From: Naegleria gruberi
Taxonomy: Eukaryota
Length of the DNA stretch: 64,000 nucleotides
NCBI GenBank assembly: GCA_000004985.1
Contig: GG738902.1
Reading direction: 5' to 3' (one strand)
Shown here: positions 1 to 64,000 of the stretch, piece after piece
Numbering within the stretch: the first letter of the stretch is position 1
Layout: each line of letters opens with the position of its first letter
Notes under the pieces: model-generated
Told to the model about the DNA's origin: nothing
The model's input: the letters and a program-made list of their open reading frames with translations, nothing else
The model's database searches: none
Made by a program: the position numbers and the translations under genes

Positions 1-64
1 AACTACCAGCAGCAGTTATCTATTCGAATGGATAGATGGATTATCACCCCAACAACGATTAAAC

Positions 65-481
65 ATGTTGTTGTGTGTTTTGAAAATGCTAACTGGCACT
101 GTTTCAAATACCAGCTGCAATCATGCTACTCCACTCCTTCACGAAAGTCTAAATAATCATCACATGCTAGATTTTACAATTCAATCCAATCAAGTTTTTT
201 CTGCTCCAACAGATAAAGACCAGATATCGAACTCAATCTCAACATCATCATCATCAGAAGAAGAAGTGGAGAAACCAAACACATTGCTAATTGTAGAAAA
301 TGGAAAACAACGAAAGAATACAGTGAAGAATGCTTCAAAAAACAATAGTTCGACAAAGATTACAAAAAGGAATAGAAATATTAGAAAAAGATATCAAACA
401 TTGGTGCTTTCCTTCTTTAATGAACCGTTCAAGATTCAAACGGTGGAAAGTATGAAATCGAAATTTGCCAACAAGGCTTAA
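65..481 (+). CDS. Possible 3' coding exon of a gene that starts upstream of the window; basic Ser/Asn/Lys-rich low-complexity product
   Basis: The frame is open from position 2 through the stop at 481. There is no convincing start context and no recognisable domain. Confidence 0.2.
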   Translation: MLLCVLKMLTGTVSNTSCNHATPLLHESLNNHHMLDFTIQSNQVFSAPTDKDQISNSISTSSSSEEEVEKPNTLLIVENGKQRKNTVKNASKNNSSTKITKRNRNIRKRYQTLVLSFFNEPFKIQTVESMKSKFANKA

Positions 482-736
482 TTGTTCTTGTAAAGTTGTA
501 CTAATAAGAAGCATTATGAAAATCATCGTAAAGCAAATAAGTTGGAATGAGAATAAACAGCTGAAGTTATACTAAACTTGACTAAATTAAAATCTTTTTA
601 ATCTAACGCCATTCCTAAATGGTTCAATTCAAACTTTGTGAATAAGGTGCAAGCTTATGTAAAGCAAATTAATTACACGAGACTGACTTATTGTTGCATT
701 CGTCCACTTTCTATTTTTGCAATAATTTGAAAAAAA

Positions 737-2605
737 ATGTCACTCACAGATCTTCCCAGAGAAATATTTCTTCTAGTTCATTCCTACACTGATTTTCAAA
801 CTATTCTAAACCTGCGCTCAGTTTCCAAATATTTATCCATTGTGAATAAATATTATCAATCGGAAATTGTGAATTTCACTAAAGATTATTCCGAATATTA
901 TTCACTTGGAGAGATTCTATTAGATTTTAGAGGAAAGGACAATTTAATGTCACTAGTCGAACCATCAATCATGTTTTTTGATGAAAATATTGAAAAGATC
1001 GAATCTGTCATATTGAATTTGGATCAATGCACAACACAAAGTTTAGGATTTATTGGAAGTTTATTCGGTAATAATTGTAATCTCATTTCTGATTTGAAAT
1101 TGGATTTGTGGTTTTCCAGAAAAATCAAATTTGAAAAAATTGATGTAAAATTCATTTCAAAATTTGAAAAATTGCAAAATCTTTCAATGGTTTTGGTTCA
1201 TGCCAATGAATGTGTGGATTTGATTTTTGATGAGTTGGAAAGAGGAAAATTTAATGAATTGAAGAAATTCGAATTGGCCATTCGTTGCACCACTTTATTG
1301 AGTCCTCAAATTTTGAGATTGGCTAATATTTTGGAACAAATGAAAACGTTGAAACACTTGACATTGGAAATATTACACGTACAACCTTCACAAAAAGCAA
1401 TGAATACTTTGATAGAGTCACTCTATTATATTCCATTTCTCAATCTTAGAGTAAAGTTGAATGCTCAATTCACGATGGAACCATTGCGTAATCTTTCTGG
1501 GAAATGTAGAGAGCTTTCCATGAAAATTGAAAATGGAGGAGCCACTCAGGAAATTTATTTGGATCAGGTTAAGAATTTGGCAAAATTAGAGATTGATTCT
1601 TTGCCAAACTCTCGTGCAATGTTGAATTCATATATGAAGGAATTGATTATTGGGGATTATGCTTCAAATTTGCAACAACTTTTAAAGAATGATTTTCTCT
1701 TGGGAAATACTTTTGACAATTTGAAGAGATTGGAATTGATTCATGTTGGAAATGTATTGGATGCTCCTAATGTATTTCCATCTTTGGAATATGTACATTG
1801 TTCAAATTGCTCGTTTAGGAGTAGCATTGAGTTCTTTTCTAATAGTAGAAAATTGAAGAGTTTAGTGTTGAAATTTTGTGTTTTTGAAACAAGATCTACA
1901 ACAGAATTGAGGTGCAAAGAATTGGAAGAATTGGACATTACCACCTCTGGTACCTGCACTAAATTTCTTGATATTCCTGCATTGAGAGGACTGAAACTCA
2001 AAAAACTAACCATCTTTCCTGTAACCACATTTTTAGCTTATTCAAACTTTGTATCCAATGCAAGTCAGACATTAGTGGACCTATCAGCTATTGAGGAAAT
2101 GTCAAGTTTGGAATATTTGAATTTAGGAGAATATTACGACAAGTTTTCTTTTGACAAGTTGACTAATCTGAAATATTTGGAGATTCGAGATGTTAGATCT
2201 GAGGGGATTTTATCATTTTGTACAAATGACCATTTACTTCATAATTGCATTATTCATTTTGAAAATACTTATGTGAGGGATATTTTTCCAACTTATTCAG
2301 AAAATGGAATTGCTAAGGTTGACAAGTCAATTCATCGATTAATTATTTCCAAATTGAAAGGGTTGGGTTGTCATGTGAAAGGTGTTAAATTTGTTATAAT
2401 ATCAACAAAGTATATCTACGTTTCTTTCCATGTGCAATCCAAGAAACAATTGGTTTATTCATTTCCTAGTTTCATTCTAATTAGTAGAAAGCAACCATAT
2501 TCAATTTTGGCAAGTGGAAGAAGTTTCGAAAAGAAACAAGAAAAATTCGAAGATTCATGGGATATACCTCCAAATGTCGACCAAAATAAATGTGATATCC
2601 AATAA
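737..2605 (+). CDS. F-box-like / leucine-rich-repeat protein
   Basis: ATG at 737 sits in A-rich context. N-terminal LPREIFLLVHSYTDFQTILNLRSVSKYL fits an F-box-like motif, followed by many L-x-x-L-x-L repeat units. 622 aa. Confidence 0.55.
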   Translation: MSLTDLPREIFLLVHSYTDFQTILNLRSVSKYLSIVNKYYQSEIVNFTKDYSEYYSLGEILLDFRGKDNLMSLVEPSIMFFDENIEKIESVILNLDQCTTQSLGFIGSLFGNNCNLISDLKLDLWFSRKIKFEKIDVKFISKFEKLQNLSMVLVHANECVDLIFDELERGKFNELKKFELAIRCTTLLSPQILRLANILEQMKTLKHLTLEILHVQPSQKAMNTLIESLYYIPFLNLRVKLNAQFTMEPLRNLSGKCRELSMKIENGGATQEIYLDQVKNLAKLEIDSLPNSRAMLNSYMKELIIGDYASNLQQLLKNDFLLGNTFDNLKRLELIHVGNVLDAPNVFPSLEYVHCSNCSFRSSIEFFSNSRKLKSLVLKFCVFETRSTTELRCKELEELDITTSGTCTKFLDIPALRGLKLKKLTIFPVTTFLAYSNFVSNASQTLVDLSAIEEMSSLEYLNLGEYYDKFSFDKLTNLKYLEIRDVRSEGILSFCTNDHLLHNCIIHFENTYVRDIFPTYSENGIAKVDKSIHRLIISKLKGLGCHVKGVKFVIISTKYIYVSFHVQSKKQLVYSFPSFILISRKQPYSILASGRSFEKKQEKFEDSWDIPPNVDQNKCDIQ

Positions 2606-2951
2606 TACAAACTAATCAAACTAATCTTTGACCTTTCCATTCATTCTTAATATTTCCACATTAATGTGGGAATCTCTTTTTGTGAAAAAAACAGCAGCAC
2701 TGTTGGAAATTCATTCATATCCAATAATATCCATCGAACCAGATAATGACCAATGTTGGAATAATAAACTAGCTCATTATCCGTTATTATCACAGGAAGA
2801 TTGGCAACTTTTATATGTTGATATGCACAACTTTTTAATCTAAGATACTACCATACTACCACCAATAACTTTCTCTGGAGGTGGCATCCTCCTCAAGCTG
2901 AGGGTTCATTCGAATTTGTTGAAGAATCTTAATAAAATTAAGAAAACAAAA

Positions 2952-4796
2952 ATGATATCGAACAAAACAATTCAATCCGTTGATGAAGTGGTCGTAGAGA
3001 ATGAATCTCCCTTATCATGCTCACAATTAGAAAATTGTGGTTTTGTTGTTGTAATGTATCTCATGAGAACCAAAGATATGAACATTATTGTAGCGAATGG
3101 AGAGGGACCCTTTCCTTCTCTTCCACCACCTTCCGAAACAACTTCTCTCTCCTACGGCCAAGTGGATAAAGAACAGCAGAAAGGCTTGTGGTATTTTCTA
3201 TTTGGTAATAGTAGGGATAATAGTAAAAAGCCGGAGAAGAAACATGCTCTGTTTGTGAGGGATTTACGACTTGATGAATGTCATGGAGTGGAAAGTCGAA
3301 GAGTTGAGATGAGGAGATTATATTCAAAGTTTGAAATTGTTCTTCAAATTGTTAGGGGGGTGGAGTATGTTTTGCTACCACGAAATTGGTATGACATATC
3401 ATGTTGGAGAGAAAGACTTGGTAATGACATTTTTGGTCTCTCTTTGAGGAATAGAAAGTTTCCAGTATTCGAAACATCAATCAGATATGGAAATGCTTAC
3501 TTGACGGATTATGGAACCAAGTTTGGTATTCCAGAAATTGAGCAGAATGTGATTTTTAATTATTCAAAATGCACCAACGAACAAAGAGTGAAAATGGTTG
3601 AAAAAGTATACGAAATAGACTTTAAAAATGTTGAAATTCATCCTCTTTATTTCATTTTTGCATTTACAGAGTTTGGAAAGAGTTTGAGATATTTCAAATT
3701 GTTAAAAAAATTTGGGAAATCACCTTCTCCATATTTGGAAACCATCTTGTCAAGCAACTCCTTAAAATTCATAAGCAAATATGATTTAGACATTATTAGA
3801 CACTTTAAGTTTTGGCTTCACGTCCCAATCAATGTTTGGTATTTTGAAACTACTGATTTCTCAGACAGTATTAAGGTTGGAGAATATGATTCAACACCAA
3901 TTCGTAGAATCGATTGGTTGAAGGAAAGATTGCTAAGTGATGATTTACAGACTCCTTTCGAGATTGAACATTCTGATGGTATTGACATTTCATTTGGTAA
4001 AGCAGGAGATGAAATAGTGCAACGAATGAATTTGGCTGTAATAGAAAAGTGTTATTACAAGCAGGAATATTTATCTTGCAGATTAGTTGAACTGGATGAT
4101 GGAAATTCACATGCAAATCAAGATGTTTATCCAATATTTTGGAGAGAGGACACTTTTGTAATTCACTCTGAAAACTTGCAATTGTTGTGTGAGAATCTAC
4201 TCAACATTGTTTCAATGATTGTTAAAAATTGGGATTTAACTGTTGAAGAAGATGTTCCTTTTTTGGATTATGATTTGGTGGATATGAGATATTTATATAG
4301 AATTGAATTAAGTTTAAAACAGTCAAAGATTATTAGCTCCAAATTATCTCAACATCTAGACAGTTTCAATTTAACTCCTAAACAATTAGAAAGTGCAAAT
4401 TGTGTTGTAAAGACAATTACAAGTCAAATTAGAAATGTCGAAATGATGGCAATGTCACTATTACAATTAAGCAACCAATACGAAAAAGACTTGTTTGTGA
4501 AAATTCCTCACAGATTTCAAGCCATCATTATGTTAAGTGAATGGATTGATCACTGTTTGGATTTCACGCATTCAATTCAAGGATATTTCTTACAATATTT
4601 CAATTTTCCAAATCAAATTGACAAATATTTCAGCGATATTGTTATTGAAAAGTTGATCATGAAACAAATCAAAACTCAGGACATTTATGAAATGGCAAAA
4701 TACCTGTCCATCATGTCAACTGCCATACAACATGATCTATTTTTGTATCATGCTGGATGGATTATTGATGCTTTTTCTGCTTGGATTGAGAAATAA
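2952..4796 (+). CDS. Hypothetical protein (about 614 aa), no recognised domain
   Basis: Long uninterrupted ORF. The track start at 2916 is TTG. The first in-frame ATG, at 2952, follows an A-run. Confidence 0.45.
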   Translation: MISNKTIQSVDEVVVENESPLSCSQLENCGFVVVMYLMRTKDMNIIVANGEGPFPSLPPPSETTSLSYGQVDKEQQKGLWYFLFGNSRDNSKKPEKKHALFVRDLRLDECHGVESRRVEMRRLYSKFEIVLQIVRGVEYVLLPRNWYDISCWRERLGNDIFGLSLRNRKFPVFETSIRYGNAYLTDYGTKFGIPEIEQNVIFNYSKCTNEQRVKMVEKVYEIDFKNVEIHPLYFIFAFTEFGKSLRYFKLLKKFGKSPSPYLETILSSNSLKFISKYDLDIIRHFKFWLHVPINVWYFETTDFSDSIKVGEYDSTPIRRIDWLKERLLSDDLQTPFEIEHSDGIDISFGKAGDEIVQRMNLAVIEKCYYKQEYLSCRLVELDDGNSHANQDVYPIFWREDTFVIHSENLQLLCENLLNIVSMIVKNWDLTVEEDVPFLDYDLVDMRYLYRIELSLKQSKIISSKLSQHLDSFNLTPKQLESANCVVKTITSQIRNVEMMAMSLLQLSNQYEKDLFVKIPHRFQAIIMLSEWIDHCLDFTHSIQGYFLQYFNFPNQIDKYFSDIVIEKLIMKQIKTQDIYEMAKYLSIMSTAIQHDLFLYHAGWIIDAFSAWIEK

Positions 4797-5077
4797 ATTT
4801 CACTAATGGATTAAGGACATTTATTTTTCTTTTTAGCTAAAAGAACAATTACACACACCAAGAAAATAAAACCACAAGAAAAGAAAGCACCATTTCTTGT
4901 TTTTTTCAATATAATATTTGAGTAATTGTGTGAATTGGTAGAAAACACAGTTTTCGCTTGAGAAGACAAAAAAATAAAAATAGCAAATCCAAAAAAACTT
5001 GCTGCTGCAAATTTTTCTCCTTCAAAACCAAATATAAACTTGGAACATAAATTTATAAACAAAAAAAACAACAAAAC

Positions 5078-6553
5078 ATGAAAATTATTGAACAAGAAGA
5101 TATGTTAGAAGAAGAACTTGTTGTAATCCATTTGGATACTTCCATTTTCAGTCCACTCCTCAAATCAACAACAGACAACCAATCCAAATTATTAAAGCAC
5201 TGGTGTATGGAGGCAGATCTATTCAAATATTCCATCATTACACCTCTGGAATATTGTATTGAACAACCAAACCTTAATGGACAGTATTGCAAAATTAGTA
5301 AAGCTCCCTATGTATACTCTAAGAAACTACCATTGGAAGAGGAGGGATCGAAATGGATATGGGGTATGGATTCGATATTTGTACCAGATTATGTTGGTTC
5401 AAAACATGGCTCCTTATTGAGTGTTAAACAATCAACAAATAACGATGAAATAATTTGTGAAAAAGAAACTGAAAGATCAGATGCAACTATTCCAGTTGTT
5501 GTAGAGATGAGAAACAATAGAGAGTTTATGATGGAGAGTGTACAGAAAAATGGTTTATTACTTTATTATGCTCATCCTGATTTACTTTTTGATCAAGAAT
5601 TATTATTGGAAGCCATAAGAAATAATGTATCTGCTTTCCAATATGTTCCATATAATCTCAGAAGAGATGAACAATTCTTAAAAAGAGCTATTGAAAAATG
5701 TGGAGATGTGTTTTTATACCTTACTGGAGAGTGGAGAAAGAGAAATGATTTATACGAAATATCTTTGAGAACATGTGAAAACAAGCTAAAACTATTCGAA
5801 AGATTGGATCCTTCAATTAGAATGAATTATGCACCCAGTATGGTATCAAACTATTGGAGAGCAATCTATTTCCTCAACCCTTCAGACTCTCGATACTCTC
5901 AACTAATCCAGATTATTCTCAATTCGAATCAAGTTTCTGACTCTGAATTAATCAATTCAAATTTAATAACCAACAGGAAAGATTTATGGAAATATCTCGA
6001 TATTTCTTATAGGGCACTTATCTTGGCTAAAAGAGAGTGCATTGATAATGAAGCAATCATTAAGGCATTGAGAAGTAATATGATCATTTCCAACTATCTA
6101 TCGTATTACCAATGGAATGCAATCAAGGAAAATCATTCTCTTATAATGGAAATAATTCAAAATCCAATAGAATTAACAATTGAAGCTGCAACATTTATTA
6201 TTAAAAATTCTAATCGGGATAATGTCAGAGCACTCGTAAAAAGATATCCTTTTCTAGCAGAAAAGGTTACTGAGGTGAAAATGATGTTTGATCCTTATAT
6301 TCTTAGATATTTGCCGTCAAACAAACAATATGAAACTATTCGAAAGTGTGCCAAACTAATAATGGATGAAAAAGAGTATTTCGAAACAGTAGGATATTAT
6401 TTCCAAGGAAGCAGTGCCCTCGCCTGGATTTTAAGAGAAAGATTTACCATATCACATCCTGGCTTGGTCATTCCTTACCATAGATTTGGAAAAAAACTCG
6501 ACTGTCAACCAATTTGTTGGGATTTTGAGTTGTGGTATGAGAGTATCAACTAA
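5078..6553 (+). CDS. DUF4116-repeat protein
   Basis: ATG after an A-run. It carries repeated approx. 35-aa units of the form YAxxxLRxDxEFxLxAIxxNxxAFQYVP, typical of DUF4116 repeats. A paralogous repeat block sits in the gene at 56540..58231. Confidence 0.55.
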   Translation: MKIIEQEDMLEEELVVIHLDTSIFSPLLKSTTDNQSKLLKHWCMEADLFKYSIITPLEYCIEQPNLNGQYCKISKAPYVYSKKLPLEEEGSKWIWGMDSIFVPDYVGSKHGSLLSVKQSTNNDEIICEKETERSDATIPVVVEMRNNREFMMESVQKNGLLLYYAHPDLLFDQELLLEAIRNNVSAFQYVPYNLRRDEQFLKRAIEKCGDVFLYLTGEWRKRNDLYEISLRTCENKLKLFERLDPSIRMNYAPSMVSNYWRAIYFLNPSDSRYSQLIQIILNSNQVSDSELINSNLITNRKDLWKYLDISYRALILAKRECIDNEAIIKALRSNMIISNYLSYYQWNAIKENHSLIMEIIQNPIELTIEAATFIIKNSNRDNVRALVKRYPFLAEKVTEVKMMFDPYILRYLPSNKQYETIRKCAKLIMDEKEYFETVGYYFQGSSALAWILRERFTISHPGLVIPYHRFGKKLDCQPICWDFELWYESIN

Positions 6554-6781
6554 ATAAAAACCGACTATAGGTCTAGTGTAATTTCCTAACTAAGTAAAAT
6601 TCAAAATATGCCATCCTCAAGTAGGCCACACAATAAATCTGATCGATTTTCAACTGAAATGCTCGATATATTTAAAGCTCCTATCTAAACTTTCGAGTTG
6701 GGTGTGGAGCATTCTATTGTTTGATTTAAAAATAACATTTGAAACCATCTATTTTGTTTTAAAGATATTTAAATTTAATGT

Positions 6782-9700
6782 TTACAAAAATCCTTTGACT
6801 TCATCATACCCTGGTTGATCAATTTCTTCAGCAAGTTCGCCTGACTTGTATTGTTCATAGTGCTTTGGTGTTAAAAGTCCCATATCTACCAACTGTGTAA
6901 GGAGTGGCTTAATGCTTTCAAACTTATTACGAATAAAACAGGCATATTGACTGATACCCAAAATTGTAATTTCATCTCCATCTTCGAGCTTTTCCTTGAC
7001 TTGATCCTTCAGTAATGCTTGGAATGATTCAACGTTTTGAACTGGATCTTCATGCAATGATGAATTAAGGATACCAGAGATGATTTGTTCGATAGACAAT
7101 AAATTAATGTAATCATCAACTTCTTCCTTTTCGTTAATCTTCTTATTGAAGAAGACAGATGGTTCAAAACATCCATAACAGTTTTCTTCAACCAATTCGC
7201 AGAATTTGGAGTAGTAATCACCATTTGGCTTCAATACGTTCATAATATCCATGACACTATTTACCAAGTGCTTTCCAGCTTCAACCTCACTCAAAACAAG
7301 ATGGTTTTCAAGTTCATCTTCATAGTTAGCAAGAATCTTCTTCAAATCATCATTTAATTCACATTCAGACTTGACAGAAGCAAAAACATTCTTGAGAATA
7401 TCAAATGCGTGTTCTTCTTGCAATGGAGCATCTTCATCCAAAACAACTGTAACCAAAATATCGTACAAACAGTTAAAAGGCAAAACTTTTTCGAAAAGGA
7501 GTCTACCAAAGAGTTTACCAGTATATGGGAACAACTCTGGAATATCAACGTATGTTTCTTCTTGGACAGATGAAAGCAAGTATGAAATCAAGCCATCAAC
7601 GAAAACTGTCTCAGTAACAAGTGGTTCAGCACCTTGAGTCAATCTCTTGCACAACTTGACACAATCGCTGAGTTCAGCATCTCTACTATTTTCACAAGCA
7701 CAGAGGGCAAGAGTCTTAGCAAAGTGGTGTGATTTGAACAAGTTTTCTTTGGTGATAGTTTCAATTGTATCTTCAATCTCTCCTTCTTCAAAGAAGTTAT
7801 TAATAATTCTCTTGGTCTTTTCAGTTGTTTCCTTAATTTGTTCTTCAGTTTCTTCTGGAACAACTTCAACTTCTTCAATAACTTCTTCTTCTTCTTCTTC
7901 ACTGACTGGTTCCTTTTCTTCTTCATCTTCCAAAAGTGAGAAAGAATTCAAATCCTTCTTGCTTTGAGTTGGAGATGGAGCCTTTGTGATCAAGTTACCA
8001 CCACCTGGAGCCAAAGTCTTCTTAGCATCCATCTTTCTGTATCTTTCAGCTTGCAAACCAGATTGCTTATTATTATTATTATTATTATTATTATTGTATA
8101 CAGTCTTAGTCTTGACAGTTGTCTTTCTATTGTGGTGATGCTTTTCAATCTTCTTAATTTGATCCATTTGTTGCTTAACAGCATCATCTCTGGCTTCTTG
8201 TCTAGTCTTGGTAGCCTTTGTCTTTTCAATTCTGGCAACCCAGTTATTAATTCTCATATCAATAACATCTCTAAGCATAAATCTGAGACGAGAGGCAAGG
8301 TTATCCTTATCTTGAGCAAGGGTTTCCATTTTACCAAAGTAATAATTGACATATTTCTTTGACTTTTCATGATCCAATTTGCTACCAATAGTAGTCAATA
8401 AACGACACAAAAGTTCAATATCATCAGAAGATGGATATGGAGTTGGATTAACGAGCAATCTCTTGATAACTTCATGCATAATCTTTTCACTAAGCATATC
8501 TTGCAAATAAAGTTCACCAATGAAAATCATGTTACCAACTTTCTTCTTTCTCAATAAGAATTCCTTTTCTTCAACTTCCTCAGGGCTCAAGCCAACTTGA
8601 GCTGCCTTTTCAAGTTCTTCCTTCTTTTCATTTTCGAATTCTTTTTGACATTTGTTCAATAACAATCTCTTGAATTGTTTAGTATTTTCTTCTCCAATTC
8701 TTTCCTTAAGTTCGTTACTTAAATCAGCACACAACTTGGCATAGAGAGCAGAGAAGTTTTGAAGGTTAATAGCGAAAATGAAAATTTGATCAATAATACC
8801 ATTCAAAACAGCTTCATCACCTGGCTTCTTAATACAAGCATTTAAGAATTCAATCTTAAGTCTTTCATAGTTTTCAGGTGTCAATCTGTTAAGAATAAAT
8901 TTAACTTCATCAACAATGACTTCATCCTCAGGCTTATCCTTTGACAATTTCAAGGCATTTTGAGACTTTGAAAGCTTTTCATAAGAACCTTGCTTTCTAT
9001 TTGTTGCTCCTTTTCCACCACGAGCACCTCCTCTATTATTTTCGAATCCACCACGTCCTCCTCTTGAACTGGCTCCTCCACGAGTGGTACCACCTCTTCC
9101 ACCTTGGCCTCCGCCACGTCCACCACCTCTACCTTGACCACCTTTGTTGAATCCACCAGCCATAGCCATTGATGATGAAGCGCCCTTTGAAATAAGGAAA
9201 ATTTCACCCATACCTTTAAGCTTTTCTGGAGCTTCAGTGCAAACATCTCTGAATTTAAGGAGATAATCTCTAGAGTAAACCTTGCTACTTGGTTCGGTTT
9301 CTCCTTCTTCCTCTTCCTCTTCACTAGAATCTTCCATTCCGTCGATTTCGCTTGGATCTTCCTTGATGACTTTATCTTCATCAATATCTGAAGATTTAGA
9401 ATTATCAAAGGTTTCTTCACCTTCAAGTGTTGTTGGAGTTTCAGTATATTCACTAATTGGTGTTTGTGGTGTTTCCAGTTCAGTTTGTTTTTCTTCAACT
9501 GGTGTAGCTTCCTCAGTTTGTTTTGGAGCTTCCTCAACAATTGGTTCAGTAGTAGCTGTTGTTGTTGCAGTTTCAGTAGTTTCAGTAGTTGTTGATATTG
9601 TTACTGGTGTTGTTGTTGTTGATGTTGTTGTAGCTTCAGTAGTTGAAGCTGTTTCATTTGATGACTTATCATCAAGAATATTAACCTCTTTACCACTCTT

Positions 9701-9924
9701 TGGGTCAGCAATTACAATCTTTGACGATCTTGCTGGTTTAACAATCTCACTAGAAGTTGTACTCTTTGGTTCACTACTAGGATAACCATAAGGTGGATAA
9801 CCAACAGGTGGGATTGGATATCCCATAGCTGGTTGCATCTGTGGATAGAAGATTGGTTGTTGATGTTGTGGATAAGTGTTTTTAACATAAGTCTTGTGTT
9901 CAGGTATTTTGCTGTGGTTATGTT
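6782..9924 (-). CDS. Eukaryotic translation initiation factor 4G (MIF4G, MA3 and W2 domains), main 3' exon
   Basis: It has the eIF4E-binding YxxxxL-phi motif (YSRDYLLKF), an RGG/RGGG box, MIF4G-like and MA3-like helical repeats, and a W2-like acidic C-terminus. A (TTA)n-encoded poly-Asn tract is present. Internal Met at 9838. Minus-strand acceptor (CAG) at 9927..9925, exon beginning at 9924. Confidence 0.8.
8067..8095. repeat. (TTA)n microsatellite inside the eIF4G CDS, encoding poly-Asn on the minus strand
   Basis: About 9.5 perfect TTA units. It translates to NNNNNNNNNN in the eIF4G frame. Confidence 0.9.
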
Positions 9925-10007
9925 CTGTATATGATCCGATTAAATGATATTATTCATCAAATTATTAATATTATTAATAAAAATAAAATTCAATTTAAAT
10001 AACTTAC

Positions 10008-10428
10008 GAGGTGTATGTTCAGAAATAGCTGGTGGAGCACTGGCTGTTCTTTGAATGTGATTACCAATATCAGCATTTCTGACAGAATTGAGTGAAGGAT
10101 TATTATAAGATTGTTGGACTACAACAGGAGGTTCGTAGTTGGCAGGAGGTGTATAAGTAGTATTTGTATTAGTGTTATTATTACTTTGGTAGGATTGGTT
10201 TGAAGAACCTTGGTATCCTCCTCTACCACCGCCTCTACCACCTCTGTTGTTTGAAGAACCTCCTCTGTTGCCACCACCTCTTGAGCCTCCTCTACCAGAC
10301 GAAGAACCACCTCTTGGTTGATGATGAGAGGCTCCTTGAGAATGGGAAGAAGCTGAAGAAGATTGATAGCCTCCTTTTGAATTACCAGAAGAAGGTTTGG
10401 AATTGTTTTGGTTGTTGTGAGTAGACAT
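10008..10428 (-). CDS. Probable 5' exon of the eIF4G gene (Gly/Arg/Ser/Asn-rich N-terminus)
   Basis: ATG at 10428 on the minus strand. The minus-strand GTAAGT donor sits at 10007..10002. A CAG acceptor at 9927..9925 puts the codon phase (1) in frame with the downstream eIF4G ORF, with no stops across the junction. The exon encodes RGG repeats typical of eIF4G N-termini. Confidence 0.5.
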
Positions 10429-10739
10429 TTTTTTCACGACAAAGTTTAAATTTATCTTGAGGTGATTCTTGGAGAGTGCTGTTGCTTACCGATGATGATT
10501 AAAATGAGGAAGGAATCTTTTTCAGAGAGAGAAAAGAATATTGTATGATGCAATTTGTGTGCTAATTAATTTGGCAATCCATTCTCTCTCTTGGAGTACA
10601 AAGAAATGATGATGATAATAATAATAGATATTAATAATAACAATACACCTCGAGATTGAATCATCACCATAAAGCGAATTTCAAAAAAAATTATTTTAAA
10701 AATTATTTGAAAAATATTAATAATTAATATTAATAAAAA

Positions 10740-11402
10740 ATGAACAATAATCAAACTTTAATATCATCATCGGATTTGAATGGTAATTTGATGGAACAAA
10801 ATCAATTAAAGGAAGAAATTCAAAATGATTCTGCTTCGGTAATGACAGGAAATGAGGATAATATGGATACAAATGATGATGGAGCTGTGGAAATTGAATC
10901 AAGTGATGACGAAGATGATGTCAATCCTTCAGAAAAGGAATACCTTTTGGTGGATCATCCTAATTTTGCCAGCTTACAAAGAGAAAAAGATCGTGTTTTA
11001 TACTTGTTGGAACTAGGAATGACTTTTATTGAATCATTAACAAAAGCCACAAGAGAAAATATGTCTGTGGATGAAGCAATTAGTGATTGTAAAGACAATA
11101 TCTCTGATTATTATGATACATTATCGGAAATTAAGACAAACATGTCTAAACTTATTTGCATGTCATCATTTCATTCGCCTCTAAATTATGAAGGATCATT
11201 GTATTCTGAAAGAAAGAGAATTGAAATTAACAACAAGAAGGCAAAAATTTTAAAATTTGAAACATCAATAGGGAAATCAGGAGCTTATAATGATGATTTT
11301 TCTTCTGTGAATGCATTCAATAATAACAATAATAATTTGGATAACATTTCTCAATCTAATATTTCCTATGGACACACTGCACAAACTCCAAACAAGATGT
11401 AA
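10740..11402 (+). CDS. Hypothetical acidic protein (220 aa)
   Basis: ATG after a long A/T run. Asp/Glu-rich. No recognised domain. Confidence 0.4.
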   Translation: MNNNQTLISSSDLNGNLMEQNQLKEEIQNDSASVMTGNEDNMDTNDDGAVEIESSDDEDDVNPSEKEYLLVDHPNFASLQREKDRVLYLLELGMTFIESLTKATRENMSVDEAISDCKDNISDYYDTLSEIKTNMSKLICMSSFHSPLNYEGSLYSERKRIEINNKKAKILKFETSIGKSGAYNDDFSSVNAFNNNNNNLDNISQSNISYGHTAQTPNKM

Positions 11403-11856
11403 AATATAAACTAATTTATTTCTGTACAAATTCAATTTGAATAATTCTAAAAGAAATTTAATTATTTTGGAAAATATCTTTTTCGAATTTAATTCCAAAA
11501 TTGTAAACTGAGAGTTCATCCATACAGTTGAGCAGCACATTTCATTTTGAATAAAAAGTAAAATATTCAAATAATTCCACTTTACAAACCAAAACATCGC
11601 CTCAATTGATCATTATCCATTTACCAAACACTTCCTTATTTTTCCACCTTCCCTACTAGAATCCACAATGAGGCTACTCCAAAACTTTTCAAATAGCTTT
11701 CCTTTTACTTTCCAAGTGACATGACTAGTTGGACATTTGTCGGCGTTGTCGTCACGAACAAGTAAATTTAGCTCCCTCAACGTCCATTTGATTATGAAGA
11801 AACATCATCCATGACGCAATTCAATATTAATAGTAAAAAAAGGTTTCAACAACAAT

Positions 11857-13140
11857 ATGCTTCAAACCCTCAACCAACAACAACAACACAGAAGGGCCGA
11901 AAGCAGCCCAAAATCTACAACTACTTTTGCATCATCAAATAATTCAATTATTGATTCTGATGCAGTCTCCAACAAGGTAAATGAATGGATTGGTTCCTTC
12001 TCAACTTGGACTTCTTCCGTTCAAAAATCCTTGGAGAATACTTTCAAGCAAGATGAAACAACCGCCACCACAACAACAACCCTTCCAACCACCAACAAGT
12101 CAAAGAAGGCACCACCATCATCATCCGTTGTTACCTCTACCACCACCGCCAGTAACAATGACTTTGTCAATGTTGACTTGTCATCATCCAGCGCTGTGGT
12201 GATGAATAATAACACGTTAAAAAAATCCCAACCAACCACTCAAAGCCTTCAACCAGCTTCTACCACTGCTTCCTCACCAACACAAAACAAAATGATGGAA
12301 AAACGATCACTGATAAGAAATCAAGACTTTTCCAGTGGAGAGGAAGATGAAGAATCACTTATTGGATCATTGAAGAAGGGGTCATCATTTTTGAAGGCTT
12401 CCACTGCCGGATCTTGGTTTGATTCAACTTTCTCTAACATCAAGACACAACTCTTCTCCGAAAATAACAAACCAACTGAAGAAGATGACGGACCATTGGC
12501 CAAGTCATTCTCTTCAAAGACCTCCTCGACTAAATCTCCTTCTCCTGTATCATCAACACAAAATAATTTATTGGACTCACTCTCTTCTACCTTTTCATCC
12601 CTCAAAACTCAAACAAATGACAAGTGGTCATCATTGACATCTCAATTCTTTGAAACTCAACCACCTATTGATGAAAATGATAATTCTTTTATTGGTAGAC
12701 TTTCAAAGGACGTTGATGGTATGGTAACTTTATCTGCCAAACAAAGAATGTATGGATTCTTTATGGCATTAGGATTTGGATTGTTGTGTATTCTGATTGC
12801 ACTTGGATTTTTACCATCCATCTTATTTGCTTCTGGTGCTTTTGCATTCTTCTACACATTTGGTAATTTGTTATGCCTTACATCCACTTTATTCCTTGTT
12901 GGACCAGCTGCACAACTCAAGAATATGTCAAAACCTGAAAGAGCTATTCCATCAGCACTTTTTGTTGGATCAATGATATTGACATTGTTGTGTGTTTTCT
13001 TTATGCCACTTGCCATTTTTATTATCATTTTGGTTATTGTTCAAACAGTTAGTTTGGCTTGGTATGTCGTTTCATACATACCATTTGCTCAATCAATTCT
13101 AGGAATGGTCTTCTCTTCATTCATGAAACTCTTCAATTAA
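11857..13140 (+). CDS. Got1/SFT2-like vesicle transport protein with a long Ser/Thr-rich N-terminal extension
   Basis: The C-terminal about 150 aa hold four hydrophobic helices with the family-typical R-x-x-GF...LCL-S-FL-GP-Q...M-x-x-x-R pattern. ATG at 11857. Confidence 0.6.
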   Translation: MLQTLNQQQQHRRAESSPKSTTTFASSNNSIIDSDAVSNKVNEWIGSFSTWTSSVQKSLENTFKQDETTATTTTTLPTTNKSKKAPPSSSVVTSTTTASNNDFVNVDLSSSSAVVMNNNTLKKSQPTTQSLQPASTTASSPTQNKMMEKRSLIRNQDFSSGEEDEESLIGSLKKGSSFLKASTAGSWFDSTFSNIKTQLFSENNKPTEEDDGPLAKSFSSKTSSTKSPSPVSSTQNNLLDSLSSTFSSLKTQTNDKWSSLTSQFFETQPPIDENDNSFIGRLSKDVDGMVTLSAKQRMYGFFMALGFGLLCILIALGFLPSILFASGAFAFFYTFGNLLCLTSTLFLVGPAAQLKNMSKPERAIPSALFVGSMILTLLCVFFMPLAIFIIILVIVQTVSLAWYVVSYIPFAQSILGMVFSSFMKLFN

Positions 13141-13358
13141 GATATAAATATTTAATTCATTATTCTAATTTGTAGTATTATTTTACAAAATATCAACATG
13201 TTCAATCCTGTTAAAATTTCAACAATGCTGACATATCTGAGTGAAGGCAAACTAACCTTCATGTTAAGGAAAATATTCTCGAGGAAATAAAAAATAATCG
13301 TTTATACTTCCATTACTCCAATAAATTAATCTACCACAGAATGTGACAGTTCCACAGT

Positions 13359-13997
13359 TTAATCCTTTCTCTTCCATACACAATTCATTGTAACATTGGC
13401 AGCTTTGAACATTTGGAATACAGGACAAGATCTCTCAACTCTTTCTTTTAAGGTGTCAATTCTTTCGTTCGATTCATTAGTTTCAACTTCAAATACCATA
13501 TCGACTGATTTAAAGTGAGCAGGAACACCAGCCACACCTCTCAATCCTCTGACATCTAAAACACCCGACATTTTGGTGCAGGAAATTGATTTGATTTGCA
13601 TCTTCATGCCTCTAGCAGCATATCGAGCAGTTATTATTTCACAACCAGACAATGATGCCAACGACAATTCCAATGGAGTAGGACCTTGATTTGTTCCTCC
13701 TAAAGTAATTGGTTCATCCATATTGATTGCAACACTTGGACAAGTACCTGCTGTAGAAACAACTAGGGAACCTTCTTCGGAAATTGATGTAATATTAAAA
13801 GTCTTTAAATATTTGCTAACATCTTCCTCTGCAGCTGCTGGTTTCTTTTCCTCCAAACAACGATTCATCACCGATGAAAAATTATTGACAAGAGCAGCAC
13901 TACCAGTTGATTTGATCATTCCGCTATTATTAAACCTCTTCAACAAGAGTGAAGGAAGACTGCTGCTGGTTCTATTAAGCAAAGTTCTTTTGATCAT
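13359..13997 (-). CDS. OsmC/Ohr-family peroxiredoxin-like protein with an N-terminal presequence
   Basis: GPTPLELSLASLSGCE matches the OsmC signature around the peroxidatic Cys, and a second Cys lies in ...RSCPVF. The N-terminus is Arg/Ser-rich with no acidic residues, so targeting-peptide-like. Confidence 0.7.
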   Translation of the reverse strand: MIKRTLLNRTSSSLPSLLLKRFNNSGMIKSTGSAALVNNFSSVMNRCLEEKKPAAAEEDVSKYLKTFNITSISEEGSLVVSTAGTCPSVAINMDEPITLGGTNQGPTPLELSLASLSGCEIITARYAARGMKMQIKSISCTKMSGVLDVRGLRGVAGVPAHFKSVDMVFEVETNESNERIDTLKERVERSCPVFQMFKAANVTMNCVWKRKD

Positions 13998-14203
13998 TTT
14001 TTTTCTATTAATTGCTGTTGATGGGATTTTAATTTCGCCTCTTTTATGATAACTATCAAAAAGGAAGCAAACCAGAAGAGGACAATAGAAATTTCATATT
14101 TACAACTTGCTTTTAGTGGAAAGGGTATTGAGAAGTTTTTAGATTTTCTTTAGATTTTCTTTCAATTCTAAAGCTTGAAGAAAGGTGAAGTTTACAATTC
14201 TCT

Positions 14204-15049
14204 TTAACCATAGTATGAACGATCCTTAATGAATGTACATATTGTGATTGGTTCTTTTCCTTCTGATTCATAAGTGACTGATAATATTTCAATATTTTCT
14301 TCTTGATAGGTAGGTCCATAACGATCTCTGCCAGCTTTCTTTTTTCTTGCAATGCTTGAATGATTGACAAGTAGCTTTTCAGAGGAATCATTTGCAGAAC
14401 ACCACCAATCATTTAGAAGTGTTGAGAAGAATTGTCTGATATTCTTTTCGAAACTGTCAACTCCAGATGCTCTTTCTCTAGCTTGTCTCTGTTCGAAATA
14501 GGATTCATCTTGAGATCCAACAATTGTTGATGAGAATGCACCATCTGCAGAACCACTCTTACCACCTGAACTGTAAGAAATCTGAGTTGCAACAAACACA
14601 GCTCCACTTTCCTCAAATAATGGATCAATCAACTTGGATTTTTCACTCGTATTTCTTGGAATTGAAATTACTCTATTTGTGATAGAGCCAATCCATGGAT
14701 ATTCCTTTGGTTTTGCTAATGTTTCATCTTCATCACCAAAAAGATCTTCACATTCTCCACAATCATCTTCCTCTTCTTCTTCTGGAGCTTGATCTTTCGT
14801 AAGGAATGAATATCTTTCGGCTTCCTTGTCCACAGTTTGTCTACTCGTAAAGAAGCCTTGTCTAGTACTTGTATTCTCAGTTCGGGAATTTATTCTACCA
14901 ACTTGGGCTCTACTTGTTCCCTTAGCATTTCTTTCTCCTCCACCCAAATCATACTTTCTAGGACAAGCAAGAACTTCTACATAATTTTCTTGCCAATATT
15001 CGGACCACCACTGAGCACTTCTTAATTCCATCATCGGAACTTCAGACAT
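14204..15049 (-). CDS. Hypothetical protein (281 aa) with an acidic Cys-containing central stretch
   Basis: ATG at 15049. Clean ORF. No recognised domain. Confidence 0.4.
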   Translation of the reverse strand: MSEVPMMELRSAQWWSEYWQENYVEVLACPRKYDLGGGERNAKGTSRAQVGRINSRTENTSTRQGFFTSRQTVDKEAERYSFLTKDQAPEEEEEDDCGECEDLFGDEDETLAKPKEYPWIGSITNRVISIPRNTSEKSKLIDPLFEESGAVFVATQISYSSGGKSGSADGAFSSTIVGSQDESYFEQRQARERASGVDSFEKNIRQFFSTLLNDWWCSANDSSEKLLVNHSSIARKKKAGRDRYGPTYQEENIEILSVTYESEGKEPITICTFIKDRSYYG

Positions 15050-15331
15050 CTTTTTATTGTGTTATTGGATATATATTTGATGATCAATTTTTAAAGTTCT
15101 CAAAGGCTAGAATTTGTTAGCTAACTTGTTTGAGTTTTTTTTAAAATAATTGAGGATGAACTTGAGTTAATTGTAAATAGTTTCAAACATCATTGAACAG
15201 CTTTGATGAAGGTCTTTGATGCTTTGGAAATTTAATTCATTTACAAAAAAACTCCACAGATATGACAACAAAAAATGACTATTAATTGTTGTACTACTCT
15301 GTTTATTATAACATTTGTATACAAATTGCAA

Positions 15332-16024
15332 TTAACAACCAAATAATTGTGGATTGAAATTTTGAGGATTGGCAGTGAATGGACCTTGGCTGCCATCAAT
15401 CTTCAATTGAACCATATCATCCATTCCATATAAAAGTCTTGCAAATTCATCTCTGGTATCTGTTACAATTCTGTAAGAGTTAGATTCGCCATTATATTGA
15501 CCTTGCCACAATTGATACTTTAATTTACCATCAAACTCTTCTCTGACATATGCAGAATCCTTAGACAAGCTCCAATTTGGCATATCGTCCATACCATAAC
15601 CAAATTGCCAAAAGTCTCTTGTTTTTGTACAATTCAAAGAAATGACAGTTCCACCGCCAACTTGAATGGTTTTGTATTTGATGAGATAGGTATCAACCTT
15701 GACTCTGAGTGAAGACGGACCATAAATATTGATAATGGTTTGTTCTGGGAGATAGGTTGTGTTTACATTGAACAAGTCAATTCTCTCAGCTCTATTATAA
15801 TAATCATAATAATAAGTAGCATTGGTAAACTTCAAGTTAGTGTCTGCATAGGATACAGTCACATTGCTGGCGATGAAAGCAAGTGGGAGTCTTGGATTTT
15901 CTTTCATTGGCATGGTTGGCAAGATTTTGAATCTTTCTGGAATTCTTGAACAGGAAACAAATCCAAGGAAATAGAGCAAGCTGACCAAAACGAAAGCTGA
16001 ACCAACTGCAGTCGATACTTTCAT
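15332..16024 (-). CDS. Secreted protein of unknown function with an internal YGMDDM repeat
   Basis: N-terminal signal-peptide-like hydrophobic segment (AVGSAFVLVSLLYFLGFVSC). There are two copies of the W/YGMDDM motif. 230 aa. Confidence 0.45.
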   Translation of the reverse strand: MKVSTAVGSAFVLVSLLYFLGFVSCSRIPERFKILPTMPMKENPRLPLAFIASNVTVSYADTNLKFTNATYYYDYYNRAERIDLFNVNTTYLPEQTIINIYGPSSLRVKVDTYLIKYKTIQVGGGTVISLNCTKTRDFWQFGYGMDDMPNWSLSKDSAYVREEFDGKLKYQLWQGQYNGESNSYRIVTDTRDEFARLLYGMDDMVQLKIDGSQGPFTANPQNFNPQLFGC

Positions 16025-17062
16025 TTTTTGTTTTTTTTTTGATTATGATTAATTGGTGTTGATCTAAATTTTCATATTTATGACCAATTCAACTCGAATT
16101 CATTTGGATGTCGATTAGAGGTTTGTCTCCGGATACTATTTTCTGTACCAAATAAGGTGATAATGGAAACAAGTTAGAACCAAAAAGCTGGGGCAAATTC
16201 TTTGGTCCCGCAATTACCCGCCGATAGTCGCCTCTCAAAATTACACGCATATTCAAAATGGCCTGAAATCGTCACTGGGAAAACATGGGCCAAGTTGACT
16301 TCCAACGATATATATAATATCACACCACATAAAATTAACAGTACGTAACGGTCATATATAAACTACTATTCATGAATTGTAATGTTTTCAATTGTTGTAT
16401 TTCACGAGTAAATAATCAATTTGTCATTTTGAAAAATTACAATTTTAATTACAACAGCTTAAAAACCACATTTTCTAAATTTCATATGGTAATCTCTCTG
16501 AATTATATTGTATACATACCAGAAAGTAATGTATCAATTATTTGCTATTTAAAACCTTGTATTTTTAAATATTTATCTATTAAACTTTAACTACTATATT
16601 TGGAATATAATTTTCAATATTCTCAAGAAATAATTAACCAATTTTTTTCATGGTTAATGTTAAATTATATAAAGATGATAATCAAGCAAAATAATATAAA
16701 TTGTTAATGATTTAGTGTTTCAGGATTCAAATCTTATGTTTTTGTCAATTTATCTTCCTTATTTTTCAGTATTTTAAAAAAACCCGAATCAGAAAGATTG
16801 TAATTGTAATTTATTTTTGTTTCGTATATTGTTGGAGATGTAAATCATTAAGAATAAAAACTAGATACGAAAAAACATTGAAATTCTTGCTGGACCAGTG
16901 GTAAATTTTTAACTTAGTAGAAATTCAAAAAATGCCACCAAAGCCAAAGCAAGTTCATGCTACGATCAAAAATAAGCTTGAATAGCTAGCTAATAGAACA
17001 AGAATGATGATCTCTCTAGTATTTGTCCTGGTATTGATTTAAAAAGAATTGGTGATGTAAAA

Positions 17063-17658
17063 TTGATTAATTTAATTGGAAAGAAAGTTTTTATTCGTGA
17101 TGGTCGTTTATTCACCCATTCCGAACCAATTACAATATCATCTAGACAATGTACATGCCCTTCTTGTGGAAAATTGTATAGAAATTCATTACGAAAGTAC
17201 CATGACAGAATGCCATCATTGAATACATCATGGAATAGCTTATTACCTTCTCTTATTGATGGAATTATCACGCAAATATTTGTAAAGAATTTATTGAGAA
17301 AATTATTTAAAAATAATTTTTCAAATTTATTGGACTCAATTTCAACACCTAAACTCAAAAGAAACTCAAAAGAAAAAGAAATGAATTAATTTCTGAAACA
17401 GAGAATTCACCACCAGTCAAAAAAGTCAAACAAAAGACTATTGGAACGAAATCAGATTCAACAGATAGGAAATCAGTAAAAACGACACGAGACCCAAAAC
17501 GGATTCCTATTAAATGTGGGTGTAGATATGATGAAAATTCATTGGATAAATGTGGCTGTCTTACCAATAAGTGTAGCTGTACTAAGAATAATAGGAGTTG
17601 TTCAGAACTTTGTGTAAATTGTAAAGGAAGATGCAGTGTAATTCGTATTAAACTTTGA
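17063..17658 (+). pseudogene. Candidate Cys-rich (CXC/tesmin-like) gene disrupted by a frameshift, or an unresolved gene structure
   Basis: ORF 17063..17389 (frame 0) and a second open frame 17353..17658 (frame +2) overlap without any GT...AG between them. The second frame encodes IKCGCRYDENSLDKCGCLTNKCSCTKNNRSCSELCVNCKGRC but has no start codon. The junction lies in A-homopolymer runs. Confidence 0.25.
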
Positions 17659-17691
17659 GTAGACTGACTTGTAATTTTTTTAAAAAATTTG

Positions 17692-17773
17692 GGTGGCCTG
17701 AAGGAGACTTCTAAAAAAATCGCTGGAGTCGGCCACCCGTGCAAAATTACTGCATGCAGTACAAAACCCATGG
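17692..17773. other. GC-rich palindrome cluster (GGGTGGCC...GGCCACCC hairpin, TGCATGCA, CCCATGGG) in the AT-rich intergenic region
   Basis: An 8-bp perfect GC-rich stem with a 33-nt loop at 17692..17740 is followed by two 8-bp palindromes. It is a strong local GC outlier, about 120 nt upstream of the 17889 ATG. Confidence 0.4.
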
Positions 17774-17888
17774 GATGAGCAAAATTTGTCCTTGAATTAA
17801 AACGTGAATCTGGTTGGAAACAAATCTGATTGTTTACAAAATTAATGTTAAATTCCGTAAACAAGTAATTGTAAACTCATCTTAAAAA

Positions 17889-18503
17889 ATGGGACAACAA
17901 CAAACAACAGAACCTCCGACGCTTCATGTGGTGATCACTGGATTGGATGCTCACGGAAAATCAACTTTTATTTCAAAAATAATTCGTGGAGGTGAGACTA
18001 CACTTCTCAGATATTGTCAGACAATAACTTCTAATATTTTATATCATCGCAAGATGGAAAATATTCATCTAGCATCAAATAATAAGAATATTGATGCAAT
18101 ATTTAATTTTACAATATTTGATTGTAATATTATGAGTCATGTATCAAAGAGAGTGTTATATCAATTTTGGAATAGTCTTGTTGTTGATTGCAAGTTGATT
18201 GTTTTTCTGTTTGATTCGGGTGATAAGGACAGAATTGAGGAGGTTAGGGAACAATTTCATAAAATTATGGAAATGGTATTGGAATTAAATTGTAAATTAT
18301 TGATTATTTCTTCAAAGGTGGATTTACCTTATCATTTACAAACAGATGAAATTGTGAATAACATTTTGGAAATTAAAAATTGGAATTTACCAGAGGATAG
18401 ATGGGCAATTCATACATTTGATCATAATATGAGATCTTCGAAAGTGGTGAATGCATTCAGTGATTTTGTAGATGGTGTAATTAAATCAATTCCACAAAAC
18501 TGA
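17889..18503 (+). CDS. Divergent Arf/Arl-family small GTPase-like protein (probable pseudo-GTPase)
   Basis: An MG N-terminus could be a myristoylation site. The P-loop GLDAHGKST is intact. The Arf G3 motif WDVGGQ is replaced by FDCNIM, and NKxD is replaced by SKVD. The overall Arf scaffold is conserved (FDSGDKDRIEEVREQF matches VVDSNDRERVNEAREEL). Confidence 0.6.
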   Translation: MGQQQTTEPPTLHVVITGLDAHGKSTFISKIIRGGETTLLRYCQTITSNILYHRKMENIHLASNNKNIDAIFNFTIFDCNIMSHVSKRVLYQFWNSLVVDCKLIVFLFDSGDKDRIEEVREQFHKIMEMVLELNCKLLIISSKVDLPYHLQTDEIVNNILEIKNWNLPEDRWAIHTFDHNMRSSKVVNAFSDFVDGVIKSIPQN

Positions 18504-18534
18504 ATAACAGAAATTTGAGGTTTGAGAAATAGAT

Positions 18535-19827
18535 TTATTGATCAGGTAATCTGAAATTCATTCTATCTACATAAAGCCATAACTTTCTAGGATCAATGTG
18601 TGGAGCTAGTGGACATTCGTATGGAACATTCCAAGCATTTGGAGTTGTACTACACCAAGTATTTGTTAATAGCTTGACAGTCGCAGTGTAGAGAGCTGGA
18701 CTCATTCTCAATTGTTGTTGCATTGGTAAATAGTAGAATTCAACCATGGCTCCAAAATTTCCTCCAATTTTTGCGAATTGATTTTGTGAAACTGATTTAC
18801 CATTGACACTAATTGGACAGCCTGCAAGAGTGGAATAATGACATAATTCTACAAGAAGTTGATCACAATCAGCATCTGTTACAATATTTTCCACAACTAC
18901 ATATCCAAATCTATGGAAGAAATCAATATGTCTTTGAGTGAGGAAGTGATCATTCTCTTGTAAAATCTGATCAATCACACTAACTGGATGTTCATCATCA
19001 ACAGTCAACAAATTCTGATAAGGTTGCTCATTGTAAAGACATTCACCGAGTGGGGTTAATGGTACAAGATCCTTTTCTGGTTTTAAAAATTGTTGTTCCA
19101 TTCTGAATTTAGTACCAAAATCATCTGGATGTTCAAAACGTTTTCTCTTTTCTTGCAATTGCTTGATTGTTTGATAATTGACCTTGTGAGCACAACTGTA
19201 AGCATGATAAAATACAGATCTAGGTCTATTCATATCATTGGCATCTGAATTTCTATGAGCTGTTCTATTATCAAAGAATATATAATCACCCTTCTTAATT
19301 GGAATATATTCCAATCTATCATGCTCCTTTACAATATTCCTCACATATTCCACCATTTCATCTGCACTATTCAATTGATCTAAAGTATTGTTAGCAGGTG
19401 GTGGATTCCAATTTTGTGGAATTCTTTGAACTTTCCTCACCAATTCATATAATGGTTTATCCTCCTCCTTATTAAATCTCAAATGATATGAACTAACCCA
19501 AGGAGATTTAGCTCTCATTTCACTTGCTGATCTCAATTTTAGATCCACTGCTGGAAAATACTTTTCACACACAGAGGCAAATCCAGGAATCACCTCCAAT
19601 CCACCCTCCTTCTTATGTCTATTGACACATCCATCAGTTAAACAAACCATCGATTGGAAAGGTCTAAATCTATCCAATGGACCATATGTAAAATCTGTCT
19701 TTAATTTACCCCACAAATTATATGGCCAACAATCCAAGTGAAGACCTGTTCCTGTTTGAGTCATTGTGATTTCATCTGATTCCGAGGAAGATGATGCTGT
19801 TGTGTTTTTCTTGTTTTTCGGTGGCAT
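18535..19827 (-). CDS. Phytanoyl-CoA dioxygenase (PhyH)-family Fe(II)/2OG oxygenase-like protein with its domain halves in permuted order
   Basis: ATG at 19827. Residues about 20-210 resemble the PhyH region from the HxD motif to the C-terminus (LHLD...NGxL-VIPG...KGDYIFFDNRTAHRNSDANDMNRPR). Residues about 290-430 resemble the PhyH N-terminal region (FLTQRHIDFFHRFGYVVVENIVTDADCDQL ... PHID). Confidence 0.55.
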   Translation of the reverse strand: MPPKNKKNTTASSSSESDEITMTQTGTGLHLDCWPYNLWGKLKTDFTYGPLDRFRPFQSMVCLTDGCVNRHKKEGGLEVIPGFASVCEKYFPAVDLKLRSASEMRAKSPWVSSYHLRFNKEEDKPLYELVRKVQRIPQNWNPPPANNTLDQLNSADEMVEYVRNIVKEHDRLEYIPIKKGDYIFFDNRTAHRNSDANDMNRPRSVFYHAYSCAHKVNYQTIKQLQEKRKRFEHPDDFGTKFRMEQQFLKPEKDLVPLTPLGECLYNEQPYQNLLTVDDEHPVSVIDQILQENDHFLTQRHIDFFHRFGYVVVENIVTDADCDQLLVELCHYSTLAGCPISVNGKSVSQNQFAKIGGNFGAMVEFYYLPMQQQLRMSPALYTATVKLLTNTWCSTTPNAWNVPYECPLAPHIDPRKLWLYVDRMNFRLPDQ

Positions 19828-20193
19828 TTATCTCGTGAGCAGATATTGTGTGTGAATTTTTTTTTGATTGTTGTGGATTTTCATTTTCTTTCACAGGTTA
19901 AATTGTGAAAATGAAGCAAAAAAATACTCGATTTCAAGATTGAGGTTGAAAATAGAAAAATCTTCATGAGGATGTTTGTGTTTAGTGGGTTCTCTGGAGA
20001 ATACACCTTTTTATACGGTAACACCGCATCCAAAACGAATTTGGGCTCAAAATCAACAAGAAATCAATGATAACTATTACCAGTTTAGTCTCTCAAATGA
20101 GCTCACCAAAACAGATGCTGATTGTAAATTGCACAACTTTCTCATTGTAAAGTATGCAAGATCAACCAATTAACAAAAGCCAATCAAAAAAAA

Positions 20194-21579
20194 ATGACTC
20201 AACACTTGTATGGAGATAAACCATTTTCTTCTTCCGATGAGTTGCAATCGATCAGCAGTATTAGAATTAATGACATTAGAATTGAGGAAATTAATAAATC
20301 AATGGAGGGAGAAACGATTCGCTTGATTGCAAGAGCTTCAAGAGTTGTAAAAAAGGGAAAATTATGTTTTGTTCGGTTGAGAAGAAACTCACATTCGATA
20401 CAGGCATGTTTCCTTGCAAAAAATGATCAAGAAAGGGAAATGGTTAAATATATTGGAGGAATTCCTCATGAATCAATAGTGGAAGTTGTTGGAATAATTG
20501 TTATGAGAAAGAGTAAGAGTAATGAAACTGTTTCAGAGTTGGAATTGGAAATGAAAGAGATTTATTGTTTATCAAGAGCTCAAAAATTGGATTATGAATT
20601 GGATGAATTGGAAGATATGAGGCAGAGTAGGTCCTTACATACTAAGAGATATGTCAGCTTGCGACATTCCTTTATGCATCATATTTTCAAATTGCAATCT
20701 TTAATTGGAAGAAAGTTTTGTGAATATATGTATTCGAAAGATTTTACAGAAATTCACACACCTCACATTGTTAAAAATCAAAGTGATAATAATATATCCA
20801 GTTTTACTTTTGATTATTTTGGTAATAGTGTTGAATTGACCACCTCTTCACATCTACATCAACAATTAGCTATTCATGGTGGATTGGATAGAGTATTTGA
20901 GATTTCTTGTGCATTTGAAAAGCACCATGGCTGTACGCATGTACACTTGAACGAAAAAACAACATTGAATTTTGGAATGACTATTGCCTCTCACTACCAT
21001 GAAGTAATATCTGTGGTGAAAGAGTTATTGAACTATATTATTGATGAAATATCAGAATATGAAGGATTGGAAGTAATTGCAAAGCATAACTCAAGGGGTC
21101 TAGAAAAATTAAAGAAAACAGAAATTTTGGAGCTCACATTCAAAGAAGCTGATGCCCTATTGATAGCCAATTGTTCAGAAAATGAATTTGGTGGATTTAT
21201 GGCACTTAGAGAAGTAGCAAGTTACTTTAAAGATTATACTGACATTTTGATTATTCAAAATAGTGCACATGAAGAAGTTGGTTGTTTTGAAATGCCAAGT
21301 TCAACTGGAAAGGGCTTTAACAATTTCATCATTCTTATTAGAGGAATTGTTGTTGGACGTGGATGCCAATATATTCACGATGAGGAATTGTTGAAGCATC
21401 AGGTTCGCTGTCATGCCCCTGATCTAGTATCAGCTTTGAAATATGGTGCTCAACCTTGTGGTGGATGTTCAATTGATTTAGAGTTATTCTTAATGCAATT
21501 CCTTCAATTAAGCAATGTTCGATTCACCTCTCTATTTCCAAGAGCTCCCACTATCTATGAAAATGAGCAACTACTTTAA
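20194..21579 (+). CDS. Class II aspartyl/asparaginyl-tRNA synthetase-like protein, probably catalytically inactive
   Basis: It has an OB-fold-like N-terminal region and a class II core collinear with eukaryotic AspRS (FTEIHTP..., THVHLNE matches THRHMTEF). Motif 2 fRxE is FEKH and motif 3 GxGxGxER is CGGCSIDLEL, so both invariant arginines are lost. Confidence 0.65.
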   Translation: MTQHLYGDKPFSSSDELQSISSIRINDIRIEEINKSMEGETIRLIARASRVVKKGKLCFVRLRRNSHSIQACFLAKNDQEREMVKYIGGIPHESIVEVVGIIVMRKSKSNETVSELELEMKEIYCLSRAQKLDYELDELEDMRQSRSLHTKRYVSLRHSFMHHIFKLQSLIGRKFCEYMYSKDFTEIHTPHIVKNQSDNNISSFTFDYFGNSVELTTSSHLHQQLAIHGGLDRVFEISCAFEKHHGCTHVHLNEKTTLNFGMTIASHYHEVISVVKELLNYIIDEISEYEGLEVIAKHNSRGLEKLKKTEILELTFKEADALLIANCSENEFGGFMALREVASYFKDYTDILIIQNSAHEEVGCFEMPSSTGKGFNNFIILIRGIVVGRGCQYIHDEELLKHQVRCHAPDLVSALKYGAQPCGGCSIDLELFLMQFLQLSNVRFTSLFPRAPTIYENEQLL

Positions 21580-21640
21580 TAATTAAGTAATTTTTATAAA
21601 AATTGATATTATTCGAAAAGGACTTTGATCTCAGTAATTT

Positions 21641-24364
21641 TTACATGACTGAACACTTCTCATCATTTGACTTTTCCTTATTGTTCCTCTTCTTTTTCTT
21701 TCCTTCACTTTGATCATCAGTGTCAGATTCACTATCTTCATCATCTTTATCAGACAATGATCGAGCCAATGGTAAAATGTAATCATCAGCAGCAGAGACA
21801 CCCTTTCTCTTTTCATTGTAAGTCCATTGTAATTCACCATCTTCAATTCTGTAAGCAGAACAAATAGCAACACCCTTATCAGGCTTAACAAGAGGTGTGA
21901 AGAAAGATCTCACTACACACAATTGAGGATTACTAATAGTCTTGTCGTCTGTCTTTTTGGTTGCGAAACGTTTGCAGAATGAAATGTCAAAGCCCTTTTC
22001 AGCCTCTGACAAATCTCCACCATTTCCATGGTAACATTCATGAACCTTTTGCCATTTGACAGCACCATCCTTCAAATTAATGGCTATCAGTTGAACATCA
22101 ACACGTTGTTGAATAGTGAGGAATCTACGTTGATCAATAACTTGTCTAGAAAAGACCATTATTCTTGATTCTTCATTAGTATTCAAAAGAGGAGAAGAAA
22201 TGGAATGTTGAATATGTGAAAATTCAAACATGAATTGAGCATCCTTCTTCCATGAGAATGGTTGACTCCACTTGAGTTGGAAAGTTCCTTCTTGAACTGA
22301 TTTTTGAGATTGAACAAATTCATAGAATGAAATTGTTTTTTCGTCCTTTTGAATGGAAATGAAACCGTCCAATCTTGGAATACCTGGCTTGGTTTCGTTT
22401 GTTTGCTTTTCAACAATGATAATTCTATCATGTGAAACACCAGTCAATAATTGATCAATGTGGAGAATTCTACCAATATCTGGTTGAATAATTGCCCATT
22501 CATTCTTTTCACCAACAAGGAAGTGCCAATCAGTGATATCCTTGAACAATAAAGTCTTGGTCTTATTTTTGGTAGTGCTGTAGGAATTGGTTTGTGGAAT
22601 TTCACAAAGTTTCTTAATACTAATAATATGAGTTCTCTTTCCTTCTCTATTAACAATTCTCATTTCACCTTCAAATTCATTTACAATACAGAAAACTGGA
22701 GATTTCTTTGGTCTGAACATCATTTGTCTATCTCTTGATTGTCCAGAAGCAGAAACACTAACTGTTAAAGTGTTACCATCAAAAATATATAACTTTGGCT
22801 TTTCAATAAATCCATATGAAGTACTTCTGCTACTGCTACTATTACTTGTCTTGAAACTTTGTGTTCCAGAAGTAGTAGTGGTAATGTCACTACTTGTAAC
22901 AGGTGACAAGACAACATGTTGAGTATCGAGTGGATTTGTGAAAATGGTACTGATAGTGTGTGGAACTTGTGAATTAGTTGGAGTGGAATCATTTACACTT
23001 GGTGATAGACCAGGAATTGAAATGGTTCTTGTTCCTCTTGATTCACCAACTTGTTTAGTTTGTTCATCAGTCCAAATACTTGTCTGTTTGGAGAAATCAA
23101 TGCTCTTATCACGTACAATATTCTCACCAATTAAAACACAAATACCATCAAAGAAATCTTGTTTTCTATTATTTCCATTAACTTCAGTGAATGAAGAAAC
23201 GCAAGAAACACGTTCTCTCTTTTCATTAATCATGTGAAATTTAGTAATTGGATCATTAACAATCAAATTGACCTTTAAACCATTCTTCTTATTAAAACAA
23301 ATAACTTGTTGTGGAAGTTGAACAATGATACTATTCTCAGTTTGTGTGAAAGCATTAATAAATAAATAATTCACACGTCTACTTGATGGCAATTTCTCAT
23401 CAATTAGCTCACTCCACCTAACACACAAACCCAACAAATCAAAACAACCCAAAATGTTACCATACATGATATACACATAATGTCCATCATATAAATATAA
23501 ACAACTGTAATTTGTATATTGATAGGACAAATCAGGAGAGTCATTATAAGCTGTCAATGGATACAAATGTGTAACTTCATCTCCACACAATCCCTTAGGA
23601 ACTGGAGTTGCAGAAGTTCCAACCAAATTTGAATTATTTCCTCCTGTGGCACTACCAATAGAATTGCTAGAATTACCTCCTACATTTGGAGTAGTAGCAG
23701 TAGTATTAGTAGAAGAAGAAGTATTAGAAGAAGTATTCTTCAATGGAGTACTTGGTGAATTTGGTTGTTGAAGTTGCAATTGTTGTTGAGAAGACAAGGA
23801 TGATGAAGAATTGCTTGCTGGAAGAGAACCACCTTGTTGTAAAGCAAGTGCAGCAGTAGAGAGGACAATATTTGGTTGTTGAGATGAAGACAATTGTGAA
23901 GAGGATGAGGAAGCACTTCCACCACTTGTCTTACTGTCAGTAGTATTCAATGATTTTTGAATGACAGGTTCAGTATTTTGATATTGTGCAGGAATATGTG
24001 TATACAGAATAGTTACTCGTCTATTTTCTCTATTATAAGAATTTGATGTTGTTGTTGTATTAGAATTTGTATTTCCATAATGTCTAGAATAAATAGTTTC
24101 AAAAACAGACTTTCTAATAATTTCACGATCATTAAAATCAAATATACGTGCTCCTGTTGATGCGTCAAATAGAATATTATTGAATAAACAGCAACGATTT
24201 GGTGTGTGAAGAACTTGATATTGGAAACGCAAAGATTCCAAACAAAATGATGAAGAAACATGTAAAAGTGAATTGTTAATTTCATCATAGGTTAGGAATG
24301 GGAAAATATGTGGAAGGAGAAGTGAGAGTGCTTCTCCTTTATTGTTGGTGGTGGAAGAAGACAT
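21641..24364 (-). CDS. Hypothetical protein (907 aa) with Ser/Gln/Asn low-complexity tracts and an acidic/basic C-terminal tail
   Basis: ATG at 24364. Long clean ORF. No recognised catalytic motifs. Confidence 0.5.
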   Translation of the reverse strand: MSSSTTNNKGEALSLLLPHIFPFLTYDEINNSLLHVSSSFCLESLRFQYQVLHTPNRCCLFNNILFDASTGARIFDFNDREIIRKSVFETIYSRHYGNTNSNTTTTSNSYNRENRRVTILYTHIPAQYQNTEPVIQKSLNTTDSKTSGGSASSSSSQLSSSQQPNIVLSTAALALQQGGSLPASNSSSSLSSQQQLQLQQPNSPSTPLKNTSSNTSSSTNTTATTPNVGGNSSNSIGSATGGNNSNLVGTSATPVPKGLCGDEVTHLYPLTAYNDSPDLSYQYTNYSCLYLYDGHYVYIMYGNILGCFDLLGLCVRWSELIDEKLPSSRRVNYLFINAFTQTENSIIVQLPQQVICFNKKNGLKVNLIVNDPITKFHMINEKRERVSCVSSFTEVNGNNRKQDFFDGICVLIGENIVRDKSIDFSKQTSIWTDEQTKQVGESRGTRTISIPGLSPSVNDSTPTNSQVPHTISTIFTNPLDTQHVVLSPVTSSDITTTTSGTQSFKTSNSSSSRSTSYGFIEKPKLYIFDGNTLTVSVSASGQSRDRQMMFRPKKSPVFCIVNEFEGEMRIVNREGKRTHIISIKKLCEIPQTNSYSTTKNKTKTLLFKDITDWHFLVGEKNEWAIIQPDIGRILHIDQLLTGVSHDRIIIVEKQTNETKPGIPRLDGFISIQKDEKTISFYEFVQSQKSVQEGTFQLKWSQPFSWKKDAQFMFEFSHIQHSISSPLLNTNEESRIMVFSRQVIDQRRFLTIQQRVDVQLIAINLKDGAVKWQKVHECYHGNGGDLSEAEKGFDISFCKRFATKKTDDKTISNPQLCVVRSFFTPLVKPDKGVAICSAYRIEDGELQWTYNEKRKGVSAADDYILPLARSLSDKDDEDSESDTDDQSEGKKKKRNNKEKSNDEKCSVM

Positions 24365-24542
24365 TTTTTTAATAATAAAAAATAAAATTTAAACACTTGA
24401 TGGTTGACATGTTAGAGGTCACTTTTTAACACTGAAAATGTGAATGATGGGTTGTTGTGAGCAAATTCTCTCTCAATAGGATATTATCTGAGAAGACTAT
24501 TAAATTCCTTAGTAATTAATAAATATAAAACTTTGATGATTT

Positions 24543-27500
24543 TTATTGTCTTGAACATTGTGGATATTGTGAATTTCTAGAACTTGAAACAATCATAGCT
24601 GCTGTTAATCCTCTTTCATATTCACTGATAACACTGGAAAAGACATCTTTGAAATTTTCATAGTTGGCATCTTTGAGATATGACACAATATCAACATCAT
24701 CAATGGTTCTGACAAAGTCTTGTGAGTAGCTTGCTGGTGCAGTGAGAGAAAGTCCACGAATCATTCCAAACCACGAATATTCTGATTCCAAATCATTTTC
24801 AATTGCTGCCTTGTATTGATTTTTGATGTCGTTAAAGAAATTTTCATCCAATTCTTTCTTGAGTGATGAAATCCAAAATTCTACACTTCTTTGAATGTTG
24901 AGAATATCCTGACTATGGTTTGGATAGTCACCAGTTAAGAACATGGTTGTAGCAAGTCCAAAACCATTCAAAGACAAAGTTGACATTGTTCTAGAGACGG
25001 CAAAATATGAAAAACCACCTTGTGAACGAATTACTTCAAAGGAGTAAGCTGAAAGCAAGGCTTGTTGCAAGAGAGCTCTTGAGAGTGATGGGTTGGCAGC
25101 ATTTGCACCTTTGATTGGATAAATAGCTGTAACTAGAGCCTTTTCTCCAGCATAGGAGTTAACTTCACATGAATAGGTAGAATTAACAAGTGGAGATGTC
25201 TTTGGGAATGTTACTTCAAAGTTAGAAGCTTGATTCTTATCATAAAGATCAAAACCGACAATGGTTGGCTTTTGCTTAACTGGAATAGATCCGAACCATG
25301 TCTCTAATTGAGGCATAATGTTGTCAATAGAGACATCACCAACGATATTAATTTCAAATCTATTGATCAACTTTTCACCATCTTTCATAATTGAGAAGTG
25401 TTGGGAAACCCATTCTTGTACTGAGAGTGGATTAAGTTTCTTGAGATCTTCAATAGATGTACCATGGAATCTGTGTTCATCAGGGAATGCAGACTTGAGT
25501 ACCTTTTGAACAGAGTAAGTATTAAGAGTTGAAACTGATGTGAATTGGTCATCAATTTCGGTGTTAAGTTCTTTTTGGTATTTGGTAATAACCTTTTTCT
25601 TAACGTTATTATTGAAAATAGGATTCATAGAAAGTCTCAAAAGAAGAAGCTTGTTCTTGTAATCGGTGCTATCTACTTTACACAAGTAGGAAAGGTAAGA
25701 TTCTGGATAATTGATACAGGCCTCACTCAATGTTGTACTAATACTGAGCACATCTGCTGAGCAAGAAATTGGAAGACTTGTTGACTCTGGATAGTATGAA
25801 ACAGTACTTGCAACAAACTTGGTACCACCATTATATCCTTGATTAACAAAAGTACAGGCACCTTTGATATCTGAATTTTCAGTATTTTTACCACCAAGGG
25901 CTACAATTTCAATGTATGCAAGACCTTTTTGGTAGGCCATTTTGCTGTCTGACTTCTTAATATTAACTCTAACATCATTACTGAGAGAATAGACATAAAG
26001 AGACAAGTCATCCTTCTTTTGAACTAACTTGTATCCAGAAGATGCAGTTGGAAGTGTAATACTTGGAAGAGATGCTGAAAGACTACTAAGCATTGAAAGA
26101 GTGCTGGCATCCAAAGTAGTTGAACTACTGCTTTCTGAATTAATAATGGTATTAATAAAGCTTGCAATTTGTTCCTTGGTTGGTCTAAAGGAGGCTGATT
26201 TTGGATCAGATTTACCCATAATTATAGAGGCAGACATTTGAGTTGTACGTCTAATGTTTGCATACTTGACAGGCTTATCTTTGGTAATAATATCACTCAG
26301 ACCTTGAATCAAATATTGGGCATTGGCCTTTACGTGATCAGCTGTTGAACCAAGTGCAAAACTCACTCCCAAGAATTTAGAAAGTGATGCATAATTATCA
26401 TGCACGTTCAAATATTCAAATTTTGGATCTTCGTTACCAAGTAATTCATAAACGAGGGATGTAGAATCTTGGCTGTTTGCAAAGTAGGTTGGTGCAGAGA
26501 AAACATAATCAAGGGCATAGGAAAGGGCGACCAAAAGTGCAGAAGATGGTTCATCTGCAATACTCTTCAATTCTTCAACGCCAATCTTAAAGTCTTCTCT
26601 CCAAGTTGACAATTCTGGTTGTGGGCCTGGAGTCATAATTGAACAAATACCAATCTTTGATCCAAAAGCAAATTCGTTTGTGAAACTACATCCGGCCATT
26701 CTAATTGTGAGATCAAGGTCTGGATATTGCATTGTCATCTTGGTCATTACCTGTAAGGCATAGAGAACTTGGAATGTGAGATCACCAACTTGTCTTCTAT
26801 AAAAGTTATAATCACGAGGATAACTTTGATATTCGCTTGTAGTGATCAAATTGAAGAAGATTCCATTGAGTCCATTAACTTCCTCAATTTGAATTAAAGG
26901 TTCTACTGGAGTTGCAAATCCAATTTTAGCCTCTTCTGGTTTGTTTTCAACTGTTGAAACCTTTGAGGACCAATATTCTTTTACCATCTTTTCCAATTCG
27001 TCCAATTCAAAATCGCCAACAATATATAATTTCATATTGCTAAGCTTGTACCATTTGTCGTAATATTTCTTGAGATCATTAACAGTCCAACTTCTAATAA
27101 CATCAGTCTTTCCGATTGGGAATCTCTTTCCAATAGTAAAGGTACTACCTCCGTGATTTTCAAATGTTCTAGTGAGAGCATGATAATAACTATTGTTGGC
27201 CCTTCTGGCTTCTCCAAGAACAGCTCCCTTCTCAGTTTCCACGTATTCTGCTACATATTCACTTTGTTGAACTTGTGCAAAGAAAATATCCATAATATCT
27301 TCAAAGCTTTCCTTGGTATCGTCAATCTTATTTTCCAATAATTCGTAAACAGTACTTCTAAAACTAGTGAAAGCATTAAAACCTCCAACATTGCTGTTTT
27401 CAATTTTTCTCCAAACACCACCTCTACCTTTGAATGACTTGGAATTATCAAATGCCATATGTTCAACCATGTGACTGATACCTTGTTCGCTTTCTTCTTC

Positions 27501-28052
27501 ATTCACCGAACCAGTATAAACATGTAACAAGGCACTAAATCTCTTCTTATTAAAAGTATTCTTCATCAAAACATATCCAAGTCCATTTTGGGAAATTACA
27601 CCCTTTCTAATATTCTCAGCACTGGTAGCACCGGATGTTTTCGATTCGGATACTTTGGCTTGATAATTTGTGGTAATTTGTGGTGCAAGAACCATTAATC
27701 CGAACAAGTAAACAATAAGTAGTAAAATAATACCGATTGGGATACAACAACAACAACAAGTACAACAAGTTATGATCGAATTTGACACTTTTCTCTTGTT
27801 AATCAATGGTTGTCTTGAACGTTGTCTATCATCTGCAGTATACAAATAATTTGCATCATCCATTACTCGATTTTCATAATATTGATTAGTCGATCCTGTT
27901 TCACTTCTTTCCAAAGAAGGTCTATTCAATTCTCTCATCTCCAAATTTTCTAATTGATGAGTATTCTCTTCATCGTCACTGGCGTGTATTGCATCATTGG
28001 CAGAACCCTCATCGTGGTGATGGTCCGAAGGTTGACGATGATCATCACTCAT
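24543..28052 (-). CDS. Peptidase M16 (inverzincin/pitrilysin-family) metalloprotease, membrane-anchored
   Basis: The HMVEHMAFDNS sequence is the inverted zinc-binding HxxEH motif. An N-terminal about 95-aa acidic region is followed by a single hydrophobic anchor preceded by a CCTCCCCC cysteine cluster. 1169 aa. Confidence 0.75.
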   Translation of the reverse strand: MSDDHRQPSDHHHDEGSANDAIHASDDEENTHQLENLEMRELNRPSLERSETGSTNQYYENRVMDDANYLYTADDRQRSRQPLINKRKVSNSIITCCTCCCCCIPIGIILLLIVYLFGLMVLAPQITTNYQAKVSESKTSGATSAENIRKGVISQNGLGYVLMKNTFNKKRFSALLHVYTGSVNEEESEQGISHMVEHMAFDNSKSFKGRGGVWRKIENSNVGGFNAFTSFRSTVYELLENKIDDTKESFEDIMDIFFAQVQQSEYVAEYVETEKGAVLGEARRANNSYYHALTRTFENHGGSTFTIGKRFPIGKTDVIRSWTVNDLKKYYDKWYKLSNMKLYIVGDFELDELEKMVKEYWSSKVSTVENKPEEAKIGFATPVEPLIQIEEVNGLNGIFFNLITTSEYQSYPRDYNFYRRQVGDLTFQVLYALQVMTKMTMQYPDLDLTIRMAGCSFTNEFAFGSKIGICSIMTPGPQPELSTWREDFKIGVEELKSIADEPSSALLVALSYALDYVFSAPTYFANSQDSTSLVYELLGNEDPKFEYLNVHDNYASLSKFLGVSFALGSTADHVKANAQYLIQGLSDIITKDKPVKYANIRRTTQMSASIIMGKSDPKSASFRPTKEQIASFINTIINSESSSSTTLDASTLSMLSSLSASLPSITLPTASSGYKLVQKKDDLSLYVYSLSNDVRVNIKKSDSKMAYQKGLAYIEIVALGGKNTENSDIKGACTFVNQGYNGGTKFVASTVSYYPESTSLPISCSADVLSISTTLSEACINYPESYLSYLCKVDSTDYKNKLLLLRLSMNPIFNNNVKKKVITKYQKELNTEIDDQFTSVSTLNTYSVQKVLKSAFPDEHRFHGTSIEDLKKLNPLSVQEWVSQHFSIMKDGEKLINRFEINIVGDVSIDNIMPQLETWFGSIPVKQKPTIVGFDLYDKNQASNFEVTFPKTSPLVNSTYSCEVNSYAGEKALVTAIYPIKGANAANPSLSRALLQQALLSAYSFEVIRSQGGFSYFAVSRTMSTLSLNGFGLATTMFLTGDYPNHSQDILNIQRSVEFWISSLKKELDENFFNDIKNQYKAAIENDLESEYSWFGMIRGLSLTAPASYSQDFVRTIDDVDIVSYLKDANYENFKDVFSSVISEYERGLTAAMIVSSSRNSQYPQCSRQ

Positions 28053-28651
28053 TTTTTATTTTTATTATTTTTTTTAAAATTGAAACAAATTGGAAGACTT
28101 TTTACTTGATTGTGCAGGATGACTTTTTAGTATGTTTGGTTTTGATTTTCATCTTGGGTTCTTTTGTAAGTTGTATGCATCCTGTTACCAATTGAGAAGA
28201 AGAGTACCAGAGGATTAAATTGGATGTCAGTAAGGCAAAGATCTTACTAAACAGAAGGGAATTTGTGATAAACAAATGAAATTTTACTTGTTCTACAAAA
28301 ACTCTCCCTTGTTTAGATTGGTTACCAATTTTAAATGTTCGATCTTTACAGATCGTTTTCAGATGAATTTTTTTGTAAAATTGATACATTAATTAATTCC
28401 AACAAGTATTACAATAAAGCTTGATCAAACTATTGAAATTTGAGCTTAGAGAAACAACGGAAGAATGCGTAAACACCACATAGTCCTCAATAATTTTATC
28501 CACTTGCATGGAATTTCCCATATTCTCACAGTTCGGAAGCACTTTTCACAAGATTTTTTATTCCACCATTCCAATTCTGAATATCTCATCACAGTATAAA
28601 ATCAAGTTTTCACAATAGTCTGTTTGATCAATTACAACAAATCAAAAAAAA

Positions 28652-29602
28652 ATGTCAACTGTTCTTGTTCTTGGAGCCAATGGTTATATTGGATTGGGTG
28701 TTTCACAAGCATTGCAAAGAAATGGATTCTCAGTTCATGGAGTCATTAGATCAGAAAAACATGAAAAGTTATTGTGGCAAAGTGAGATTACACCACTGAT
28801 CATTTCCAAAGCCGAAACTTTGTTTACTGAAGAAAAGTTTGGTAAAATTTTGGAAAAGACAAGTGTTATTATAGATTGTATTGGGTTGACTGAAGAAACT
28901 GACAAGTTTGTTCAATTGTTGAAAGACCATTCTGCTGAGAGATTGAAGAAGAAACTTGGAAGATTGTTATTCGTATTTACAAGTGGAATAATGACCTATG
29001 GAAATGCTTCAAGTGAAACATTTTTGGATGAGAATGTGAGACCAGAGCCAACTCATTCATGGACTGAGAAGAGAAAAAATTTCGAATTTGAATTGGTGAA
29101 TGGAGAGTTTAATTATTTGGATACTTGTGTGATTCGTCCTGGTTTCGTTTATGGAAAGAGTGGTGGTGGAATTTTCACTGATTATTTCAATCCAAAGATT
29201 ACTCAAGATGGTAAACTATCAATTGCTGGATCACCAAAGAAGAGATGGAGTTGGGTTCATGTTGATGACTTGGGAGAAGCTTATTCGAAAGTTGTACAAG
29301 TAGGAAGAAAGTTAGTTTCTGGTCAATTATTCAATATTGCAAATCCAAATGATTACCCAACCTATGATCGTGTTAGAATTGAGATTGCAAAGCAAACAGG
29401 ATGGAAACCAACCACTGAGAATGAAGCAGACTCACTTCTTATCGAGCCAGTCCCACAAGATAATGCAGGTTTAGTTATTTTTGAGAATACTGTCATGATT
29501 AATCCAAGAAAGGCAATTGAAGTGTTGGGTTGGGAACCTAAACACTTGAATTTCATTGAAAAGATTCATTTATACTATCAATCTTGGAAGAATTTGCAAT
29601 AA
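28652..29602 (+). CDS. NAD(P)-binding Rossmann-fold protein, extended-SDR epimerase/dehydratase or NmrA-like
   Basis: N-terminal VLVLGANGYIGLGV (GxxGxxG). 316 aa. ATG after an A-run. Confidence 0.6.
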   Translation: MSTVLVLGANGYIGLGVSQALQRNGFSVHGVIRSEKHEKLLWQSEITPLIISKAETLFTEEKFGKILEKTSVIIDCIGLTEETDKFVQLLKDHSAERLKKKLGRLLFVFTSGIMTYGNASSETFLDENVRPEPTHSWTEKRKNFEFELVNGEFNYLDTCVIRPGFVYGKSGGGIFTDYFNPKITQDGKLSIAGSPKKRWSWVHVDDLGEAYSKVVQVGRKLVSGQLFNIANPNDYPTYDRVRIEIAKQTGWKPTTENEADSLLIEPVPQDNAGLVIFENTVMINPRKAIEVLGWEPKHLNFIEKIHLYYQSWKNLQ

Positions 29603-29678
29603 TTAATTTGAAACCTTTCCAATAAACAATCTTTACATGATGCTAATCCTAAATTGGAATAAATCTCTAGTTAAATCT

Positions 29679-30347
29679 CTAGTATGTAATTTTGTGAACT
29701 TCCAAATCTTCTACTAAAAAGTTAGTATTACCAAAGTATCGTGTATTCGAATTGGGTAATTTACATTCCTCTAGAATATAGCATTCAGTTTGGTGTGAAC
29801 CAGATGAAATTTGACAATTGGCATTAGGACACACCCAAAAGCAATATCCAAATGCAAACAAGTAAGGAGCATCAGACTCTTCATATCTGTAGAGTGCATG
29901 ATCTCTATAGACTGGTTGTAATCTGAACGCATAAAACTTGTCATTCTCAAATCTGAACGTGAATAACTCATCATCATTAACATTTCTATCTCCGTCAAGT
30001 CTCAAATTCTTAGTAGTATATCCTCCAAATAAATCTCCAGCTTTTGATTTTACAATAATCACAACTTTGAAATGATCATCACAATATTTATGAAAACTCT
30101 TTAAAGAAAATCCATCCCTGCTGGCTCTGTAGAGTAATTGTGGAGGTTTGAATGTATTCAATTCCTTCCCTCTAAATAATTGATGAAATTGATGGTAATT
30201 TAATAATTTACTATTGTTTTTGGAAATGGTTCGGTAAAAGTTTGTTAATTTTGCTGATCCAAAGTGATGATCCAATTTAATAATAATTGATTCTCCTTCG
30301 TATTCTTCCTTCAATTCATCCTCCATCACATGGTTGACTATACTCAT
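29679..30347 (-). CDS. TLDc-domain protein
   Basis: LLYRASRDGFSLKSFHKYCD...DLFGGYT...fFtFrf pattern typical of the TLDc (OXR1/NCOA7-type) domain. 222 aa. Confidence 0.55.
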   Translation of the reverse strand: MSIVNHVMEDELKEEYEGESIIIKLDHHFGSAKLTNFYRTISKNNSKLLNYHQFHQLFRGKELNTFKPPQLLYRASRDGFSLKSFHKYCDDHFKVVIIVKSKAGDLFGGYTTKNLRLDGDRNVNDDELFTFRFENDKFYAFRLQPVYRDHALYRYEESDAPYLFAFGYCFWVCPNANCQISSGSHQTECYILEECKLPNSNTRYFGNTNFLVEDLEVHKITY

Positions 30348-30412
30348 TTTTTTTTAATATTTTAATTTTAGAAATAAAGTTTAAAGTTCCTCTTTCAATT
30401 TTGAAGTACTAT

Positions 30413-30949
30413 TTATTCACAATTAGATCTATTTGGACCAGATGAACTTAGAAGTCGTTTCCTCCACAAATTATCCTTAATATTATCGGTCAGGAATTTC
30501 TTCTTTTCCTCATTAATGACATCCAAACTCATTTCCAATAAATAGAAAATCATTGCATCTAATGTACCATCATTATATATCAGAGAAACCAGTTTTTTCA
30601 CTTCCTCACCATGTCCTTCTTTGTAGAGAATGGTACATGCCTCAAAAAAGTTATGAGATTTGCTATTGTCCGACATAAATTTGTGAAATGATTTCATTAC
30701 TGGAATTATATCTTCAATTTCCAAGTCAAGGAGAATTTGAGAGAGTGGTGTGCAAATTTCAGAAACTTTGGACACGAGATGAATTTTCTTGTTGCTGGGA
30801 GATGGAAATTCAGAAATGGAGAGTTTCAATAATTCAAGTTTAAGCTCTGGTAAGATGAGAAAATCTGCCAAATTTGTCAAATCTTTTCTCAAACTATCGT
30901 TGCACTTGTCAAGTTCTTCATTGTGAAAGAATTTTTTCAATTGTTTCAT
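30413..30949 (-). CDS. Hypothetical protein (about 178 aa)
   Basis: The track start at 30991 is GTG. The first ATG, at 30949, follows an A-rich run on the minus strand. No domain recognised. Confidence 0.35.
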   Translation of the reverse strand: MKQLKKFFHNEELDKCNDSLRKDLTNLADFLILPELKLELLKLSISEFPSPSNKKIHLVSKVSEICTPLSQILLDLEIEDIIPVMKSFHKFMSDNSKSHNFFEACTILYKEGHGEEVKKLVSLIYNDGTLDAMIFYLLEMSLDVINEEKKKFLTDNIKDNLWRKRLLSSSGPNRSNCE

Positions 30950-31210
30950 GGATTTGGAGTTAAATCCAGTTCGTAAGTTTGAGTTGGCCACTTGGTAAAA
31001 TAAAAGTGGATTCTTCTAAGAAATTCCCAGAAATGAAAGCTTTCAAAACTGGTCCTTTCAATAATTCCTTTCGAATAAATATTTTGCTAGTGGTTAAAAT
31101 TATGAAGGAATTGGAAGAAACACTTTACAATGAAAATAGCCAATCGAATGTTGGAACGATTTTGCACAGGTTTGAAGGGCAAAATCGTTCTATTTTTAAA
31201 AATAAAAAAA

Positions 31211-32512
31211 ATGCACCAGATTACATTCTCTTCGAGCGTAGAGGACACTGATTGTGGTGACTATGATTCATACTCTGACAACTCCAACAGATCACAAGAC
31301 TATGATTACTACGAAGATTATGAAAGTGATTCATGTGGAGAGATCTACGAAACTAATTTTAAAGATATTGAAGAAATTACTGTCAGTTCCATTTGTCCAA
31401 GATGTAGAAAATCTATTGGTCTTGTTGCTTATTTACAAGATTATTATGAAGAAGGTGAAAGAGAAATGGGTTATGATATGGCCTTTGAATATGATGTTGG
31501 GGGTGGTTGTTGTGATAGTTGTAATAGTGAGGTTGAGCCTGAGGATTCATCATTAACAATCTACTCTTATGTGAGTGGTGGTACATTGCTGGAGGATTGT
31601 GATTTTCCAGAAGTTTCTGTGAAATTAATAGAATATTACATTAGTGATGAAGATGATGAAGATTATGATGAGGATGAAGAAGATGAAGATGATGACACTA
31701 CATTCGATATAGCTCCAGCCATTTGTTTACCTTTTCAAGGAAAAGGAGATTGTGTTGTTGTTAGATACAAGAACTTAACTTTAGGAATTGATACTGGATA
31801 TTCAAAATACTTCACCAACATTCCAAAACAATTCAACTTCTCAAAGTCCAATCATTCTTATTTAATTGTTACACATGCCGATAGTGATCATTCTGCTGCA
31901 GTAGACAAGTTTATAGAAAAAGCCAAACGAACTCCCCACTTGCTGTTCACAGATGCTAGAAAACAAGATTCTTTCAACATAGCAACAGTTCAAGATATTT
32001 CAAAAACAATTGCTTATCATTACAATGACCTAACAGTTACAAGCTATTTGCCACCTGGTAACAATACAAACGATCGCTCCATAATCAACATCATAAACTG
32101 GAGGGGAAAGAAATTGGTTTTTGCTGGAGACCAACAATATTCAACAATACTGAAAGTATTGGCTGCGAAAGGGATTGAAAGTGTATATTTATTCCATATC
32201 CCTCATCATGGTTCTAAGCATAATTGGGACTGTGACGTCTTAATACCAGCCAAAAATTATCTTGTAACTGGCTATCCAACAACCAAATACCCTGAGTTTA
32301 ATAGTGACTCTCATTTCCAAGTTGTGAGAGGTGTTTGTGAGATGTTGTTGCTACATAAGAATTTTGGAGAAGTTATCATTTATTTTACTAACTGTCGTTT
32401 AACTGTTGAGGATTGGTGTCGTATTCAAAATAACGAACGTTACGCTACGGTGAAAAGGTTTGTTCGTATTGTTACAACCAACAACCATCAACAAACTTTC
32501 AGTATTTTGTAA
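31211..32512 (+). CDS. ComEC/Rec2-type metallo-beta-lactamase-fold protein with an acidic Cys-rich N-terminal region
   Basis: LIVTHADSDHSAAVDKF matches the ComEC-type SHxDxDH motif. AGDQQ...LFHIPHHGSKHNW matches the ComEC-type C-terminal HHGS motif. N-terminal CPRCRKS...CCDSCNSE is zinc-ribbon-like. The ATG at 31211 follows an A8 run; the track start at 31130 is also an ATG in the same frame. Confidence 0.6.
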   Translation: MHQITFSSSVEDTDCGDYDSYSDNSNRSQDYDYYEDYESDSCGEIYETNFKDIEEITVSSICPRCRKSIGLVAYLQDYYEEGEREMGYDMAFEYDVGGGCCDSCNSEVEPEDSSLTIYSYVSGGTLLEDCDFPEVSVKLIEYYISDEDDEDYDEDEEDEDDDTTFDIAPAICLPFQGKGDCVVVRYKNLTLGIDTGYSKYFTNIPKQFNFSKSNHSYLIVTHADSDHSAAVDKFIEKAKRTPHLLFTDARKQDSFNIATVQDISKTIAYHYNDLTVTSYLPPGNNTNDRSIINIINWRGKKLVFAGDQQYSTILKVLAAKGIESVYLFHIPHHGSKHNWDCDVLIPAKNYLVTGYPTTKYPEFNSDSHFQVVRGVCEMLLLHKNFGEVIIYFTNCRLTVEDWCRIQNNERYATVKRFVRIVTTNNHQQTFSIL

Positions 32513-32847
32513 TTTTAATAAATATATTATTAGTCTATCAATAAAAGCTTTCAATTCAAATTTAGACTTGATCACAAGAAATTCCAAAAATCTTGAATCA
32601 ATATCTTATAAATCTGAAATTGTTCAACAATCCAAAATATCAGTTTGTTCTTATTTTTTCAAATTGATGTTCAGATTGGATAATTTTGTGGGAATCGAAA
32701 ATAAATCTCAGAAGCAATCAATATGTTCTTGAAATGCTAGAGTGTATAATCATCCAATACTTATTTCACATCTTACTGCTCAATTCAAATACGATAGTAG
32801 GAAATAATTCTTCAAAGTATGCCAATAAGGGGTTTCAAACTGGTTTT

Positions 32848-34049
32848 TTAATGTTGAGTTTGTTGGGTTGGGTTTTCAGTCAATTCTGCCAATTCGTTTT
32901 CAAGTTGAATAACCTTGAGTTCGTGTTGGATAAACATGAATTGTTCATCAATGTTAGCAAATTTGTTTCTTTCTCTGCTATCCAAAACTTTGAGTAAATC
33001 CAATTTGATGAGCTTTGGTGTACTGTCACTCTTAGAGAGGTTTTGAATCTGAGTCATAATTCCATCCATGAGTGTTTTAGTATTTGGTGAGTCAATACTG
33101 CAGCCAACTTCTAAAAGGAATTCACAGACAAGTTTGAGATTCAGCTCTGTAGGATTTTGTAATAAAGAAGAAATAATTAAAAATGCAATCTTTCTATCTA
33201 AAACATGATAAGAAATCAACTTGGCAACAAGTTTCAATGTGTTGGATTTCTTCTGGAAAGATTTAAACTCTTCTTCTAATTCCTTTTCCTTATTTTGAAC
33301 AATGAATTCTTCCTTAAATAATTGCTGACACTTGGTAGCAATCTTCTTCTTGATTGAGACGATCACATCTTGGGGAAGTCTAGATACATTCTCTTCGAGT
33401 TGCTCATAGAATAAACTTGCAATAGTTCCAGCAATGCCTCGATACAAAACCTTCTCTATCAAGATGTCAACCCACAAACTTTGCATATTTTCAGAATTCT
33501 TAAAGAATGAAAAGTTCTTTAACAACTTGTGTCTAGTATTTTCATAAATTTCTGGAGTGAGTCTGGTGGAAGCATAAACCTTGTCATAACTGGATAAGAG
33601 TTTGGACAACAAGATTTTGATAAATTCAATAGTTTCCTGTTCTGTTCTGTGTTTCTTTCTCTCGTTTTGTGGCTTATGTTGCTTGATATTTCTTCTTTCG
33701 TACTTTCTATCATTTTGAAATGTTTCCGATTGACCTTGTTGTGCTGGTTGAGATACTGGTTTGGTTTCACTCTTTCCTGATACTGGTCGTTGATTAGTGT
33801 TAGCAGTACTGTTTGTTGGAGTTGCTGTAGTTGTTGTGGTAGTAACATGTTGTACAGGAGGAGCATTAGTGACACTTGTTGTTGAAGATCCTGTTGTTGG
33901 AGTGTTTTCAGTAATGGTTGTTGTGGCAGGTTTTGAAGATGTTGCACTAGGCTTAATTGGTGAAGTTGTAGATGGTGGTGATTGATGATGATCCTTAAGG
34001 TGAGCAACATTTCTCTTGTGGTGATGCTTGTTGCTTGGATGGCTCTTTT
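32848..34049 (-). CDS. Exon 2 of a helical-repeat (MIF4G-like) protein gene, with a Thr/Ser/Pro-rich linker then a helical C-terminal domain
   Basis: The open frame runs continuously from 34049 to the stop at 32848. It differs from the track ORF 33519..34010, which is the Q/L-rich alternate frame. The C-terminal 250 aa show an amphipathic helical-repeat pattern compatible with a MIF4G-type fold; that domain call is weak. Confidence 0.45.
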
Positions 34050-34132
34050 CTGTTAGTTATTTGAATATTAATGATCAATATTATTTAACAATTAATACAA
34101 AATAAATAATTTGATCAATTATTAAAACCTAC

Positions 34133-34400
34133 CCGATGATGCATCTGTTGCTGATACAGCAGTAGTTGTTGTTGCCGATTGTGTTGGTGTTGTATTACTT
34201 GTTGATGGTGTTGTTGTTTTTGTGGCAGTGGTAGTACTACTTTGAGCCGATGATGATGGTTTAGACAGGGATTTCATGTATTGTTCATACTCCCTTTGAA
34301 ATTTATCTTCATCATAATCATCATCAATGACTCCATCATCATCCCAATCACCATCATCGTCTTTAACATCGACCCATTCCTCTTCGAACTTTTTACTCAT
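34133..34400 (-). CDS. Exon 1 (acidic DDDGDWDDDG N-terminus) of the same gene
   Basis: Minus-strand G|GTAGGT donor after 34133 (phase 1) and an AACAG acceptor before 34049 restore the frame with no intervening stops. Confidence 0.45.
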
Positions 34401-34533
34401 TTTTTTGTGTGCTTAACAACGTCAACAGCAGAACGTGAGTTGGGAATTCTAAAATATTGACTCTTGAGTTGTAGGTTTACGATCTTGTCAGCAACATTTA
34501 AAAACTCAATATGACATTTTTTTAATTAGGATA

Positions 34534-34577
34534 TGGCGCCAATTTAAAACTACAATTTTTATCAATTTTGGCGCCAC
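34534..34577. promoter_or_regulatory. Two copies of the palindromic TGGCGCCAA/TGGCGCCAC motif in a bidirectional promoter
   Basis: GGCGCC is at 34535..34540 and 34570..34575 inside a 183-nt AT-rich divergent intergenic region. The identical 9-mer TGGCGCCAA recurs at 36238. Confidence 0.4.
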
Positions 34578-34583
34578 AATACA

Positions 34584-35408
34584 ATGGAAAAAATAATTGA
34601 AATTAAGGGTGCTGTCATCAGCTCACCAATTTTTGATACTCAAGGAGGTTTATGTTTCTCTTCAATAAATACTGGAGATGTTTATTTAGTGCCGCAAGGA
34701 GGAGAATCGGATCAGACAATTCATTTGACAAATACAAAAGGCTCACCAACGGGAGTTGCTTTTAACTATGTTGATGGAAGTATTCTTGTTGCTGATTCAG
34801 CAAATCAGGCAATTTTAAAAGTAAATCCCGAGAATAATAATCAAGTTCAAATAATAAGAGGTGATTTTAGAGGAAAGCCATTTATTGGACCAAATAATGT
34901 AATTGTAGATTCTAAAGGAATGATGTATTTTTCAGATAGTGGACCATTAGGTGAAACATCTATTGAGAATCCAAAGGGATCGGTTTATTGTCTTAGTACG
35001 GATGGAAAGATTTTGAAATCACTTGCTTATGAATGTTTGGCATATCCTAGTGGCCTTGCATTTTCACCTCATTCAGAAGATGTAATTTATGTGGCAGAGA
35101 CAATGAAAAATCGTATCTTGAGATTTACCCATATTAATGGAGCATTCTATTGCTCTGTTTTTCAACAATTGAGTGGAGGATTTGGACCAACTGGAATATG
35201 TGTTGATGATGAAGGAAATATCTATGTAGCAATGTACGAATTCAAACAAGTTTCTACTGAAGGAAGAATTCTTGTACTGAGTGAGGCTGGAGTTTTAAAG
35301 AAGGAAATTATCCTTGAGAATATTAGTGAAATTACTGGAATAACCTACAAGAGAGGATTTTTATACATTACAGAAGGCAACAGTGTTTACAAGTATGAAT
35401 TGGATTAA
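34584..35408 (+). CDS. SMP-30/gluconolactonase/LRE-like six-bladed beta-propeller protein
   Basis: GPNNVIVDSKGMMYFSDSG and repeated G-x-x-f-D/N blade motifs. 274 aa. Confidence 0.6.
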   Translation: MEKIIEIKGAVISSPIFDTQGGLCFSSINTGDVYLVPQGGESDQTIHLTNTKGSPTGVAFNYVDGSILVADSANQAILKVNPENNNQVQIIRGDFRGKPFIGPNNVIVDSKGMMYFSDSGPLGETSIENPKGSVYCLSTDGKILKSLAYECLAYPSGLAFSPHSEDVIYVAETMKNRILRFTHINGAFYCSVFQQLSGGFGPTGICVDDEGNIYVAMYEFKQVSTEGRILVLSEAGVLKKEIILENISEITGITYKRGFLYITEGNSVYKYELD

Positions 35409-35453
35409 ATTTCAAAAAAAAATATTTAATTACATATTATACAAGAATAAAGT

Positions 35454-36011
35454 TTAACACTTATTAACATTGTAACCCAAAGGTTGTTTGAGGACAGTTT
35501 CTCTAAAACCAAAGGCATTGAAATATCCTTCAATATCAAAGGCAGCACATCCTTCACCCTTAATATCAAATCTAATGTTTCTAACTTGAACACAGAAACC
35601 AATATCTAACAAGAAATCCAAACAAATTGGATCAAGATTAACAAGTCCCATATCAAACTCCTTATCAAAGAGAGTTTTACCTCCAGTTTCAACCTTAAGT
35701 TGAACCTTTTGTCTAGTCAAATAAGCGACCATAGTAACAGTTCCAGAAACTTTGATCTTCTTGAGAACCAATTTCTTCTCATATGAAACATCACAAATAA
35801 AAGTCTTGGTAAGCAAATCAGTATTAACAAATCTACAAGTAGCTCCGGCACCTCTAACATTTCCTCTCAATTTACCAATAAGTTGACGGGCCATTTCTTC
35901 TTCAGAAAAAGCAGCAGGGGCAACAGTGAGTGAAGCCTTTTCCTCAGCTCCACAAACAACACCAATCATCAAACAAGCCAACAAGGCAACCAACAACAGA
36001 TAAGCTCTCAT
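35454..36011 (-). CDS. Small secreted Cys-containing protein of unknown function
   Basis: Signal peptide MRAYLLLVALLACLMIGVVCG. 185 aa. Seven Cys in the mature part. Confidence 0.45.
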   Translation of the reverse strand: MRAYLLLVALLACLMIGVVCGAEEKASLTVAPAAFSEEEMARQLIGKLRGNVRGAGATCRFVNTDLLTKTFICDVSYEKKLVLKKIKVSGTVTMVAYLTRQKVQLKVETGGKTLFDKEFDMGLVNLDPICLDFLLDIGFCVQVRNIRFDIKGEGCAAFDIEGYFNAFGFRETVLKQPLGYNVNKC

Positions 36012-36237
36012 TTTTTTAATAAGATTTCGTTAGCACTACTGCGCTCCTTGATAAAATTAAGCTGGCGTTGTTTTTAATTGGTGGGGTGATAATTGCCTGA
36101 TAACAAGCAAAGATTTGCTCCACCTGTTTGTAAGACCGTACTGTGTAGTAAAGTTTTTTAGTTGTTTTATCAAAGTTAAAGTACTTTCAAATGGTTTAGT
36201 TGACTATTTGTGCTTGCAAAACCATTCTAATGGATAG

Positions 36238-36246
36238 TGGCGCCAA
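36238..36246. promoter_or_regulatory. TGGCGCCAA motif in a second bidirectional promoter
   Basis: It matches the 34534 copy exactly and lies between divergent genes (35454..36011 minus; 36299..38020 plus). Confidence 0.4.
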
Positions 36247-36298
36247 AATCCAGTTCTAGCAAACATTCGAACGTTAAAAAAAATATTTGAACAAAAAA

Positions 36299-38020
36299 AT
36301 GAAGAAACGAAAACAATCAACCTTGTTCTCGGCAAATCAATCGACAACACCCAATAAGAAGAAGAATAAATCCATTACTTCTCAATCCCCTGCCTTTGAT
36401 AATGTTGTGGTTGATCTGATTGATAGTAGCGATGATGATGAAGAAGAAATTGTTTCACCTTCTCCTCCGATGAGAACAAATCAAATCATTGAAATTATGG
36501 ATGAGAATGATGAGAGATGTAAATTTACAATTCATATTGAAAATAAGACCATTCAGAGTATTAAATTGGATACCAGCAAGGCAAAGATTGTAAAACAGAA
36601 AACCATTACAAACTATTTTAAAAAATCAGTCAAGTTGGAAAAGTCAACTTTTAATTCATATCTTGTGGAGGCTCCTTCTAAGGATTGGTTTGAAAAGAGG
36701 AGGAATGTTTTGGAAATAAGGGATGTGGAATCTAATTTTAAGAGTACTGATGGTGGTCCACTAGTACCAGTTTTTCAAGTCATTGGAAATAACAGCTCAA
36801 CTGTGAATATTAGATCGAGTGATAGAAAGTTGACATTTAAATTGGATACTCTGATTGAATGTGGTGATAATTCAATTTATCATCATGTAACTGTGCCAAT
36901 CCAAAATAAGAAGACACACTCTGTTTGTGTTTCGAATAATTTATCCAATAATAGTGAGAAGAAGATAATACCAAAATTATCCCTTTCTTTCCTTAAATCA
37001 CTGCTCCAGAAGAATACTCGTTTGGGGAGAGCAGAATCGTGCGTCAGAATAGCATCCCTCATGATTTACAAATATTCATTCTTGGAATTTCTGAGAAGGA
37101 TACAGATTATCATTGTGGAAGATTGTCTAATGCATCCGTGTGCTCATTTGATTACTTGGTTAATGATTAATTATGGAAGTAAGGAAGCAACTACACCACA
37201 ATTGGATAATAACTTTTCCACAGCAATTATACCAAAGATATTTATTGATGCATGTTTACAAATTGTTTATGATATTGCCAAGGTAAATTATAGAGAGGAT
37301 TTGTCAAATTGTGAAATGTTTATTTCACAAGATGAAATGAATGCCTTGTTTGGAAGCAAATCTGCTCAATTTTCAGAATTTGAAGAAGATTTGTGTAGAT
37401 CCCTATTTATTAGATCATGTTTTGGAGGAATGAAGGGTGATATTGTACTTTTACATAGTCAATGCAGTCTATGGCTTTACAGGTTTTCAAATAGAGTTTC
37501 TCAGCCACCAAATGAGAATTCAAAAGAATACAACATACCTGAAATATTCCAAAGCATGCTTAATCCTGCAATTGAATATGGTTCACCATGGTTCAAGTAT
37601 TTATGTTCGTTGTACTATTCAGAGAAGAGAGATTTGAACTTTCTTGTATCCTTCCTAAAATCAAAACCTAGTGTGGATTTGTTATGTGAGGATATTGTAC
37701 TTTCAGCCGTTGATTTTCATTGCTTTCCAGTTCTATTAGGGAAGTGTTTGGAAAAATTTAGAGAGCTATCCCCAAATTCTGATATACAAGACCAACTATT
37801 AATGGATGCCCTTAAAAAGATTATTTGGCATAAGGCATCAAAGCTCAACATTCGAACATTTATTGCAACCCTTCCAAAGGAAGAACCGTTCGAAGATACT
37901 GATTGGTATTCAATGGAATGGGATAAATCTCTTGATCCATTTGAGGAGGAAATTTTCCAAGTGATAGAACCTCATTTAAGGGAGATAGAGGCTGATACAT
38001 TCAGACAGCAATGTTTATAA
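36299..38020 (+). CDS. Lys-rich nuclear-type protein with an N-terminal canonical PIP box (PCNA-interacting motif)
   Basis: QKTITNYFKKSVK fits Q-x-x-I-x-x-Y-F with flanking lysines. The N-terminus is Lys-rich (KKRK) with an acidic DSSDDDEEE patch. The C-terminal 350 aa are uncharacterised. The track start at 36287 is TTG; ATG at 36299. Confidence 0.5.
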   Translation: MKKRKQSTLFSANQSTTPNKKKNKSITSQSPAFDNVVVDLIDSSDDDEEEIVSPSPPMRTNQIIEIMDENDERCKFTIHIENKTIQSIKLDTSKAKIVKQKTITNYFKKSVKLEKSTFNSYLVEAPSKDWFEKRRNVLEIRDVESNFKSTDGGPLVPVFQVIGNNSSTVNIRSSDRKLTFKLDTLIECGDNSIYHHVTVPIQNKKTHSVCVSNNLSNNSEKKIIPKLSLSFLKSLLQKNTRLGRAESCVRIASLMIYKYSFLEFLRRIQIIIVEDCLMHPCAHLITWLMINYGSKEATTPQLDNNFSTAIIPKIFIDACLQIVYDIAKVNYREDLSNCEMFISQDEMNALFGSKSAQFSEFEEDLCRSLFIRSCFGGMKGDIVLLHSQCSLWLYRFSNRVSQPPNENSKEYNIPEIFQSMLNPAIEYGSPWFKYLCSLYYSEKRDLNFLVSFLKSKPSVDLLCEDIVLSAVDFHCFPVLLGKCLEKFRELSPNSDIQDQLLMDALKKIIWHKASKLNIRTFIATLPKEEPFEDTDWYSMEWDKSLDPFEEEIFQVIEPHLREIEADTFRQQCL

Positions 38021-38066
38021 ATTTATTATAAACTGATAACTCACACAAAATATATATTCAGTAATT

Positions 38067-38715
38067 TTACATGTTGATCTTTTGTCTGATTGGAATGACA
38101 TGGTTAGCAATAGTGAGACCAATAAAAATGGCCACACCAACCAAGAACACATCCAAGAAGAAATTCATTCCAGCCTGAGTATTATTGGTATAAATCAAAG
38201 AGGCCATACCTCTATATGACATACTACCTGGACTAAGCATTAACACAGCAACCCCAGCAACTAAAACAGGGGGACAGTGAGTAAAAATAGTAAAAATATT
38301 TGCCATTAAACCAACTGCAACAGCTGCAAGTACTGTAGAAATTTCAATTTTAAGGAATGAAAGAGAAAAATTCAACAGGTGAGCAGTTAAACTAGTTCCT
38401 AAAACAGCAACAATAACCTTTGGATCAGAAGGAACTTTTCTTGAAATCATTGTTGCTAAACTCAATGACAATACAACAATAATTCTCAACCAAATAGGAA
38501 TTGCTAATCTTTCTATATCCTTATCCTCACTTTCTGATAGTAGTGGAATTTGATTAACAATACCTGCTGTAAATATGAGGCCAAATCCTAATTTCAAAAT
38601 AATACTGAAAGCATTGGTAAGTCTTATTACTCCTGCTAGAGAGGCACCTATCGAAATTTCAGATAAGGCCACTGTAATGATTGACCCGGGTAAGAACTGA
38701 TACGATGTGCACAAA
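38067..38715 (-). CDS. ThrE-family (putative threonine/serine exporter, DUF3815 part) membrane protein, exon 3
   Basis: Multiple TM helices. The frame is joined to exon 2 across a 44-nt intron (38716..38759) with a minus-strand GTAAGT donor and TAG acceptor. Confidence 0.6.
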
Positions 38716-38759
38716 CTAGTTAAATTGTAAGAATATTAATCGATAATGCTAAAACTTAC

Positions 38760-39333
38760 GTAATCAATGAAACTGAAATATAATACTTGTCGAACAAGAC
38801 CCATTTCATGAAAATACCAACCAATCCACCAATCAAACTAGCAACAGCTGGAATAATCGTCGAGAATATTGGCATTCTCGAGAAGAAAAAGTTAACAACA
38901 CCAATAATTAATCCAATGAGAAGACAAGTAAACACCTCAGGTAAAGTTCCCTTCCATAATAATACAAACAATCCAGGTGTTAAAAAGTGGAAGAATAAAT
39001 TAATCATTGGATGGGAATAAATAACTGGTTCTTGAATGATCTTATTGATCTCAGCTTGAGCTTCATCAATTGTGAAATGTCCATGAGAAATATCACTGGC
39101 AACTTTATCAAGCTTTGCCAATTTATCCATATTTACAGTTTGTCCTTCTAATTTGATAAAATAAGTAAACATATTGTCATTCGATTCTTTTGGTCTATGT
39201 CCTAATCCAATCCAAATTCCATTAGTATTTACAGAAAAGTATGCATCTATACCGTAATACGACGAAATTAAAGTAAGGTGGTATTCCACTTTGTAAGAAC
39301 TCAATCCATATATTGAGAGAGCGTACGCCAGAT
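38760..39333 (-). CDS. ThrE-family protein (DUF1212 part), exon 2
   Basis: DUF1212-like sequence (...LEGQTVNMDKLAKLDKVASDISHGHFTIDEAQAEINKI) followed by TM helices. A GTATGT...CAAG intron (39334..39373) joins it to exon 1 in phase 1. Confidence 0.6.
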
Positions 39334-39373
39334 CTTGAAACTTGTCAAAAAATTATCCAAACAGAAAACATAC

Positions 39374-40850
39374 CAATAAGCAATGAGTGTACCTTCTTTC
39401 TATCGTCTGTCGATAAATCCTTATATAAAACTCTTGATTGATTCTTTTCTGATTGTCCTGTGAAAAAGTATTTGAATGAGCCAATAACTTTTTGTAATTT
39501 AGTCTTTGGTTTAGACACAGGCTCCTCCTCTATGGAGGGAATCCTCAGCATTGCTGTATCATTACCATCCTCTCCACTGCAACTAGATTCAGTTTCCACA
39601 GATACATCAGCTCCATCTATCAATTCCTCCTCATCACCTCCTGATTGCATTTGCTTTTCCTTTGCCTTGAGTAATTTTCTCTGATACCTAAGAGTGTTTC
39701 TGAGCTTTTTGAAATTGTAGGCACGCAAAGTTCTGGTTTGAGACGGAAGTAATACTCTTGGTGTTTCCAGAACAGATGCCAGCTTTTTTGTAGCTCTCTT
39801 AATGAAAGATGGTTTTTCTTCCAAGTTTTTCGATGAGAATATCATTGGCATTCGTTCTTTCAATGAGACACCTGTTTTCTTTTCAATTTGTCTTGCAAGA
39901 TTGTGAGCTGAATTGAACAGAGCACCTATTGCAGAATTTCCTCCATTTGTGAGTTCTTTTTCAGCCAACTTGCGCATATATTCATCCTCCAAAATACTTG
40001 GCTGCATAGTTGGATCCAAAACAAGAGATGAAATAGATTCCATTGAATCTGATGGCCTTAATAAATAACCAGGAATGGTTGGCAAAACAATTCCATCAAT
40101 AGATACTTCCTCCTTTCCAGAAAGTTGCAAAGTTGGTGGGATATGTAACAATCCTTCATCATCCACAGTTGCATCCACAGAAATTGTTTCATCATATGGT
40201 TGCAATTCATCCAATTCTACTTGTATAGGGGTTGAAGGTTTACTCTGATTTCGTTTAAGAATGATTGATCCATGTTGTTCACCAGTTTTCGATCCTCCAA
40301 AACTGAATTTAGCAGCCGATGATGTCACTGCTTCCTTTTGTAAATTATTGTAATTAGAATTTGGAATATCAACATTTAAATTTGGCTTGCTCCTAAATGA
40401 TGCAGGTGTAGTAGCCATAGTAAAATGTGATTGATTATTTGCATGATGATTTAAATTATGAATGGTTGGAGAACTACTCTCGGAAGAATCCTTTGAAAGA
40501 GCAACACCTTTAATATTCGATCGGGTTGATGTATTAATTGTTGTTTCATCATAGTGAGTTGCTGATGATTCTTCCACTGGTGTAGAGTATGGATTAACAA
40601 CCTCTTCATAAGTAGATGATGATGATTGTAGAGGATTCGTAAATACCAACAAATTAGCTTCGGAAGTTGCTGAAGACTGAGGATTTTGATGAGTCGTATT
40701 ATTTGCATGATTAGCATGCTGATGATGATTTGCTTCAAAAACCTGATGTAGCAGAGATGATCCTCCTTTGTTCTTGCTATTCATAGTAGCACTGCCCGTT
40801 GTTGGTGTTTTTGTGGGTTGAGCAGAAATAGAGTTTGAGTTTGCGCTCAT
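39374..40850 (-). CDS. ThrE-family protein, exon 1 (long Ser/Thr/Asn/His-rich cytosolic N-terminal region)
   Basis: ATG at 40850. Low-complexity but continuous ORF. It ends at a minus-strand G|GTATGT donor. Confidence 0.5.
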
Positions 40851-41217
40851 TTTTTTTGCTTTGATATTTTAAAAAAATAGACGTTGGACGATGAAAACTT
40901 TCCAACTATGTATTAATGTACAAAGGTGATGAAATTTGTTGATATTATCATCTTCTACCTCAAGTCAATCGCCTCCCCAATTAACAATGAGCAACAGGTA
41001 TTGTTTTTACTGTGATAACAACCACACTAATATGGATAACGTGCCGTTTTTGCATCATGGCTCTTGTTTTGGGTGACGAAATTTTTTAAAACAAAAAAAT
41101 TAACAAATTTTCAATCTTCCACAAAATTTCATCATCACGAGGTGAGAAAAGGAAGCAACAACAACAAGGCTTCTTATTAAATTTATCAGACCAACAACAA
41201 TAACATCATCTGACAGA

Positions 41218-44200
41218 ATGGCCTCATCACCCGAGATTGTGGAGGTTGTTGATTCATCATCTACAATAGATAATTCTGAACAGAAGAGTTCTCTGATACC
41301 ATCTACTGACCATAACTCTTGGCTAACACCAGTTTCTATAAATCAACTTCTTCATAAAGCACAACAAGAAAAGGAAGAAGAAGAAAATAAGGAGGAAAAT
41401 ACAGATCCAAAGAAGAAAAAGAAGAAGATTCGTTGGTATCACACTAAATGTTTTATCTATTTTGCTGCTATTATACTTGCCGCTATTTCAATTTTGACCA
41501 TTATAATTTCATATGTCTTGTTTGTTAGACATAATCACTTGCTTTTTGTTTGTAATTCTGCAGAGTTTATTGTTGTTTCCTTCTTTGAAGTTATTATTTT
41601 GATTTGTGCTGCCATTGTTGCTTTTAAACTTAATGAATGGTACAAACAGCATCACTCAGAAGTTGCTGAATCAGATGAGGATTTAAAGTTGAAATATTCG
41701 GATAACTTGGCCAGAGACAAGTTGATTATGAAATTCCAAAACACAAGTGTAGTCATTTCACTCTGTTTACTTACAATTTTCACATTAATTTATTTAGCCC
41801 TTTTCGTCATCCTTCTTTACGGAATTTCTAAAACAACACCTTCGCTTTCAGGAGTAGAATATTATACACCAATTCAACATGAAACTGTGATAGAAAAGGA
41901 AAAGACAAGTGGTGTTTTTCACATTCACGCCAAGACTGACTATGAGTTATTCTTTGCACAAGGTGTAGTCACAGCAAAGGAGAGACTATTCCAAATGGAA
42001 ATTATGAGAAGAATGGGTCGTGGTACATTGTCTGCTCTGATTGGTGAAGATGCTCTTGAATTGGATAAGTGGAGCAGAACTCTAGGCCTTTTGAGAAATT
42101 CCAAAAATCATCTTCAAGATTTGGATTATCGTGCTAATTTAACTCTTACTGCTTTCTTTGATGGTGTAAATTCCTATTTGAAAACTAATCCTAAAATGCC
42201 ACCAGAATATTGGTTAATATTTAACAAGAAGACAATTCACAAGTTTGAGGTTGTTGATGCTCTCGTATTTTGGAAATTAGCTGCTTTGGATATTTCTACA
42301 AACATTTTTATGGAAAAAGTAAGATTTAATTCTTTAAGAAAGAACAATACTCTTGCTCATACTATGGAATTTTATCCAACCTATCCAAGAAGTTGGCCTG
42401 AACAATTCAAAAAGACTGATTTGAACATTCAAGCTACTCAAGAGGAGATTGATGCTCTTGAAGAAAGATTTACCAACAACTTTGGAGCCTTTATGCCAAA
42501 GAATGAACAAAGTGACAATGATAATAACAATGATGGAGATGGTGATATTGTTCCTGAAGACCCAGAAGATCCAATCGTACAAGAAGGATTCACTAGAAAA
42601 TTGAGAAAGATTAAGAAAAATCATCCGGCCGTCTATAATTCAATTGAATCATTCTTCAATAAGAAATCACACGAATCATACTTTGCTTCCAATGCTTGGG
42701 CAGTCCATGGATCAAAAACAAAGAATGGAAAACCAATATTGGCCAACGATCCACACATGAAATTAACTGCTCCACTTCCGTTCATTATGTTCCACTTGGT
42801 TTCAGAAGAAAGTGGTTTAGATACCATTGGTGCTACCTATCCACTCATTCCTGGTATTGTTATCGGAAGAAACAAGAATAGTTCATGGGCTATTACTTCA
42901 TCAGGATCTGACGTTCAGGATTTATTTGTATTGGATCAAATTAGTGACTCAACCTATGTTGTCAATGGAACAGAACATGACTATGTAACACATCAAGAGG
43001 AAATTCACTTTGATAATACTCAAAGTGTTACCATTCACGTTAAGGATAGCATTTATGGACCTGTTGTTAATACTCTTTTGGGATGGGAAGATATTCAAGA
43101 AGTTGTTGCTTTGAGCTGGACTGGTATTAAGGATAATGATACCAGTTTGAATGCTGTTATTGGAATCATGTACCAAAATAATTGGCCTCAATTCCATGAA
43201 AATATGAGACATTTGGTTTCTCCTCCTATGAATTATATTTATACTGATGCTGAAAATATTTGCTCACTCGTTGCTGGAATGGTTCCAATCAGAAAGTATG
43301 GACATACTGGATTGTTCCCAGTTTCTGGAAATGGTACCTTTGATTATGAAGGTTATGTTCCATATGAAAAGATGCCATATGTATGCAACCCAGAGAGAAA
43401 GTTTGTTGTTGCTGCCAATGCAAGAATTGAACCACCAGGATATCCATATTATCTTGGTGCTGATGTAGGTACAAAGTACAGACTGGAAAGAATCGAGGAT
43501 TTATTAAGTTCAAACAAGACCTTCAATATTACAAATATGGTCGACATTCAATTAGATACCTATTCTAAACTCTTCTTTGATTTGAAGCCATTTATCTCCA
43601 AGTTGAAAAATACTAGTTTAACATTCCAAGAAGAAGTTATCAGAAAAGATTTGGAAAAGTGGGACGGCTATCTTATTCTTGGATCTAAACAAGCAAGTCT
43701 TTTCGAAATGTTCCACACCAAACTTTGGAATATGTCTTATGCTGATTTGGGTGTTGAAAATTCAAATATTATTTACATTAAGAATGCTCTCAACAAAACA
43801 GGACGATGCTCTCCAAATCTTCCAAAGACTTGTATGTCATATGCAGTATCTGCATTCAAACAGTCTATTGCTGATTTGAAGGTACTCTCCAAGAGTACAG
43901 AGATTCCTTCTTGGGGTGTTGGTATTCACTCAACTACATATTTCCATCCAGTTTTCCACTCATATGCATTCTCTTGTGCATGCGACAAACGTCACTATGT
44001 TCCTGGTGGAACAGACACAATCAACTTTTCTCGTGTTACTGAGACCAATTTAGATTCTTCACATGGTGTTGCTTTCAGACAAATAACTTCTATGAGTGAT
44101 GCTGATGGTGATTTATTTATTACTCCTCTTGGGCAAAGTGCTAACTGGTTAGACTATGACTATCACTCTAATTTGCAAATATTTGCTGAGGGAAGATATC

Positions 44201-44268
44201 ACTCACTTAAACGAAAGAATTACAAGGTAACTTCAACACTTACTTTGAAACCTAAGGTCTCCCAATAA
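41218..44268 (+). CDS. Penicillin amidase / N-acyl-homoserine-lactone acylase family (peptidase S45, Ntn-hydrolase) with an N-terminal multi-TM region
   Basis: Alpha-subunit motif FFAQGVVTAKERLFQMEIMRRMGRGTLSAL. Beta-subunit N-terminal nucleophile motif FASNAWAVHGSKTKNGKPILANDPHM. About 4 predicted TM helices in residues 75-210. 1016 aa. Confidence 0.8.
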   Translation: MASSPEIVEVVDSSSTIDNSEQKSSLIPSTDHNSWLTPVSINQLLHKAQQEKEEEENKEENTDPKKKKKKIRWYHTKCFIYFAAIILAAISILTIIISYVLFVRHNHLLFVCNSAEFIVVSFFEVIILICAAIVAFKLNEWYKQHHSEVAESDEDLKLKYSDNLARDKLIMKFQNTSVVISLCLLTIFTLIYLALFVILLYGISKTTPSLSGVEYYTPIQHETVIEKEKTSGVFHIHAKTDYELFFAQGVVTAKERLFQMEIMRRMGRGTLSALIGEDALELDKWSRTLGLLRNSKNHLQDLDYRANLTLTAFFDGVNSYLKTNPKMPPEYWLIFNKKTIHKFEVVDALVFWKLAALDISTNIFMEKVRFNSLRKNNTLAHTMEFYPTYPRSWPEQFKKTDLNIQATQEEIDALEERFTNNFGAFMPKNEQSDNDNNNDGDGDIVPEDPEDPIVQEGFTRKLRKIKKNHPAVYNSIESFFNKKSHESYFASNAWAVHGSKTKNGKPILANDPHMKLTAPLPFIMFHLVSEESGLDTIGATYPLIPGIVIGRNKNSSWAITSSGSDVQDLFVLDQISDSTYVVNGTEHDYVTHQEEIHFDNTQSVTIHVKDSIYGPVVNTLLGWEDIQEVVALSWTGIKDNDTSLNAVIGIMYQNNWPQFHENMRHLVSPPMNYIYTDAENICSLVAGMVPIRKYGHTGLFPVSGNGTFDYEGYVPYEKMPYVCNPERKFVVAANARIEPPGYPYYLGADVGTKYRLERIEDLLSSNKTFNITNMVDIQLDTYSKLFFDLKPFISKLKNTSLTFQEEVIRKDLEKWDGYLILGSKQASLFEMFHTKLWNMSYADLGVENSNIIYIKNALNKTGRCSPNLPKTCMSYAVSAFKQSIADLKVLSKSTEIPSWGVGIHSTTYFHPVFHSYAFSCACDKRHYVPGGTDTINFSRVTETNLDSSHGVAFRQITSMSDADGDLFITPLGQSANWLDYDYHSNLQIFAEGRYHSLKRKNYKVTSTLTLKPKVSQ

Positions 44269-44360
44269 ATCGACTGATTAGTTGTGAATTAATGGTATTG
44301 TTGATTGGTAAACCCAATCAATTTTATTGTAAAAGTTCCACAACAATCAGAATAAAAAAA

Positions 44361-46607
44361 ATGAAGCGAAATCTACTTCGTTCTTCTCATGTGAGAAATA
44401 AGATCAAAACACATGCCAACAAGATTACACTTACCCGTCCAAACATATCACAGAAAATATCTCTCCAATCAGAATCCTACAATTTGTCCCCAAATGTTCG
44501 TTCCATCAGCTCCACGATCACACATGGTAACCCCTTGTTGAAACAGTCAATCAATGTTAATGATATTGGCTCAACTAATACTGCCAACATCAATAGAACA
44601 TTCTCAACTAATATATTGGTCATGCAAAATAATGACACAACCAAGACAGATGCCTTCTCCAATTTGATGGACAATCTCTTTGTGAAAGTTAAACGACACG
44701 ATGTATCTGAGCATGATAGGACATTTGCCAAGTTTTATGATTTGGATAGTGATGAATATGGATATGTGGATCCAAAAACAGATCCAAACAATAGGACTGT
44801 GACTGAGAATGGAGCTACAACCTTCAGCTCATCAGGATCAAATCTTGTTGATTTCTTTTATTTCACAGTGGAGGGAATTTCTCAACAAAAAATTCACAAA
44901 TTGTTGGATGCAAGTTGGAGAGAACAACCATTGAAAACTCTTAAAGTAATCTTCTTCATTAGAGATATTAGAAATGGAAAGGGTGAAAATGAAATCTTTT
45001 ACGAAACTCAAAGATGGCTTGCATTAAATCATCCTCAAACATTCCTTGAAAATCTCAAAAATGTTCCAACATCTGGTTATTGGAAAGATTTACAAAACGT
45101 ATTGCTCTACATTCGATATGGTGGTCATGAGCGAGACGAACGTCCTAATTGGGCTAAGGAAAAAAATGTATTATTGAAACGGTTGCCATCAGAAAAATCA
45201 CTCTATGAGAAAGCCATTTTCCAAAAGAGGCGTTCATATAGACCAATTAAAACAGAAGAAGATAGAAGAATAAGAGAGAAAGATATTGCCAATCAGGTCA
45301 AGCAGTCATTCTCACCAAACGAGTTGTGGAACCAAGAAGTAAGAAATACTGAAAAATTGGTTCTTACAAAGGAGGAAAGTAAGAAGTTGAAATTGGTTTA
45401 TGAGAAGGCTAAGGATATAGTTGTTGATTTGTATGTGGACCAATTATTGAAGGATCGTGAAAACCTTTCTAAGGGAGAAGTAAAATCTCTAACATTATGC
45501 GCTAAATGGGCTCCCACTATTAATCTATCAACTGATAGACAGTTGGGTATTGGTAAACAAATAGCTCAGAAACTTTTCCCATTCGATCAACCTGATGGTA
45601 TTCAACTTACAATTAGAAAAGAAGGAAAGGGAGATAAGAAATACACAGACCAACAAGTTTACAGATATTTGGCAAATATCAAGTATCAAAAGCTGTTGAG
45701 AGATTTGAGAAAGGCAACTGTTACTATTGAAACATTCATGTCATCAAAAGAGTGGTCCAATATTCCATACGAAAGGGTACCTTCTGTTTGTATGAATAAG
45801 AAGAAGAAATTATTTTCCTTAAAAGACAATGAAAGATTTGTATCTTTTTTGGAAAGTGTTAAAAAAGGAGAAAAGAAGATTAATGGAGCTGTTCTATTCC
45901 CTCACCAACTGATTGAACAGTTATATGCCTCACACTCAAAAGAAGTGAGTGATACTATTGAGCTACAATGGAGAGAAATTGTAAAGAATGTAAAAGAGAA
46001 ATCAGACAATGGAATATTCAACTGTATTCCTGTTTGTGATGTGAGTGGAAGTATGAATGGCACACCTTTAAACGTCTGTGTAGCATTAGGTCTATTAATG
46101 TCTGAAATTAATACTGGAATATTTAGAAATAAGATTATTACCTTCTCTGAAAACCCATCCTTTGTCGATTTATCTGGAATTGAAGGTGTTAAAGAGAGGT
46201 TTGATAATCTATGCAAGGCCGATTGGGGAATGTCCACCAATTATATATCCACTTTTAAATTAATATTGGAAATGGCATTGAAAAATAATCTACCAAAGGA
46301 TCAAATGATTAAGAAGGTTGTTGTCTTTTCAGATATGCAATTCAATGAAAGTAGTGCTGATACGACAAGCCATCAAGAAATTGTGGACATGTTCGCTGAA
46401 CATGGTTATGAAGCCCCTGGAATAATTTATTGGAATCTAAGAGGAGATGTCGATAATATTCCAATCACAGTGACAACAGATAATGTTGCTTGCATGTCTG
46501 GATTTAATGCAATTCTATTGAAAATGTTGATGGATATGGACTTGAGCATTGAAGGTCTTGTTGATGCTTCCATTAAAGATTATGATTTTGTAACATTACA
46601 CGACTAG
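44361..46607 (+). CDS. DUF2828-like protein with a C-terminal von Willebrand factor A (vWA) domain
   Basis: N-terminal ENGATTFSSSGSNLVDFFYF...LKVIFFIRDIRNGKGE...GYWKDL pattern typical of DUF2828. C-terminal vWA MIDAS DVSGSM...T...D. ATG at 44361; the track start at 44292 is not ATG. Confidence 0.6.
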   Translation: MKRNLLRSSHVRNKIKTHANKITLTRPNISQKISLQSESYNLSPNVRSISSTITHGNPLLKQSINVNDIGSTNTANINRTFSTNILVMQNNDTTKTDAFSNLMDNLFVKVKRHDVSEHDRTFAKFYDLDSDEYGYVDPKTDPNNRTVTENGATTFSSSGSNLVDFFYFTVEGISQQKIHKLLDASWREQPLKTLKVIFFIRDIRNGKGENEIFYETQRWLALNHPQTFLENLKNVPTSGYWKDLQNVLLYIRYGGHERDERPNWAKEKNVLLKRLPSEKSLYEKAIFQKRRSYRPIKTEEDRRIREKDIANQVKQSFSPNELWNQEVRNTEKLVLTKEESKKLKLVYEKAKDIVVDLYVDQLLKDRENLSKGEVKSLTLCAKWAPTINLSTDRQLGIGKQIAQKLFPFDQPDGIQLTIRKEGKGDKKYTDQQVYRYLANIKYQKLLRDLRKATVTIETFMSSKEWSNIPYERVPSVCMNKKKKLFSLKDNERFVSFLESVKKGEKKINGAVLFPHQLIEQLYASHSKEVSDTIELQWREIVKNVKEKSDNGIFNCIPVCDVSGSMNGTPLNVCVALGLLMSEINTGIFRNKIITFSENPSFVDLSGIEGVKERFDNLCKADWGMSTNYISTFKLILEMALKNNLPKDQMIKKVVVFSDMQFNESSADTTSHQEIVDMFAEHGYEAPGIIYWNLRGDVDNIPITVTTDNVACMSGFNAILLKMLMDMDLSIEGLVDASIKDYDFVTLHD

Positions 46608-46818
46608 TAACTTTACAATAAAAAACATTGTAAACATTTCTTACATTAACATATATAAGGAAATTATAAGAAAAAATTAATATTGAAAAAAGATGTAAGG
46701 TCAATATTGGTAATATAAATACTGTTCCATCTTAATAATATTTTAATATTCAGGCTAAATATTCTCATTTGCATTTCGGATAATTTTCCGATCGGAAGTA
46801 AAAAAAAGACCAAAAACA

Positions 46819-47170
46819 ATGAAGAGTTTCATATTCCTACTTTTCATCACAATTCACTATTGTTGCCAAATTATCAACGCCTCCAATCCGATAATCAATA
46901 CCAACGACAACGACAATATTAAATTTAGTAATATTAATAATAATAATAATAATAATATTAAATATATTAATATTAATAATCAGAATGAAATTTCCTTTCT
47001 ATTAATGCACACTGATGATATGCACTCACATTTCGAAGGCTCTGGTCCTGATTCCTCACTCAATGATCGGAGTGTGATGAATGGAGGAAATCAAGTGATC
47101 GGACATTATGCTCGATTATTGACATTGATAAGGAAATTGAAAAGCAAGTTTAAGAATAATTTATTATTGG
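46819..47170 (+). CDS. 5'-nucleotidase / calcineurin-like metallophosphoesterase, exon 1 (signal peptide plus metal-binding motif I)
   Basis: Signal peptide MKSFIFLLFITIHYCCQIINA. LLMHTDDMHSHFEG matches motif I. A GTAAGT donor follows at 47171. Confidence 0.7.
46931..46980. repeat. AT-only (AAT)n-like microsatellite inside the 5'-nucleotidase exon 1 (encodes NINNNNNNNIKYININN)
   Basis: Perfect AAT runs. Coding low complexity. Confidence 0.8.
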
Positions 47171-47218
47171 GTAAGTAGTAGTTGAATGGGTTTGGATTTG
47201 ATGGTCAATTGGGGTTAG

Positions 47219-47341
47219 ATGCTGGTGATTCACATATTGGAACATTGTTTCATACGATTTCAATTTCTGGAGTGTTGCCACAGGTTGCTCCTCCAGAATT
47301 GGACTTTTTTAGGATTGCTGAATATGATGCAATAGTATTAG
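47219..47341 (+). CDS. 5'-nucleotidase, exon 2
   Basis: Encodes DAGDSHIGTLFH (the GDxxxGT motif). It is flanked by a TTAG acceptor and a GTTAGT donor, and the phase is consistent. Confidence 0.65.
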
Positions 47342-47388
47342 GTTAGTTTCTAATAAGTGTGAATTTTTGTAATGGTTTGGAATGGCAG

Positions 47389-49409
47389 GTAATCATGAGT
47401 TTGATTTATTTCAGGATGGTTTATTGTCAATTATTGATAGAATGAATAATCAGAATTATTCCTTCTCACTTCCAATCATTTCGTCCAATTTAATTACTCA
47501 AGGTGAAAATAATATCTATCGTGAGCAGTGTGGAAAAATATGGGAGAAACATTATCAGAAACCAACTAATCTTAATAGTCCAGGAAATAATGGTGTGTTT
47601 TTAACACCCTATGCCACTAAAACATTCAAATCTGATAATGGACAAGATTTGACAGTAGGTATCATTGGAACTATGTCCCCAGCTAGTGCTATGGTTTCCA
47701 TTACAGGTCGTCAACCATGTTTCCATTATACTGGATTCAATGAATCCAAGAAGGAAGTGAATGCTGAGGAATATTCGAATCAAATTTATGAAATGGCTAT
47801 GGATTTGAAATTAGGAAGAAATGGAGCTCCAAAATGTCAAGTGATTGTAGTGTTATCTCATGAGGGAGAGCCAGAGGATAAACAAATTGCTGAAATGATT
47901 GTAAAGAAACACAAGTCAACTTACAAGGAGGGTATGCCAAAAGTTGCTGTAGATATTCACATTTCCTCTCATTCCCATAATATTTATTTGGAAAAGCTTC
48001 AAATTGATAGTGAACACGAGGTATATATTCATCAATCTGGTCCATATGCTTCAAATTTGGGAGTTCTCCAACTTTCTTACAACTTTGACACGCAACAAGT
48101 AAGATTACTCAATGAAAAGGTAAAAGTTCCTCTTTCAAACTTGGTTGGGGATGCTTCCAACAGAGACCTATTCGAGAAGGATCATCTTGGTCCATTGAGC
48201 CCATCAACCTCGCTATTTGAAACCAATGGAATTTGTTTTGATTGCATTTCAAACTCAATCTTGTTTCCTGTGAGAATACCAATTACTAATGAAATACCTA
48301 TGGATCAACCGTATAGAAAAAAGATTGAGAATTACAAACATCTCATTAACAAGTATATTTTGGGAGATTCTTTTGGATATAGATTTGACAGCTTTGTTGG
48401 ATCCATTGATGTTTCAAATGTCCATGACAAAACTGGTGTTGGCTCTATAGTTTCGAATTGTGTTATTCAACAATTTAGAGAGAAACAAGCAGAGGCTCTT
48501 GTCCTTTTGGAATTTTTAAAAAAGCAAGAACAATATAATGAGGAACAGTCAATTGAGGAAAATATTCACAAGTTGGACAAGTCATTGAACGTGCCAAAAT
48601 TCCATAGATTCTTTTCCAAGCTCAGAATTAAGGACGCTGAAAATATACTTGACCAAAGATATGATATTTACTTGATACCAACAGACGGTTTGAGAACTCA
48701 TATAATTTCTCTTAAGCAATGGAACGAAACCAGACTAAACTTTCAATTTTCTGATGCTTACACTTTCCTCTCCTTGGGAAGACTCAGAAGCAGTATTAGA
48801 GAGGATGTATTACCTGGTGAAACAATGGAGGTATACTATCTCCCTCAAAGAATAGCCAAACGGTTGTTTGTTTATACCAGATTTTTGAGTGATTTGCTTA
48901 ATTTACATATTATTGCTTTTTGTCACAGTACTAACTTTTCCTACAAAACTAGATGGTATGGAATTCCGTTCTTGGTAGAGGATCAACTTCACAAGAAGGA
49001 GGAGAAGGAATTGTCTTGGTTCTGGAAAATTATTCGAAAGGTAAAGAATGCCTTGGCAAGACATTACGACTTTTCATTGGATGGAAAATCTGAAGCTCAA
49101 TTCTTTGATGAATATTATTCTAAACCACATACCTTTCCTGAACCACTATATGGTATTACAATTCCAGGATGGTTAGTCAATTTCATGTCCAAGACTGCCA
49201 TGTATACAGGTGGTTTCTTAACTCTCGATATGAGAGACAAGTATGGTAGAATTATCAAAGTTCCCCAAACAAATGAAGGGAAAAGAAGTGATGGTCAATA
49301 CAATGCAAAAGATGAAACAAGATCACTACTTCAAACCTCTGTTAGTGCCACTCCTTTTATGGATTATCACATGTTTGCTGAATGTTTGGCCAAACAAAGA
49401 AATAATTAA
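47389..49409 (+). CDS. 5'-nucleotidase, exon 3 (GNHEFD motif and C-terminal substrate-binding domain)
   Basis: G from exon 2 plus GT-AAT-CAT-GAG-TTT-GAT gives GNHEFD. Long C-terminal domain. Stop at 49409. Confidence 0.75.
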
Positions 49410-49783
49410 GGTTGTTTATCGTGAGATTCGGTTTCAATCTCTGTAACTTGTTGTTTCTTATTAAAAAACCATCCACCTGAATTCCTTCTCAAACTCTTTT
49501 CCTCTAGAATCCAAGCTGAAATAGCTCTGGAATAGCGTGTAAAGAATTTCGCCACTGCAACATCTTGAAACTCAACCAAACCAAACTTACATTGGAATAA
49601 GTTGGAAGTACAAATGCTATCCCACAATTCTTGTGAAATAACCTCCCTATTCCAATACTCTACTAGTTCATGTCTCGAATGAGTAACTAGTAATTTTGCC
49701 ATGTGAAAAGCATGTTGTTGAGCTGCTCTTGGCATTGTAGCCAAAATGATTTGAAACATGCTATCAATTTTCTGTTTAAACAT
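49406..49783 (-). CDS. Possible small hypothetical ORF
   Basis: The track ORF starts at TTG. No domain. Weak. Confidence 0.15.
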   Translation of the reverse strand: MFKQKIDSMFQIILATMPRAAQQHAFHMAKLLVTHSRHELVEYWNREVISQELWDSICTSNLFQCKFGLVEFQDVAVAKFFTRYSRAISAWILEEKSLRRNSGGWFFNKKQQVTEIETESHDKQP

Positions 49784-50218
49784 TCTGATATCACCACCAG
49801 AGTTTATCAATTGTTCCAACTACTTTAATGGCTTTGGATATTGTCTCCTTCTTCAATCCGAAACTCTTAAATATTGAATTACAAATGGCTTTGATAAATT
49901 CTTCATCTTGACGAAATCAGTCTTCCTCCAATCGAATCTTGTGAGCATTTCTAACAATTATGATTTTCATAAATAATAAAATAAGACAGCATTCTCCCAT
50001 GTTGTTATTATTATTATTAGTAGTGGTGGTCGTAGTAGTAGGTACTGTGATTGTTCTCTCTGGACCGTTATTCAAAGAAGCTTTGAGGTTTTTTCAATTA
50101 AGATTTCCAACGTATGAGTTATCGAGAGATTGTAAAATTGATGTTGAAAGAAGAAAATGCAACTTTTCACAATTGTTCTAAAGAAGTTTGTGTATAAGCT
50201 TGAAGCTTTTGATAAATT

Positions 50219-52393
50219 TTAATGTTGTGGTTTGTTAAAGAATGTGTCAATTACGAACCAACGGGCCTGATAAAACTTTTGTCTAGCATATCCAACTACT
50301 CGTTTACCAATAGAATAGAGAGATGGAAGTGATTGATAGGCAGATCTGTAACCAAAGAAGAGGAGGTACCGGCGAGCAATCCAAATCAAATATCCATTAA
50401 TGAGCTCGGCTCCCTTTCGATGAAGGAAAGACGTATTATTGGATAACTTGGCTTCAATCAAGTAGACAAACAAGATGAGGGCTGAAATGTTTTCTACCAC
50501 CTTACCAATTTGCTTGTCCATTCCTGGAACTTTCTTACTGAATCTATCACTAATACATTTGAGTACAAGAGAAGGCCAATTAATAAATAAATAATACAGA
50601 GCCAATCCTATTTGCAATTTAAAAATTTCAATTGTAAGTCTCGTTGCCAAGAATTGAGAGAGTGGCATTGATCGATCAGGACTTTCGTTCAAGTATTCCA
50701 TATATTCCTTGTACAATTTGTATGTTAAATACAAAGAGAGGGAAAGCAGTGATCCCTTATATAAAATGATATTTACAAGCTCTGCTGGAGTGCTTATGAA
50801 AAGATATGGTGAATTGAGTCTAATGTCATATGCTAAAATTTGATTTGTATCCAATAATCTACCCTTGAATTCTATCAAGTCTCCTGGCTTGAGGAGGAAT
50901 TTGAGTGGACGTATTCTTCCAATGGTATTTGGCCACAGCAAATTATAATTGGAAAATAACTTTGGATGGATATGATATAATGTGAAAACATTGAGCTGAG
51001 TAGAATTATTCTCCAGAACTTCCTTTGGATTAAATTCTGAAAAGAGACCCTTTGTTCTTTCCCATAAGTTTCTGTGCAATTTTACAGAGGCAGAGTATGG
51101 TTCAACTTTTAGAGTTAATCTCTTGTTATCCCTCACATCTTGATCGAGAAGGGTTGCTTCTTTACAATAAACGAGAGAACCAATATATCTTGAACTTAAC
51201 TCCTCAGGGTTTGATAAAAAGTGTTGAATATTCTTCAAAATAGCATTTCCTCTGAGATTGGAAAGCGTTTGCTTCTCACGAACTGTTTCCAAAATGTCAA
51301 AATCTTGGACATCAATAATGTAATGCTTAATGAGAGACTGACTTTGAGACACTTGTAAATCACCTCTTACTTGAATCCATTTTGGAATAATCCATGGTCT
51401 TTCGAATGGAGATTCATAGCTTGATGACCTCTTTGTAAATGCACTACAAATTTCTTGTAACTTGGAAATGTGGTCTTGGAAAAACTGTTGCAAGACATTT
51501 TTCAAATTGTCTTGTGTAACTTTCACATACGCATTATTTGATGGGCTAATTCCATGATTGAGTAAAAGTTCCAATTTTTTACAGAGGTCATTCTTGTTGA
51601 ATCTCAATTGGATTAATGATTGATAGCTTGTAACTTTTCTGAGTGTGACAGAATCGCATAATCTTGCAGGAATTGAAATAGTTTCCTCTTCATCAGATCC
51701 CCAATTCACTTGTTCTCCAATAGATACATGAACATTCCACCTCACATTATCAATATGAACATTCTTGACCTCCTCTTGATTATCCACAAGGAAATAGGAT
51801 TTAATATTCGGAATGGTAAAAGTTAAGCTTCTCCACTGATAGATAATCTTCTTATTCAACTTGAGCCACAATCTTATTGGCAAATATTGTGTTGGATTAT
51901 AAGAAAGAGGTTGATCATTCAACAAGTAAGTTGTTGTCGATAAGAGAAAGTACGACAAGGACTCGGAATCACCACATACTTTAACACAAGCTTCTCTTTC
52001 CCTCTCATCAACACACCCAATCAGTGATTTATATGAATTACCAATATACTCGAGTGGAATCTTTGATAATACTCTCTTCAGACTCCTAAAAGCAAATTGA
52101 TGAATAAATTCCTCAAATCTAACTTGACTATTCTTTGATGGAAGGGAGTTTTTAAAATTGGCTACCAGTGATCTTTCATACTCCTCTCGTGAGATGAAAC
52201 TCTTCTCGAGTGCTGGCATTAATCCAAATATTAAATCATAGGTATCAAGGAAGGGATTTATATTCTCTGTCAATATTTCAGAGGAGAGAAAGTACTTGAT
52301 GGTATTCTTCTCCTTCTTCTTTGCATATAATGATTGATCAAAGGACAAAACAATCCCAAAATCAATATTCGGATTTTCAATTATTGTGTTCAT
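50219..52393 (-). CDS. Hypothetical protein (724 aa) with several hydrophobic helices near the C-terminus
   Basis: ATG at 52393. Long clean ORF. No recognised motifs. Confidence 0.5.
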   Translation of the reverse strand: MNTIIENPNIDFGIVLSFDQSLYAKKKEKNTIKYFLSSEILTENINPFLDTYDLIFGLMPALEKSFISREEYERSLVANFKNSLPSKNSQVRFEEFIHQFAFRSLKRVLSKIPLEYIGNSYKSLIGCVDEREREACVKVCGDSESLSYFLLSTTTYLLNDQPLSYNPTQYLPIRLWLKLNKKIIYQWRSLTFTIPNIKSYFLVDNQEEVKNVHIDNVRWNVHVSIGEQVNWGSDEEETISIPARLCDSVTLRKVTSYQSLIQLRFNKNDLCKKLELLLNHGISPSNNAYVKVTQDNLKNVLQQFFQDHISKLQEICSAFTKRSSSYESPFERPWIIPKWIQVRGDLQVSQSQSLIKHYIIDVQDFDILETVREKQTLSNLRGNAILKNIQHFLSNPEELSSRYIGSLVYCKEATLLDQDVRDNKRLTLKVEPYSASVKLHRNLWERTKGLFSEFNPKEVLENNSTQLNVFTLYHIHPKLFSNYNLLWPNTIGRIRPLKFLLKPGDLIEFKGRLLDTNQILAYDIRLNSPYLFISTPAELVNIILYKGSLLSLSLYLTYKLYKEYMEYLNESPDRSMPLSQFLATRLTIEIFKLQIGLALYYLFINWPSLVLKCISDRFSKKVPGMDKQIGKVVENISALILFVYLIEAKLSNNTSFLHRKGAELINGYLIWIARRYLLFFGYRSAYQSLPSLYSIGKRVVGYARQKFYQARWFVIDTFFNKPQH

Positions 52394-52617
52394 TCTATTT
52401 TTTTAGGCTTTGATTGTTGTGGCTAATCATTAACACTTTAATCAAAATCCCTAATCAATCAATATGATCATCAATTAATATTGATTTAATTTCATTCCGT
52501 GATGGTGATGAAGAACATTTTCGAAAAACACCACAAGTGTAATACATTTGAGTAGTGCAATATCAGAGATGACTTTTCATAGCCTTTCAAAGAGCAAACA
52601 TAACATTACAGTAAAAA

Positions 52618-52641
52618 ATGAAGATAAACGTACATTTGAAG
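52618..52641 (+). CDS. Exon 1 (MKINVHLK) of an unannotated small ubiquitin-fold gene
   Basis: ATG after an A-run. Immediately followed by a GTGAGT donor. Confidence 0.4.
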
Positions 52642-52787
52642 GTGAGTATTGAAGAGAATAACTCTTGTAATTGTCTAATAATAATTGGATGACGGAATTT
52701 GATGATGACGATCGGATATGGTTATATTGATGCTGGATTGAATGATGATATTTTAAATTGTCATGATGATTTTGTATTTTGGAATAG

Positions 52788-52995
52788 GAAAAAACCTTCT
52801 CAGTTAGTTGTGGATCAGGAGAACAAAGAGTCATTTGGTTGGCTCATGTTGCTCTTGCTAGATATGATAATAGTTTTGGTTTGGAATTGGGAGTGCCAAA
52901 GGGATTAAAGACAGATGAGGGAGATTCATTGGACTCGGATTCTTCAATCAATGAAGTTTTAGAAGATGGACAACACGTGTGGGTTGTTCTTAAGG
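52788..52995 (+). CDS. Exon 2 of the ubiquitin-fold (beta-grasp) protein
   Basis: An AATAG acceptor at 52787 joins it in phase 0. The encoded EKTFSVSCGSGEQRVIWLAHVALARYDNSFGLELGVPKGLKTDEGDSLDSDSSINEVLEDGQHVWVVLKG is collinear with the ubiquitin pattern (MQIFVKTL...LEDGRTL...LVLRLRGG). A GTAAGT donor sits at 52996; unspliced it ends LKGK. Confidence 0.4.
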
Positions 52996-53313
52996 GTAAG
53001 TAATTGTAATTCTATTACAAATTTTAGGATTAATAATTATTTAGGATTTGAAGTTAATCCAATTAGGGTCAATTCTACAAAATAATTGGCAATTGTTTGA
53101 TGAGGAGAATTTAACAATGTCGGAAAGAATCACAGATAGTTTTTGTCGATTATTATTACATGATTGTACATTATTGATCAATATATAGAGTGAATCTCTT
53201 ATTGATAATAAAAAAGTTAACATATTTCAGTAATTTTGGAATTAGTTCAATAAGAGATTATACTTTGGCAATACTTTTGGATTTTTCATCTGTCATAGTA
53301 AGACAGAGATTGT

Positions 53314-54870
53314 TTATTTGACTGGGTTAAATTTGTAAAAAACTAATTTTGAAGGAGATTCTTGATCTAAACTAAAAGGTTCTTTGACATCACCATTGTA
53401 TGAGAAAAATCTCCAATTGCCTGTTTCTTCATTAAGTGGAGAAAAGTTGTTTGGAACTGGTTGACATTTTCTTCCCTTTCGAGATGGAGATCCTTTTGTC
53501 TTGCTTGCTTTAGTTATTTGCTTTCCAATCGATCCTGAAGAGCAAACAGAGTTCTTTCTCGATGCTTGAATGCATTTTCGATTCAAAGTTCCTGTTGGGA
53601 TAGTTTGCTTTCCAAATAGTGATCTCATTATTTCTATTTCAGCATCTGAGAGATCTAGCTTGAGATTTAGTGGTTTTCTATATTGCTCGCTTGTCAATTG
53701 TGAACTATCATAATATACAAATTGTTGTGTAGTTAACTGGCTATTGTAAACATCTTCGCTTATTGCATTTCCAAATACTTGTTGAAATCTTGATTGCAGA
53801 AGAGATGAATAGTACTCTACGATTTGTTGCTTTTCAAGCAAGTTATTATTCGAATATTCTAATGGAGTGATCAATTCAGAGGTTTGCATTTCAGAGAGTG
53901 AAGATATGCCATACATGGAGAAAATATTTGGACTTTCATCAGCTGTAGTTGATTGATGAGAATTAGATTGAAATAGATCTGAAATTGTTGCATCTTTCAA
54001 CGAAATATTGCTGTTTTTGATATGGTTACTTCCTTGATCATCGTGCATGAAATCCTTAAACATTGAGGGAGATATTGCTTTAATAAGGGGAGCTGAATTT
54101 TTGGTTTCAAAATCCATGCAAGACCATGTTTGATCATTGAATGATTTCAGGAGAGAATCACTATCATTATGGATGTTATTGTTCACTTCTTGACATGTGG
54201 AAGAGGATGACGGTATTGGATAGAGCATATTAAACTCGTCTTCAAGAATATGATGATTCGAATTGAATGAATCGACAACGGAATGTGATTCGGAAGGATG
54301 CATCTTGTTTGCCATCTTGTTAGTGGAGGGAGTTGAATATTGTACATGTGGAAATGTTGATTGAAGAGTGGAGGAATTTGATGCGTTATTAGTGAGGTTA
54401 TCAAGGAGAAGGCTGACTGGAGATGGTTGATTAAGGTTCATCAGATTGGAAAGGAGATTGGCAAGGTGTTGATTATTGGTTGATTCATCACTACTGGATG
54501 AGCTACTAAACGTTAGGGTGGATGCTGAAGGATGCAATGAGGAAGTGGTAGTTGCTGATTCCATCATTAACATTGAAGGATTCATCATATTGTTGTTGGA
54601 TTCGTTGAATGATGATGTTGAGGATGCTGAAGGAAGATGATAGAGACTGAGCATGTTATTATTATTAGTGGGGTTCAAGGACGTTTTGGTAACTGATGTT
54701 GTTGTTGGAGTATAGATAGTTTGAGTGTTTGGAAGATTGTTATTAAGGCCCGATAATGTTTGTGATAATGATGAATGTTGTGCTTTCTTACTTGTTGACA
54801 ATTGGTGTTGCGATGATGATGATGATGATTGAATGATTGGTTGAGGGTGTTGATGATGATTAAGATTCAT
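53314..54870 (-). CDS. Ser/Asn/Thr-rich low-complexity protein with a basic C-terminal region
   Basis: ATG at 54870. 518 aa. No domain recognised. Confidence 0.4.
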   Translation of the reverse strand: MNLNHHQHPQPIIQSSSSSSQHQLSTSKKAQHSSLSQTLSGLNNNLPNTQTIYTPTTTSVTKTSLNPTNNNNMLSLYHLPSASSTSSFNESNNNMMNPSMLMMESATTTSSLHPSASTLTFSSSSSSDESTNNQHLANLLSNLMNLNQPSPVSLLLDNLTNNASNSSTLQSTFPHVQYSTPSTNKMANKMHPSESHSVVDSFNSNHHILEDEFNMLYPIPSSSSTCQEVNNNIHNDSDSLLKSFNDQTWSCMDFETKNSAPLIKAISPSMFKDFMHDDQGSNHIKNSNISLKDATISDLFQSNSHQSTTADESPNIFSMYGISSLSEMQTSELITPLEYSNNNLLEKQQIVEYYSSLLQSRFQQVFGNAISEDVYNSQLTTQQFVYYDSSQLTSEQYRKPLNLKLDLSDAEIEIMRSLFGKQTIPTGTLNRKCIQASRKNSVCSSGSIGKQITKASKTKGSPSRKGRKCQPVPNNFSPLNEETGNWRFFSYNGDVKEPFSLDQESPSKLVFYKFNPVK

Positions 54871-55293
54871 CTCGCAGCAGAGAAACTATTAAAGGGTATC
54901 AAATAGCTGACTATTTCATAAACAATGTTTGCTTGTTTTTTTTGTGTTTGTTATTTCTAAGGTCAAATCTGTTGGGCGTTTAATTGAAAGGTTTGCAAGT
55001 CATAGAGAATCCCACGAGGATTCTTTGCCTTAATAAGCTGAAAAGTCACATGGCAACGAAGAGCTCTTCATCACCTTATTTGAAAAATTGCCAGATCCTT
55101 GAGAAGACCACAGAATTTCAAATAAGGATATTCGATATTGAGCTGTAGGAGAAATGTTGAATAAAGCAATGAGAATCCTAGGTTTTTAATCAGTTTGGCT
55201 TTTCGTTGTGGCTGAACAGACAGAAACCAACAGTCATTAAGGCGTTTTGGAAAATAACTTTGAAAGGAATAAACTCTTCGTGAACATAAGGAG

Positions 55294-56496
55294 TTAGAAA
55301 ATGTTGCGAGAGGCAATTTGTTGAGACCACCAGTAAAAGTTTCGGGCACTGGTTATTTCTTGAGGAGAGTTCATTCTAATCTTACGTTCGCCGCCACTTT
55401 GGCAGTACAGGACTCCATGATAGAGATCTAGCAAATCGAGACATGAATTCTCCCTTAATAATTTGGTATTATATGATTGCATAATTGGCTGAACATTGGA
55501 TCGAATATGTTCAATTTCTAGTTTGGTAATTTTGTTATCTCGCTCGAAATATCTTGAAACATGTCCTTGACCATCAAATTCTTCAATAATGAAAACATCA
55601 TTGATCTTTTCCCATAAATCACTTCTAGAGGAATTGATTGTGATTTCATGACCCTCACTTGTCTTACAGGTAAGGTCAGATTGAGTCAAGTCCTTATCAA
55701 CACTCTCCTTTTGTTGTTTCCACATTTGTTTGATAACCTTCTTAAAGATTGCTTCATTATTAACACTGAAAAAGACAGTTTCATAAACAGCACTCTTAAC
55801 TTCAGGCTCTTGATCTTGTGAAGTCATGCACTCTTCATATTCTTTGATTTGTGCCTTCATTCCATCAATAATATTATCAATATTTTGAGATTCCAATCCA
55901 GCAGCTTCTGATTTAATAATGGAAAGTCTTGATTCCAAACTAGACAAAGTTCTCTTTACAAATTCCAAATATTTATGTCTGTTAATAACTACACGAATGG
56001 ATTGGGCTTTTTTATCTTGTCCATAACTGGCTTGCATTGATAACATGGACTCCGTATTCCACAAAGGAAAGTTAATCTCTTCAATAAAATCCAAACAAAG
56101 TGGCAAGATGGCATTGGCTCTAATTGAGCAAGTAGGAAAGGCGCTTTCATAATTTGAATTAATAAATAAACATGGTGTTTTAAAGAGTTCTGCACTTTCC
56201 GAATCAAAATTATCCAAATCCAATAATTCAACAGTAGCTTGTTGAGCATTTACAACAGGCATATCGAGAGAATAGGTTTGTTTAACATATCTCTGATGGG
56301 AATTGGATTGCAGGTGTCGGAATGACATTTTGTTATGGAATTGGTCATCAAGAGGTTGAATCATCATGGATTTAATACATTGGTGATAATTTAATGTTTT
56401 GATGGATCCAAAAACTGTCAATGGAGTGTAATTTCTTCTAGAAATTCTAGGGAGAATAGTTGAGAGTGATGAATGGTTTGTTGCGAGTTTTCTCAT
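55294..56496 (-). CDS. Hypothetical protein (400 aa)
   Basis: ATG at 56496. Clean ORF. Confidence 0.45.
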   Translation of the reverse strand: MRKLATNHSSLSTILPRISRRNYTPLTVFGSIKTLNYHQCIKSMMIQPLDDQFHNKMSFRHLQSNSHQRYVKQTYSLDMPVVNAQQATVELLDLDNFDSESAELFKTPCLFINSNYESAFPTCSIRANAILPLCLDFIEEINFPLWNTESMLSMQASYGQDKKAQSIRVVINRHKYLEFVKRTLSSLESRLSIIKSEAAGLESQNIDNIIDGMKAQIKEYEECMTSQDQEPEVKSAVYETVFFSVNNEAIFKKVIKQMWKQQKESVDKDLTQSDLTCKTSEGHEITINSSRSDLWEKINDVFIIEEFDGQGHVSRYFERDNKITKLEIEHIRSNVQPIMQSYNTKLLRENSCLDLLDLYHGVLYCQSGGERKIRMNSPQEITSARNFYWWSQQIASRNIF

Positions 56497-56539
56497 TTTT
56501 TTAATTTAATTATATTTAAATATTAAATGGATAACTTAA

Positions 56540-58231
56540 TTATGGAGTAATATTTTGCAAATAGAATGGATTGACAGTTGACCTTTGTTTTTTGTTTTCT
56601 GGGAGTGTTGGTGTTGAGGGAGTTGATGTGTTTAAGATATTTGTATCGTTTCTTTTGTGTTTCCTTCTACAGTAAAAATCTTTTGCTGCTTGTTGGATTT
56701 CAGGATGATTCTTGAAGGTTGTGGCATATCCAATAGTGATTGGATCTTGAGAAACAGCACATAATACAATATCTATTGTTTTTTCTAAAGCATATTCTAG
56801 AAGGTGGGGATTTCTCTTCAAGCATTCTTTGAGTAGGTCTATATATCCATCAAATTTGTTTGTAACATGCATGATGGCGCAAGCTGTTTCATCTGTTGCT
56901 ATCTTTACAAAATCCTTGTTCCATTTCAAGTGTTCAGCAGCATACTGTAGTAATAGCCCATCTTTTCGAATATACTTTTCCATAAATTCAGTCTTACTTG
57001 TTAAATCAGAATGAACATATTTCAAAAGGTGTACATCTTTTTCCAAAACCATTTCAACGAACTCTTGCTCTTTTCTAAGAGTTTCATGAGCAAACTTGAA
57101 AGCAATTGGATTGATCTCAATTAATTTCTGCATAAAATTCTTGTTATTTGCTAAGGAAAAGGAGTTATACTCTAACGCAAATTCTGGTCTAATTGTAAAG
57201 GCCATGATTGTAAAGCTCTTGAGAATCTCAGTAATATTTAAAGGTATCTCTTTTGAAGATTCTTCTTGAATTTTGTTGATTAATTCTTTCAGTTCGTTTT
57301 GATATTTCCAATTTTCTCCGTGGGAATAAAGTTCCAATAAGCAATCCCCAAAATTTTTCAAATCTTCAGCAAATGCTTGATTTTGAATTTTTGATTTGGT
57401 GAGGGTTTCTTTTGATTTAATTAAGGAGGTCAAAGACGCAGCATATTCCAGATCAATTAGAATTGGATCGTAAATTACATCGTACCCTCTTATAACTTTC
57501 GATCCAATCAGAAAGTTACTTAGCTTCAAATCATAATGTACATGCTCCATTTGCTGTAAATATTCTATAATGGAGGCCATTCTCATTGCAATTATCAAAA
57601 AGGATATTTCACTTAATGGCTTTGGAATATTTGACAAGTCACCATTTGGATAGAAAACCATATGATAACCCATGTAGGATTGAAAATCCTTATCATATGC
57701 ATCCATAAACTCAATGGCACGTTCATAACTAATAATGTTTGAGCAATTTTCTAACAACATTACTTTCTCAACCTCTCTCTTGACCTCCTTTTTCGGACCT
57801 TTGGTAATCTTTATCACTACTTTTTTTCCTTTCCATAGGGCTGTGTATAAGTGACTTCTTTGACCCTTTCCATATGACTTTAAATCTCCGTATCCTAATA
57901 TCTGTAAATAATTTAATATGAATCTCGTTTCATAATCAAAGAAAATCTTTTTCTGTTGTTTTGTGGTGTCAAAGTATTGCCACATCTCCTTCAAACAATC
58001 ATCATTCGCAATATTGACGATTTCTTTCTTGGAATCATCCAAATAGTAAAACCTGGCAATATAAGGATCTTGTTCGTCTAAAAGTTTTTCAAAATTTGTT
58101 TTAAATTCCATCAAGTTTAATTGTTTGAATTCCTTCGCACCAACAACTATGTGTGGTGTAGCATCATTAACAGACGTGAAGAAATACACTGTTTCATTGT
58201 CATAAACAGGGCTGTTACCATTTAGCAACAT
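56540..58231 (-). CDS. PB1-domain + atypical protein-kinase-like domain + DUF4116 repeats
   Basis: N-terminal ...IARFYYLDDSKKEIVNIANDDCLKEMWQYF is PB1-like. The kinase core has VVIKI (the VAIK Lys), HYDLKLSNFLI (HRD to HYD) and DLE in place of DFG. The C-terminal repeats match the 5078..6553 protein. Confidence 0.6.
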   Translation of the reverse strand: MLLNGNSPVYDNETVYFFTSVNDATPHIVVGAKEFKQLNLMEFKTNFEKLLDEQDPYIARFYYLDDSKKEIVNIANDDCLKEMWQYFDTTKQQKKIFFDYETRFILNYLQILGYGDLKSYGKGQRSHLYTALWKGKKVVIKITKGPKKEVKREVEKVMLLENCSNIISYERAIEFMDAYDKDFQSYMGYHMVFYPNGDLSNIPKPLSEISFLIIAMRMASIIEYLQQMEHVHYDLKLSNFLIGSKVIRGYDVIYDPILIDLEYAASLTSLIKSKETLTKSKIQNQAFAEDLKNFGDCLLELYSHGENWKYQNELKELINKIQEESSKEIPLNITEILKSFTIMAFTIRPEFALEYNSFSLANNKNFMQKLIEINPIAFKFAHETLRKEQEFVEMVLEKDVHLLKYVHSDLTSKTEFMEKYIRKDGLLLQYAAEHLKWNKDFVKIATDETACAIMHVTNKFDGYIDLLKECLKRNPHLLEYALEKTIDIVLCAVSQDPITIGYATTFKNHPEIQQAAKDFYCRRKHKRNDTNILNTSTPSTPTLPENKKQRSTVNPFYLQNITP

Positions 58232-58780
58232 TTTTTCTCTAAACCTCTAAAAAGGCTGATCACGTTCTAGTCATAATCATTCCGAAAAACTGATGGTTGA
58301 TCAGATGATTAAGATATGGAAGGATTAATTTTTGTTAAATTTTTTTTAAGAAATTCAAATTGAAAGACATATTATAAATTTGAGGCAACAAATTGTTTTA
58401 AATTAATTGAGAATAGGATTTATTTGTAAAATTGTAGGCTAATCCTTTGATTTCACCAAATCTTAGAATTTCACAACACTTCCTTTACTGTTTTGGTTGT
58501 TATAGAATTTGTATTTCGAAAGCATTAAATTGAAACAAACTGAAAGCTCAAAACATTCCACTCATCTATGTACTCACCGTTTCAATTTAATGCAAACACA
58601 AACAATTGACTGCTTTTATGTTGTTTTATTAAATTGTTTGAATAGGAATCTTTCAGCTTGCACTAATAACATGAAATCATCAAGTTATTTTGTTGGTTAT
58701 TTAAAAGAATCTCACGGAGGACAATATACCACTCCGAATCATCATCATCAACACAAAAAAATAACATTCAACACCTTGTG

Positions 58781-59593
58781 ATGCTCTCAAAGAAATTTCT
58801 TCTTCTATTAGTGCTAAATCTTCTTTCAATTGCTGCTTTACATGTTAATGCTGCAGGTAGTCAAGCTTTTTGCATTCACACACTTTCGGATGGAAGAACA
58901 ATTGACTTGAATAGAGCAACCAAATCATCAGCCGATTATTTCCTCTACGATAAGGATACCAATTATTACTTTTATATGAATATTTGCAAGGATGCACTCA
59001 AGAGTTGTGATGGACAAAGTTACGGAGGAGTTGCCTATACGAAAGATCCAGGAGCTGAGAGTGAATTTTGTGCAACCTACATGAGTGGATCAACCAGTGA
59101 ACAGAATTATCAAATTTCACTTATAAACTCACAGAAACCTGAATTGGGAGTTGTTTTAGTTGTGAGAGGAGGTGAAAAAGTCCTCACAAGAACACAACAA
59201 ATGAAAATTACAATGAATTGTGCAAAGAGTGTTGGAGATTTGAAATTTGTTCAGGAAAACTTTGTGGACTCGAATATTGTTTTTGAATTTTCATTGGATA
59301 CTCCAGCTGCTTGCATTGTAACTGATGATAATAATTTGGGAGGATTGGGATATTTGGGTTTAGCTCTCTTGTTGATAATTATTATCATGATTCTCTATTT
59401 TGCAATTGGATACATTGTAAATTGTCTTGCTTTGAATAAGGAAGGTGGTTGGTCCTATACTCAACTTCCTCAATTCAAATATTGGAAATTACTATTCCAA
59501 TTGGCTTGGGAAGGATGTTTATTTATCAAGGAAGGAATTCAAAGTTTAATTTTCAAATTTATTTTGAGAAGAGCAATTTATGATCAAATATAA
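58781..59593 (+). CDS. Type I membrane protein with a mannose-6-phosphate-receptor-homology (MRH)-like Cys-containing ectodomain
   Basis: Signal peptide, a six-Cys ectodomain with the C...Y...C pattern, a single C-terminal TM helix (GLALLLIIIIMILYFAIGYIV) and a short tail. ATG at 58781; the GTG at 58778 is a track artefact. Confidence 0.45.
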   Translation: MLSKKFLLLLVLNLLSIAALHVNAAGSQAFCIHTLSDGRTIDLNRATKSSADYFLYDKDTNYYFYMNICKDALKSCDGQSYGGVAYTKDPGAESEFCATYMSGSTSEQNYQISLINSQKPELGVVLVVRGGEKVLTRTQQMKITMNCAKSVGDLKFVQENFVDSNIVFEFSLDTPAACIVTDDNNLGGLGYLGLALLLIIIIMILYFAIGYIVNCLALNKEGGWSYTQLPQFKYWKLLFQLAWEGCLFIKEGIQSLIFKFILRRAIYDQI

Positions 59594-59646
59594 TTCTTTA
59601 TTTTCATTGTTTTCATTTAATATTCCGATATGACAAAGATGTTTAA

Positions 59647-60567
59647 ATGCCAAGCTGTCAAAGATCAAAAAAATGTTTCATGCAATGCTCCCACAGAACA
59701 ACAAACACCACACAACCACACCACAACAGGCAAGTAAATTATTTTCATTCCACTCTAATAATTAATCCAGATATTCCTTCGGATTGGGTATTAATTGGAG
59801 AGGGAGGTTTCGGAAAAGTTTACAAAGGTAAAAAGGATGGACAAGTTAAAGCTTTTAAAATTATTAACAACAAAGATGATGCACTCACTGAATTCACGAA
59901 TACTGCCACAGTTTCTGGTCATCATCATGTTGTCAAAATTTATAGTGCAACAATTATTACAAATCAATCTCTCTGTATTGAGATGGATTATTATGAGAAT
60001 GGTAGTTTGCATGATTATTTCATTAGAAAGAATAACAAACCTCCTTCTGCTAACATGATCAAGTCAATCATGACACAAGTACTTGATGCTCTCATGTACA
60101 TGAAACAAAATTTTAATATGGTCCACAGAGATATCAAACCAGGAAATATTTTGGTTAGGAGAATTGAAAATGATAGTATTGATATTTGTTTGGCAGATTT
60201 TGGAATGGCAAAGAATACTCCTGGTTTATCTGAGAATTCTTCATTGTCACGTGCTAAGGGAACTGAGGGATTTATTGCACCTGAAATATATAGGCCAATA
60301 TCTGAGCAACGTTACTCATTGGCATCTGACATTTTCGCTTTAGGTGCAACCTTATTTAAACTCATGACTCGAATTTCACTAAATGAGTTTCCTTATTTTC
60401 AATGGAGTCTGGATGAACCAACAAAAAGAAATCATTCATCAAAACTAGAAGAAATGATTTACAAAATGTTAAAAATCAACACCTCTACTCCACATGAATT
60501 AATCCAAAACATTTCGAAAATGTTCATTACAGATACAAAACTCGATTTTAATTGTGAAATACTTTAA
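59647..60567 (+). CDS. Ser/Thr protein kinase (kinase domain only, 306 aa)
   Basis: GEGGFGKVYKG, AFK, HRDIKPGNILV, DFGMAK and GTEGFIAPE are all present. Confidence 0.75.
   Translation: MPSCQRSKKCFMQCSHRTTNTTQPHHNRQVNYFHSTLIINPDIPSDWVLIGEGGFGKVYKGKKDGQVKAFKIINNKDDALTEFTNTATVSGHHHVVKIYSATIITNQSLCIEMDYYENGSLHDYFIRKNNKPPSANMIKSIMTQVLDALMYMKQNFNMVHRDIKPGNILVRRIENDSIDICLADFGMAKNTPGLSENSSLSRAKGTEGFIAPEIYRPISEQRYSLASDIFALGATLFKLMTRISLNEFPYFQWSLDEPTKRNHSSKLEEMIYKMLKINTSTPHELIQNISKMFITDTKLDFNCEIL
60539..60566. repeat. Left arm of a perfect 28-bp inverted repeat (partner at 60914..60941)
   Basis: aactcgattttaattgtgaaatacttta at 60539..60566 equals the reverse complement of 60914..60941. The left arm covers the last 9 codons and stop of the kinase gene. 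Confidence 0.85.
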
Positions 60568-60913
60568 ATTTACAATATTAAATGAATGAAAATAAAGAAA
60601 ATAAAGAATTATATTTGATCATAAATTGTTCTTCTTAAAAGATTTTGTGTGTTGTGATTTGTTTCTTGTAAATGAAAGAATTTTAACAGTTATTGATTCA
60701 CAGAGCTGTTCTCACTACTAACATTGTAACTCAAACAAAAGAGCGTTAATTTACGAGCTAGACATTCAGGATCTTTTTCCTATCGTAATCTTTCGATTGG
60801 TTCGCTAACCTCACCTTTGGAGAGTTCACTTAATTCACTTGTTAACTTTTTAACTTGATTGAAATTGTAATTACATAGCTGATTAAGTCTGTGTTCTTTT
60901 GCAGCTCTTCCAT

Positions 60914-60941
60914 AAAGTATTTCACAATTAAAATCGAGTTG
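60914..60941. repeat. Right arm of the 28-bp inverted repeat
   Basis: See the left arm. Spacer 347 nt. Confidence 0.85.
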
Positions 60942-61007
60942 GCAGAGATTTTTTATTATCAAATGTCAGCACGTCAAACTGCCAAAATTATAATCAAACG
61001 ATAAAAA

Positions 61008-62366
61008 ATGAATCACAAGCTGGTGGGCCAAGGGTCTTTGTCATCCAACAGGTTCTCATCCTCACCATCTAACCACAATCATCTCAACAAATTATTCCTT
61101 CTCCTCGTAACAATTTTCACAATTTTCTTTATTAATTTTTCCACATCGACCTTCATTCCACCGATCAATGAAATTCTTTCCGATCAAAAAGAATTTAACT
61201 CCTTGACTGGTTCTCCATCAAGTAGCCCCCCAGGTGCTAGCAATGTTGTAATTCTTCAATCACCTGGAGTTTACAATTATTCAGTTTATGATGATTTGGA
61301 TTTTTCATTCCATTTGCCTGCTTGTCCAGATTCATTGTACAGAAATAAGAATACTAATCAATTGGAATTAATTGTTCAATCACCATCTACTTTTTCATTA
61401 TTTATTGTTATTGCCTTTTCCTCACTTTTATTTGCTAGTATTGTTTTTAGTTCTTTCAATTCTGTTTTCTTACCTCATATTAGAAAGAGAATTAGAACAA
61501 GTTCAATTTCTAATAATTTGTGGATTGTTTACTTTGTTTTTGTTGGATTGAGAGCTGTTTTGAATGCAGTTCACTTTGGAAAACCAACAAGTTTGAGAAA
61601 GGACAGTAAATTCCTATATGCCATGACCATAGTAGGAATGATTCTTCATTCATTGACTGCCTACTTTTTAACACTTGCTTTGAATTATCAGAGAAAACAT
61701 AGAAGTGGATTTTCTGTGGAGGCAACAGGTAATAGTAGACTCTCCTCATTCCACCAACAAATTTACGAAGATAGAGAGGAAGAAAAATTACAATCAACAT
61801 TCCAGAGAAGAACTGCATGGATTAGGAAAATTGTGGTGAAGGGATTTTGGGTTATTTTCTCATTTGAATCATTGGCAACTATTTGTTTCACATTTTCATT
61901 GATTGCCATCTTTTTACGTGCCTTGAATGCCAACTCTGCTCAAAGTGGTGAGCTCTACAGATGGATTCAATTAGGAGCAATGCTCTTTCAAAGAATTCCA
62001 ATTATTATCATTTGCTTTTTAATTATCATGAGTGGATTCTTCTCAATTTTCAAGAAGAAATCTTCACAAGATCACAGAACAGGAGGTCCAACAATTTTCA
62101 CAAGAATTCTCATCTTTGTTGCCCTACTCTTAAATATTCCCAATGATCTTCCACTTTCGTATTGGAACTATTTCCTTTACGGATTGAGAGAGGATAGAAT
62201 TGTTCCTGGATGCATGTTCTATTTTGCAAGTATTTTCGATGCTGTCCTGTTGCTTTTCTTCTTTTCACTTGTCTTGTGGCTTTTTGTGATGATTATTGAG
62301 TTTAGAAGATATAGAAAGGAAACTGTTGAAGCAGCACTTTCTGATACCGTAGAGAATTTCGAATAA
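61008..62366 (+). CDS. Polytopic membrane protein, probable signal peptide plus 7TM topology (GPCR-like / lung-7TM-receptor-like)
   Basis: An N-terminal hydrophobic signal/anchor is followed by an ectodomain of about 90 aa and seven further hydrophobic helices. 452 aa. Confidence 0.5.
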   Translation: MNHKLVGQGSLSSNRFSSSPSNHNHLNKLFLLLVTIFTIFFINFSTSTFIPPINEILSDQKEFNSLTGSPSSSPPGASNVVILQSPGVYNYSVYDDLDFSFHLPACPDSLYRNKNTNQLELIVQSPSTFSLFIVIAFSSLLFASIVFSSFNSVFLPHIRKRIRTSSISNNLWIVYFVFVGLRAVLNAVHFGKPTSLRKDSKFLYAMTIVGMILHSLTAYFLTLALNYQRKHRSGFSVEATGNSRLSSFHQQIYEDREEEKLQSTFQRRTAWIRKIVVKGFWVIFSFESLATICFTFSLIAIFLRALNANSAQSGELYRWIQLGAMLFQRIPIIIICFLIIMSGFFSIFKKKSSQDHRTGGPTIFTRILIFVALLLNIPNDLPLSYWNYFLYGLREDRIVPGCMFYFASIFDAVLLLFFFSLVLWLFVMIIEFRRYRKETVEAALSDTVENFE

Positions 62367-62534
62367 ACTTGTATGGTTTCAAAGTTCACATCCTTTTTGT
62401 TTCCTTTAGTTTCTACCACTTTCTAATACTAAGAATCCTTAGATGGAAACAAAAAGGAAGTAATCATCCCTTTAAATATTGTGCACAGATCTCTATTCCT
62501 TACCTCACTCATACAAAAACAAAACTCACCAGTC

Positions 62535-62932
62535 ATGATTGTGCACCTGTCAAGAATCAATATACTTCAACGAACACCAAAAAAAATTAGCTCAAAATCA
62601 TCTTCCGCTATAATGCCCCTCTTTTCCTCTGTATTCAATCATCATAATTCCAACAATCAAAATGATAATGATGAAGATGAAATTGCCTCGGCACTGATGA
62701 GAACAAAAATCAACACTCCTTCATCCTCACAACCATCAACTCCGTCAGAGAATGGCACATCGACCACTCCTAGAAAGGGTCAGTCACCTGCAACACCTAG
62801 AACACCAAGGGATAATGGTAAATTTGATATGGATAATAATATTGTGAGCTTGGCAAGAATATTTAATATTGAACTTTGTCATACGGAACATGATAATCAG
62901 AAATTTGAAAGAGATTTGATGAGAATGTTAAA
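62535..62932 (+). CDS. Exon 1 of a gene that continues beyond the window end
   Basis: In-frame ATGs at 62535 and 62613; the track start is GTG. A GTAAGT donor at 62933 lies in phase 2. Confidence 0.4.
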
Positions 62933-62979
62933 GTAAGTTGTTTCTTACATATGGATGAAGTAAATATTTTGGAAATTAG

Positions 62980-64000
62980 GGTTATTTCAATCGTGGTTGT
63001 GAAAAAGAAACAAGTGGCTCTGAATAGTAGTTTAATTGGATATGATTCTGCAGTGGATTTGTTAGCTGTTAATGATCAACCAAATGAGTTTGAGGAAATT
63101 CAGTGGAAATCAACAGATAAGATCACTGTTCAACTCTTTGTTGATTTTATAAATGGAATTGGTAAATTATTTAATGGACATGATGAGAATATTGATTTAC
63201 CAACTTCATTTACGGAGGAACAATTCTTTGAAATGGTCGGAAGAAATAAGAGATCTGAAACTGATAATGATTTGGATGAAAATGAAATGAAAACAGTATT
63301 TAAAAAGCTCTATAGTGAAAAACATCCAGAAGTGATTAGATATTTGAGTGGAATAGCTCAATTGGTTGTAGTTTCAACTCTAGGCAAACTTGCATCTGGA
63401 ATTATTGCCACAAAAGCTCCACTTCAACCAAAGGATGTCAGAGGATCATGGACAGTTCAATTCAGAAGGTATGAGCAAGAGGCCGATGACGATGATTGTG
63501 CATTTGGAATTCTACATGAAAGAACTGATTGTATCATGAAGAAGGAAAGTGCAGCAATCATGAAACCAATGTACAATTTCAAATGGCAAGTTGAAATCAA
63601 ATTCAAAACTAGGGAAATTCTTGATGTTCAAGCAGTTCATGTGAGATTGGTGGGTATTGAATGGATTTGTGATCCATTATTGAAAGTACCTGAATCTGAA
63701 AAGGAAGAATTCATTGCCTCATGCAAAAAGTTTTTCTCTGTGGAAAAAGCTGCCCTGCCAAACCATCAACATGACAACTGTCCTCTCATTCCTTCTGGAA
63801 AAGCTCTTATCGAATGTGTTTGCCATGATGTTCTGTTAGCCCTCGTATCCTACACACCACCAACTCCATCAACACCATCCAGCCAAGCCATCTCAACCTC
63901 ATCACTTAAACCAAAAAAGAACAAACATGAATTGTCCTGGCTAAAGAAACTCCTTCTCAATTCAACCTCTGATTCTGATGAAATATTTGCAGCACTCTCC
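62980..64000 (+). CDS. Exon 2 (partial; open to the window end) of the same gene
   Basis: A TTAG acceptor at 62979 restores the frame. A stop-free frame of about 340 codons runs to position 64000. It is not in the ORF track because no stop lies inside the window. Confidence 0.4.

Follow-up and report, generated by a model that had tools for sequence, protein, structure and literature searches.

The 64,000-nucleotide stretch of Naegleria gruberi DNA analysed here (the window; assembly GCA_000004985.1, contig GG738902.1) has a GC content of 33%, is about 80% coding by simple intron-free open reading frames (ORFs), and carries on its two strands genes for an eIF4G-like MIF4G protein, a class II aminoacyl-tRNA synthetase (aaRS), Got1/Sft2, DUF4116 repeats, DUF2828 and a penicillin amidase. 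Because its neighbouring genes encode N. gruberi proteins, the window is nuclear DNA of this heterolobosean amoeboflagellate. Gene content and intron-free coding density had suggested a giant virus, an origin excluded by D2VVN0, D2VVN1 and D2VVN2, which flank the gene described below, and in particular by the aaRS, which is 100% identical to the N. gruberi aspartyl-tRNA synthetase (D2VVN2); the Mimivirus-type promoter motif AAAATTGA was not found in the window. Among these genes lies an ATG-to-TGA ORF of 204 codons, occupying exactly positions 17889-18503 of the + strand, whose 204-residue product begins MGQQQTTEPPT (Table 1). The whole window holds no tRNA and no Rfam family, and hence neither is present in the 1.86-kb gap upstream of this gene; no Pfam family matches the TTG ORFs that lie upstream in the window, which therefore offer no clue to taxonomy or synteny.

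Table 1. Features of the NgrArlX1 locus, in coordinates of the window, with the evidence for each.
Feature	Coordinates	Strand	Evidence
NgrArlX1 CDS, single exon, 204 codons + stop	17889..18503	+	Pfam Arf, sequence identity, codon bias, AF2
N-terminus MGQQQTTEPPT; Gly2 a candidate N-myristoylation site	17889..17921	+	PS00008, published prediction
G1 / P-loop GLDAHGKST, residues 18-26, intact GxxxxGK[ST]	17940..17966	+	motif table
Switch I region ...CQTITSN..., residues 39-49	18003..18035	+	motif table
Lengthened interswitch beta2-beta3 hairpin, residues 50-73, ~14 residues longer than that of Arf1	18036..18107	+	alignments
Beta3 and remodelled switch II FTIFDCNIMSHVSKRVL, residues 74-90	18108..18158	+	alignment, motif table
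G4 variant SKVD, residues 142-145, Asn to Ser, Lys and Asp kept	18312..18323	+	alignments
G5 equivalent WAIHTFDHNM, residues 172-181, canonical C/S-A-x Ala lost	18402..18431	+	motif table
D2VVM7	11857-13140		exact protein look-up, N. gruberi
D2VVM9	14204-15049		exact protein look-up, N. gruberi
D2VVN0	15332-16024		exact protein look-up, N. gruberi
D2VVN1	18535-19827		exact protein look-up, N. gruberi
D2VVN2 (aspartyl-tRNA synthetase)	20194-21579		exact protein look-up, N. gruberi
D2VVN4	28652-29602		exact protein look-up, N. gruberi

The ORF is an intact, real gene, well beyond what chance would produce. A reading made earlier from the letters of the DNA (the sequence-only reading) had placed an ORF here, and the frame indeed runs from ATG to stop over 204 codons; the chance of an equally long stop-free run at the local base composition is 1.4e-7. 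Measured against a codon-usage reference of 25 long ORFs of the window, in which real genes score 0.32 +/- 0.09 bits per codon (minimum 0.199), the ORF scores +0.216 in frame, -0.69 and -0.92 in the other frames and -0.63 antisense. ENA contig L009, from an N. gruberi-like strain (99.4% identical), covers the last 115 codons and differs at two nucleotides that leave the protein unchanged, a pattern that fits constraint, two nucleotides in 115 codons being too little for a test. A pseudogene would be expected to show a broken frame or the loss of its coding signature and constraint; here the frame is open and the codon bias lies in frame.

Standard annotation of the genome passes over this gene. 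UniProt entries D2VVN0, D2VVN1 and D2VVN2 are numbered consecutively, as are the + strand GenBank entries EFC39069 (Got1) and EFC39070 (aaRS), and to judge from this numbering no accession is free for a gene model lying between 16024 and 18535. The exact 204-residue sequence is absent from a collection of 15 billion proteins, and neither of two homology searches recovered it, whereas its neighbours were recovered. Lying outside the reference N. gruberi proteome, the gene would be overlooked by proteomic and transcriptomic work based on that annotation. It is already known from another source: the product is 100% identical to NgrArlX1, from the same organism and with no difference across the 204 residues, which is listed in Supplementary table 1 and dataset 1 of Vargova et al. 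2021 (Genome Biol Evol 13:evab157; PMC8358228) as a de novo gene model on WGS contig ACER01000556.1, and whose name we adopt. The supplement of that paper gives its orthogroup as 'unannotated' after ScrollSaw, HMM and BLAST, the label 'ArlX' denoting members with no consistent affinity for any orthogroup, and credits N. gruberi with 36 ARF-family genes (supplementary file 6); in the searched text of the same paper, no discussion was found of the G-motif state, relatives or likely origin of NgrArlX1. Catalogued in 2021, the gene falls in a known kind, the atypical or pseudo-GTPases of the ARF family. What is new here are two relatives in which the replacement switch II is conserved, a likely Arf1b origin, a corrected inventory of motifs and the missing amphipathic helix.

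Assignment to the Arf family, which the sequence-only reading had proposed, is borne out by profile, sequence and structure searches alike. NgrArlX1 matches Pfam Arf (PF00025) at E=3.9e-14 and 52.9 bits against a cutoff of 22.3, and a phmmer search of PDB chains retrieved 168 sequences at E<=1, the best 60 of which are all Arf, Arl or Sar1, headed by Arf1 at E=1.8e-8 (with Arf1 and Arf6 structures at about 2e-8). An AF2 model built from an alignment of 86 sequences contains a complete G-domain (pLDDT 82.9, pTM 0.81), and was used in place of a single-sequence model that was unusable at pLDDT 53.6. In a Foldseek search of the PDB, the top 50 structures were all Arf or Arl, the best being Arf1-GDP (8sdw; E=6.7e-11, TM 0.75 normalised to the target).

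Within this fold the G motifs are preserved unequally. GLDAHGKST had been read as an Arf P-loop and does conform to the Arf form GLDxxGKT, with G18, G23 and K24 at least 90% conserved across the 86-sequence alignment. HMMER and MAFFT agree in setting FTIFDCNIM opposite FTVWDVGGQ and SKVD opposite NK[QH]D. FDCNIM (18117-18134, residues 77-82) therefore stands in place of WDVGGQ, and both the gamma-phosphate glycine of DxxG and the catalytic Gln of WDxGGQ are gone, as had been claimed; a five-residue insertion is added to switch II, a region modelled with moderate confidence. An alternative alignment register restoring DxxG and NKxD, named in the sequence-only reading as the finding that would overturn it, is made impossible by residue content: there is no Gly between residues 36 and 110, the sole DxxG is D20-G23 inside the P-loop, and [NT]KxD occurs nowhere in the protein. 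That reading went too far in describing G4 as lacking. The change from NKQD to SKVD stands, but the motif is altered and not lost, K143 and D145 showing no variation across the alignment of 86 diverse Arf relatives and [ST]KxD being present in all three members of the family described below. A Thr at the G4 Asn position is found in active Rho-family GTPases, for example Rac1 (TKLD). Two further departures had been missed, namely the degenerate switch I Thr (G2) and the G5 Ala. Switch I lacks PTxGFN, its aligned Mg-coordinating Thr position being Ser, Asn and Asn across the three members, and residues 39-49 fall below pLDDT 50 in the model, while an [SC]A pattern is found nowhere in NgrArlX1. 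The lengthened interswitch hairpin is modelled with moderate confidence as strands 52-55, 59-63 and 66-76. Degeneration of switch I and G5 could already abolish Mg2+ or nucleotide binding, an observation that runs against the explanation we prefer below.

At the N-terminus, the potential myristoyl-Gly proposed earlier is a plausible prediction. PROSITE pattern PS00008 fits GQQQTT, and the supplement of Vargova et al. enters NgrArlX1 as 'yes' for N-terminal Gly myristoylation, with no TM segment and no palmitoylatable Cys, its Supplementary table 4 recording Gly2 as present, an NMT predictor result of 'reliable' (0.807) and two predictors positive (PMC8358228). Beginning with MG is ancestral for Arf proteins and little informative; the absence of an amphipathic helix tells more. 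Arf proteins proper combine a myristoylatable Gly2 with an amphipathic N-terminal helix, of which NgrArlX1 has the former alone: residues 2-11 (GQQQTTEPPT) are polar, include two Pro and form no amphipathic helix, and the AF2 model shows residues 1-10 as coil. Myristate by itself, unaided by a helix, a polybasic patch or a Cys, gives only weak membrane binding. With none of these features nearby, a myristoylated Gly2 would be expected to confer weak, nucleotide-independent membrane affinity.

NgrArlX1 is no orphan. An exhaustive HMMER search of 1.84e9 cluster representatives returned 194 matches at E<=1e-3 and just two at E<=1e-10, P0001 (E 2.7e-21) and P0002 (E 2.8e-11), both with the derived switch II and [ST]KxD. 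P0001, from ENA metagenome contigs L001 and L002 (...NFTIYDCNVLSHISRG...IVTSKNDLP), is the C-terminal part of a split gene whose N-terminal half (MGQHQTIEKKLLKISISGLDGHGKSTYL...) lies upstream in the -1 frame; P0002 comes from JGI metagenome contig L003 (...TFRIFCSNFLSHLSRG...IVATKTDLP). Two assemblies made from different samples show the same +1 frameshift in the split gene. An intron was rejected as its cause, because the interval between the halves contains no GT...AG that would fit in phase or length; this leaves either a real +1 frameshift or an indel introduced in assembly and common to both. No further members emerged from a word-indexed single-sequence search, from a three-member profile run over 5.8 billion proteins, from scans of IMG/VR viral contigs and JGI metagenome contigs, from a peptide-pattern scan of metagenomes or from a degenerate DNA pattern for switch II. 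ORFs beside the relatives on their contigs match no Pfam family either, and hence say nothing about taxonomy or synteny.

Overall identity among the three proteins is 28-38%, and they have in common the MGQ start, GLDxxGK, [ST]KxD-LP (SKVD in NgrArlX1, SKND in L001, TKTD in L003) and, across beta3 and switch II, F-x-I-[FY]-[DC]-[CS]-N-x-[LM]-S-H-x-S-[KR], in which N80, S83, H84 and S86 are invariant. The GK-ST of G1 is intact in NgrArlX1 and L001, both of which have lost the G5 Ala (two of the three members); the L003 protein has GKL in place of GK[ST] and is without the Asp of G3. Taken with the frameshift in L001 and L002, these departures in L003 mean that the nucleotide site could be decaying, a second observation at odds with our preferred explanation. 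In 13-residue sliding windows on the three-member alignment, a comparison that with n=3 is weak and not statistical, beta3 and switch II (residues 74-86, FTIFDCNIMSHVS) form the most conserved of 192 windows, followed by G4 at rank 6 and the P-loop (window from residue 16) at rank 10, with G5 at 86 and switch I at 162.

This pattern bears on whether NgrArlX1 is functional at all. It might be a relic, an unexpressed or decaying Arf1 duplicate with a frame left open by chance: its canonical motifs are disrupted, a reference gene model is absent, its closest relative is frameshifted in two assemblies, N. gruberi is highly redundant in its 36 ARF-family genes, and the published model, as presented in the supplement, cites no transcript support (PMC8358228). 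We consider this unlikely in view of the intact frame with its in-frame codon bias, the MGQ start kept in the relatives and the silence of both nucleotide differences in the second strain, and also because the derived switch II is the best-conserved segment among relatives this divergent, which is suggestive of the opposite of what random decay would predict. As far as the sequences allow, NgrArlX1 appears to be part of a small conserved family and no one-off product of decay, and it is presumably expressed.

In canonical Arf proteins, contact of the DxxG glycine amide with the gamma-phosphate drives the change in switch II, the attacking water is positioned by Gln71 (in Arf1) together with the arginine finger of an ArfGAP, Mg2+ is held by the Thr of switch I and the Ser or Thr of the P-loop, guanine is selected by the Asp of NKxD, and the interswitch toggle makes the amphipathic helix with its myristate come free when GTP binds. 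Because the DxxG glycine and catalytic Gln are absent from NgrArlX1, gamma-phosphate sensing by switch II is not expected; nor is canonical or ArfGAP-stimulated hydrolysis, which supports the earlier prediction of a hydrolysis-dead protein. The scaffold role that the sequence-only reading attached to such proteins is a guess in this case; its observation is confirmed, its interpretation upheld in part. Retention of guanine-nucleotide binding is argued for by [ST]KxD in all three members and by the invariance of K143 and D145. We therefore lean, with a little better than even confidence, towards NgrArlX1 being a lineage-restricted Arf1 (Arf1b-like) offshoot that binds nucleotide but is hydrolysis-incompetent and non-cycling, a class-ii-like pseudoGTPase. 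Such a protein would still bind guanine nucleotide via the P-loop and [ST]KxD and would be unable to hydrolyse GTP by the Arf/ArfGAP mechanism; the gamma-phosphate would be uncoupled from movement of switch II, the interswitch and the N-terminal helix, and the conserved, remodelled switch II would offer a constitutive partner-binding surface. What the data show directly is the identity of the protein, its fold, the state of its motifs and the conservation within the family; nucleotide binding, absence of hydrolysis, myristoylation, partner binding and expression are deduced. Arf-family members that lack the Gln, or that act as pseudoGTPases, are documented in the literature.

A rather more doubtful interpretation is that of a class-i pseudoGTPase, in which the G-domain fold serves as a structural or interaction module without nucleotide binding, like ArlEM, AAGAB and the p190RhoGAP domains. 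Degeneration affects three of the five G motifs (the Thr of switch I, the Gly and Gln of G3, the Ala of G5), one relative has lost the Ser/Thr of its P-loop together with the Asp of G3, switch I shows little conservation and is of low confidence in the model, and ArlEM provides a precedent within the Arf family (PMC13393502). Set against this, the Gly and Lys of the P-loop and the Lys and Asp of G4 rank with the best-conserved positions in the family, which would be unexpected with an empty pocket; to judge from how well G1 and G4 are conserved, the pocket may still be under selection.

The remodelled switch II also invites the thought of an active GTPase in which the lengthened segment supplies a non-canonical catalytic residue, such as His84, which is invariant in the S-H motif. 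Catalytic His residues have parallels in His79 of Sar1 and in EF-Tu. Sar1 paralogs naturally carry His at the Gln position (DxGGH), as does the Sar1 of Naegleria, and the P-loop and G4 are conserved alongside the invariant N80, S83, H84 and S86. We nonetheless regard an active enzyme as very unlikely, since without the DxxG glycine switch II has lost its anchor to the gamma-phosphate, His84 follows the Asp at a distance of six residues and not four, and switch I, the source of an Mg ligand, is unconserved. More broadly, N-x-[LM]-S-H-x-S-[KR] could be a new functional module of a small heterolobosean family and no dead remnant, acting as either an alternative catalytic His or a constitutive effector interface, an idea that is distinctly improbable. 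Were it to supply a catalytic His in the manner of Sar1 or EF-Tu, the protein would be a GAP-independent, non-canonical GTPase; were it a constitutive effector interface, it would be an Arf scaffold anchored to membranes by myristate without a helix, independently of its nucleotide state.

How unusual this switch II is can be gauged from a motif comparison of the three proteins with 29 curated N. gruberi and six Neovahlkampfia ARF-family sequences, taken from the dataset of PMC8358228. Loss of the catalytic Gln alone is frequent in Naegleria, being seen in Arf1g, h, i, j, k and l, in ArlX2-4, and in Arl6b, Arl13 and Arl16. Among the Naegleria sequences compared, the DxxG glycine is absent only in NgrArlX1 and its relatives, whose switch II also carries the five-residue insertion; in two ArlX proteins of Neovahlkampfia the motif reads DxxxG. 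The same curated set points to an origin. In phmmer searches, Arf1-group paralogs (NgrArf1b1, 1i, 1h, 1a) came first for all three members, and the least derived of these, L003, scored 87.5 bits (E=1.6e-27) with NgrArf1b1 against 71.6 bits with NgrArf1a, both L003 and NgrArf1b1 having an F-R-[IV]-F strand and an IKQDW segment. Heterolobosean Arf1 paralogs (above all NgrArf1b1/b3, but also 1a, 1h and 1i) share with the three members the MGQ start and the P-loop GLDAxGK[ST], as well as F-[TR]-[IV]-F in beta3, a DSNDR-type beta4 region and, in the L003 member, IKQDW. They keep DIGGQ (or at least DxGG), NKQD, PTIGFN, C/S-A-x and a hydrophobic amphipathic N-terminal helix, whereas NgrArlX1 has none of these. 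As a lead, NgrArlX1 may be a fast-evolving offshoot of heterolobosean Arf1b-type paralogs, and its metagenomic relatives probably derive from other heteroloboseans.

For general biology these findings carry little weight, as ARF members lacking catalytic residues are common, many of the 36 N. gruberi paralogs are without the Gln, and lineage-specific Arf pseudoGTPases have been described before. Their interest lies in a tiny family that has conserved its replacement for switch II, a natural Arf fold without the DxxG glycine, which, if of Arf1b-type origin, may exemplify how fast duplicated Arfs can exit the GTPase cycle.

Among known systems, human ARL10, ARL13A/B, ARL15 and ARL16 resemble NgrArlX1 in lacking the switch II Gln and depart from simple GTP/GDP cycling. 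Unlike NgrArlX1, ARL13A (IYDLNGD) and ARL16 (RELGGC) keep a glycine in the switch II turn, and each of these human proteins sits in a named ARF paralog group in the classification given by PMC8358228; no specific sequence relationship of NgrArlX1 to the atypical human ARLs was found. ArlEM of Eumicrosporea is likewise a lineage-specific, highly divergent Arf protein with mutated G motifs that has been read as a pseudoGTPase (PMC13393502). The two lineages are unrelated, and most motifs of ArlEM are typically mutated, in keeping with its proposed class i (PMC13393502), whereas NgrArlX1 keeps G1 and a variant of G4. Rnd1-3 and RhoH belong to another branch of the Ras superfamily and retain DxxG, the catalytic residues alone being substituted, so that the analogy is one of function and not of membership; as class-ii pseudoGTPases that are nucleotide-bound, hydrolysis-deficient and regulated by means other than the GTPase cycle, they display the behaviour proposed here for NgrArlX1.

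Immediately 5' of the ORF of NgrArlX1, the divergent ARF-family protein, lies a stretch of 1.86 kb with a GC content of 29%, the longest gap without genes in a window that is otherwise ~80% coding. ORF, codon-bias, Pfam, tRNA and Rfam checks found no convincing gene there: the 169-aa reading frame that it holds opens with TTG, lacks codon bias (0.003 bits/codon) and has no Pfam match, and neither a tRNA nor an Rfam family was found within the gap. It could harbour a hidden intron-rich or non-coding gene, or serve as a large promoter region.

Features of the window and their positions
Feature	Position	Strand	Details
DUF4116-repeat protein	5078-6553	+	
Got1/Sft2-family protein	11857-13140	+	427 aa, long N-terminal extension
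OsmC-like	13359-13997	-	bacterial-flavoured; simple ORF translation
Gap upstream of NgrArlX1	16025-17888		
TTG-start ORF	17355-17864	-	
Aspartyl-tRNA synthetase D2VVN2	20194-21579	+	
907-aa protein	21641-24364	-	no Pfam match; simple ORF translation
TLDc protein	29679-30347	-	
Metallo-beta-lactamase-fold protein	31130-32512		bacterial-flavoured
SMP-30/gluconolactonase	34584-35408		bacterial-flavoured
Penicillin amidase	41218-44268	+	1016 aa; Pfam E=8e-154
DUF4116-repeat protein	56540-58231	-	
ATG27/mannose-6-phosphate-receptor-like protein	58778-59593	+	
Protein kinase	59647-60567	+	simple ORF translation

Membrane-traffic and stress genes (Got1/Sft2, ATG27-like and TLDc) share the window with the Arf-like gene, a co-occurrence that probably reflects coincidence and not functional linkage. 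In the closest relative of NgrArlX1, carried by the ENA metagenome contigs L001 and L002, a +1 frameshift near nt 258 splits the gene, and it is the same in both assemblies, whose samples differ. Downstream of the split gene, on the opposite strand, lies a tRNA-Asp(GTC); on L001 the gene and the tRNA together take up 98-662 and 675-745. The two contigs are identical through the end of this tRNA and diverge beyond it, as would fit either a tRNA gene that occurs in repeated copies or a point where the assembly branches.

Exact ORF translations of the OsmC-like, 907-aa and kinase genes are absent from the collection of 15 billion proteins in which their neighbours are present as exact sequences; presumably the reference N. 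gruberi models of these three genes have introns or other starts. The penicillin amidase is a bacterial-type enzyme on a eukaryotic scaffold, and its gene, like those of the OsmC, SMP-30/gluconolactonase and metallo-beta-lactamase-fold proteins, is a possible lateral transfer. The aspartyl-tRNA synthetase is unusually divergent, its nearest relatives in a search of 5.8 billion proteins being only ~30% identical, and is possibly a second, specialised paralog.

One of the two DUF4116 proteins has a protein-kinase domain fused to its repeats. Taken with the MIF4G, aminoacyl-tRNA synthetase and DUF2828 genes, this pair makes the window a look-alike of a giant-virus signature; a giant-virus origin, wrongly suspected at first from that content, was rejected.

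What the first reader, a model, noticed from the sequence alone, without database searches (positions are those of the whole stretch)
20194..21579. AspRS/AsnRS paralog missing both invariant class-II arginines, a probable pseudo-synthetase
The 461-aa product is collinear with eukaryotic aspartyl-tRNA synthetase, with an OB-fold then a class II core. Three key sites are changed:
- Motif 2 (F-R-x-E), where the Arg contacts the ATP alpha-phosphate, reads F-E-K-H.
- Motif 3 (GxGxGxER) reads CGGCSIDLEL.
- The QSPQ aspartate-recognition element reads TSSH.

The overall scaffold is preserved, which argues for a repurposed aaRS-like protein rather than a decaying pseudogene.
Basis: partly seen in the sequence, partly recalled or inferred. 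Interest (0 to 1): 0.7.

Follow-up and report, generated by a model that had tools for sequence, protein, structure and literature searches.

The report
Dead aspartyl-tRNA synthetase paralog in Naegleria
This Naegleria gruberi gene is a full-length but catalytically gutted copy of aspartyl-tRNA synthetase that selection has kept intact beside a normal copy, so the database label "aspartyl-tRNA synthetase" is wrong and its real, non-enzymatic job is unknown.

Summary
ORF 20194-21579 (+) encodes 461 aa, identical to N. gruberi XP_002671814.1, which is annotated as aspartyl-tRNA synthetase. It has the OB-fold plus class II core of eukaryotic AspRS (predicted fold TM 0.9 to yeast AspRS).

Nearly every substrate-contacting residue is replaced. 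In yeast numbering: motif 2 R325->E and E327->H; QSPQ->TSSH; K306->Q; R485->Y; D471->I; E478->V; motif 3 R531->L. All 99 comparison AspRSs keep these residues.

A canonical AspRS (XP_002674789.1, 562 aa) lies on another scaffold, so this is not the working enzyme.

It is not a decaying pseudogene:
- It has 0 stops, against 26-51 in the other five frames.
- None of 300 neutral-decay simulations stayed open at this divergence.

N. lovaniensis carries a very diverged ortholog (31% identity) with significantly many shared derived residues. Both copies lack the aspartate site. Only the N. gruberi copy has also lost the ATP-binding arginines.

Motif 1 (dimer interface) and the OB-fold evolve at canonical rates. 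The hinge and N-terminal tRNA-binding extension are deleted.

Best reading: a fast-evolving, selectively retained pseudo-synthetase acting non-catalytically, probably as a dimer. Similar degenerate AspRS copies occur in dictyostelids, ciliates, a fungus and a rotifer. Function untested.

The parts
20194..21579 (+). Complete intronless CDS (461 aa plus stop) of the AspRS-like pseudo-synthetase. Equals XP_002671814.1 / EFC39070.1 / UniProt D2VVN2.
   Evidence: ORF list. 100% identity to the NCBI protein. 0 stops against 26-51 in the other frames.
19828..20193 (.). 366-bp intergenic region shared with the divergently transcribed upstream gene (18535-19827, minus strand). Presumed promoter and 5' UTR, with an A-rich context before the ATG.
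   Evidence: Sequence read and ORF map. Function inferred only.
20311..20574 (+). OB-fold (anticodon-binding-type) domain, residues 40-127. Keeps F59, Q70 and E117 (yeast F127, Q138, E188). Has V52 and L74 where yeast has R119 and K142. Basic, pI 9.4, like canonical OB domains.
   Evidence: Pfam OB match. Yeast numbering validated on the 1asy alignment. Identity ratio 1.08 and charge. AF2 pLDDT 96-98.
20575..20664 (+). Truncated hinge, residues 128-157. 31 residues are deleted relative to the N. gruberi canonical enzyme. The positions of human Asp158 and Asn175 (D-stem contacts) fall in the deleted segments.
   Evidence: Human alignment combined with PMC3824080.
20665..20781 (+). Motif 1 helix and strand, residues 158-196. 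Core reads KDFTEIHTPH with the class II invariant Pro190. This is the best-preserved block: 46% identical to the canonical copy, the same as canonical enzymes show to distant eukaryotes.
20776..20865 (+). Degenerate flipping loop (SEGG -> SDNN, residues 197-200) and aspartate-recognition element (LAQSPQLYKQ -> LTTSSHLHQQ, residues 215-224).
   Evidence: Residue roles from PvAspRS structures (PMC12262901). The QSPQ->AAPA mutant is a catalytic null (PMC7334510).
20887..20982 (+). Degenerate motif 2, residues 232-263. FRAE -> FEKH (yeast R325->E242, E327->H244). Also F338->K255, D342->N259 and E344->G261. H334 is kept as H251.
21277..21381 (+). Degenerate beta-strands of the Asp/Mg/ATP site, residues 362-396. 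RPFYTMP -> VGCFEMP. NSYD..RGEEI.SGAQRIHD -> NNFI..RGIVVGRGCQYIHD (yeast D471->I379, E478->V386, R485->Y393).
21445..21513 (+). Degenerate motif 3, residues 418-440. GAxPHAGxGxGLER -> GAQPCGGCSIDLEL (yeast R531->L431). G418 and A419 (human interface residues Gly462 and Ala463) are retained.
   Evidence: PMC3824080.
21514..21576 (+). C-terminal segment NVRFTSLFPRAP (conserved class IIb tail, FPR kept) followed by a divergent 9-residue end.

Best explanation
The gene encodes a paralog of the Naegleria cytosolic (eukaryote-type, class IIb) aspartyl-tRNA synthetase. It has lost the ability to bind aspartate, Mg-ATP and the tRNA acceptor end. It therefore cannot make aspartyl-adenylate or charge tRNA, and the canonical AspRS encoded elsewhere in the genome does that work.

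**Origin (inferred from shared derived residues).** The duplication predates the split of the N. gruberi and N. lovaniensis lineages. The aspartate pocket was already destroyed in their common ancestor: QSPQ, K306, R485, E281, D471 and E478 in yeast numbering. The N. gruberi lineage then also lost the ATP-binding motif 2 and motif 3 arginines.

**Constraint (shown).** The protein has evolved about 8-9 times faster than the canonical enzyme, yet it stays an intact, confidently foldable OB-fold plus class II core.

**Likely mode of action (inferred, not shown).** It works without catalysis as a dimeric scaffold. The dimer-forming motif 1 and the interface residues are kept at canonical rates, so it should form homodimers or heterodimers with canonical AspRS. 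The basic OB-fold may still bind RNA or another partner. The closest precedent is SLIMP, the active-site-ablated SerRS paralog that pairs with mitochondrial SerRS.
For: **Catalytic death**
- All three reader-listed sites, plus K306, R485, D471, E478, E281, F338, D342 and E344 equivalents, are replaced.
- 99 of 99 other AspRSs keep them.
- Crystallography assigns these residues to Asp-AMP and Mg binding (PMC12262901).
- QSPQ->AAPA is a null in vivo (PMC7334510).
- The protein fails the NCBIfam AspRS equivalog cut-offs (188.5 bits against 368.4; 193.2 against 353), while the canonical N. gruberi copy passes.

**Redundancy**
- A canonical AspRS, XP_002674789.1, is present in the genome.

**Fold retained**
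- AF2 gives pLDDT 89.2 and pTM 0.90.
- Foldseek TM-score is 0.89-0.90 to yeast AspRS structures 1eov and 1asy.

**Selection**
- 0 stops in 461 codons, against 26-51 in the other frames. The chance of an open frame from composition alone is about 8e-18.
- In a neutral-decay simulation from the parental CDS down to 36% identity, 0 of 300 runs were stop-free, with a mean of 22 stops.

**Ortholog in N. lovaniensis (XP_044545974.1)**
- 25 of 118 doubly-changed sites changed to the same residue, against 6.8 +/- 2.5 expected (0 of 20,000 permutations reached 25).
- Shared derived states include SEGG->xxNN and LAQSPQ->LT(T/S)S(S/A).
- The same sites stay ancestral in both copies (odds ratio 3.6, P = 9e-8).
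- pS = 0.74 (saturated) against pN = 0.48.

**Regional pattern**
- OB-fold, motif 1 and residues 397-417 are conserved as well as in canonical enzymes (identity ratios 0.95-1.08).
- Active-site blocks have ratios of 0.41-0.68.
- The hinge has a ratio of 0.26 and has lost 31 residues.
- Interface residues S127, G418 and A419 (human Ser146, Gly462, Ala463) are kept (PMC3824080).

**Precedent**
- SLIMP/SerRS2alpha heterodimer (PMC10570016).
Against: **No expression evidence**
- No expression or proteomic evidence could be obtained. Accession searches found nothing.

**Few relatives**
- The protein is a singleton at 90% and 50% identity among about 15 billion proteins.
- Two metagenome scans found no closer relative.

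**Doubts about the ortholog**
- The only ortholog carries a 1-nt frameshift that the annotation hides inside an 83-nt 'intron'. This could mean the gene is dispensable in that lineage, or it could be an assembly error.
- Phylogenetic placement is unresolved by neighbour-joining. The Ngp+Nlp grouping (Ngp = this N. gruberi paralog, Nlp = the N. lovaniensis copy) has only 25% bootstrap support.
- No synteny is visible within +/-10 kb.

**Weak case for tRNA binding**
- The N-terminal extension, the hinge D-stem contacts, the motif 2 loop and the flipping loop are gone.
- The two orthologs do not keep the same anticodon-contact residues. Q70 is Leu in N. lovaniensis, and R119 is Val in N. gruberi.

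**Model and assay limits**
- High AF2 confidence may partly reflect an alignment made of canonical AspRSs.
- Dimerisation and any partner are inferred only.
Confidence: 0.65

Rival explanations
1. Non-functional relic. The duplicated AspRS gene is on its way to loss, and the open frame is a leftover with no current function.
For: - Every catalytic element is destroyed.
- It evolves very fast, about 8.6 times the canonical distance.
- No orthologs were found outside one other Naegleria species.
- The N. lovaniensis copy has a frameshift.
- No expression data were found.
Against: - 461 stop-free codons in a 33% GC genome where the other frames carry 26-51 stops.
- 0 of 300 neutral simulations stay open. 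In those runs the first stop typically appears while identity is still about 97%.
- Synonymous sites between the two Naegleria copies are saturated, yet 31% amino-acid identity and the same conserved site set persist.
- The fold core, motif 1 and OB-fold are kept at canonical rates.
- Apart from one nucleotide, the N. lovaniensis ORF is also open over 594 codons.
Confidence: 0.12
2. Neo-functionalised ligand-binding protein or enzyme. The former adenylate pocket was remodelled to bind a different small molecule or metal rather than simply inactivated.
For: - The protein is enriched in His (23 of 461) and Cys (12 of 461), against 10 and 6 of 562 in the canonical copy.
- Several of these sit at former active-site positions: H220, H244, H245, C239, C247, C364, C391, C422, with H251 and H395 retained.
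- The N. lovaniensis ortholog still has the motif 2 and motif 3 arginines, so the ancestral paralog may have bound ATP with a changed second substrate.
Against: - The remodelled residues are not conserved between the two orthologs. Of 36 canonical-invariant columns lost in both, most differ between them.
- No match to any other enzyme family: Pfam and NCBIfam hits are class IIb aaRS families only.
- In N. gruberi the ATP-binding arginines, the Mg ligands and the motif 3 glycines are all gone.
Confidence: 0.15
3. Still a working synthetase. It could be a second AspRS, for example an organellar one like the eukaryote-type mitochondrial AspRS2 of kinetoplastids and diplonemids, or it could have another amino-acid specificity, using an unconventional active site.
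For: - It is annotated as aspartyl-tRNA synthetase.
- Related Discoba carry a second, active, eukaryote-type AspRS for mitochondria (PMC12699882; PMC3532385).
- The full OB plus core architecture is kept.
Against: - Both class II invariant arginines, the Mg-binding acidic residues, the adenine-stacking Phe, QSPQ/K/R and the flipping-loop Glu are all replaced, several with charge reversal.
- No class II enzyme is known to work without the motif 2 Arg (established knowledge of class II aaRS catalysis).
- The N-terminus is acidic and short, with no presequence-like stretch.
- The Bodo AspRS2-like protein keeps R/SPQ/R/R and is no closer to this protein than canonical AspRS is.
Confidence: 0.04

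Closest known systems
Eukaryotic cytosolic aspartyl-tRNA synthetase (yeast Dps1 / human DARS1; PDB 1ASZ, 1EOV, 4J15), specifically the N. gruberi canonical enzyme XP_002674789.1
   Same: - Same domain order: OB-fold, hinge, class II core.
- Same predicted fold (TM 0.89-0.90).
- Motif 1 with the invariant Pro, and the conserved FPR tail.
- 34-36% identity to the N. gruberi canonical copy, the highest of all canonical enzymes compared.
   Different: - All Asp-, ATP-, Mg- and acceptor-end-contacting residues are replaced.
- The N-terminal Lys-rich extension (about 67-100 aa) is absent.
- 31 hinge residues are deleted.
- It fails the NCBIfam equivalog cut-off.
- It evolves about 8.6 times faster.
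[quoted passage not shown]
   Same: - A class II aaRS paralog whose active-site pocket is ablated.
- It keeps the overall scaffold and coexists with a catalytically competent paralog (PMC10570016).
   Different: - SLIMP derives from SerRS, is mitochondrial and is widespread in animals.
- It is shown to heterodimerise and to supply the tRNA-binding coiled-coil in trans.
- Here the active partner is a complete AspRS, no heterodimer has been shown, and tRNA in AspRS mostly binds one subunit.
HisZ and the GCN2 HisRS-like domain (catalytically inactive HisRS paralogs)
   Same: Class II cores that no longer aminoacylate and act as regulatory or sensor modules (PMC9437257; titles).
   Different: - Different parent synthetase.
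- Both have defined partners (HisG; the GCN2 kinase) and still bind histidine or uncharged tRNA.
- No partner or ligand is known here.
Asparagine synthetase A / archaeal AS-AR, and fungal ErdS (the AspRS paralogs listed in the 2022 review PMC9437257)
   Same: They descend from AspRS-type class IIb cores by duplication.
   Different: - Both are enzymes that keep the Asp and ATP sites.
- AsnA lacks the OB-fold, and ErdS is an active AspRS fused to DUF2156.
- The target keeps the OB-fold and lacks the active site. It scores 44.7 bits on the AsnA model against a cut-off of 309.
Other degenerate eukaryote-type AspRS copies found here: Dictyostelium discoideum KAM9971578.1, Acytostelium XP_012753396.1, Heterostelium XP_020432418.1, Tetrahymena XP_001011634.1, Paramecium XP_001437523.1, Podila humilis KAG0343955.1, Adineta vaga UJR10555.1
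   Same: - Full-length AspRS-like proteins that have lost SEGG, QSPQ, FRAE, RPFYTMP and/or the D..RGEE residues.
- Some share the same P->S and Y->H changes.
- All are labelled AspRS or hypothetical.
   Different: - Most keep the motif 3 Arg and several keep the motif 2 Arg.
- The Podila and Adineta copies branch with their own lineages, so at least some arose independently.
- None is closer to the target than canonical AspRS is.

Membership tests
Aspartate-tRNA ligase, eukaryotic/archaeal type (class IIb, EC 6.1.1.12) | N-terminal OB-fold anticodon-binding domain followed by a class II catalytic core | tested here: met
   Pfam PF00152 at 101.8 bits. PF01336 at 24 bits, just under its cut-off. 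AF2 model plus Foldseek TM 0.89-0.90 to 1eov and 1asy.
Aspartate-tRNA ligase, eukaryotic/archaeal type (class IIb, EC 6.1.1.12) | Motif 1 with the invariant proline (yeast P273), forming the dimer interface | tested here: met
   KDFTEIHTPH with P190 aligned to yeast P273.
Aspartate-tRNA ligase, eukaryotic/archaeal type (class IIb, EC 6.1.1.12) | Motif 2 fRxE with the invariant Arg (yeast R325), plus E327 and F338 | tested here: not met
   E242, H244 and K255 occupy these positions. 99 of 99 comparison AspRSs have R and 97 of 99 have E.
Aspartate-tRNA ligase, eukaryotic/archaeal type (class IIb, EC 6.1.1.12) | Motif 3 GxGxGxER with the invariant Arg (yeast R531) | tested here: not met
   Reads G424-C-S426-I-D428-L-E430-L431. 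All 99 comparison sequences have R.
Aspartate-tRNA ligase, eukaryotic/archaeal type (class IIb, EC 6.1.1.12) | Aspartate recognition set: QSPQ, K306, R485, D342 and flipping-loop E281 | tested here: not met
   The corresponding residues are TSSH, Q223, Y393, N259 and D198. Roles from PMC12262901. The QSPQ mutant is a null (PMC7334510).
Aspartate-tRNA ligase, eukaryotic/archaeal type (class IIb, EC 6.1.1.12) | Mg2+/ATP-binding acidic residues (yeast D471, E478) | tested here: not met
   I379 and V386 occupy these positions.
Aspartate-tRNA ligase, eukaryotic/archaeal type (class IIb, EC 6.1.1.12) | Score above NCBIfam equivalog cut-offs (TIGR00458 at 368.4 bits; NF003483 at 353 bits) | tested here: not met
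   188.5 and 193.2 bits. The canonical N. gruberi copy scores 446.9 and 404.6.
Aspartate-tRNA ligase, eukaryotic/archaeal type (class IIb, EC 6.1.1.12) | Asp-dependent ATP-PPi exchange and tRNA(Asp) aminoacylation | not testable with these tools
   Needs a biochemical assay.
Pfam tRNA-synt_2 superfamily (class IIb D/K/N cores, homology only) | Score above the Pfam gathering threshold (25 bits) over the whole domain | tested here: met
   101.8 bits over profile positions 6-306 of 308. The canonical copy scores 269.9 bits.
Asparagine synthetase A (AsnA / AS-AR) | Class II core without the OB-fold, with Asp and ATP site residues retained | tested here: not met
   The OB-fold is present and the site residues are lost. 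Best AsnA model scores 44.7 bits against a cut-off of 309.
Pseudo-synthetases (inactive aaRS paralogs such as SLIMP and HisZ) | Active-site ablation on a retained aaRS scaffold, with an active paralog in the same genome | tested here: met
Pseudo-synthetases (inactive aaRS paralogs such as SLIMP and HisZ) | Maintained by purifying selection (not a pseudogene) | tested here: met
   Open frame against a neutral simulation. Ortholog with saturated pS but pN of 0.48 and correlated site conservation. Caveat: the N. lovaniensis copy has a 1-nt frameshift.
Pseudo-synthetases (inactive aaRS paralogs such as SLIMP and HisZ) | Defined non-catalytic role or partner (for example a heterodimer with the active enzyme) | not testable with these tools
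   Only indirect evidence: motif 1 and interface residues are conserved. No multimer prediction or interaction data.
Kinetoplastid-type AspRS2 (second, mitochondrial, eukaryote-type AspRS) | Catalytic residues retained, organellar targeting, and closer relation to AspRS2 than to the cytosolic enzyme | tested here: not met
   Catalytic residues are lost. The N-terminus is short and acidic. The Bodo AspRS2-like P0311 scores lower (E = 6e-42) than the Naegleria-type canonical representative (E = 4e-52).

The most novel reading that the evidence does not exclude
Catalytically dead copies of cytosolic AspRS may be a recurrent, so far undescribed class of eukaryotic pseudoenzyme. They appear in Naegleria, dictyostelids, ciliates, a mortierellomycete fungus and a bdelloid rotifer. 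In this reading they are repeatedly retained because a dead subunit that still dimerises gives a selectable function. One possibility is a SLIMP-like heterodimer that tunes AspRS activity or stability. Another is an OB-fold RNA-binding module. The Naegleria pair would show stepwise ablation: the Asp site first, then the ATP site.
Probability: 0.2. Interest if true: 0.7.

Novelty: new member of a known kind. Interest (0 to 1): 0.45.

Why it matters
**Annotation.** Public databases label this protein, and at least seven similar ones in other eukaryotes, as aspartyl-tRNA synthetase or leave them unnamed. Counting them as synthetases inflates aaRS complements and can mislead drug-target or metabolic reconstructions in Naegleria, whose relative N. 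fowleri is a lethal pathogen.

**Biology.** Inactive aaRS paralogs with real functions are known for HisRS (HisZ, GCN2) and SerRS (SLIMP). The 2022 review of aaRS duplicates lists only catalytic AspRS paralogs: AsnA/AS-AR and ErdS. A selectively maintained, full-length, dead AspRS would extend the pseudo-synthetase concept to class IIb.

**A natural series.** The two Naegleria orthologs show stepwise active-site loss on a conserved dimer scaffold.

**Limits.** The function is unknown, the gene is confined to a few species, and expression is unverified. It is a solid lead rather than a surprise.

Tried and rejected
**Giant-virus origin of the window**
- Dense long ORFs and 33% GC suggested this. 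It was rejected when the protein matched N. gruberi exactly.

**Searches for close orthologs, to allow dN/dS**
- The word-indexed search found nothing above 33% identity.
- The exhaustive HMMER search of 1.84 billion representatives also found nothing closer.
- A single-protein scan of JGI metagenomes gave 0 relatives.
- A profile scan returned only canonical AspRSs at 37% identity or less.

**Phylogenetic placement**
- Neighbour-joining with bootstrap was unresolved because of the long branch. The sister group changes between replicates.
- Exclusive-sharing counts were uninformative.
- Orthology with N. lovaniensis therefore rests on shared derived residues.

**Synteny**
- No common neighbours were found within +/-10 kb of the N. 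gruberi and N. lovaniensis loci.

**Expression evidence**
- Accession searches of the paper library returned nothing.
- A search of the supplements of an N. gruberi proteomics paper also returned nothing, even for the canonical enzyme, so this is uninformative.

**Codon-level dN/dS between the two Naegleria copies**
- Synonymous sites are saturated (pS = 0.74). Only the qualitative contrast with pN is usable.

**Other negatives**
- There is no nearby tRNA gene; the window has none.
- The His/Cys metal-site idea could not be tested, because model coordinates are not exposed and the residues are not conserved in the ortholog.
- The AsnA, PoxA/GenX and LysRS readings were rejected on scores and architecture.
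Full report
**1. What is at the coordinates**

- The window is AT-rich (32-36% GC) and densely packed with long, mostly intronless ORFs on both strands.
- The ORF at 20194..21579 (+) encodes 461 aa.
- It is 100% identical to NCBI XP_002671814.1 / EFC39070.1 / UniProt D2VVN2, annotated 'aspartyl-tRNA synthetase [Naegleria gruberi strain NEG-M]', on a 305,921-bp scaffold. The window is therefore nuclear DNA of the heterolobosean amoeboflagellate N. gruberi.
- Neighbouring genes are unrelated housekeeping-type genes: Got1/Sft2, OsmC, an Arf-like GTPase, a Gig2/PhyH-like dioxygenase transcribed divergently from a 366-bp spacer, a 907-aa low-complexity protein converging 62 bp downstream, an M16 peptidase, an epimerase and a TLDc protein.
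- The window has no tRNA gene.
- GC (0.335) and GC3 (0.26) of the gene are typical of its neighbours.

**2.

- Pfam finds tRNA-synt_2 (E = 4.9e-29) and a just-sub-threshold OB-fold.
- The best solved relatives are eukaryotic AspRSs (E = 1e-42 to 5e-50). AsnRS and LysRS are far weaker.
- I checked my recollection of yeast AspRS numbering against the printed alignment to chain 1asy_A (chain position plus 67). R119, F127, Q138, K142, E188, P273, E281, Q300-Q303, K306, R325, E327, H334, F338, D342, E344, D471, E478, R485 and R531 all fall on the expected letters.

Residue mapping onto the target (yeast AspRS -> target):

| Element | Yeast | Target |
|---|---|---|
| Motif 2 | R325 | E242 |
| Motif 2 | E327 | H244 |
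| Motif 2 region | F338 | K255 |
| Motif 2 region | D342 | N259 |
| Motif 2 region | E344 | G261 |
| Asp recognition | Q300-S-P-Q303 | T217-S-S-H220 |
| Asp recognition | K306 | Q223 |
| Flipping loop | E281 | D198 (SEGG -> SDNN) |
| Mg/ATP site | D471 | I379 |
| Mg/ATP site | E478 | V386 |
| Asp recognition | R485 | Y393 |
| Motif 3 | R531 | L431 |

- The motif 3 glycines are also replaced (S426 and D428).
- Crystal structures of Plasmodium AspRS with Asp-AMP analogues assign exactly these residues to ligand contacts. R396/E398 correspond to R325/E327, Q374/K377/R561 to Q303/K306/R485, E352 to the SEGG Glu, and E554 to the Mg ligand (PMC12262901).
- A QSPQ->AAPA mutant of an AspRS domain is a catalytic null in yeast (PMC7334510).
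- In a 100-sequence alignment, all 99 other eukaryotic or archaeal-type AspRSs keep R, QSPQ, K, D, E, R and R. The target differs at 22 of 30 catalytic or near-catalytic positions, and at 42 of the 84 columns that are at least 90% conserved.

**3. It is not the organism's AspRS**

- Searching outward from the best canonical hit reached the Naegleria canonical enzymes.
- N. gruberi has XP_002674789.1 / D2VME1, 562 aa, on a different 381,539-bp scaffold, 84% identical to the N. fowleri and N. lovaniensis enzymes and with every motif intact.
- That protein passes NCBIfam's AspRS equivalog cut-offs (446.9 against 368.4; 404.6 against 353). The target scores 188.5 and 193.2 and fails.

**4. It is not a decaying pseudogene**

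- The reading frame has 0 stops in 461 codons, whereas the five other frames of the same stretch have 26-51. From composition, the chance of an open frame is about 8e-18, and none of 20,000 shuffles was open.
- I ran a more relevant null. I started from the parental-type CDS, taken from an environmental contig whose product is 99.8% identical to the N. gruberi canonical enzyme. I applied neutral substitutions with the window's base composition until amino-acid identity fell to the observed 36%.
- This needed about 0.49 substitutions per nucleotide. It left a mean of 22 stops (minimum 11), and 0 of 300 runs were open. The first stop typically appeared while identity was still 97%.
- The AlphaFold2 model is confident (pLDDT 89.2, pTM 0.90) and superposes on yeast AspRS with TM 0.89-0.90. 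The caveat is that the input alignment consisted of canonical enzymes.

**5. An ortholog in N. lovaniensis, and the order of losses**

- The exhaustive HMMER search of 1.84 billion cluster representatives showed no protein closer than about 35% identity.
- One hit, P0390, turned out to be N. lovaniensis XP_044545974.1 (C9374_007860). This is a second, divergent AspRS-like protein distinct from that species' canonical enzyme.
- Its genomic locus (L005) shows that the annotated 83-nt GT-AG 'intron' bridges a 1-nt frameshift. Read through, the 'intron' encodes the homologs of the flipping loop and QSPQ segment. Adding one T in a TATTC run restores a 594-codon open frame.
- In that restored protein the flipping loop reads QGSNN (N. 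gruberi QSDNN, canonical SEGGA). The QSPQ element reads LTSSARSYLQ (N. gruberi LTTSSHLHQQ, canonical LAQSPQLYKQ).
- I examined 315 sites where the four vahlkampfiid canonical enzymes agree:
  - Both paralogs have changed at 118 sites.
  - At 25 of those they changed to the same residue, against 6.8 +/- 2.5 expected (none of 20,000 permutations reached 25).
  - The sites that remain ancestral coincide (odds ratio 3.6, P = 9e-8).
- I therefore regard the two as orthologs descending from one duplication before the N. gruberi / N. lovaniensis split.
- Neighbour-joining support is weak (25%) and there is no local synteny.
- Between the two copies, synonymous sites are saturated (pS = 0.74) while pN is 0.48. 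Identity is 31%, against 84% for the canonical pair, so the protein distance is about 8.6 times larger. The gene is fast-evolving but constrained in both lineages for most of that time.
- Both orthologs lack the aspartate and Mg site: E281, Q300, P302, Q303, K306, E327, RPFYT, D471, E478 and R485 equivalents.
- N. lovaniensis still has the motif 2 Arg, R250, F255, D259, E261, H422, G428 and the motif 3 Arg. N. gruberi has lost all of these.
- The simplest history is that the Asp site was ablated first, and the ATP site was ablated later in the N. gruberi lineage.

**6. What is kept, and what that suggests**

Identity of the paralog to the N. gruberi canonical enzyme, relative to that enzyme's identity to distant eukaryotic AspRSs:

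| Region | Identity ratio |
|---|---|
| OB-fold | 1.08 |
| Motif 1 helix and strand | 0.99 |
| Residues 397-417 | 0.95 |
| Active-site blocks | 0.41-0.68 |
| Hinge (31 residues deleted) | 0.26 |

- The N-terminal Lys-rich extension is absent.
- Motif 1 (KDFTEIHTPH) keeps the invariant proline.
- The three residues that the human DARS1 structure paper highlights at the inter-subunit interface (Ser146, Gly462, Ala463) are S127, G418 and A419 here (PMC3824080).
- The same paper's D-stem contacts (Asp158, Asn175) fall in segments deleted from the target.
- The OB-fold is as basic as canonical ones (pI 9.4). It keeps F59, Q70 and E117 (yeast F127, Q138, E188) but not R119 or K142. The N. lovaniensis ortholog keeps R119, F127 and E188 but not Q138. 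Specific anticodon recognition is therefore doubtful.
- My inference is a non-catalytic, probably dimeric scaffold, either a homodimer or a heterodimer with canonical AspRS, possibly with residual RNA binding through the OB-fold.
- The closest mechanistic precedent is SLIMP, an active-site-ablated SerRS paralog that heterodimerises with SerRS2alpha (PMC10570016).
- None of this was testable here.

**7. Comparison with what is known**

- The 2022 review of aaRS duplications lists AsnA/AS-AR and ErdS as the AspRS paralogs, and both are enzymes (PMC9437257).
- Text searches for AspRS-like or AspRS paralog pseudo-enzymes found nothing relevant.
- Kinetoplastids and diplonemids have a second, active, eukaryote-type AspRS for mitochondria. 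The target lacks catalytic residues and a presequence, and is no closer to the Bodo copy than to canonical enzymes.
- Unexpectedly, about 13 of the top 150 HMMER representatives are also degenerate at catalytic positions.
- The named ones come from Dictyostelium discoideum, Acytostelium subglobosum, Heterostelium album, Tetrahymena, Paramecium, Podila humilis, Adineta vaga and (mildly) Bodo saltans.
- The Acytostelium copy lies two locus tags from the canonical gene. Canonical copies were also recovered from Acytostelium and Heterostelium.
- In a neighbour-joining tree the Podila and Adineta copies sit with fungi and animals, so at least some arose independently. The clustering of the rest may be long-branch attraction.

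**8. Verdict**

- The pseudo-synthetase interpretation is supported and sharpened: a canonical copy exists, purifying selection is evident, an ortholog exists, and the losses were stepwise.
- The phenomenon of inactive aaRS paralogs is known. An AspRS-derived one appears undescribed in the literature searched.
- Function and expression remain open.
- Interest is moderate.

Noticed in passing
L005:10001-11784 (N. lovaniensis PYSW02000031.1; frameshift near L005:10916-10923, annotated intron about 10899-10981): The N. lovaniensis ortholog (XP_044545974.1) is annotated with an 83-nt GT-AG intron. That intron encodes the homologs of the flipping loop and QSPQ segment and hides a 1-nt frameshift. 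Inserting one T restores a 594-codon ORF. This could be a real frameshift, an assembly error or genuine intronisation.
   Followed up: partly
Proteins P0331, P0393, P0324, P0334, P0303, P0298, P0302, P0311: Degenerate eukaryote-type AspRS copies occur in Dictyostelium, Acytostelium, Heterostelium, Tetrahymena, Paramecium, Podila humilis, Adineta vaga and Bodo saltans. They have lost SEGG, QSPQ, FRAE or RGEE residues. All are labelled AspRS or hypothetical.
   Followed up: partly
Acytostelium subglobosum locus tags SAMD00019534_068300 (degenerate, P0393) and _068320 (canonical, P0251): The degenerate and canonical AspRS genes are only two locus tags apart on the same scaffold. This suggests a local duplication in that lineage.
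   Followed up: no
window 20194-21579 (protein composition): The paralog has 23 His and 12 Cys in 461 aa, against 10 and 6 in the 562-aa canonical enzyme. Several sit at former active-site positions: H220, H244, H245, C239, C247, C364, C391 and C422. They are not conserved in the N. lovaniensis ortholog.
   Followed up: partly
P0288 (N. gruberi canonical AspRS), alignment A1 columns about 135-145: The canonical N. gruberi AspRS has Thr (HNVTGKGK) at the position of yeast R119. This U35-contacting Arg is conserved in 95% of AspRSs, and N. fowleri and N. lovaniensis have Arg there.
   Followed up: no
L004 (ENA ERZ929261, contig from run ERR1078381): An environmental metagenome contig encodes an AspRS 99.8% identical to the N. 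gruberi canonical enzyme. An N. gruberi-like amoeba is therefore present in that sample. No copy of the paralog was recovered from metagenomes.
   Followed up: no
window 21641-24364 (-): A 907-aa ORF rich in Ser/Thr/Asn/Gln low-complexity runs has no Pfam match. It converges on the target gene, with only 61 bp between the two stop codons.
   Followed up: no
window 18535-19827 (-): The upstream, divergently transcribed gene encodes a 430-aa protein with Gig2-like and weak PhyH (2-oxoglutarate dioxygenase-type) matches. It shares a 366-bp spacer with the target.
   Followed up: no

What the first reader, a model, noticed from the sequence alone, without database searches (positions are those of the whole stretch)
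31211..32512. ComEC/Rec2-type metallo-beta-lactamase domain protein in a eukaryotic nuclear genome
LIVTHADSDHSAAVD (the SHxDxDH motif) and FAGDQQ...HIPHHGSKHNW (the HHGS motif) are the distinctive signatures of the ComEC-type beta-lactamase-like domain of bacterial DNA-uptake channels. That is distinct from the canonical HxHxDH motif.

Here the domain stands alone, behind an acidic region with CxxC pairs (CPRCRKS / CCDSCNS) that looks like a zinc ribbon. There is no intron and a 29-codon ambiguity at the start (31130 vs 31211).

It is a candidate horizontally acquired nuclease or phosphodiesterase.
Basis: partly seen in the sequence, partly recalled or inferred. Interest (0 to 1): 0.6.

Follow-up and report, generated by a model that had tools for sequence, protein, structure and literature searches.

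The report
Zinc-ribbon ComEC-type nuclease in Naegleria
This intact Naegleria gruberi gene encodes a metal-dependent hydrolase, most likely a DNase, whose catalytic domain is the type used by bacterial DNA-uptake channels and anti-phage systems, and it belongs to a tiny undescribed family found only in a few amoebae and other eukaryotes rather than being a recent bacterial import.

Summary
Window 31211..32512 (+) is an intact 433-codon ORF, with an alternative ATG 27 codons upstream (not 29). It is identical to a Naegleria gruberi "predicted protein". It carries THADSDH, AGDQ and PHHGS motifs and two CxxC pairs followed by a poly-acidic tract.

The C-terminal 268 residues form a metallo-beta-lactamase fold of the ComEC/Pce clade:
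- Every ComEC residue named as catalytic or substrate-binding in the literature I read has an identical counterpart.
- The motif spacing is ComEC-like. It lacks the autoinhibitory insertions of the bacterial defence pro-nucleases (Avs1a/HamM type).

It is not a ComEC, because it has no channel domain and no OB fold.

The interpretation as a horizontally acquired gene is only partly supported:
- The closest relatives (about 15 in roughly 15 billion proteins) are all eukaryotic or on eukaryote-like contigs: Flabellula, Polysphondylium, Dictyostelium, a bdelloid rotifer assembly and environmental contigs.
- They share the C4 zinc-ribbon plus MBL architecture.
- No prokaryotic or viral sequence is close.
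- Codon usage is native.

Best reading: a stand-alone binuclear-metal phosphodiesterase, most likely a DNase, from an undescribed, patchily distributed eukaryotic family of ultimately bacterial ancestry. Its biological role is unknown.

The parts
31211..32512 (+). Coding sequence, 433 codons plus stop (the database gene model). An in-frame ATG at 31130 would add 27 basic/hydrophobic residues.
   Evidence: ORF list. 100% match to the N. gruberi predicted protein of 433 aa. ATG 31211 is preceded by an A-run. Relatives have acidic/Ser-rich N-termini like the 433-aa form.
31130..31210 (+). Optional 27-codon N-terminal extension (MKIANRMLERFCTGLKGKIVLFLKIKK). It is unresolved whether it is translated.
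   Evidence: Sequence. It is not part of the database model and has no counterpart in relatives.
31394..31522 (+). C4 zinc-ribbon-like module, C62-x2-C65 ... C101-x2-C104
   Evidence: The four Cys are invariant and the span is 36-43 residues in nine modules from seven family members. There is no Pfam hit. The only PDB sequence matches are generic zinc-knuckle matches. The AF2 model is of low confidence here but predicts beta-strands at 55-61, 68-76 and 93-96, around the first knuckle and just before the second.
31643..31696 (+). Poly-acidic linker (18 residues, 16 D/E) immediately upstream of the catalytic domain
   Evidence: Sequence. The N-terminal 167 residues have net charge -45 and pI 4.05, against +8 and pI 9.1 for the MBL domain. 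The 45 residues before the domain are net negative in 7 of 9 family members.
31706..32509 (+). ComEC-type metallo-beta-lactamase fold domain (residues 166-433)
31739..31753 (+). Motif I, GKGDC (D180)
   Evidence: Aligned with GQGDA of 9ic4. K178, G179 and D180 are invariant in alignment A1 of 7 full-length members.
31871..31891 (+). Motif II, T-H222-A-D224-S-D226-H227 (HxDxDH)
   Evidence: Aligned with H598-x-D600-x-D602-H603 of the Moorella glycerini ComEC nuclease domain (residue roles from PMC12455585).
32069..32080 (+). Motif III, N287-D-R-S290
   Evidence: Aligned with NNNS of 9ic4. N and S are present in at least 90% of 150 homologues.
32123..32137 (+). Motif IV, A-G-D307-Q-Q (family signature GDQ)
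   Evidence: D is invariant in 150 homologues. D142 and Q143 (D307 and Q308 in the 433-aa numbering) are invariant in the 13-sequence family alignment, while the preceding G is conserved in at least 90% (P0123 has TEDQ).
32201..32215 (+). Motif V, P-H332-H333-G-S335
   Evidence: Aligned with H725-H-G-S728 of 9ic4. The S728A variant of ComEC has reduced nuclease activity, and H725 is placed next to the substrate and metals in the proposed catalytic model (PMC12455585).

Best explanation
This is a genuine, intact nuclear gene of Naegleria gruberi. It encodes a soluble three-part protein:
- a C4 zinc-ribbon-like module;
- a strongly acidic linker;
- a compact metallo-beta-lactamase-fold domain of the ComEC/Pce clade with a complete binuclear-metal site (D180; H222, D224, D226, H227; N287; D307; H332).

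By analogy with the ComEC nuclease domain, two divalent cations (Mn2+ or Zn2+) would hold a bridging hydroxide, generated with D226 as general base, which attacks a phosphodiester. The most likely substrate is DNA. The zinc ribbon would supply the substrate- or partner-binding function that the OB fold supplies in ComEC. The acidic linker may mask the basic catalytic domain.

The protein belongs to a very small, so far undescribed family confined to scattered eukaryotes (Heterolobosea, Amoebozoa, a bdelloid rotifer assembly and unidentified eukaryotic contigs). The catalytic domain of this family is of ultimately bacterial type. In Naegleria the gene is compositionally native and is not a recent acquisition.

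Shown: the gene, the fold class, conservation of the catalytic residues, the family and its taxonomic distribution, the absence of ComEC channel parts and of defence-type insertions. Inferred: metal dependence, DNA as substrate, and the roles of the zinc ribbon and the acidic linker.
For: - Identity and context.
- MBL-clade assignment by sequence.
- Residue-by-residue equivalence with the ComEC residues named in the literature.
- Motif II to motif V spacing is 110 residues in Naegleria. The medians are 116 in ComEC, 122 in compact stand-alone bacterial homologues and 206 in Avs1a-like proteins.
- Family membership and shared architecture.
- An NJ tree of 150 sequences recovers the family as a clade (52% bootstrap). 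With two metazoan-like sequences as sister the support is 83%.
- The dictyostelid members have introns and ordinary neighbours. The Flabellula member comes from a transcriptome.
- Native GC3 and codon usage.
- Charge split between the N-terminal region and the domain.
Against: - No enzymatic, expression or localisation data exist for this protein.
- Pce, a phosphorylcholine esterase, is as close structurally as ComEC, so the substrate is not fixed by fold.
- Two conserved non-ligand residues of ComEC are not kept in this family: the Lys three residues before HHGS is His/Gln, and the C-terminal GHP histidine is missing. Substrate binding must therefore differ.
- The AF2 model was built from an alignment dominated by ComEC/Avs1a-type sequences and leans towards that fold variant.
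- The N-terminal half is modelled at pLDDT below 50.
- The NJ phylogeny at 20-30% identity is weak. Profile-profile scores to ComEC, compact stand-alone and Avs1a-like groups are indistinguishable (E 5e-25, 1e-27, 4e-26), so the sister group is unresolved.
Confidence: 0.6

Rival explanations
1. Recent horizontal acquisition of a bacterial (or viral) ComEC-type hydrolase gene by Naegleria gruberi.
For: The domain type is otherwise overwhelmingly bacterial. No other Naegleria protein was identified among the top hits whose sources were looked up or among the motif-flagged family members. The gene has no intron.
Against: The best non-self hits are eukaryotic proteins with the same zinc-ribbon fusion. 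The nearest bacterial sequences are 37% identical or less, and only over short stretches. Scans of prokaryotic genomes, viral contigs and metagenomes found no close relative. GC3 is 0.278 against a window mean of 0.280, and CAI is within the range of neighbouring genes. The flanking genes are eukaryotic. From general knowledge, intronless genes are common in N. gruberi.
Confidence: 0.07
2. The enzyme is a phosphodiesterase or esterase for a substrate that is not a nucleic acid (for example a phosphorylcholine ester as in Pce, a cyclic or linear nucleotide signal, or a phospholipid head group), and is not a DNase.
Against: Motif II is HxDxDH as in ComEC and the defence nucleases, whereas Pce has His at the second position. 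The characterised HxDxDH members described in the papers I read are DNases (ComEC, HamM). The catalytic domain is basic, pI 9.1. It is fused to a zinc ribbon, a module commonly used for nucleic-acid binding (general knowledge).
Confidence: 0.2
3. It is a latent immune or cell-death effector: a pro-nuclease held inactive by its own acidic N-terminal region and released by proteolysis or by a zinc-ribbon-mediated signal. This would be the eukaryotic counterpart of the bacterial protease-activated MBL nucleases (HamM/Avs1a).
For: The best single-model matches are defence-system MBLs (LmuA-type 1.1e-15, DRT-associated 6.6e-11, Avs1a 4e-13). An extreme acidic tract lies directly before a basic nuclease domain, and acidic linkers recur in the family. 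The family is patchy and fast-evolving, as is typical of conflict genes. In bacteria this clade works as protease-activated pro-nucleases (PMC12799240).
Against: The two autoinhibitory insertions that define the bacterial pro-nucleases are absent (spacing 110 against about 206). There is no linked protease or sensor gene. All defence-model scores are far below their curated cut-offs (48.9 against 420 bits). The acidic linker is not conserved in sequence and is absent in some members. There are no infection or expression data.
Confidence: 0.12
4. It is a decaying or catalytically dead relic, or an annotation or assembly artefact with no function.
For: It is an orphan-like 'predicted protein' with no Pfam hit above threshold in most relatives. 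CAI is at the low end of the window's genes (0.643 against 0.706 +/- 0.040).
Against: The 433-codon ORF is uninterrupted. Every metal ligand and the Ser of HHGS are conserved, as are the family-specific invariant residues, at 21-28% overall identity, which indicates purifying selection. The fold prediction is confident. A relative is present in a transcriptome.
Confidence: 0.03

Closest known systems
Beta-lactamase-like nuclease domain of ComEC/Rec2 (e.g. Moorella glycerini BLACT, PDB 9ic4; B. subtilis ComEC residues 512-776)
   Different: There is no OB fold and no membrane channel (PF03772) domain. TIGR00361 scores 14.8 bits against a cut-off of 190. Identity is only about 14%. The C-terminal GHP motif and the Lys before HHGS are missing. 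The domain is fused to a C4 zinc ribbon and an acidic linker. The protein is eukaryotic and soluble.
Defence-associated MBL pro-nucleases of bacteria (Avs1a of AVAST type 1, HamM of Hachiman, LmuA-type and DRT-associated MBLs, 6A-MBL)
   Same: They are stand-alone cytoplasmic proteins of the same MBL clade. They give the highest single-model scores (PADLOC LmuA 1.1e-15; NCBIfam Avs1a 4e-13). They share the HxDxDH and HHGS motifs.
   Different: The two autoinhibitory insertions that carry the protease cut sites are absent (motif spacing 110 against about 206). There is no partner trypsin-like protease. Scores are far below the equivalog cut-offs (48.9 against 420). The bacterial homologues flagged in the motif scan have no N-terminal CxxC pairs.
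Pce/CbpE teichoic-acid phosphorylcholine esterase of Streptococcus pneumoniae (PDB 1wra, 2bib)
   Different: Pce keeps His at the second position of motif II, where this protein and ComEC have Asp. Pce is secreted and carries choline-binding repeats, and its substrate is not a nucleic acid.
Canonical eukaryotic MBL-fold nucleases (CPSF73, INTS11, SNM1/Artemis, ELAC1/2)
   Same: They share the superfamily fold and binuclear-metal phosphodiesterase chemistry.

Membership tests
ComEC/Rec2 DNA-uptake channel protein (TIGR00361) | Whole-protein score at or above the curated cut-off (190 bits) | tested here: not met
   14.8 bits, E 0.0059, covering only model positions 494-613 of 663.
ComEC/Rec2 DNA-uptake channel protein (TIGR00361) | Polytopic 'Competence' membrane domain (PF03772) and N-terminal OB fold (DUF4131, PF13567) | tested here: not met
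   Pfam finds only Lactamase_B. Genuine ComEC hits carry PF13567 + PF03772 + PF00753.
ComEC-type beta-lactamase-like nuclease domain (ComEC/Pce clade of the MBL superfamily) | Motif II in the form HxDxDH (Asp at the second position) | tested here: met
   H222-A-D224-S-D226-H227 aligns with H598-x-D600-x-D602-H603.
ComEC-type beta-lactamase-like nuclease domain (ComEC/Pce clade of the MBL superfamily) | The remaining metal-site and substrate residues: GxGD, N..S, GD, HHGS | tested here: met
   D180, N287/S290, D307, H332/H333/S335.
ComEC-type beta-lactamase-like nuclease domain (ComEC/Pce clade of the MBL superfamily) | Closest solved structures are ComEC and Pce rather than other MBL clades | tested here: met
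ComEC-type beta-lactamase-like nuclease domain (ComEC/Pce clade of the MBL superfamily) | Conserved non-ligand residues of ComEC (Lys before HHGS; C-terminal GHP His) | tested here: not met
   FHIPHHGS (family: FQIPHHGS), and VTGYP/VSGTP with no GHP.
ComEC-type beta-lactamase-like nuclease domain (ComEC/Pce clade of the MBL superfamily) | Mn2+-dependent 5'-3' exo- and endonuclease activity on DNA | not testable with these tools
   This needs biochemistry. The property is known for the Moorella domains.
Avs1a / HamM-type protease-activated MBL pro-nucleases | Equivalog score (NF041809 cut-off 420 bits) | tested here: not met
   48.9 bits.
Avs1a / HamM-type protease-activated MBL pro-nucleases | Two disordered autoinhibitory insertions relative to the ComEC nuclease | tested here: not met
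   HxDxDH to HHG spacing is 110 residues, against a median of 206 in 32 Avs1a-like hits. The domain model has no segment with pLDDT below 50.
Avs1a / HamM-type protease-activated MBL pro-nucleases | [quoted passage not shown] | tested here: not met
   The neighbours are an unannotated 192-aa ORF, a TLDc gene and an MIF4G gene.
Pfam Lactamase_B (PF00753) | Score at or above the gathering threshold (22.7 bits) | tested here: met
   22.7 bits, exactly at threshold, residues 205-265 of the 460-aa form. Most relatives fall below it.
New eukaryotic zinc-ribbon-MBL family (defined here) | N-terminal C4 module, KGD[CS], SHxDxDH, TGDQ, FQIPHHGS and VSGTP signatures | tested here: met
   All are present in Naegleria, with minor substitutions (T for S, A for T, H for Q, TGYP for SGTP).
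beta-CASP nucleases (CPSF73/SNM1) | HxHxDH plus a beta-CASP insertion | tested here: not met

The most novel reading that the evidence does not exclude
The zinc-ribbon-MBL proteins are a eukaryotic innate-immunity or programmed-DNA-destruction effector family descended from the same nuclease stock as the bacterial ComEC and Hachiman/AVAST/Lamassu MBL nucleases. In this reading the acidic N-terminal region acts as an intramolecular DNA-mimic lock on a constitutively competent DNase. The zinc ribbon senses a trigger, for example giant-virus or intracellular-bacterial infection in phagotrophic amoebae. The patchy distribution reflects eukaryote-to-eukaryote spread and loss under conflict.
Probability: 0.12. 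Interest if true: 0.75.

Novelty: new variant of a known kind. Interest (0 to 1): 0.45.

Why it matters
In the material I could search, ComEC-type MBL nucleases appear only as parts of bacterial DNA-uptake channels and, since 2025, as protease-activated effectors of several anti-phage systems. I found no paper describing eukaryotic members.

A conserved, intact eukaryotic family exists with its own fusion partner, a C4 zinc ribbon. It is found in bacterivorous amoebae, slime moulds and a bdelloid rotifer assembly. This would add a new branch to a nuclease clade of current interest. It would also give an experimentally tractable entry point, through the Dictyostelium or Polysphondylium orthologues, into whether this bacterial nuclease module was re-used in eukaryotic conflict or DNA turnover.

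The case also shows that "bacterial-looking domain in a protist" is not the same as "recent HGT". If the protein is simply a housekeeping phosphodiesterase, the finding is a modest annotation gain for about 15 "hypothetical proteins".

Tried and rejected
- The word-indexed homology search with the whole protein found only the protein itself. Profile versions returned few family members and otherwise ComEC or Avs1a-like bacteria.
- phmmer against PDB with the whole protein gave only spurious acidic-tract matches to glyoxalase I.
- AF2 of the full-length protein with a 7-sequence alignment was poor (pLDDT 51.5; N-terminal half below 50), so the zinc-ribbon fold is not structurally confirmed.
- The afdb50 fold library was unavailable.
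- The BFVD viral fold search gave only generic phage MBLs and no giant-virus relative of note.
- The viral-contig, metagenome-contig and prokaryotic-genome pattern scans returned only distant insertion-bearing or ComEC-type bacterial or phage proteins (L003-L008, L014-L021).
- A profile of the zinc-ribbon module hit only generic CxxC knuckles of C2H2 fingers and the RAD50 hook.
- Profile-profile comparison could not tell which bacterial subgroup is the sister.
- A first NJ/bootstrap script timed out and was rewritten.
- tblastn of the protein against the window found no paralogue.
- The idea that the gene sits in a transposon or viral insertion was rejected. The intergenic spacers are about 140-340 bp and the flanks are ordinary genes.
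- Burroughs & Aravind 2020 (PMC7685563) could not be read.
Full report
**1. The observation**

The window has about 33% G+C throughout. The ORF list shows an uninterrupted reading frame at 31130..32512 on the + strand, 460 aa from the first ATG. From the second ATG at 31211 it encodes 433 aa. That sequence is 100% identical to a protein deposited as "predicted protein [Naegleria gruberi]" on a 305,921-bp contig.

- CPRC at residues 62-65
- CCDSC at 100-104
- an 18-residue run with 16 Asp/Glu at 145-162
- THADSDH at 221-227
- AGDQQ at 305-309
- PHHGS at 331-335

The distance between the two candidate starts is 81 nt, which is 27 codons, not 29.

The neighbouring genes are eukaryotic in type: an NAD-dependent epimerase, a TLDc-domain gene and an MIF4G-domain gene. 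Further out lie an M16 peptidase and a second MIF4G gene. The gene is therefore embedded in the nuclear contig and is not a contaminant. There is no paralogue in the window.

**2. What the C-terminal domain is**

Library searches give the following.
- Pfam detects only Lactamase_B, exactly at its gathering score (22.7 bits).
- NCBIfam gives Avs1a (E 4e-13), the AHM B3-like lactamase model (4.9e-10) and ComEC_Rec2 (0.0059). All are far below their curated cut-offs.
- PADLOC gives the LmuA-type MBL (1.1e-15), the DRT-associated MBL (6.6e-11), PDC-M48B and Avs1a.

An exhaustive phmmer search of 1.84 billion representatives with residues 190-460 of the ORF found only 202 proteins at E <= 1e-3 and five at E <= 1e-10. 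Of 127 of the top hits, 120 match the Avs1a model, 115 match ComEC_Rec2 and 96 match the 6A-MBL model. This places the protein in the ComEC/defence-nuclease clade of the MBL superfamily.

With a 150-sequence alignment of the hits, AlphaFold2 gave a confident model of the domain (pLDDT 89.4).
- Foldseek also ranks 9ic4 first.
- A profile built from the hits matches ComEC chains at E 1e-54 to 1e-57.

That criterion is not met.

**3. The catalytic site**

I added the 9ic4 sequence to the alignment. The Naegleria residues align as follows:

| Naegleria | ComEC (9ic4) |
|---|---|
| H222 | H598 |
| D224 | D600 |
| D226 | D602 |
| H227 | H603 |
| H332 | H725 |
| S335 | S728 |
| GKGDC | GQGDA |
| NDRS | NNNS |
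| AGD | SAD |

In the ComEC domain:
- H598-x-D600-x-D602-H603 is the variant of the HxHxDH motif.
- D602 is the proposed general base.
- The enzyme binds two Mn2+ ions and degrades DNA endo- and 5'-exonucleolytically.
- The S728A variant has reduced activity.

These points come from PMC12455585.

An earlier modelling study noted that the Asp at the second position distinguishes ComEC from Pce, which has His87. It also noted that the histidine corresponding to the GHP motif lies outside the metal centre (PMC5031224).

The Naegleria protein therefore has a full complement of metal ligands. It differs from ComEC at two conserved non-ligand positions: the Lys three residues before HHGS is His (Gln in relatives), and there is no GHP motif. 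Substrate contacts must therefore differ in part.

**4. What it is not**

It is not a ComEC. There is no competence (channel) domain and no OB fold. Genuine ComEC hits carry PF13567 + PF03772 + PF00753.

It is also not an Avs1a/HamM-type pro-nuclease. According to PMC12799240, those enzymes are ComEC-like nucleases that acquired two disordered autoinhibitory insertions. A co-encoded trypsin-like protease cleaves these insertions. The distance from HxDxDH to HHG compares as follows:

| Group | HxDxDH to HHG spacing (residues) |
|---|---|
| Naegleria | 110 |
| Its relatives | 110-143 |
| 15 ComEC domains (median) | 116 |
| 48 compact stand-alone bacterial homologues (median) | 122 |
| 32 Avs1a-like proteins (median) | 206 |

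The domain model has no disordered segment. No protease gene is adjacent.

**5. The relatives: a small eukaryotic family**

The best non-self hits (E 1.8e-16 to 3.8e-10) are not bacterial. They are:
- a Flabellula baltica transcript (EukProt);
- KAF2070248 of Polysphondylium violaceum;
- KAN0041093 of Dictyostelium citrinum;
- several metagenome proteins.

A motif scan (KGD[CS], GDQ, PHH[GA]S) over the 150 best hits flagged further members. These include two proteins from a Didymodactylos carnosus (bdelloid rotifer) assembly.

About 15 sequences share these signatures:
- KGD[CS]
- DxGxxK
- SHxDxDH
- N..S
- TGDQ
- FQIPHHGS
- Y(I/L)VSGTP

Where the N-terminus is complete, they also share one or two copies of a module CxxC-(32-39 residues)-CxxC. 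In nine such modules from seven proteins the four cysteines are invariant, and the span from first to last cysteine is 36-43 residues. However, Pfam and PDB sequence searches recognise nothing more than generic knuckles, and the AF2 model of this half is unreliable.

The genomic contexts are eukaryotic:
- The dictyostelid genes contain an intron and lie among housekeeping genes: homogentisate dioxygenase, pirin and FKBP in one case, an RCC1-repeat gene in the other.
- One metagenome member is the only long ORF in a 10-kb contig.
- Another lies near a ubiquitin gene.

A neighbour-joining tree on 276 columns and 150 sequences recovers the 13 family sequences as a clade (52% of 200 bootstraps). 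Two further proteins, P0081 and P0124, are sister in 83% of the replicates. One of these two sits on an 831-kb contig among PDZ-domain exons and so is probably metazoan.

Profile-profile comparison of the family against the three bacterial subgroups gives indistinguishable scores, so the bacterial sister group is unresolved:

| Bacterial subgroup | E-value |
|---|---|
| ComEC C-terminal domains | 5e-25 |
| Compact stand-alone homologues | 1e-27 |
| Avs1a-like proteins | 4e-26 |

**6. Horizontal transfer**

- Scans of IMG/VR viral contigs, JGI metagenome contigs and one genome per prokaryotic species with the family's most conserved peptides returned only distant proteins. These were 20-32% identical over long stretches and were insertion-bearing or ComEC-type.
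- The viral structure library gave no close giant-virus match.
- The gene's GC3 is 0.278. The other 25 long ORFs of the window have a mean of 0.280 with SD 0.033.
- Its codon adaptation index is 0.643 against 0.706 +/- 0.040. This is low but within the range of its neighbours.

The evidence thus argues against a recent bacterial or viral import into Naegleria. The domain is of bacterial type and absent from most eukaryotes, so an ancient transfer into some eukaryote remains the most economical history. It would have been followed by fusion to the zinc ribbon and then by differential loss or eukaryote-to-eukaryote spread. This history is inferred, not shown.

**7. How it most likely works**

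Shown:
- a soluble protein with an intact ComEC-type binuclear metal site;
- a basic catalytic domain (pI 9.1, net charge +8);
- an extremely acidic N-terminal region (net charge -45, pI 4.05) that contains a C4 module.

Inferred:
- Two divalent cations activate a bridging hydroxide, with D226 as base, and this attacks a phosphodiester.
- DNA is the most likely substrate, because the characterised HxDxDH members described in the papers I read (ComEC, HamM) are DNases.
- In ComEC the isolated nuclease domain binds DNA very weakly and depends on the OB fold for substrate delivery. The zinc ribbon is the obvious candidate for that role here.
- The poly-acidic linker directly before the domain could mask the basic groove. 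The 45 residues before the domain are net negative in 7 of 9 relatives. This is speculation.

The biological role is open. It could be DNA turnover, defence against viruses or intracellular bacteria, or cell death.

**8. Start codon**

The database model starts at 31211, which is preceded by a run of A. Relatives begin with acidic or Ser-rich sequences like the 433-aa form. The 27-residue extension from 31130 is basic and hydrophobic and has no counterpart in relatives. I favour 31211, but this needs transcript 5'-end data.

**9. Novelty and verdict**

The protein itself is already in the databases as a hypothetical protein, and one relative carries an automatic "metallo-beta-lactamase domain-containing" name. 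I found no paper describing ComEC-type MBL domains in eukaryotes or this zinc-ribbon fusion.

I classify it as a new variant of a known kind: a new eukaryotic family and domain architecture within the ComEC/defence-nuclease clade. Interest is moderate at 0.45. The recognition of the fold is solid and the family is new.

Noticed in passing
window 41218..44268 (+): A 1016-aa ORF matches Pfam Penicil_amidase (PF01804) at E 8e-154 over nearly the whole model. As far as I know this Ntn-hydrolase family is mainly bacterial, so it is another possible old transfer in the same Naegleria contig.
   Followed up: no
window 44292..46607 (+): A 771-aa ORF carries DUF2828 + DUF7788 (E 2e-85 and 6e-57), directly downstream of the penicillin-amidase-like gene.
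   Followed up: no
window 6782..9838 (-) and 32848..33612 (-): There are two separate MIF4G-domain genes in one window. The second is the immediate downstream neighbour of the MBL gene and is followed by a Gln/His-rich low-complexity ORF at 33519..34010.
   Followed up: no
window 30413..30991 (-): The divergently oriented upstream neighbour (192 aa) has no Pfam match. Only about 140-220 bp separate it from the MBL gene, so the two may share a promoter region.
   Followed up: no
L009 10001..11341 (P0124) and P0081: Two 446-466-aa proteins are sister to the family. One is on an 831-kb contig among PDZ-domain exons. They keep the ComEC-like HP motif, have intermediate motif spacing (163-165) and carry an extra C-terminal region of roughly 200 aa with no significant Pfam match. 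They may be a second, metazoan lineage of eukaryotic ComEC-type MBLs.
   Followed up: partly
L012 about 5480..5800: A long (TAT)n-type microsatellite lies just upstream of the Dictyostelium citrinum family gene. A short ORF fragment with a CxxC (CSQCRFNTC) follows it, which suggests that the 274-aa gene model misses an N-terminal zinc-ribbon exon.
   Followed up: partly
L001 1..10353: This metagenome contig (38.6% G+C) carries the two-zinc-ribbon family member P0011 as its only long ORF in 10 kb. It also has a simple Arg/Asp-repeat ORF at its end. The same gene and neighbours recur in a second sample (L002).
   Followed up: partly

What the first reader, a model, noticed from the sequence alone, without database searches (positions are those of the whole stretch)
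34534..36246. Palindromic TGGCGCCAA motif recurring in two bidirectional promoters
In a roughly 70% AT genome the GC-only hexamer GGCGCC occurs at 34535, 34570 and 36239. All three copies sit in short intergenic regions between divergently transcribed gene pairs. They share the extended context TGGCGCCA(A/C).

This is a candidate cis-regulatory element, such as a transcription-factor site or a core element for divergent promoters.
Basis: seen in the sequence. Interest (0 to 1): 0.5.

Follow-up and report, generated by a model that had tools for sequence, protein, structure and literature searches.

The report
E2F binding sites in Naegleria promoters
The recurring TGGCGCCA motif is real and is most likely a set of binding sites for the cell-cycle transcription factor E2F in two promoters of the amoeba Naegleria gruberi, a well-known kind of element that has apparently not been described in this distant branch of eukaryotes.

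Summary
GGCGCC and TGGCGCCA each occur exactly three times in the 64-kb window (expected about 0.5 and 0.1), all in two short divergent spacers. The window is Naegleria gruberi nuclear DNA.

Two copies share the oriented 12-mer TTTTGGCGCCAC, which matches the E2F consensus (TTTSGCGC/GCGSSAAA; E2F1 SELEX TTTGGCGCCAAA). N. gruberi encodes E2F, DP, an E2F7/8-type DEL and RB. The recognition helices of its E2F and DP are identical to those of human E2F4 and DP2 in the solved DNA complex.

In four other heterolobosean loci TTTGGCGC occurs exactly once in 8-15 kb, each time at the 5' end of an E2F-family gene. These are DEL in N. fowleri, N. lovaniensis and an N. gruberi-like contig, and E2F in Willaertia. 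Across 192 kb all 7 sites lie at gene 5' ends, and the motif ranks first of 560 same-composition 8-mers for non-ORF occurrences.

At the focal locus conservation is mixed: present in Willaertia, probably in a metagenomic relative, absent in N. fowleri, N. lovaniensis and Acrasis. The flanking genes are not classic S-phase genes.

Verdict: E2F-family sites, a new member of a known kind, of modest interest. Binding and cell-cycle regulation are inferred, not shown.

The parts
34534..34541 (.). Copy 1, TGGCGCCA in the context ATATGGCGCCAATTT. The minus strand reads AAATTGGCGCCATAT, which resembles the E2F1 SELEX variant ATTGGCGCCAAA. It lies 42 nt upstream of the SGL ATG and 133 nt upstream of the MIF4G ATG.
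34566..34577 (+). Copy 2, TTTTGGCGCCAC, a full match to the E2F consensus TTTSGCGC. The 8-mer ends 7 nt before the SGL ATG and starts 168 nt from the MIF4G ATG. It is 35 bp centre to centre from copy 1.
36237..36248 (-). Copy 3, TTTTGGCGCCAC on the minus strand (GTGGCGCCAAAA on the plus strand, matching GCGSSAAA). The 8-mer lies 53 nt upstream of the ATG of the 573-aa gene and 226 nt from the ATG of the 185-aa gene.
34584..35408 (+). SGL/NHL beta-propeller gene (274 aa), a candidate target of copies 1 and 2. It is a conserved neighbour of the 573-aa gene family in all heterolobosean loci examined.
36299..38020 (+). 573-aa gene, 100% identical to an N. gruberi predicted protein, and the candidate target of copy 3. 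It has no Pfam family. It carries a helical domain like the MgsA/RarA C-terminal domain but has no AAA+ module.
32848..34400 (-). 489-aa MIF4G-domain gene (exon 1 34400-34133, intron 34132-34050, exon 2 34049-32848). It shares the spacer with copies 1 and 2 and is an alternative or additional target. No orthologue could be retrieved.
35454..36011 (-). 185-aa gene with a signal-peptide-like N-terminus. It shares the spacer with copy 3 and is absent from all related loci. It separates the otherwise adjacent SGL and 573-aa genes.

Best explanation
The three TGGCGCCA copies are binding sites for winged-helix E2F-family factors of Naegleria gruberi. These are the E2F-DP heterodimer and/or the two-domain atypical E2F called DEL.

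The GGCGCC core offers two back-to-back GCGC half-sites. The flanking T or A run gives the TTTSGCGC asymmetry of classical E2F sites.

By analogy with animals and plants, the sites would work as follows. E2F-DP bound there is held inactive by the RB pocket protein in G1 or quiescence. CDK phosphorylation of RB releases it, so the adjacent genes are switched on around G1/S. DEL, whose own promoter carries the same motif, later represses through the same sites as negative feedback.

The most likely regulated genes are the SGL/NHL gene (copies 1 and 2) and the 573-aa MgsA_C-like gene (copy 3). The MIF4G and 185-aa genes that share the spacers may be co-regulated.

Shown here: the motif, its statistics and location, the presence and conservation of the factors, and the recurrence of the motif at E2F-network promoters in related genomes. 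Inferred: physical binding, the RB/CDK logic, cell-cycle timing, and which flanking gene responds.
For: (1) Sequence. Copies 2 and 3 are TTTTGGCGCCAC. They are the only TTTSGCGC matches in the window and fit GCGSSAAA, the E2F-family consensus (PMC4862756). E2F1 SELEX motifs are ATTGGCGCCAAA and TTTGGCGCCAAA (PMC5449588).

(2) Non-randomness. There are 3 copies against 0.11 expected, all within 470 bp of promoter spacer.

(3) Factor. Fig. 2 source data of Medina et al. 2016 list NgruE2F, NgruDP, NgruDEL and NgruRB. Pfam confirms E2F_TDP plus CC-MB, E2F_TDP plus DP, a double E2F_TDP, and RB_A plus RB_B. NgruE2F and NgruDP align to the two chains of the human E2F4-DP2-DNA complex 1cf7 at E = 3e-25 and 1e-28. 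The segments [24 protein letters not shown] and KNIRRRVYDALNVLMA are identical. NgruE2F ends in EGVSDLF, like EGVCDLF in an animal E2F from the same file.

(4) Independent loci. TTTGGCGC occurs once per locus, always at the 5' end of an E2F-family gene. In N. fowleri DEL it starts 74 bp upstream of the ATG. In N. lovaniensis DEL it starts 88 bp upstream, with a TTTCCCGC at -232. In the N. gruberi-like DEL contig TTTGGCGCC ends 38 nt upstream of the mapped ATG. In Willaertia E2F it lies at +45 from the annotated ATG. E2F7/8 genes are known E2F1 targets (PMC3420931).

(5) Pooled over 192 kb. There are 7 sites against about 2.1 expected. None is in a gene body, although 77% of the DNA lies in ORFs. 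The motif ranks 1st of 560 same-composition 8-mers for non-ORF occurrences, 6 against a next best of 3.

(6) Focal locus. In Willaertia (27% GC) the only TTTGGCGC in 11.7 kb lies in the 298-bp divergent spacer between the SGL and 573-aa orthologues. A metagenomic relative has ...NNNCGCCAAAAG 19 nt upstream of its SGL ATG.
Against: No GGCGCC or TTTSGCGC exists near the SGL and 573-aa orthologues of N. fowleri or N. lovaniensis, or within 600 bp upstream in Acrasis. At the position homologous to copy 3 those species have CTTCCAA or GGTTCCAA.

The RB gene of a Naegleria relative has no such site.

Copy 2 ends only 7 nt before the SGL ATG, which is unusually close for an upstream element.

The loci used for point 4 were chosen because they encode E2F-network genes, so the pooled statistic is not drawn from a random sample. 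The N. gruberi genome itself could not be scanned. No binding or expression data were available.
Confidence: 0.8

Rival explanations
1. The palindromic GGCGCC sites are mainly operators for the atypical two-domain E2F (DEL, E2F7/8-type) acting as an RB-independent repressor, rather than E2F-DP activation sites. This is a sub-variant of the main explanation, not exclusive of it.
For: N. gruberi encodes DEL with two E2F_TDP domains. A palindromic core with two half-sites suits a two-domain protein. The flanking genes are not typical S-phase activation targets. Animal E2F7/8 repress through E2F consensus sites (PMC3420931).
Against: Nothing in the sequence separates DEL from E2F-DP occupancy. Both recognise the same core, and the sites fit the E2F1-type SELEX motif exactly. 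The second DEL domain has a degenerate contact motif (TRRLND instead of RRIYD), so its DNA reading is uncertain.
Confidence: 0.25
2. An unrelated, lineage-specific dimeric transcription factor recognises the palindrome TGGCGCCA, and the resemblance to E2F sites is coincidental.
For: The site is not conserved at the orthologous promoters of N. fowleri and N. lovaniensis. The flanking genes are not known E2F targets.
Against: In the related genomes the recurring element is the asymmetric TTTGGCGC followed by T, A or C, not the palindrome. It sits on E2F-network genes, as the E2F model predicts. The cognate E2F and DP recognition helices are identical to the human ones.
Confidence: 0.08
3. The three copies are non-functional: chance GC-rich palindromes, or the residue of a small duplicated promoter fragment.
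For: Copies 2 and 3 share 21 of 25 bases in inverted orientation, which could reflect a local duplication when the 185-aa gene came to lie between SGL and the 573-aa gene. The sites are absent from the N. fowleri and N. lovaniensis orthologous promoters.
Against: There are 3 copies against 0.11 expected, with none of 100 shuffles reaching 3. Copy 1 shares no similarity beyond the core. The same motif is placed independently at the orthologous spacer in Willaertia and at DEL/E2F promoters. It ranks first of 560 composition-matched 8-mers.
Confidence: 0.06
4. The motif is a general core-promoter element of bidirectional promoters in Naegleria.
For: All three window copies, and the Willaertia copy, lie in divergent spacers.
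Against: Only 2 spacers in a 64-kb window with several dozen genes carry it. In the N. fowleri and N. lovaniensis DEL loci it lies between tandem, same-strand genes.
Confidence: 0.02

Closest known systems
E2F/DP binding sites of animal and plant G1/S promoters (TTTSGCGC / GCGSSAAA, for example the overlapping inverted site of the DHFR promoter and the E2F1 SELEX motif TTTGGCGCCAAA)
   Same: The core is identical (TTTGGCGCC, with a palindromic GGCGCC) and the sites are promoter-proximal, within about 150 bp of the ATG. One spacer carries paired sites. The cognate E2F, DP and RB are present with identical recognition helices.
   Different: The organism is a heterolobosean amoeba (Discoba), where my literature searches found no described E2F sites. 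The adjacent genes (an SGL/NHL propeller, a MgsA_C-like protein, a MIF4G protein and a secreted protein) are not canonical replication genes. Binding and cell-cycle regulation are untested.
E2F1 to E2F7/E2F8 negative feedback loop in mammals (E2F sites in the promoters of the atypical E2F genes). The plant counterpart, DEL1 under E2Fb/E2Fc control, is cited from memory.
   Same: The DEL genes of N. fowleri, N. lovaniensis and an N. gruberi-like amoeba each carry TTTGGCGC within 90 bp upstream of the ATG, plus a conserved TCCCGCC element further upstream. The mammalian loop is described in PMC3420931.
   Different: This lies outside the window and is a by-product of the test. The feedback is inferred from site placement only.
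CDE/CHR tandem elements bound by DREAM/MuvB
   Same: There is a GC-rich E2F-like element followed downstream by a TTCGAA/TTTGAA-type hexamer in the promoter of the 573-aa gene (window 36266-36271 and 36286-36291). A CTCGAA/TTCGAA block is conserved in five species.
   Different: The spacing is 21 nt, not the canonical 4 nt (spacing recalled from memory). Most species have CTCGAA, which departs from TTYGAA. The presence of MuvB/LIN54 in Naegleria was not tested.

Membership tests
E2F-family binding site (E2F-responsive promoter element) | Sequence matches the consensus TTTSGCGC / GCGSSAAA | tested here: met
   Copies 2 and 3 are TTTTGGCGCCAC. The consensus comes from PMC4862756 and PMC5449588. 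Copy 1 (AAATTGGCGCCATAT) matches 7 of the 8 positions of TTTSGCGC and resembles the SELEX variant ATTGGCGCCAAA.
E2F-family binding site (E2F-responsive promoter element) | The genome encodes E2F and DP with an intact winged-helix DNA-binding domain and RRxYD contact motif | tested here: met
   NgruE2F, NgruDP and NgruDEL sequences are in the Medina et al. supplement. Pfam finds E2F_TDP, CC-MB and DP. The alignment to 1cf7 chains A and B shows identical recognition helices.
E2F-family binding site (E2F-responsive promoter element) | Promoter-proximal location, depleted from coding sequence | tested here: met
   All 3 window copies lie in 183-bp and 287-bp spacers. All 7 sites in 192 kb lie at gene 5' ends. 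The motif ranks 1st of 560 composition-matched 8-mers. The sample is limited and partly chosen.
E2F-family binding site (E2F-responsive promoter element) | Present at known E2F-network or cell-cycle genes of the same lineage | tested here: met
   It is present at DEL promoters in N. fowleri, N. lovaniensis and the N. gruberi-like contig, and at the 5' end of the Willaertia E2F gene. It is absent at RB in one relative (L013). Replication genes could not be retrieved.
E2F-family binding site (E2F-responsive promoter element) | Conservation at orthologous promoters of the focal genes | tested here: inconclusive
   Present in Willaertia. Probably present but half hidden by N in the metagenomic relative L006. 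Absent in N. fowleri and N. lovaniensis and in Acrasis. These species share only about 30-40% protein identity, so loss by turnover is plausible.
E2F-family binding site (E2F-responsive promoter element) | Physical binding by E2F-DP or atypical E2F (EMSA, ChIP, DAP-seq) | not testable with these tools
   No binding data for Naegleria were found.
E2F-family binding site (E2F-responsive promoter element) | Cell-cycle-dependent or RB-dependent expression of the adjacent genes | not testable with these tools
   No expression data were accessible here.
CDE/CHR tandem element | A GC-rich CDE followed after a 4-nt spacer by a CHR (TTYGAA) | tested here: not met
   TTCGAA at 36266-36271 lies 21 nt after GGCGCC. 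No CHR-like hexamer stands at a 4-nt distance from any copy. The definition is from memory.
MgsA/RarA/WRNIP1 replication-associated AAA+ ATPases (considered for the 573-aa protein) | AAA+ ATPase module with Walker A and B motifs | tested here: not met
   There is no Pfam AAA hit. In the AlphaFold model residues 1-157 are mostly low-confidence (pLDDT below 50), followed by a beta-rich segment and then helical domains.
MgsA/RarA/WRNIP1 replication-associated AAA+ ATPases (considered for the 573-aa protein) | MgsA_C-type C-terminal helical domain | tested here: inconclusive

The most novel reading that the evidence does not exclude
The sites mark a heterolobosean-specific branch of the E2F regulon. 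The branch is a conserved gene pair: an SGL/NHL propeller gene next to an uncharacterised protein with a MgsA/WRNIP1-type C-terminal domain. This pair would have been kept under E2F control from Willaertia to N. gruberi, even after it was split in N. gruberi, where each half has its own site. In that reading the 573-aa protein is a new S-phase or replication-stress factor. The TTTGGCGC sites in the DEL promoters would also show that the E2F to atypical-E2F feedback wiring predates the split of Discoba from animals and plants.
Probability: 0.3. Interest if true: 0.5.

Novelty: new member of a known kind. Interest (0 to 1): 0.35.

Why it matters
E2F, DP and RB proteins are inferred to date back to the last eukaryotic common ancestor. 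Their cis-elements, however, have been documented mainly in animals, plants and a few other lineages.

If these sites are functional, the E2F recognition code (TTTGGCGC) and at least one wiring feature, E2F sites on the atypical-E2F gene, are also kept in Discoba. That would give Naegleria researchers a ready-made cis-element to predict G1/S-regulated genes in an organism with almost no promoter annotation.

It would also point to an uncharacterised, conserved gene pair as a candidate cell-cycle-linked module.

It does not reveal a new kind of element. A specialist would find it expected rather than surprising.

Tried and rejected
- **Locus look-up of N. gruberi proteins.** Not on record, so no genome-wide scan and no direct look at N. 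gruberi replication-gene promoters was possible.
- **Homologue search with the full 489-aa MIF4G protein.** It returned only itself, probably because low-complexity words filled the candidate list. Conservation of copies 1 and 2 relative to that gene is therefore untested. tblastn found no MIF4G or 185-aa homologue in any fetched locus.
- **Foldseek of the 573-aa model against the PDB.** Nothing significant.
- **Literature.** Cao et al. 2010 did not sample Naegleria. The cilia-transcription review and the Physarum genome paper mention E2F and Naegleria separately and without relevance. A 2026 Discoba preprint gives only aggregate transcription-factor counts. One literature search failed on a term that was too short.
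- **Plasmodiophora orthologue (59% GC).** Uninformative, because GGCGCC is common there.
- **Larger repeat or transposon end carrying the motif.** Rejected. Beyond a 25-nt inverted similarity between copies 2 and 3, no extended repeat exists.
- **General core-promoter element.** Rejected because the motif is rare in the window.
- **CDE/CHR tandem element.** Rejected on spacing.
- **Second E2F variant TCCCGCC**, seen in the DEL promoters. Absent from the window.
Full report
**Observation.** GGCGCC occurs three times in the window, at 34535, 34570 and 36239, and nowhere else. 0.51 are expected from dinucleotide-preserving shuffles. The extended palindrome TGGCGCCA also occurs three times, with 0.11 expected and 0 of 100 shuffles reaching three. 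The next base is A, C and A, as reported. Window GC is 0.338. Both are the asymmetric 12-mer TTTTGGCGCCAC, on opposite strands (34566-34577 plus strand, 36237-36248 minus strand). No other site within one mismatch exists in the window.

**Source and genes.** The 573-aa ORF at 36299-38020 is 100% identical to a predicted protein of Naegleria gruberi on a 306-kb contig. So is the spliced 489-aa product of the minus-strand gene that starts at 34400 (exon 34400-34133, 83-bp GT..AG intron, exon 34049-32848). The window is therefore N. gruberi nuclear DNA.

Copies 1 and 2 lie in the 183-bp spacer between this MIF4G-domain gene (minus strand) and a 274-aa SMP-30/gluconolactonase/NHL propeller gene (SGL, plus strand, ATG 34584). 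Copy 3 lies in the 287-bp spacer between a 185-aa gene with a signal-peptide-like start (minus strand, ATG 36011) and the 573-aa gene (plus strand).

**What the motif is.** TTTTGGCGCCAC contains TTTGGCGC. That is the classical E2F consensus TTTSGCGC, and its complement fits GCGSSAAA, the E2F-family consensus quoted by Medina et al. (PMC4862756). High-throughput SELEX motifs for human E2F1 are ATTGGCGCCAAA and TTTGGCGCCAAA (PMC5449588). These two copies are the only TTTSGCGC matches in 64 kb. Copy 1, read on the minus strand as AAATTGGCGCCATAT, is a slightly weaker version.

**Does the amoeba have the factor?** The Fig. 2 source-data FASTA files of Medina et al. 2016 contain N. gruberi E2F, DP, DEL (an atypical E2F of the E2F7/8 type with two DNA-binding domains) and RB.

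Pfam confirms the domain content:
- E2F: E2F_TDP plus E2F_CC-MB
- DP: E2F_TDP plus DP
- DEL: two E2F_TDP stretches
- RB (the NCBI N. gruberi retinoblastoma protein): RB_A plus RB_B

The DNA-binding domains of NgruE2F and NgruDP align to chains A and B of the solved human E2F4-DP2-DNA complex (1cf7) at E = 3e-25 and 1e-28. The stretches that include the RRxYD contact motif are identical: [24 protein letters not shown] and KNIRRRVYDALNVLMA. NgruE2F also ends in ...GEGVSDLFL, like the EGVCDLF pocket-protein-binding tail of an animal E2F in the same file. The role of that tail is from my own knowledge. It is therefore reasonable to infer that the Naegleria proteins read the same DNA sequence.

**Is the motif used at expected targets in this lineage?** The N. 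gruberi assembly itself is not available for locus look-up. I therefore searched with a composite of the conserved cores of NgruE2F, NgruDEL and NgruRB and fetched five loci from relatives.

In each of four loci TTTSGCGC occurs exactly once, and always at the 5' end of the E2F-family gene:

| Locus | Length | Gene | Position of the site |
|---|---|---|---|
| L009 | 14.6 kb | N. fowleri DEL | TTTTGGCGCT; TTTGGCGC starts 74 bp upstream of the ATG |
| L010 | 14.5 kb | N. lovaniensis DEL | TTTTGGCGCA; starts 88 bp upstream, plus TTTCCCGCC at -232 |
| L011 | 13.4 kb, 30% GC | Willaertia magna E2F | ATTTGGCGCT, 45 bp after the annotated ATG |
| L012 | 8.1 kb | ENA metagenome contig, DEL 97-99.7% identical to NgruDEL | GTTTGGCGCC, the only GGCGCC in the contig, ending 38 nt upstream of the mapped DEL ATG |

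An alignment of the three DEL upstream regions also shows an invariant TCCCGCC block further upstream. [quoted passage not shown] The RB gene of a metagenomic Naegleria relative (L013) has no such site.

**Pooled test.** I pooled 192 kb of non-redundant heterolobosean DNA (the window plus ten loci). Of this, 22.7% lies outside ORFs of at least 100 codons. There are 7 TTTSGCGC sites against about 2.1 expected from first-order Markov simulations. Six fall outside ORFs. The seventh, in L012, is inside a spurious ORF extension but upstream of the true DEL ATG. None lies in a gene body.

As a control I counted all 560 8-mers with the same base composition. Pooled, they show no preference for non-ORF DNA (22.6%). 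TTTGGCGC ranks first for non-ORF occurrences, with 6 against a next best of 3, and one of the runners-up overlaps the same sites. The caveat is that four of the loci were chosen for their E2F-family genes.

**Conservation at the focal locus.** The SGL gene and the 573-aa gene family are neighbours in every heterolobosean locus fetched:
- N. fowleri, N. lovaniensis and a metagenomic relative (L006): in tandem
- Willaertia: divergent
- N. gruberi: separated by the 185-aa gene, which has no homologue elsewhere

In Willaertia (27% GC) the only TTTGGCGC in 11.7 kb lies in the 298-bp divergent spacer between the two genes. In L006 the sequence 19 nt upstream of the SGL ATG reads NNNNNNNNNNNNCGCCAAAAG, which is compatible with a half-hidden GGCGCCAAAA.

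N. fowleri and N. lovaniensis have no GGCGCC or TTTSGCGC anywhere in about 22 kb around the pair. Acrasis has none within 600 bp upstream. Plasmodiophora is too GC-rich to judge.

Conservation at the focal genes is therefore mixed. The proteins are only about 30-40% identical between these species, so site turnover is plausible, but this remains the main weakness. In N. gruberi each half of the split pair has its own site or sites. That fits selection to keep both genes under the same control, but it is also compatible with a small inverted duplication: copies 2 and 3 share 21 of 25 bases.

**The flanking genes.** None is a textbook S-phase gene. The 573-aa family has no Pfam domain. It occurs in Naegleria, Willaertia, Acrasis, Pelomyxa and Plasmodiophora, and as shorter metagenomic proteins.

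**Mechanism.** The best-supported reading (about 0.8) is that the three copies are E2F-family sites. E2F-DP and/or DEL bind the GGCGCC core with its T/A flank close to the start sites. RB would restrain E2F until CDK activity rises. DEL, itself under the same motif, would feed back negatively.

Shown: the sequence, statistics and placement of the motif, the existence of the factors and the conservation of their DNA-reading residues, and the recurrence of the motif at E2F-network promoters in relatives. Inferred: binding, the RB/CDK logic, timing, and which gene of each divergent pair responds.

The SGL and 573-aa genes are favoured because the motif follows that pair in Willaertia and probably in L006. 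The MIF4G and 185-aa genes are not found next to the pair elsewhere.

**Rivals.**
- DEL-only operators: a sub-variant that cannot be told apart here.
- An unrelated palindrome-binding factor: disfavoured, because relatives conserve the asymmetric TTTGGCGC rather than the palindrome.
- Chance or a neutral duplication: disfavoured by the statistics and the independent recurrences.
- A general bidirectional core element: rejected, because the motif is rare and also occurs in tandem spacers.
- A CDE/CHR tandem element: rejected on spacing.

**Novelty and interest.** This is a known kind of element. Two literature searches found no report of E2F sites or of any promoter motif in Naegleria, so it is best filed as a new member of a known kind. 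It extends the documented reach of the E2F recognition code, and probably of the E2F to atypical-E2F feedback wiring, to Discoba. It also flags a conserved, uncharacterised gene pair as a candidate E2F-controlled module. A cell-cycle specialist would find this expected rather than surprising, so I score interest at 0.35.

Noticed in passing
window 36262-36271 (ACATTCGAAC) and 36286-36291 (TTTGAA); L001 about 9950; L004 about 9961; L006 about 2822; L005 about 4976: A short block, (A)CAYTCGAA(C), lies 20-50 bp upstream of the ATG of the 573-aa gene family in five heterolobosean species, although the rest of the spacer has diverged. TTCGAA/TTTGAA resembles a CHR element, but the spacing from the E2F-like site (21 nt) is not canonical. 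It could be a start-site or initiator element, or a second factor's site.
   Followed up: partly
window 34584-38020; L001 8980-11827; L004 8982-11809; L005 2024-6680; L006 1970-4400: The SGL/NHL propeller gene and the 573-aa gene are neighbours in every heterolobosean genome looked at: tandem in four loci and divergent in Willaertia, where SGL is fused to a FAA_hydrolase domain. This suggests a functional link between the two products.
   Followed up: partly
window 35454-36011 (minus strand): A 185-aa gene with a signal-peptide-like N-terminus sits between SGL and the 573-aa gene only in N. gruberi. It has no Pfam hit and no homologue in any related locus. It is a lineage-specific insertion or a fast-evolving secreted protein.
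   Followed up: partly
   Followed up: partly
window 34565-34589 versus 36225-36249: Copies 2 and 3 share 21 of 25 bases in inverted orientation (ATTTTGGCGCCAC.AT.CA.T.GAA), more than the 12-mer alone. This may be a composite element or the trace of a small inverted duplication of the promoter.
   Followed up: no
L006 1931-1951: A run of exactly 12 N directly abuts CGCCAAAAG, 19 nt upstream of the SGL start codon, in the metagenomic Naegleria relative. The hidden bases decide whether this is a conserved GGCGCCAAAA site.
   Followed up: no
L009 about 5790-5800; L010 5769-5777; L012 3607-3616: The DEL promoters of N. fowleri, N. lovaniensis and the N. gruberi-like contig share a second invariant element, TCCCGCC (TTTCCCGCC in N. 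lovaniensis). It is the other classical E2F variant and lies upstream of the TTTGGCGC site.
   Followed up: partly
L011 11210-11217: In Willaertia an O6-alkylguanine-DNA alkyltransferase-like gene (Pfam DNA_binding_1) has TTTGCCGC, which fits GCGSSAAA, 46 bp upstream of its ATG. It may be another E2F-type site, this time on a DNA-repair gene.
   Followed up: no
L012 (ENA ERZ929261, contig k127_530710): An environmental metagenome contig encodes a DEL protein 97-99.7% identical to N. gruberi DEL, with the same neighbours (PABP and RabGAP) as in N. fowleri. An N. gruberi-group amoeba is therefore present in that sample, and it could serve for close-range promoter footprinting.
   Followed up: partly
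window 38067-39304 (minus strand): A ThrE-family (putative threonine/serine exporter) gene is split by a short intron of about 41 bp between 38714 and 38756. The long N-terminal low-complexity ORF at 39345-40850 probably belongs to the same gene, as in the 930-960-aa N. fowleri and N. lovaniensis orthologues.
   Followed up: no
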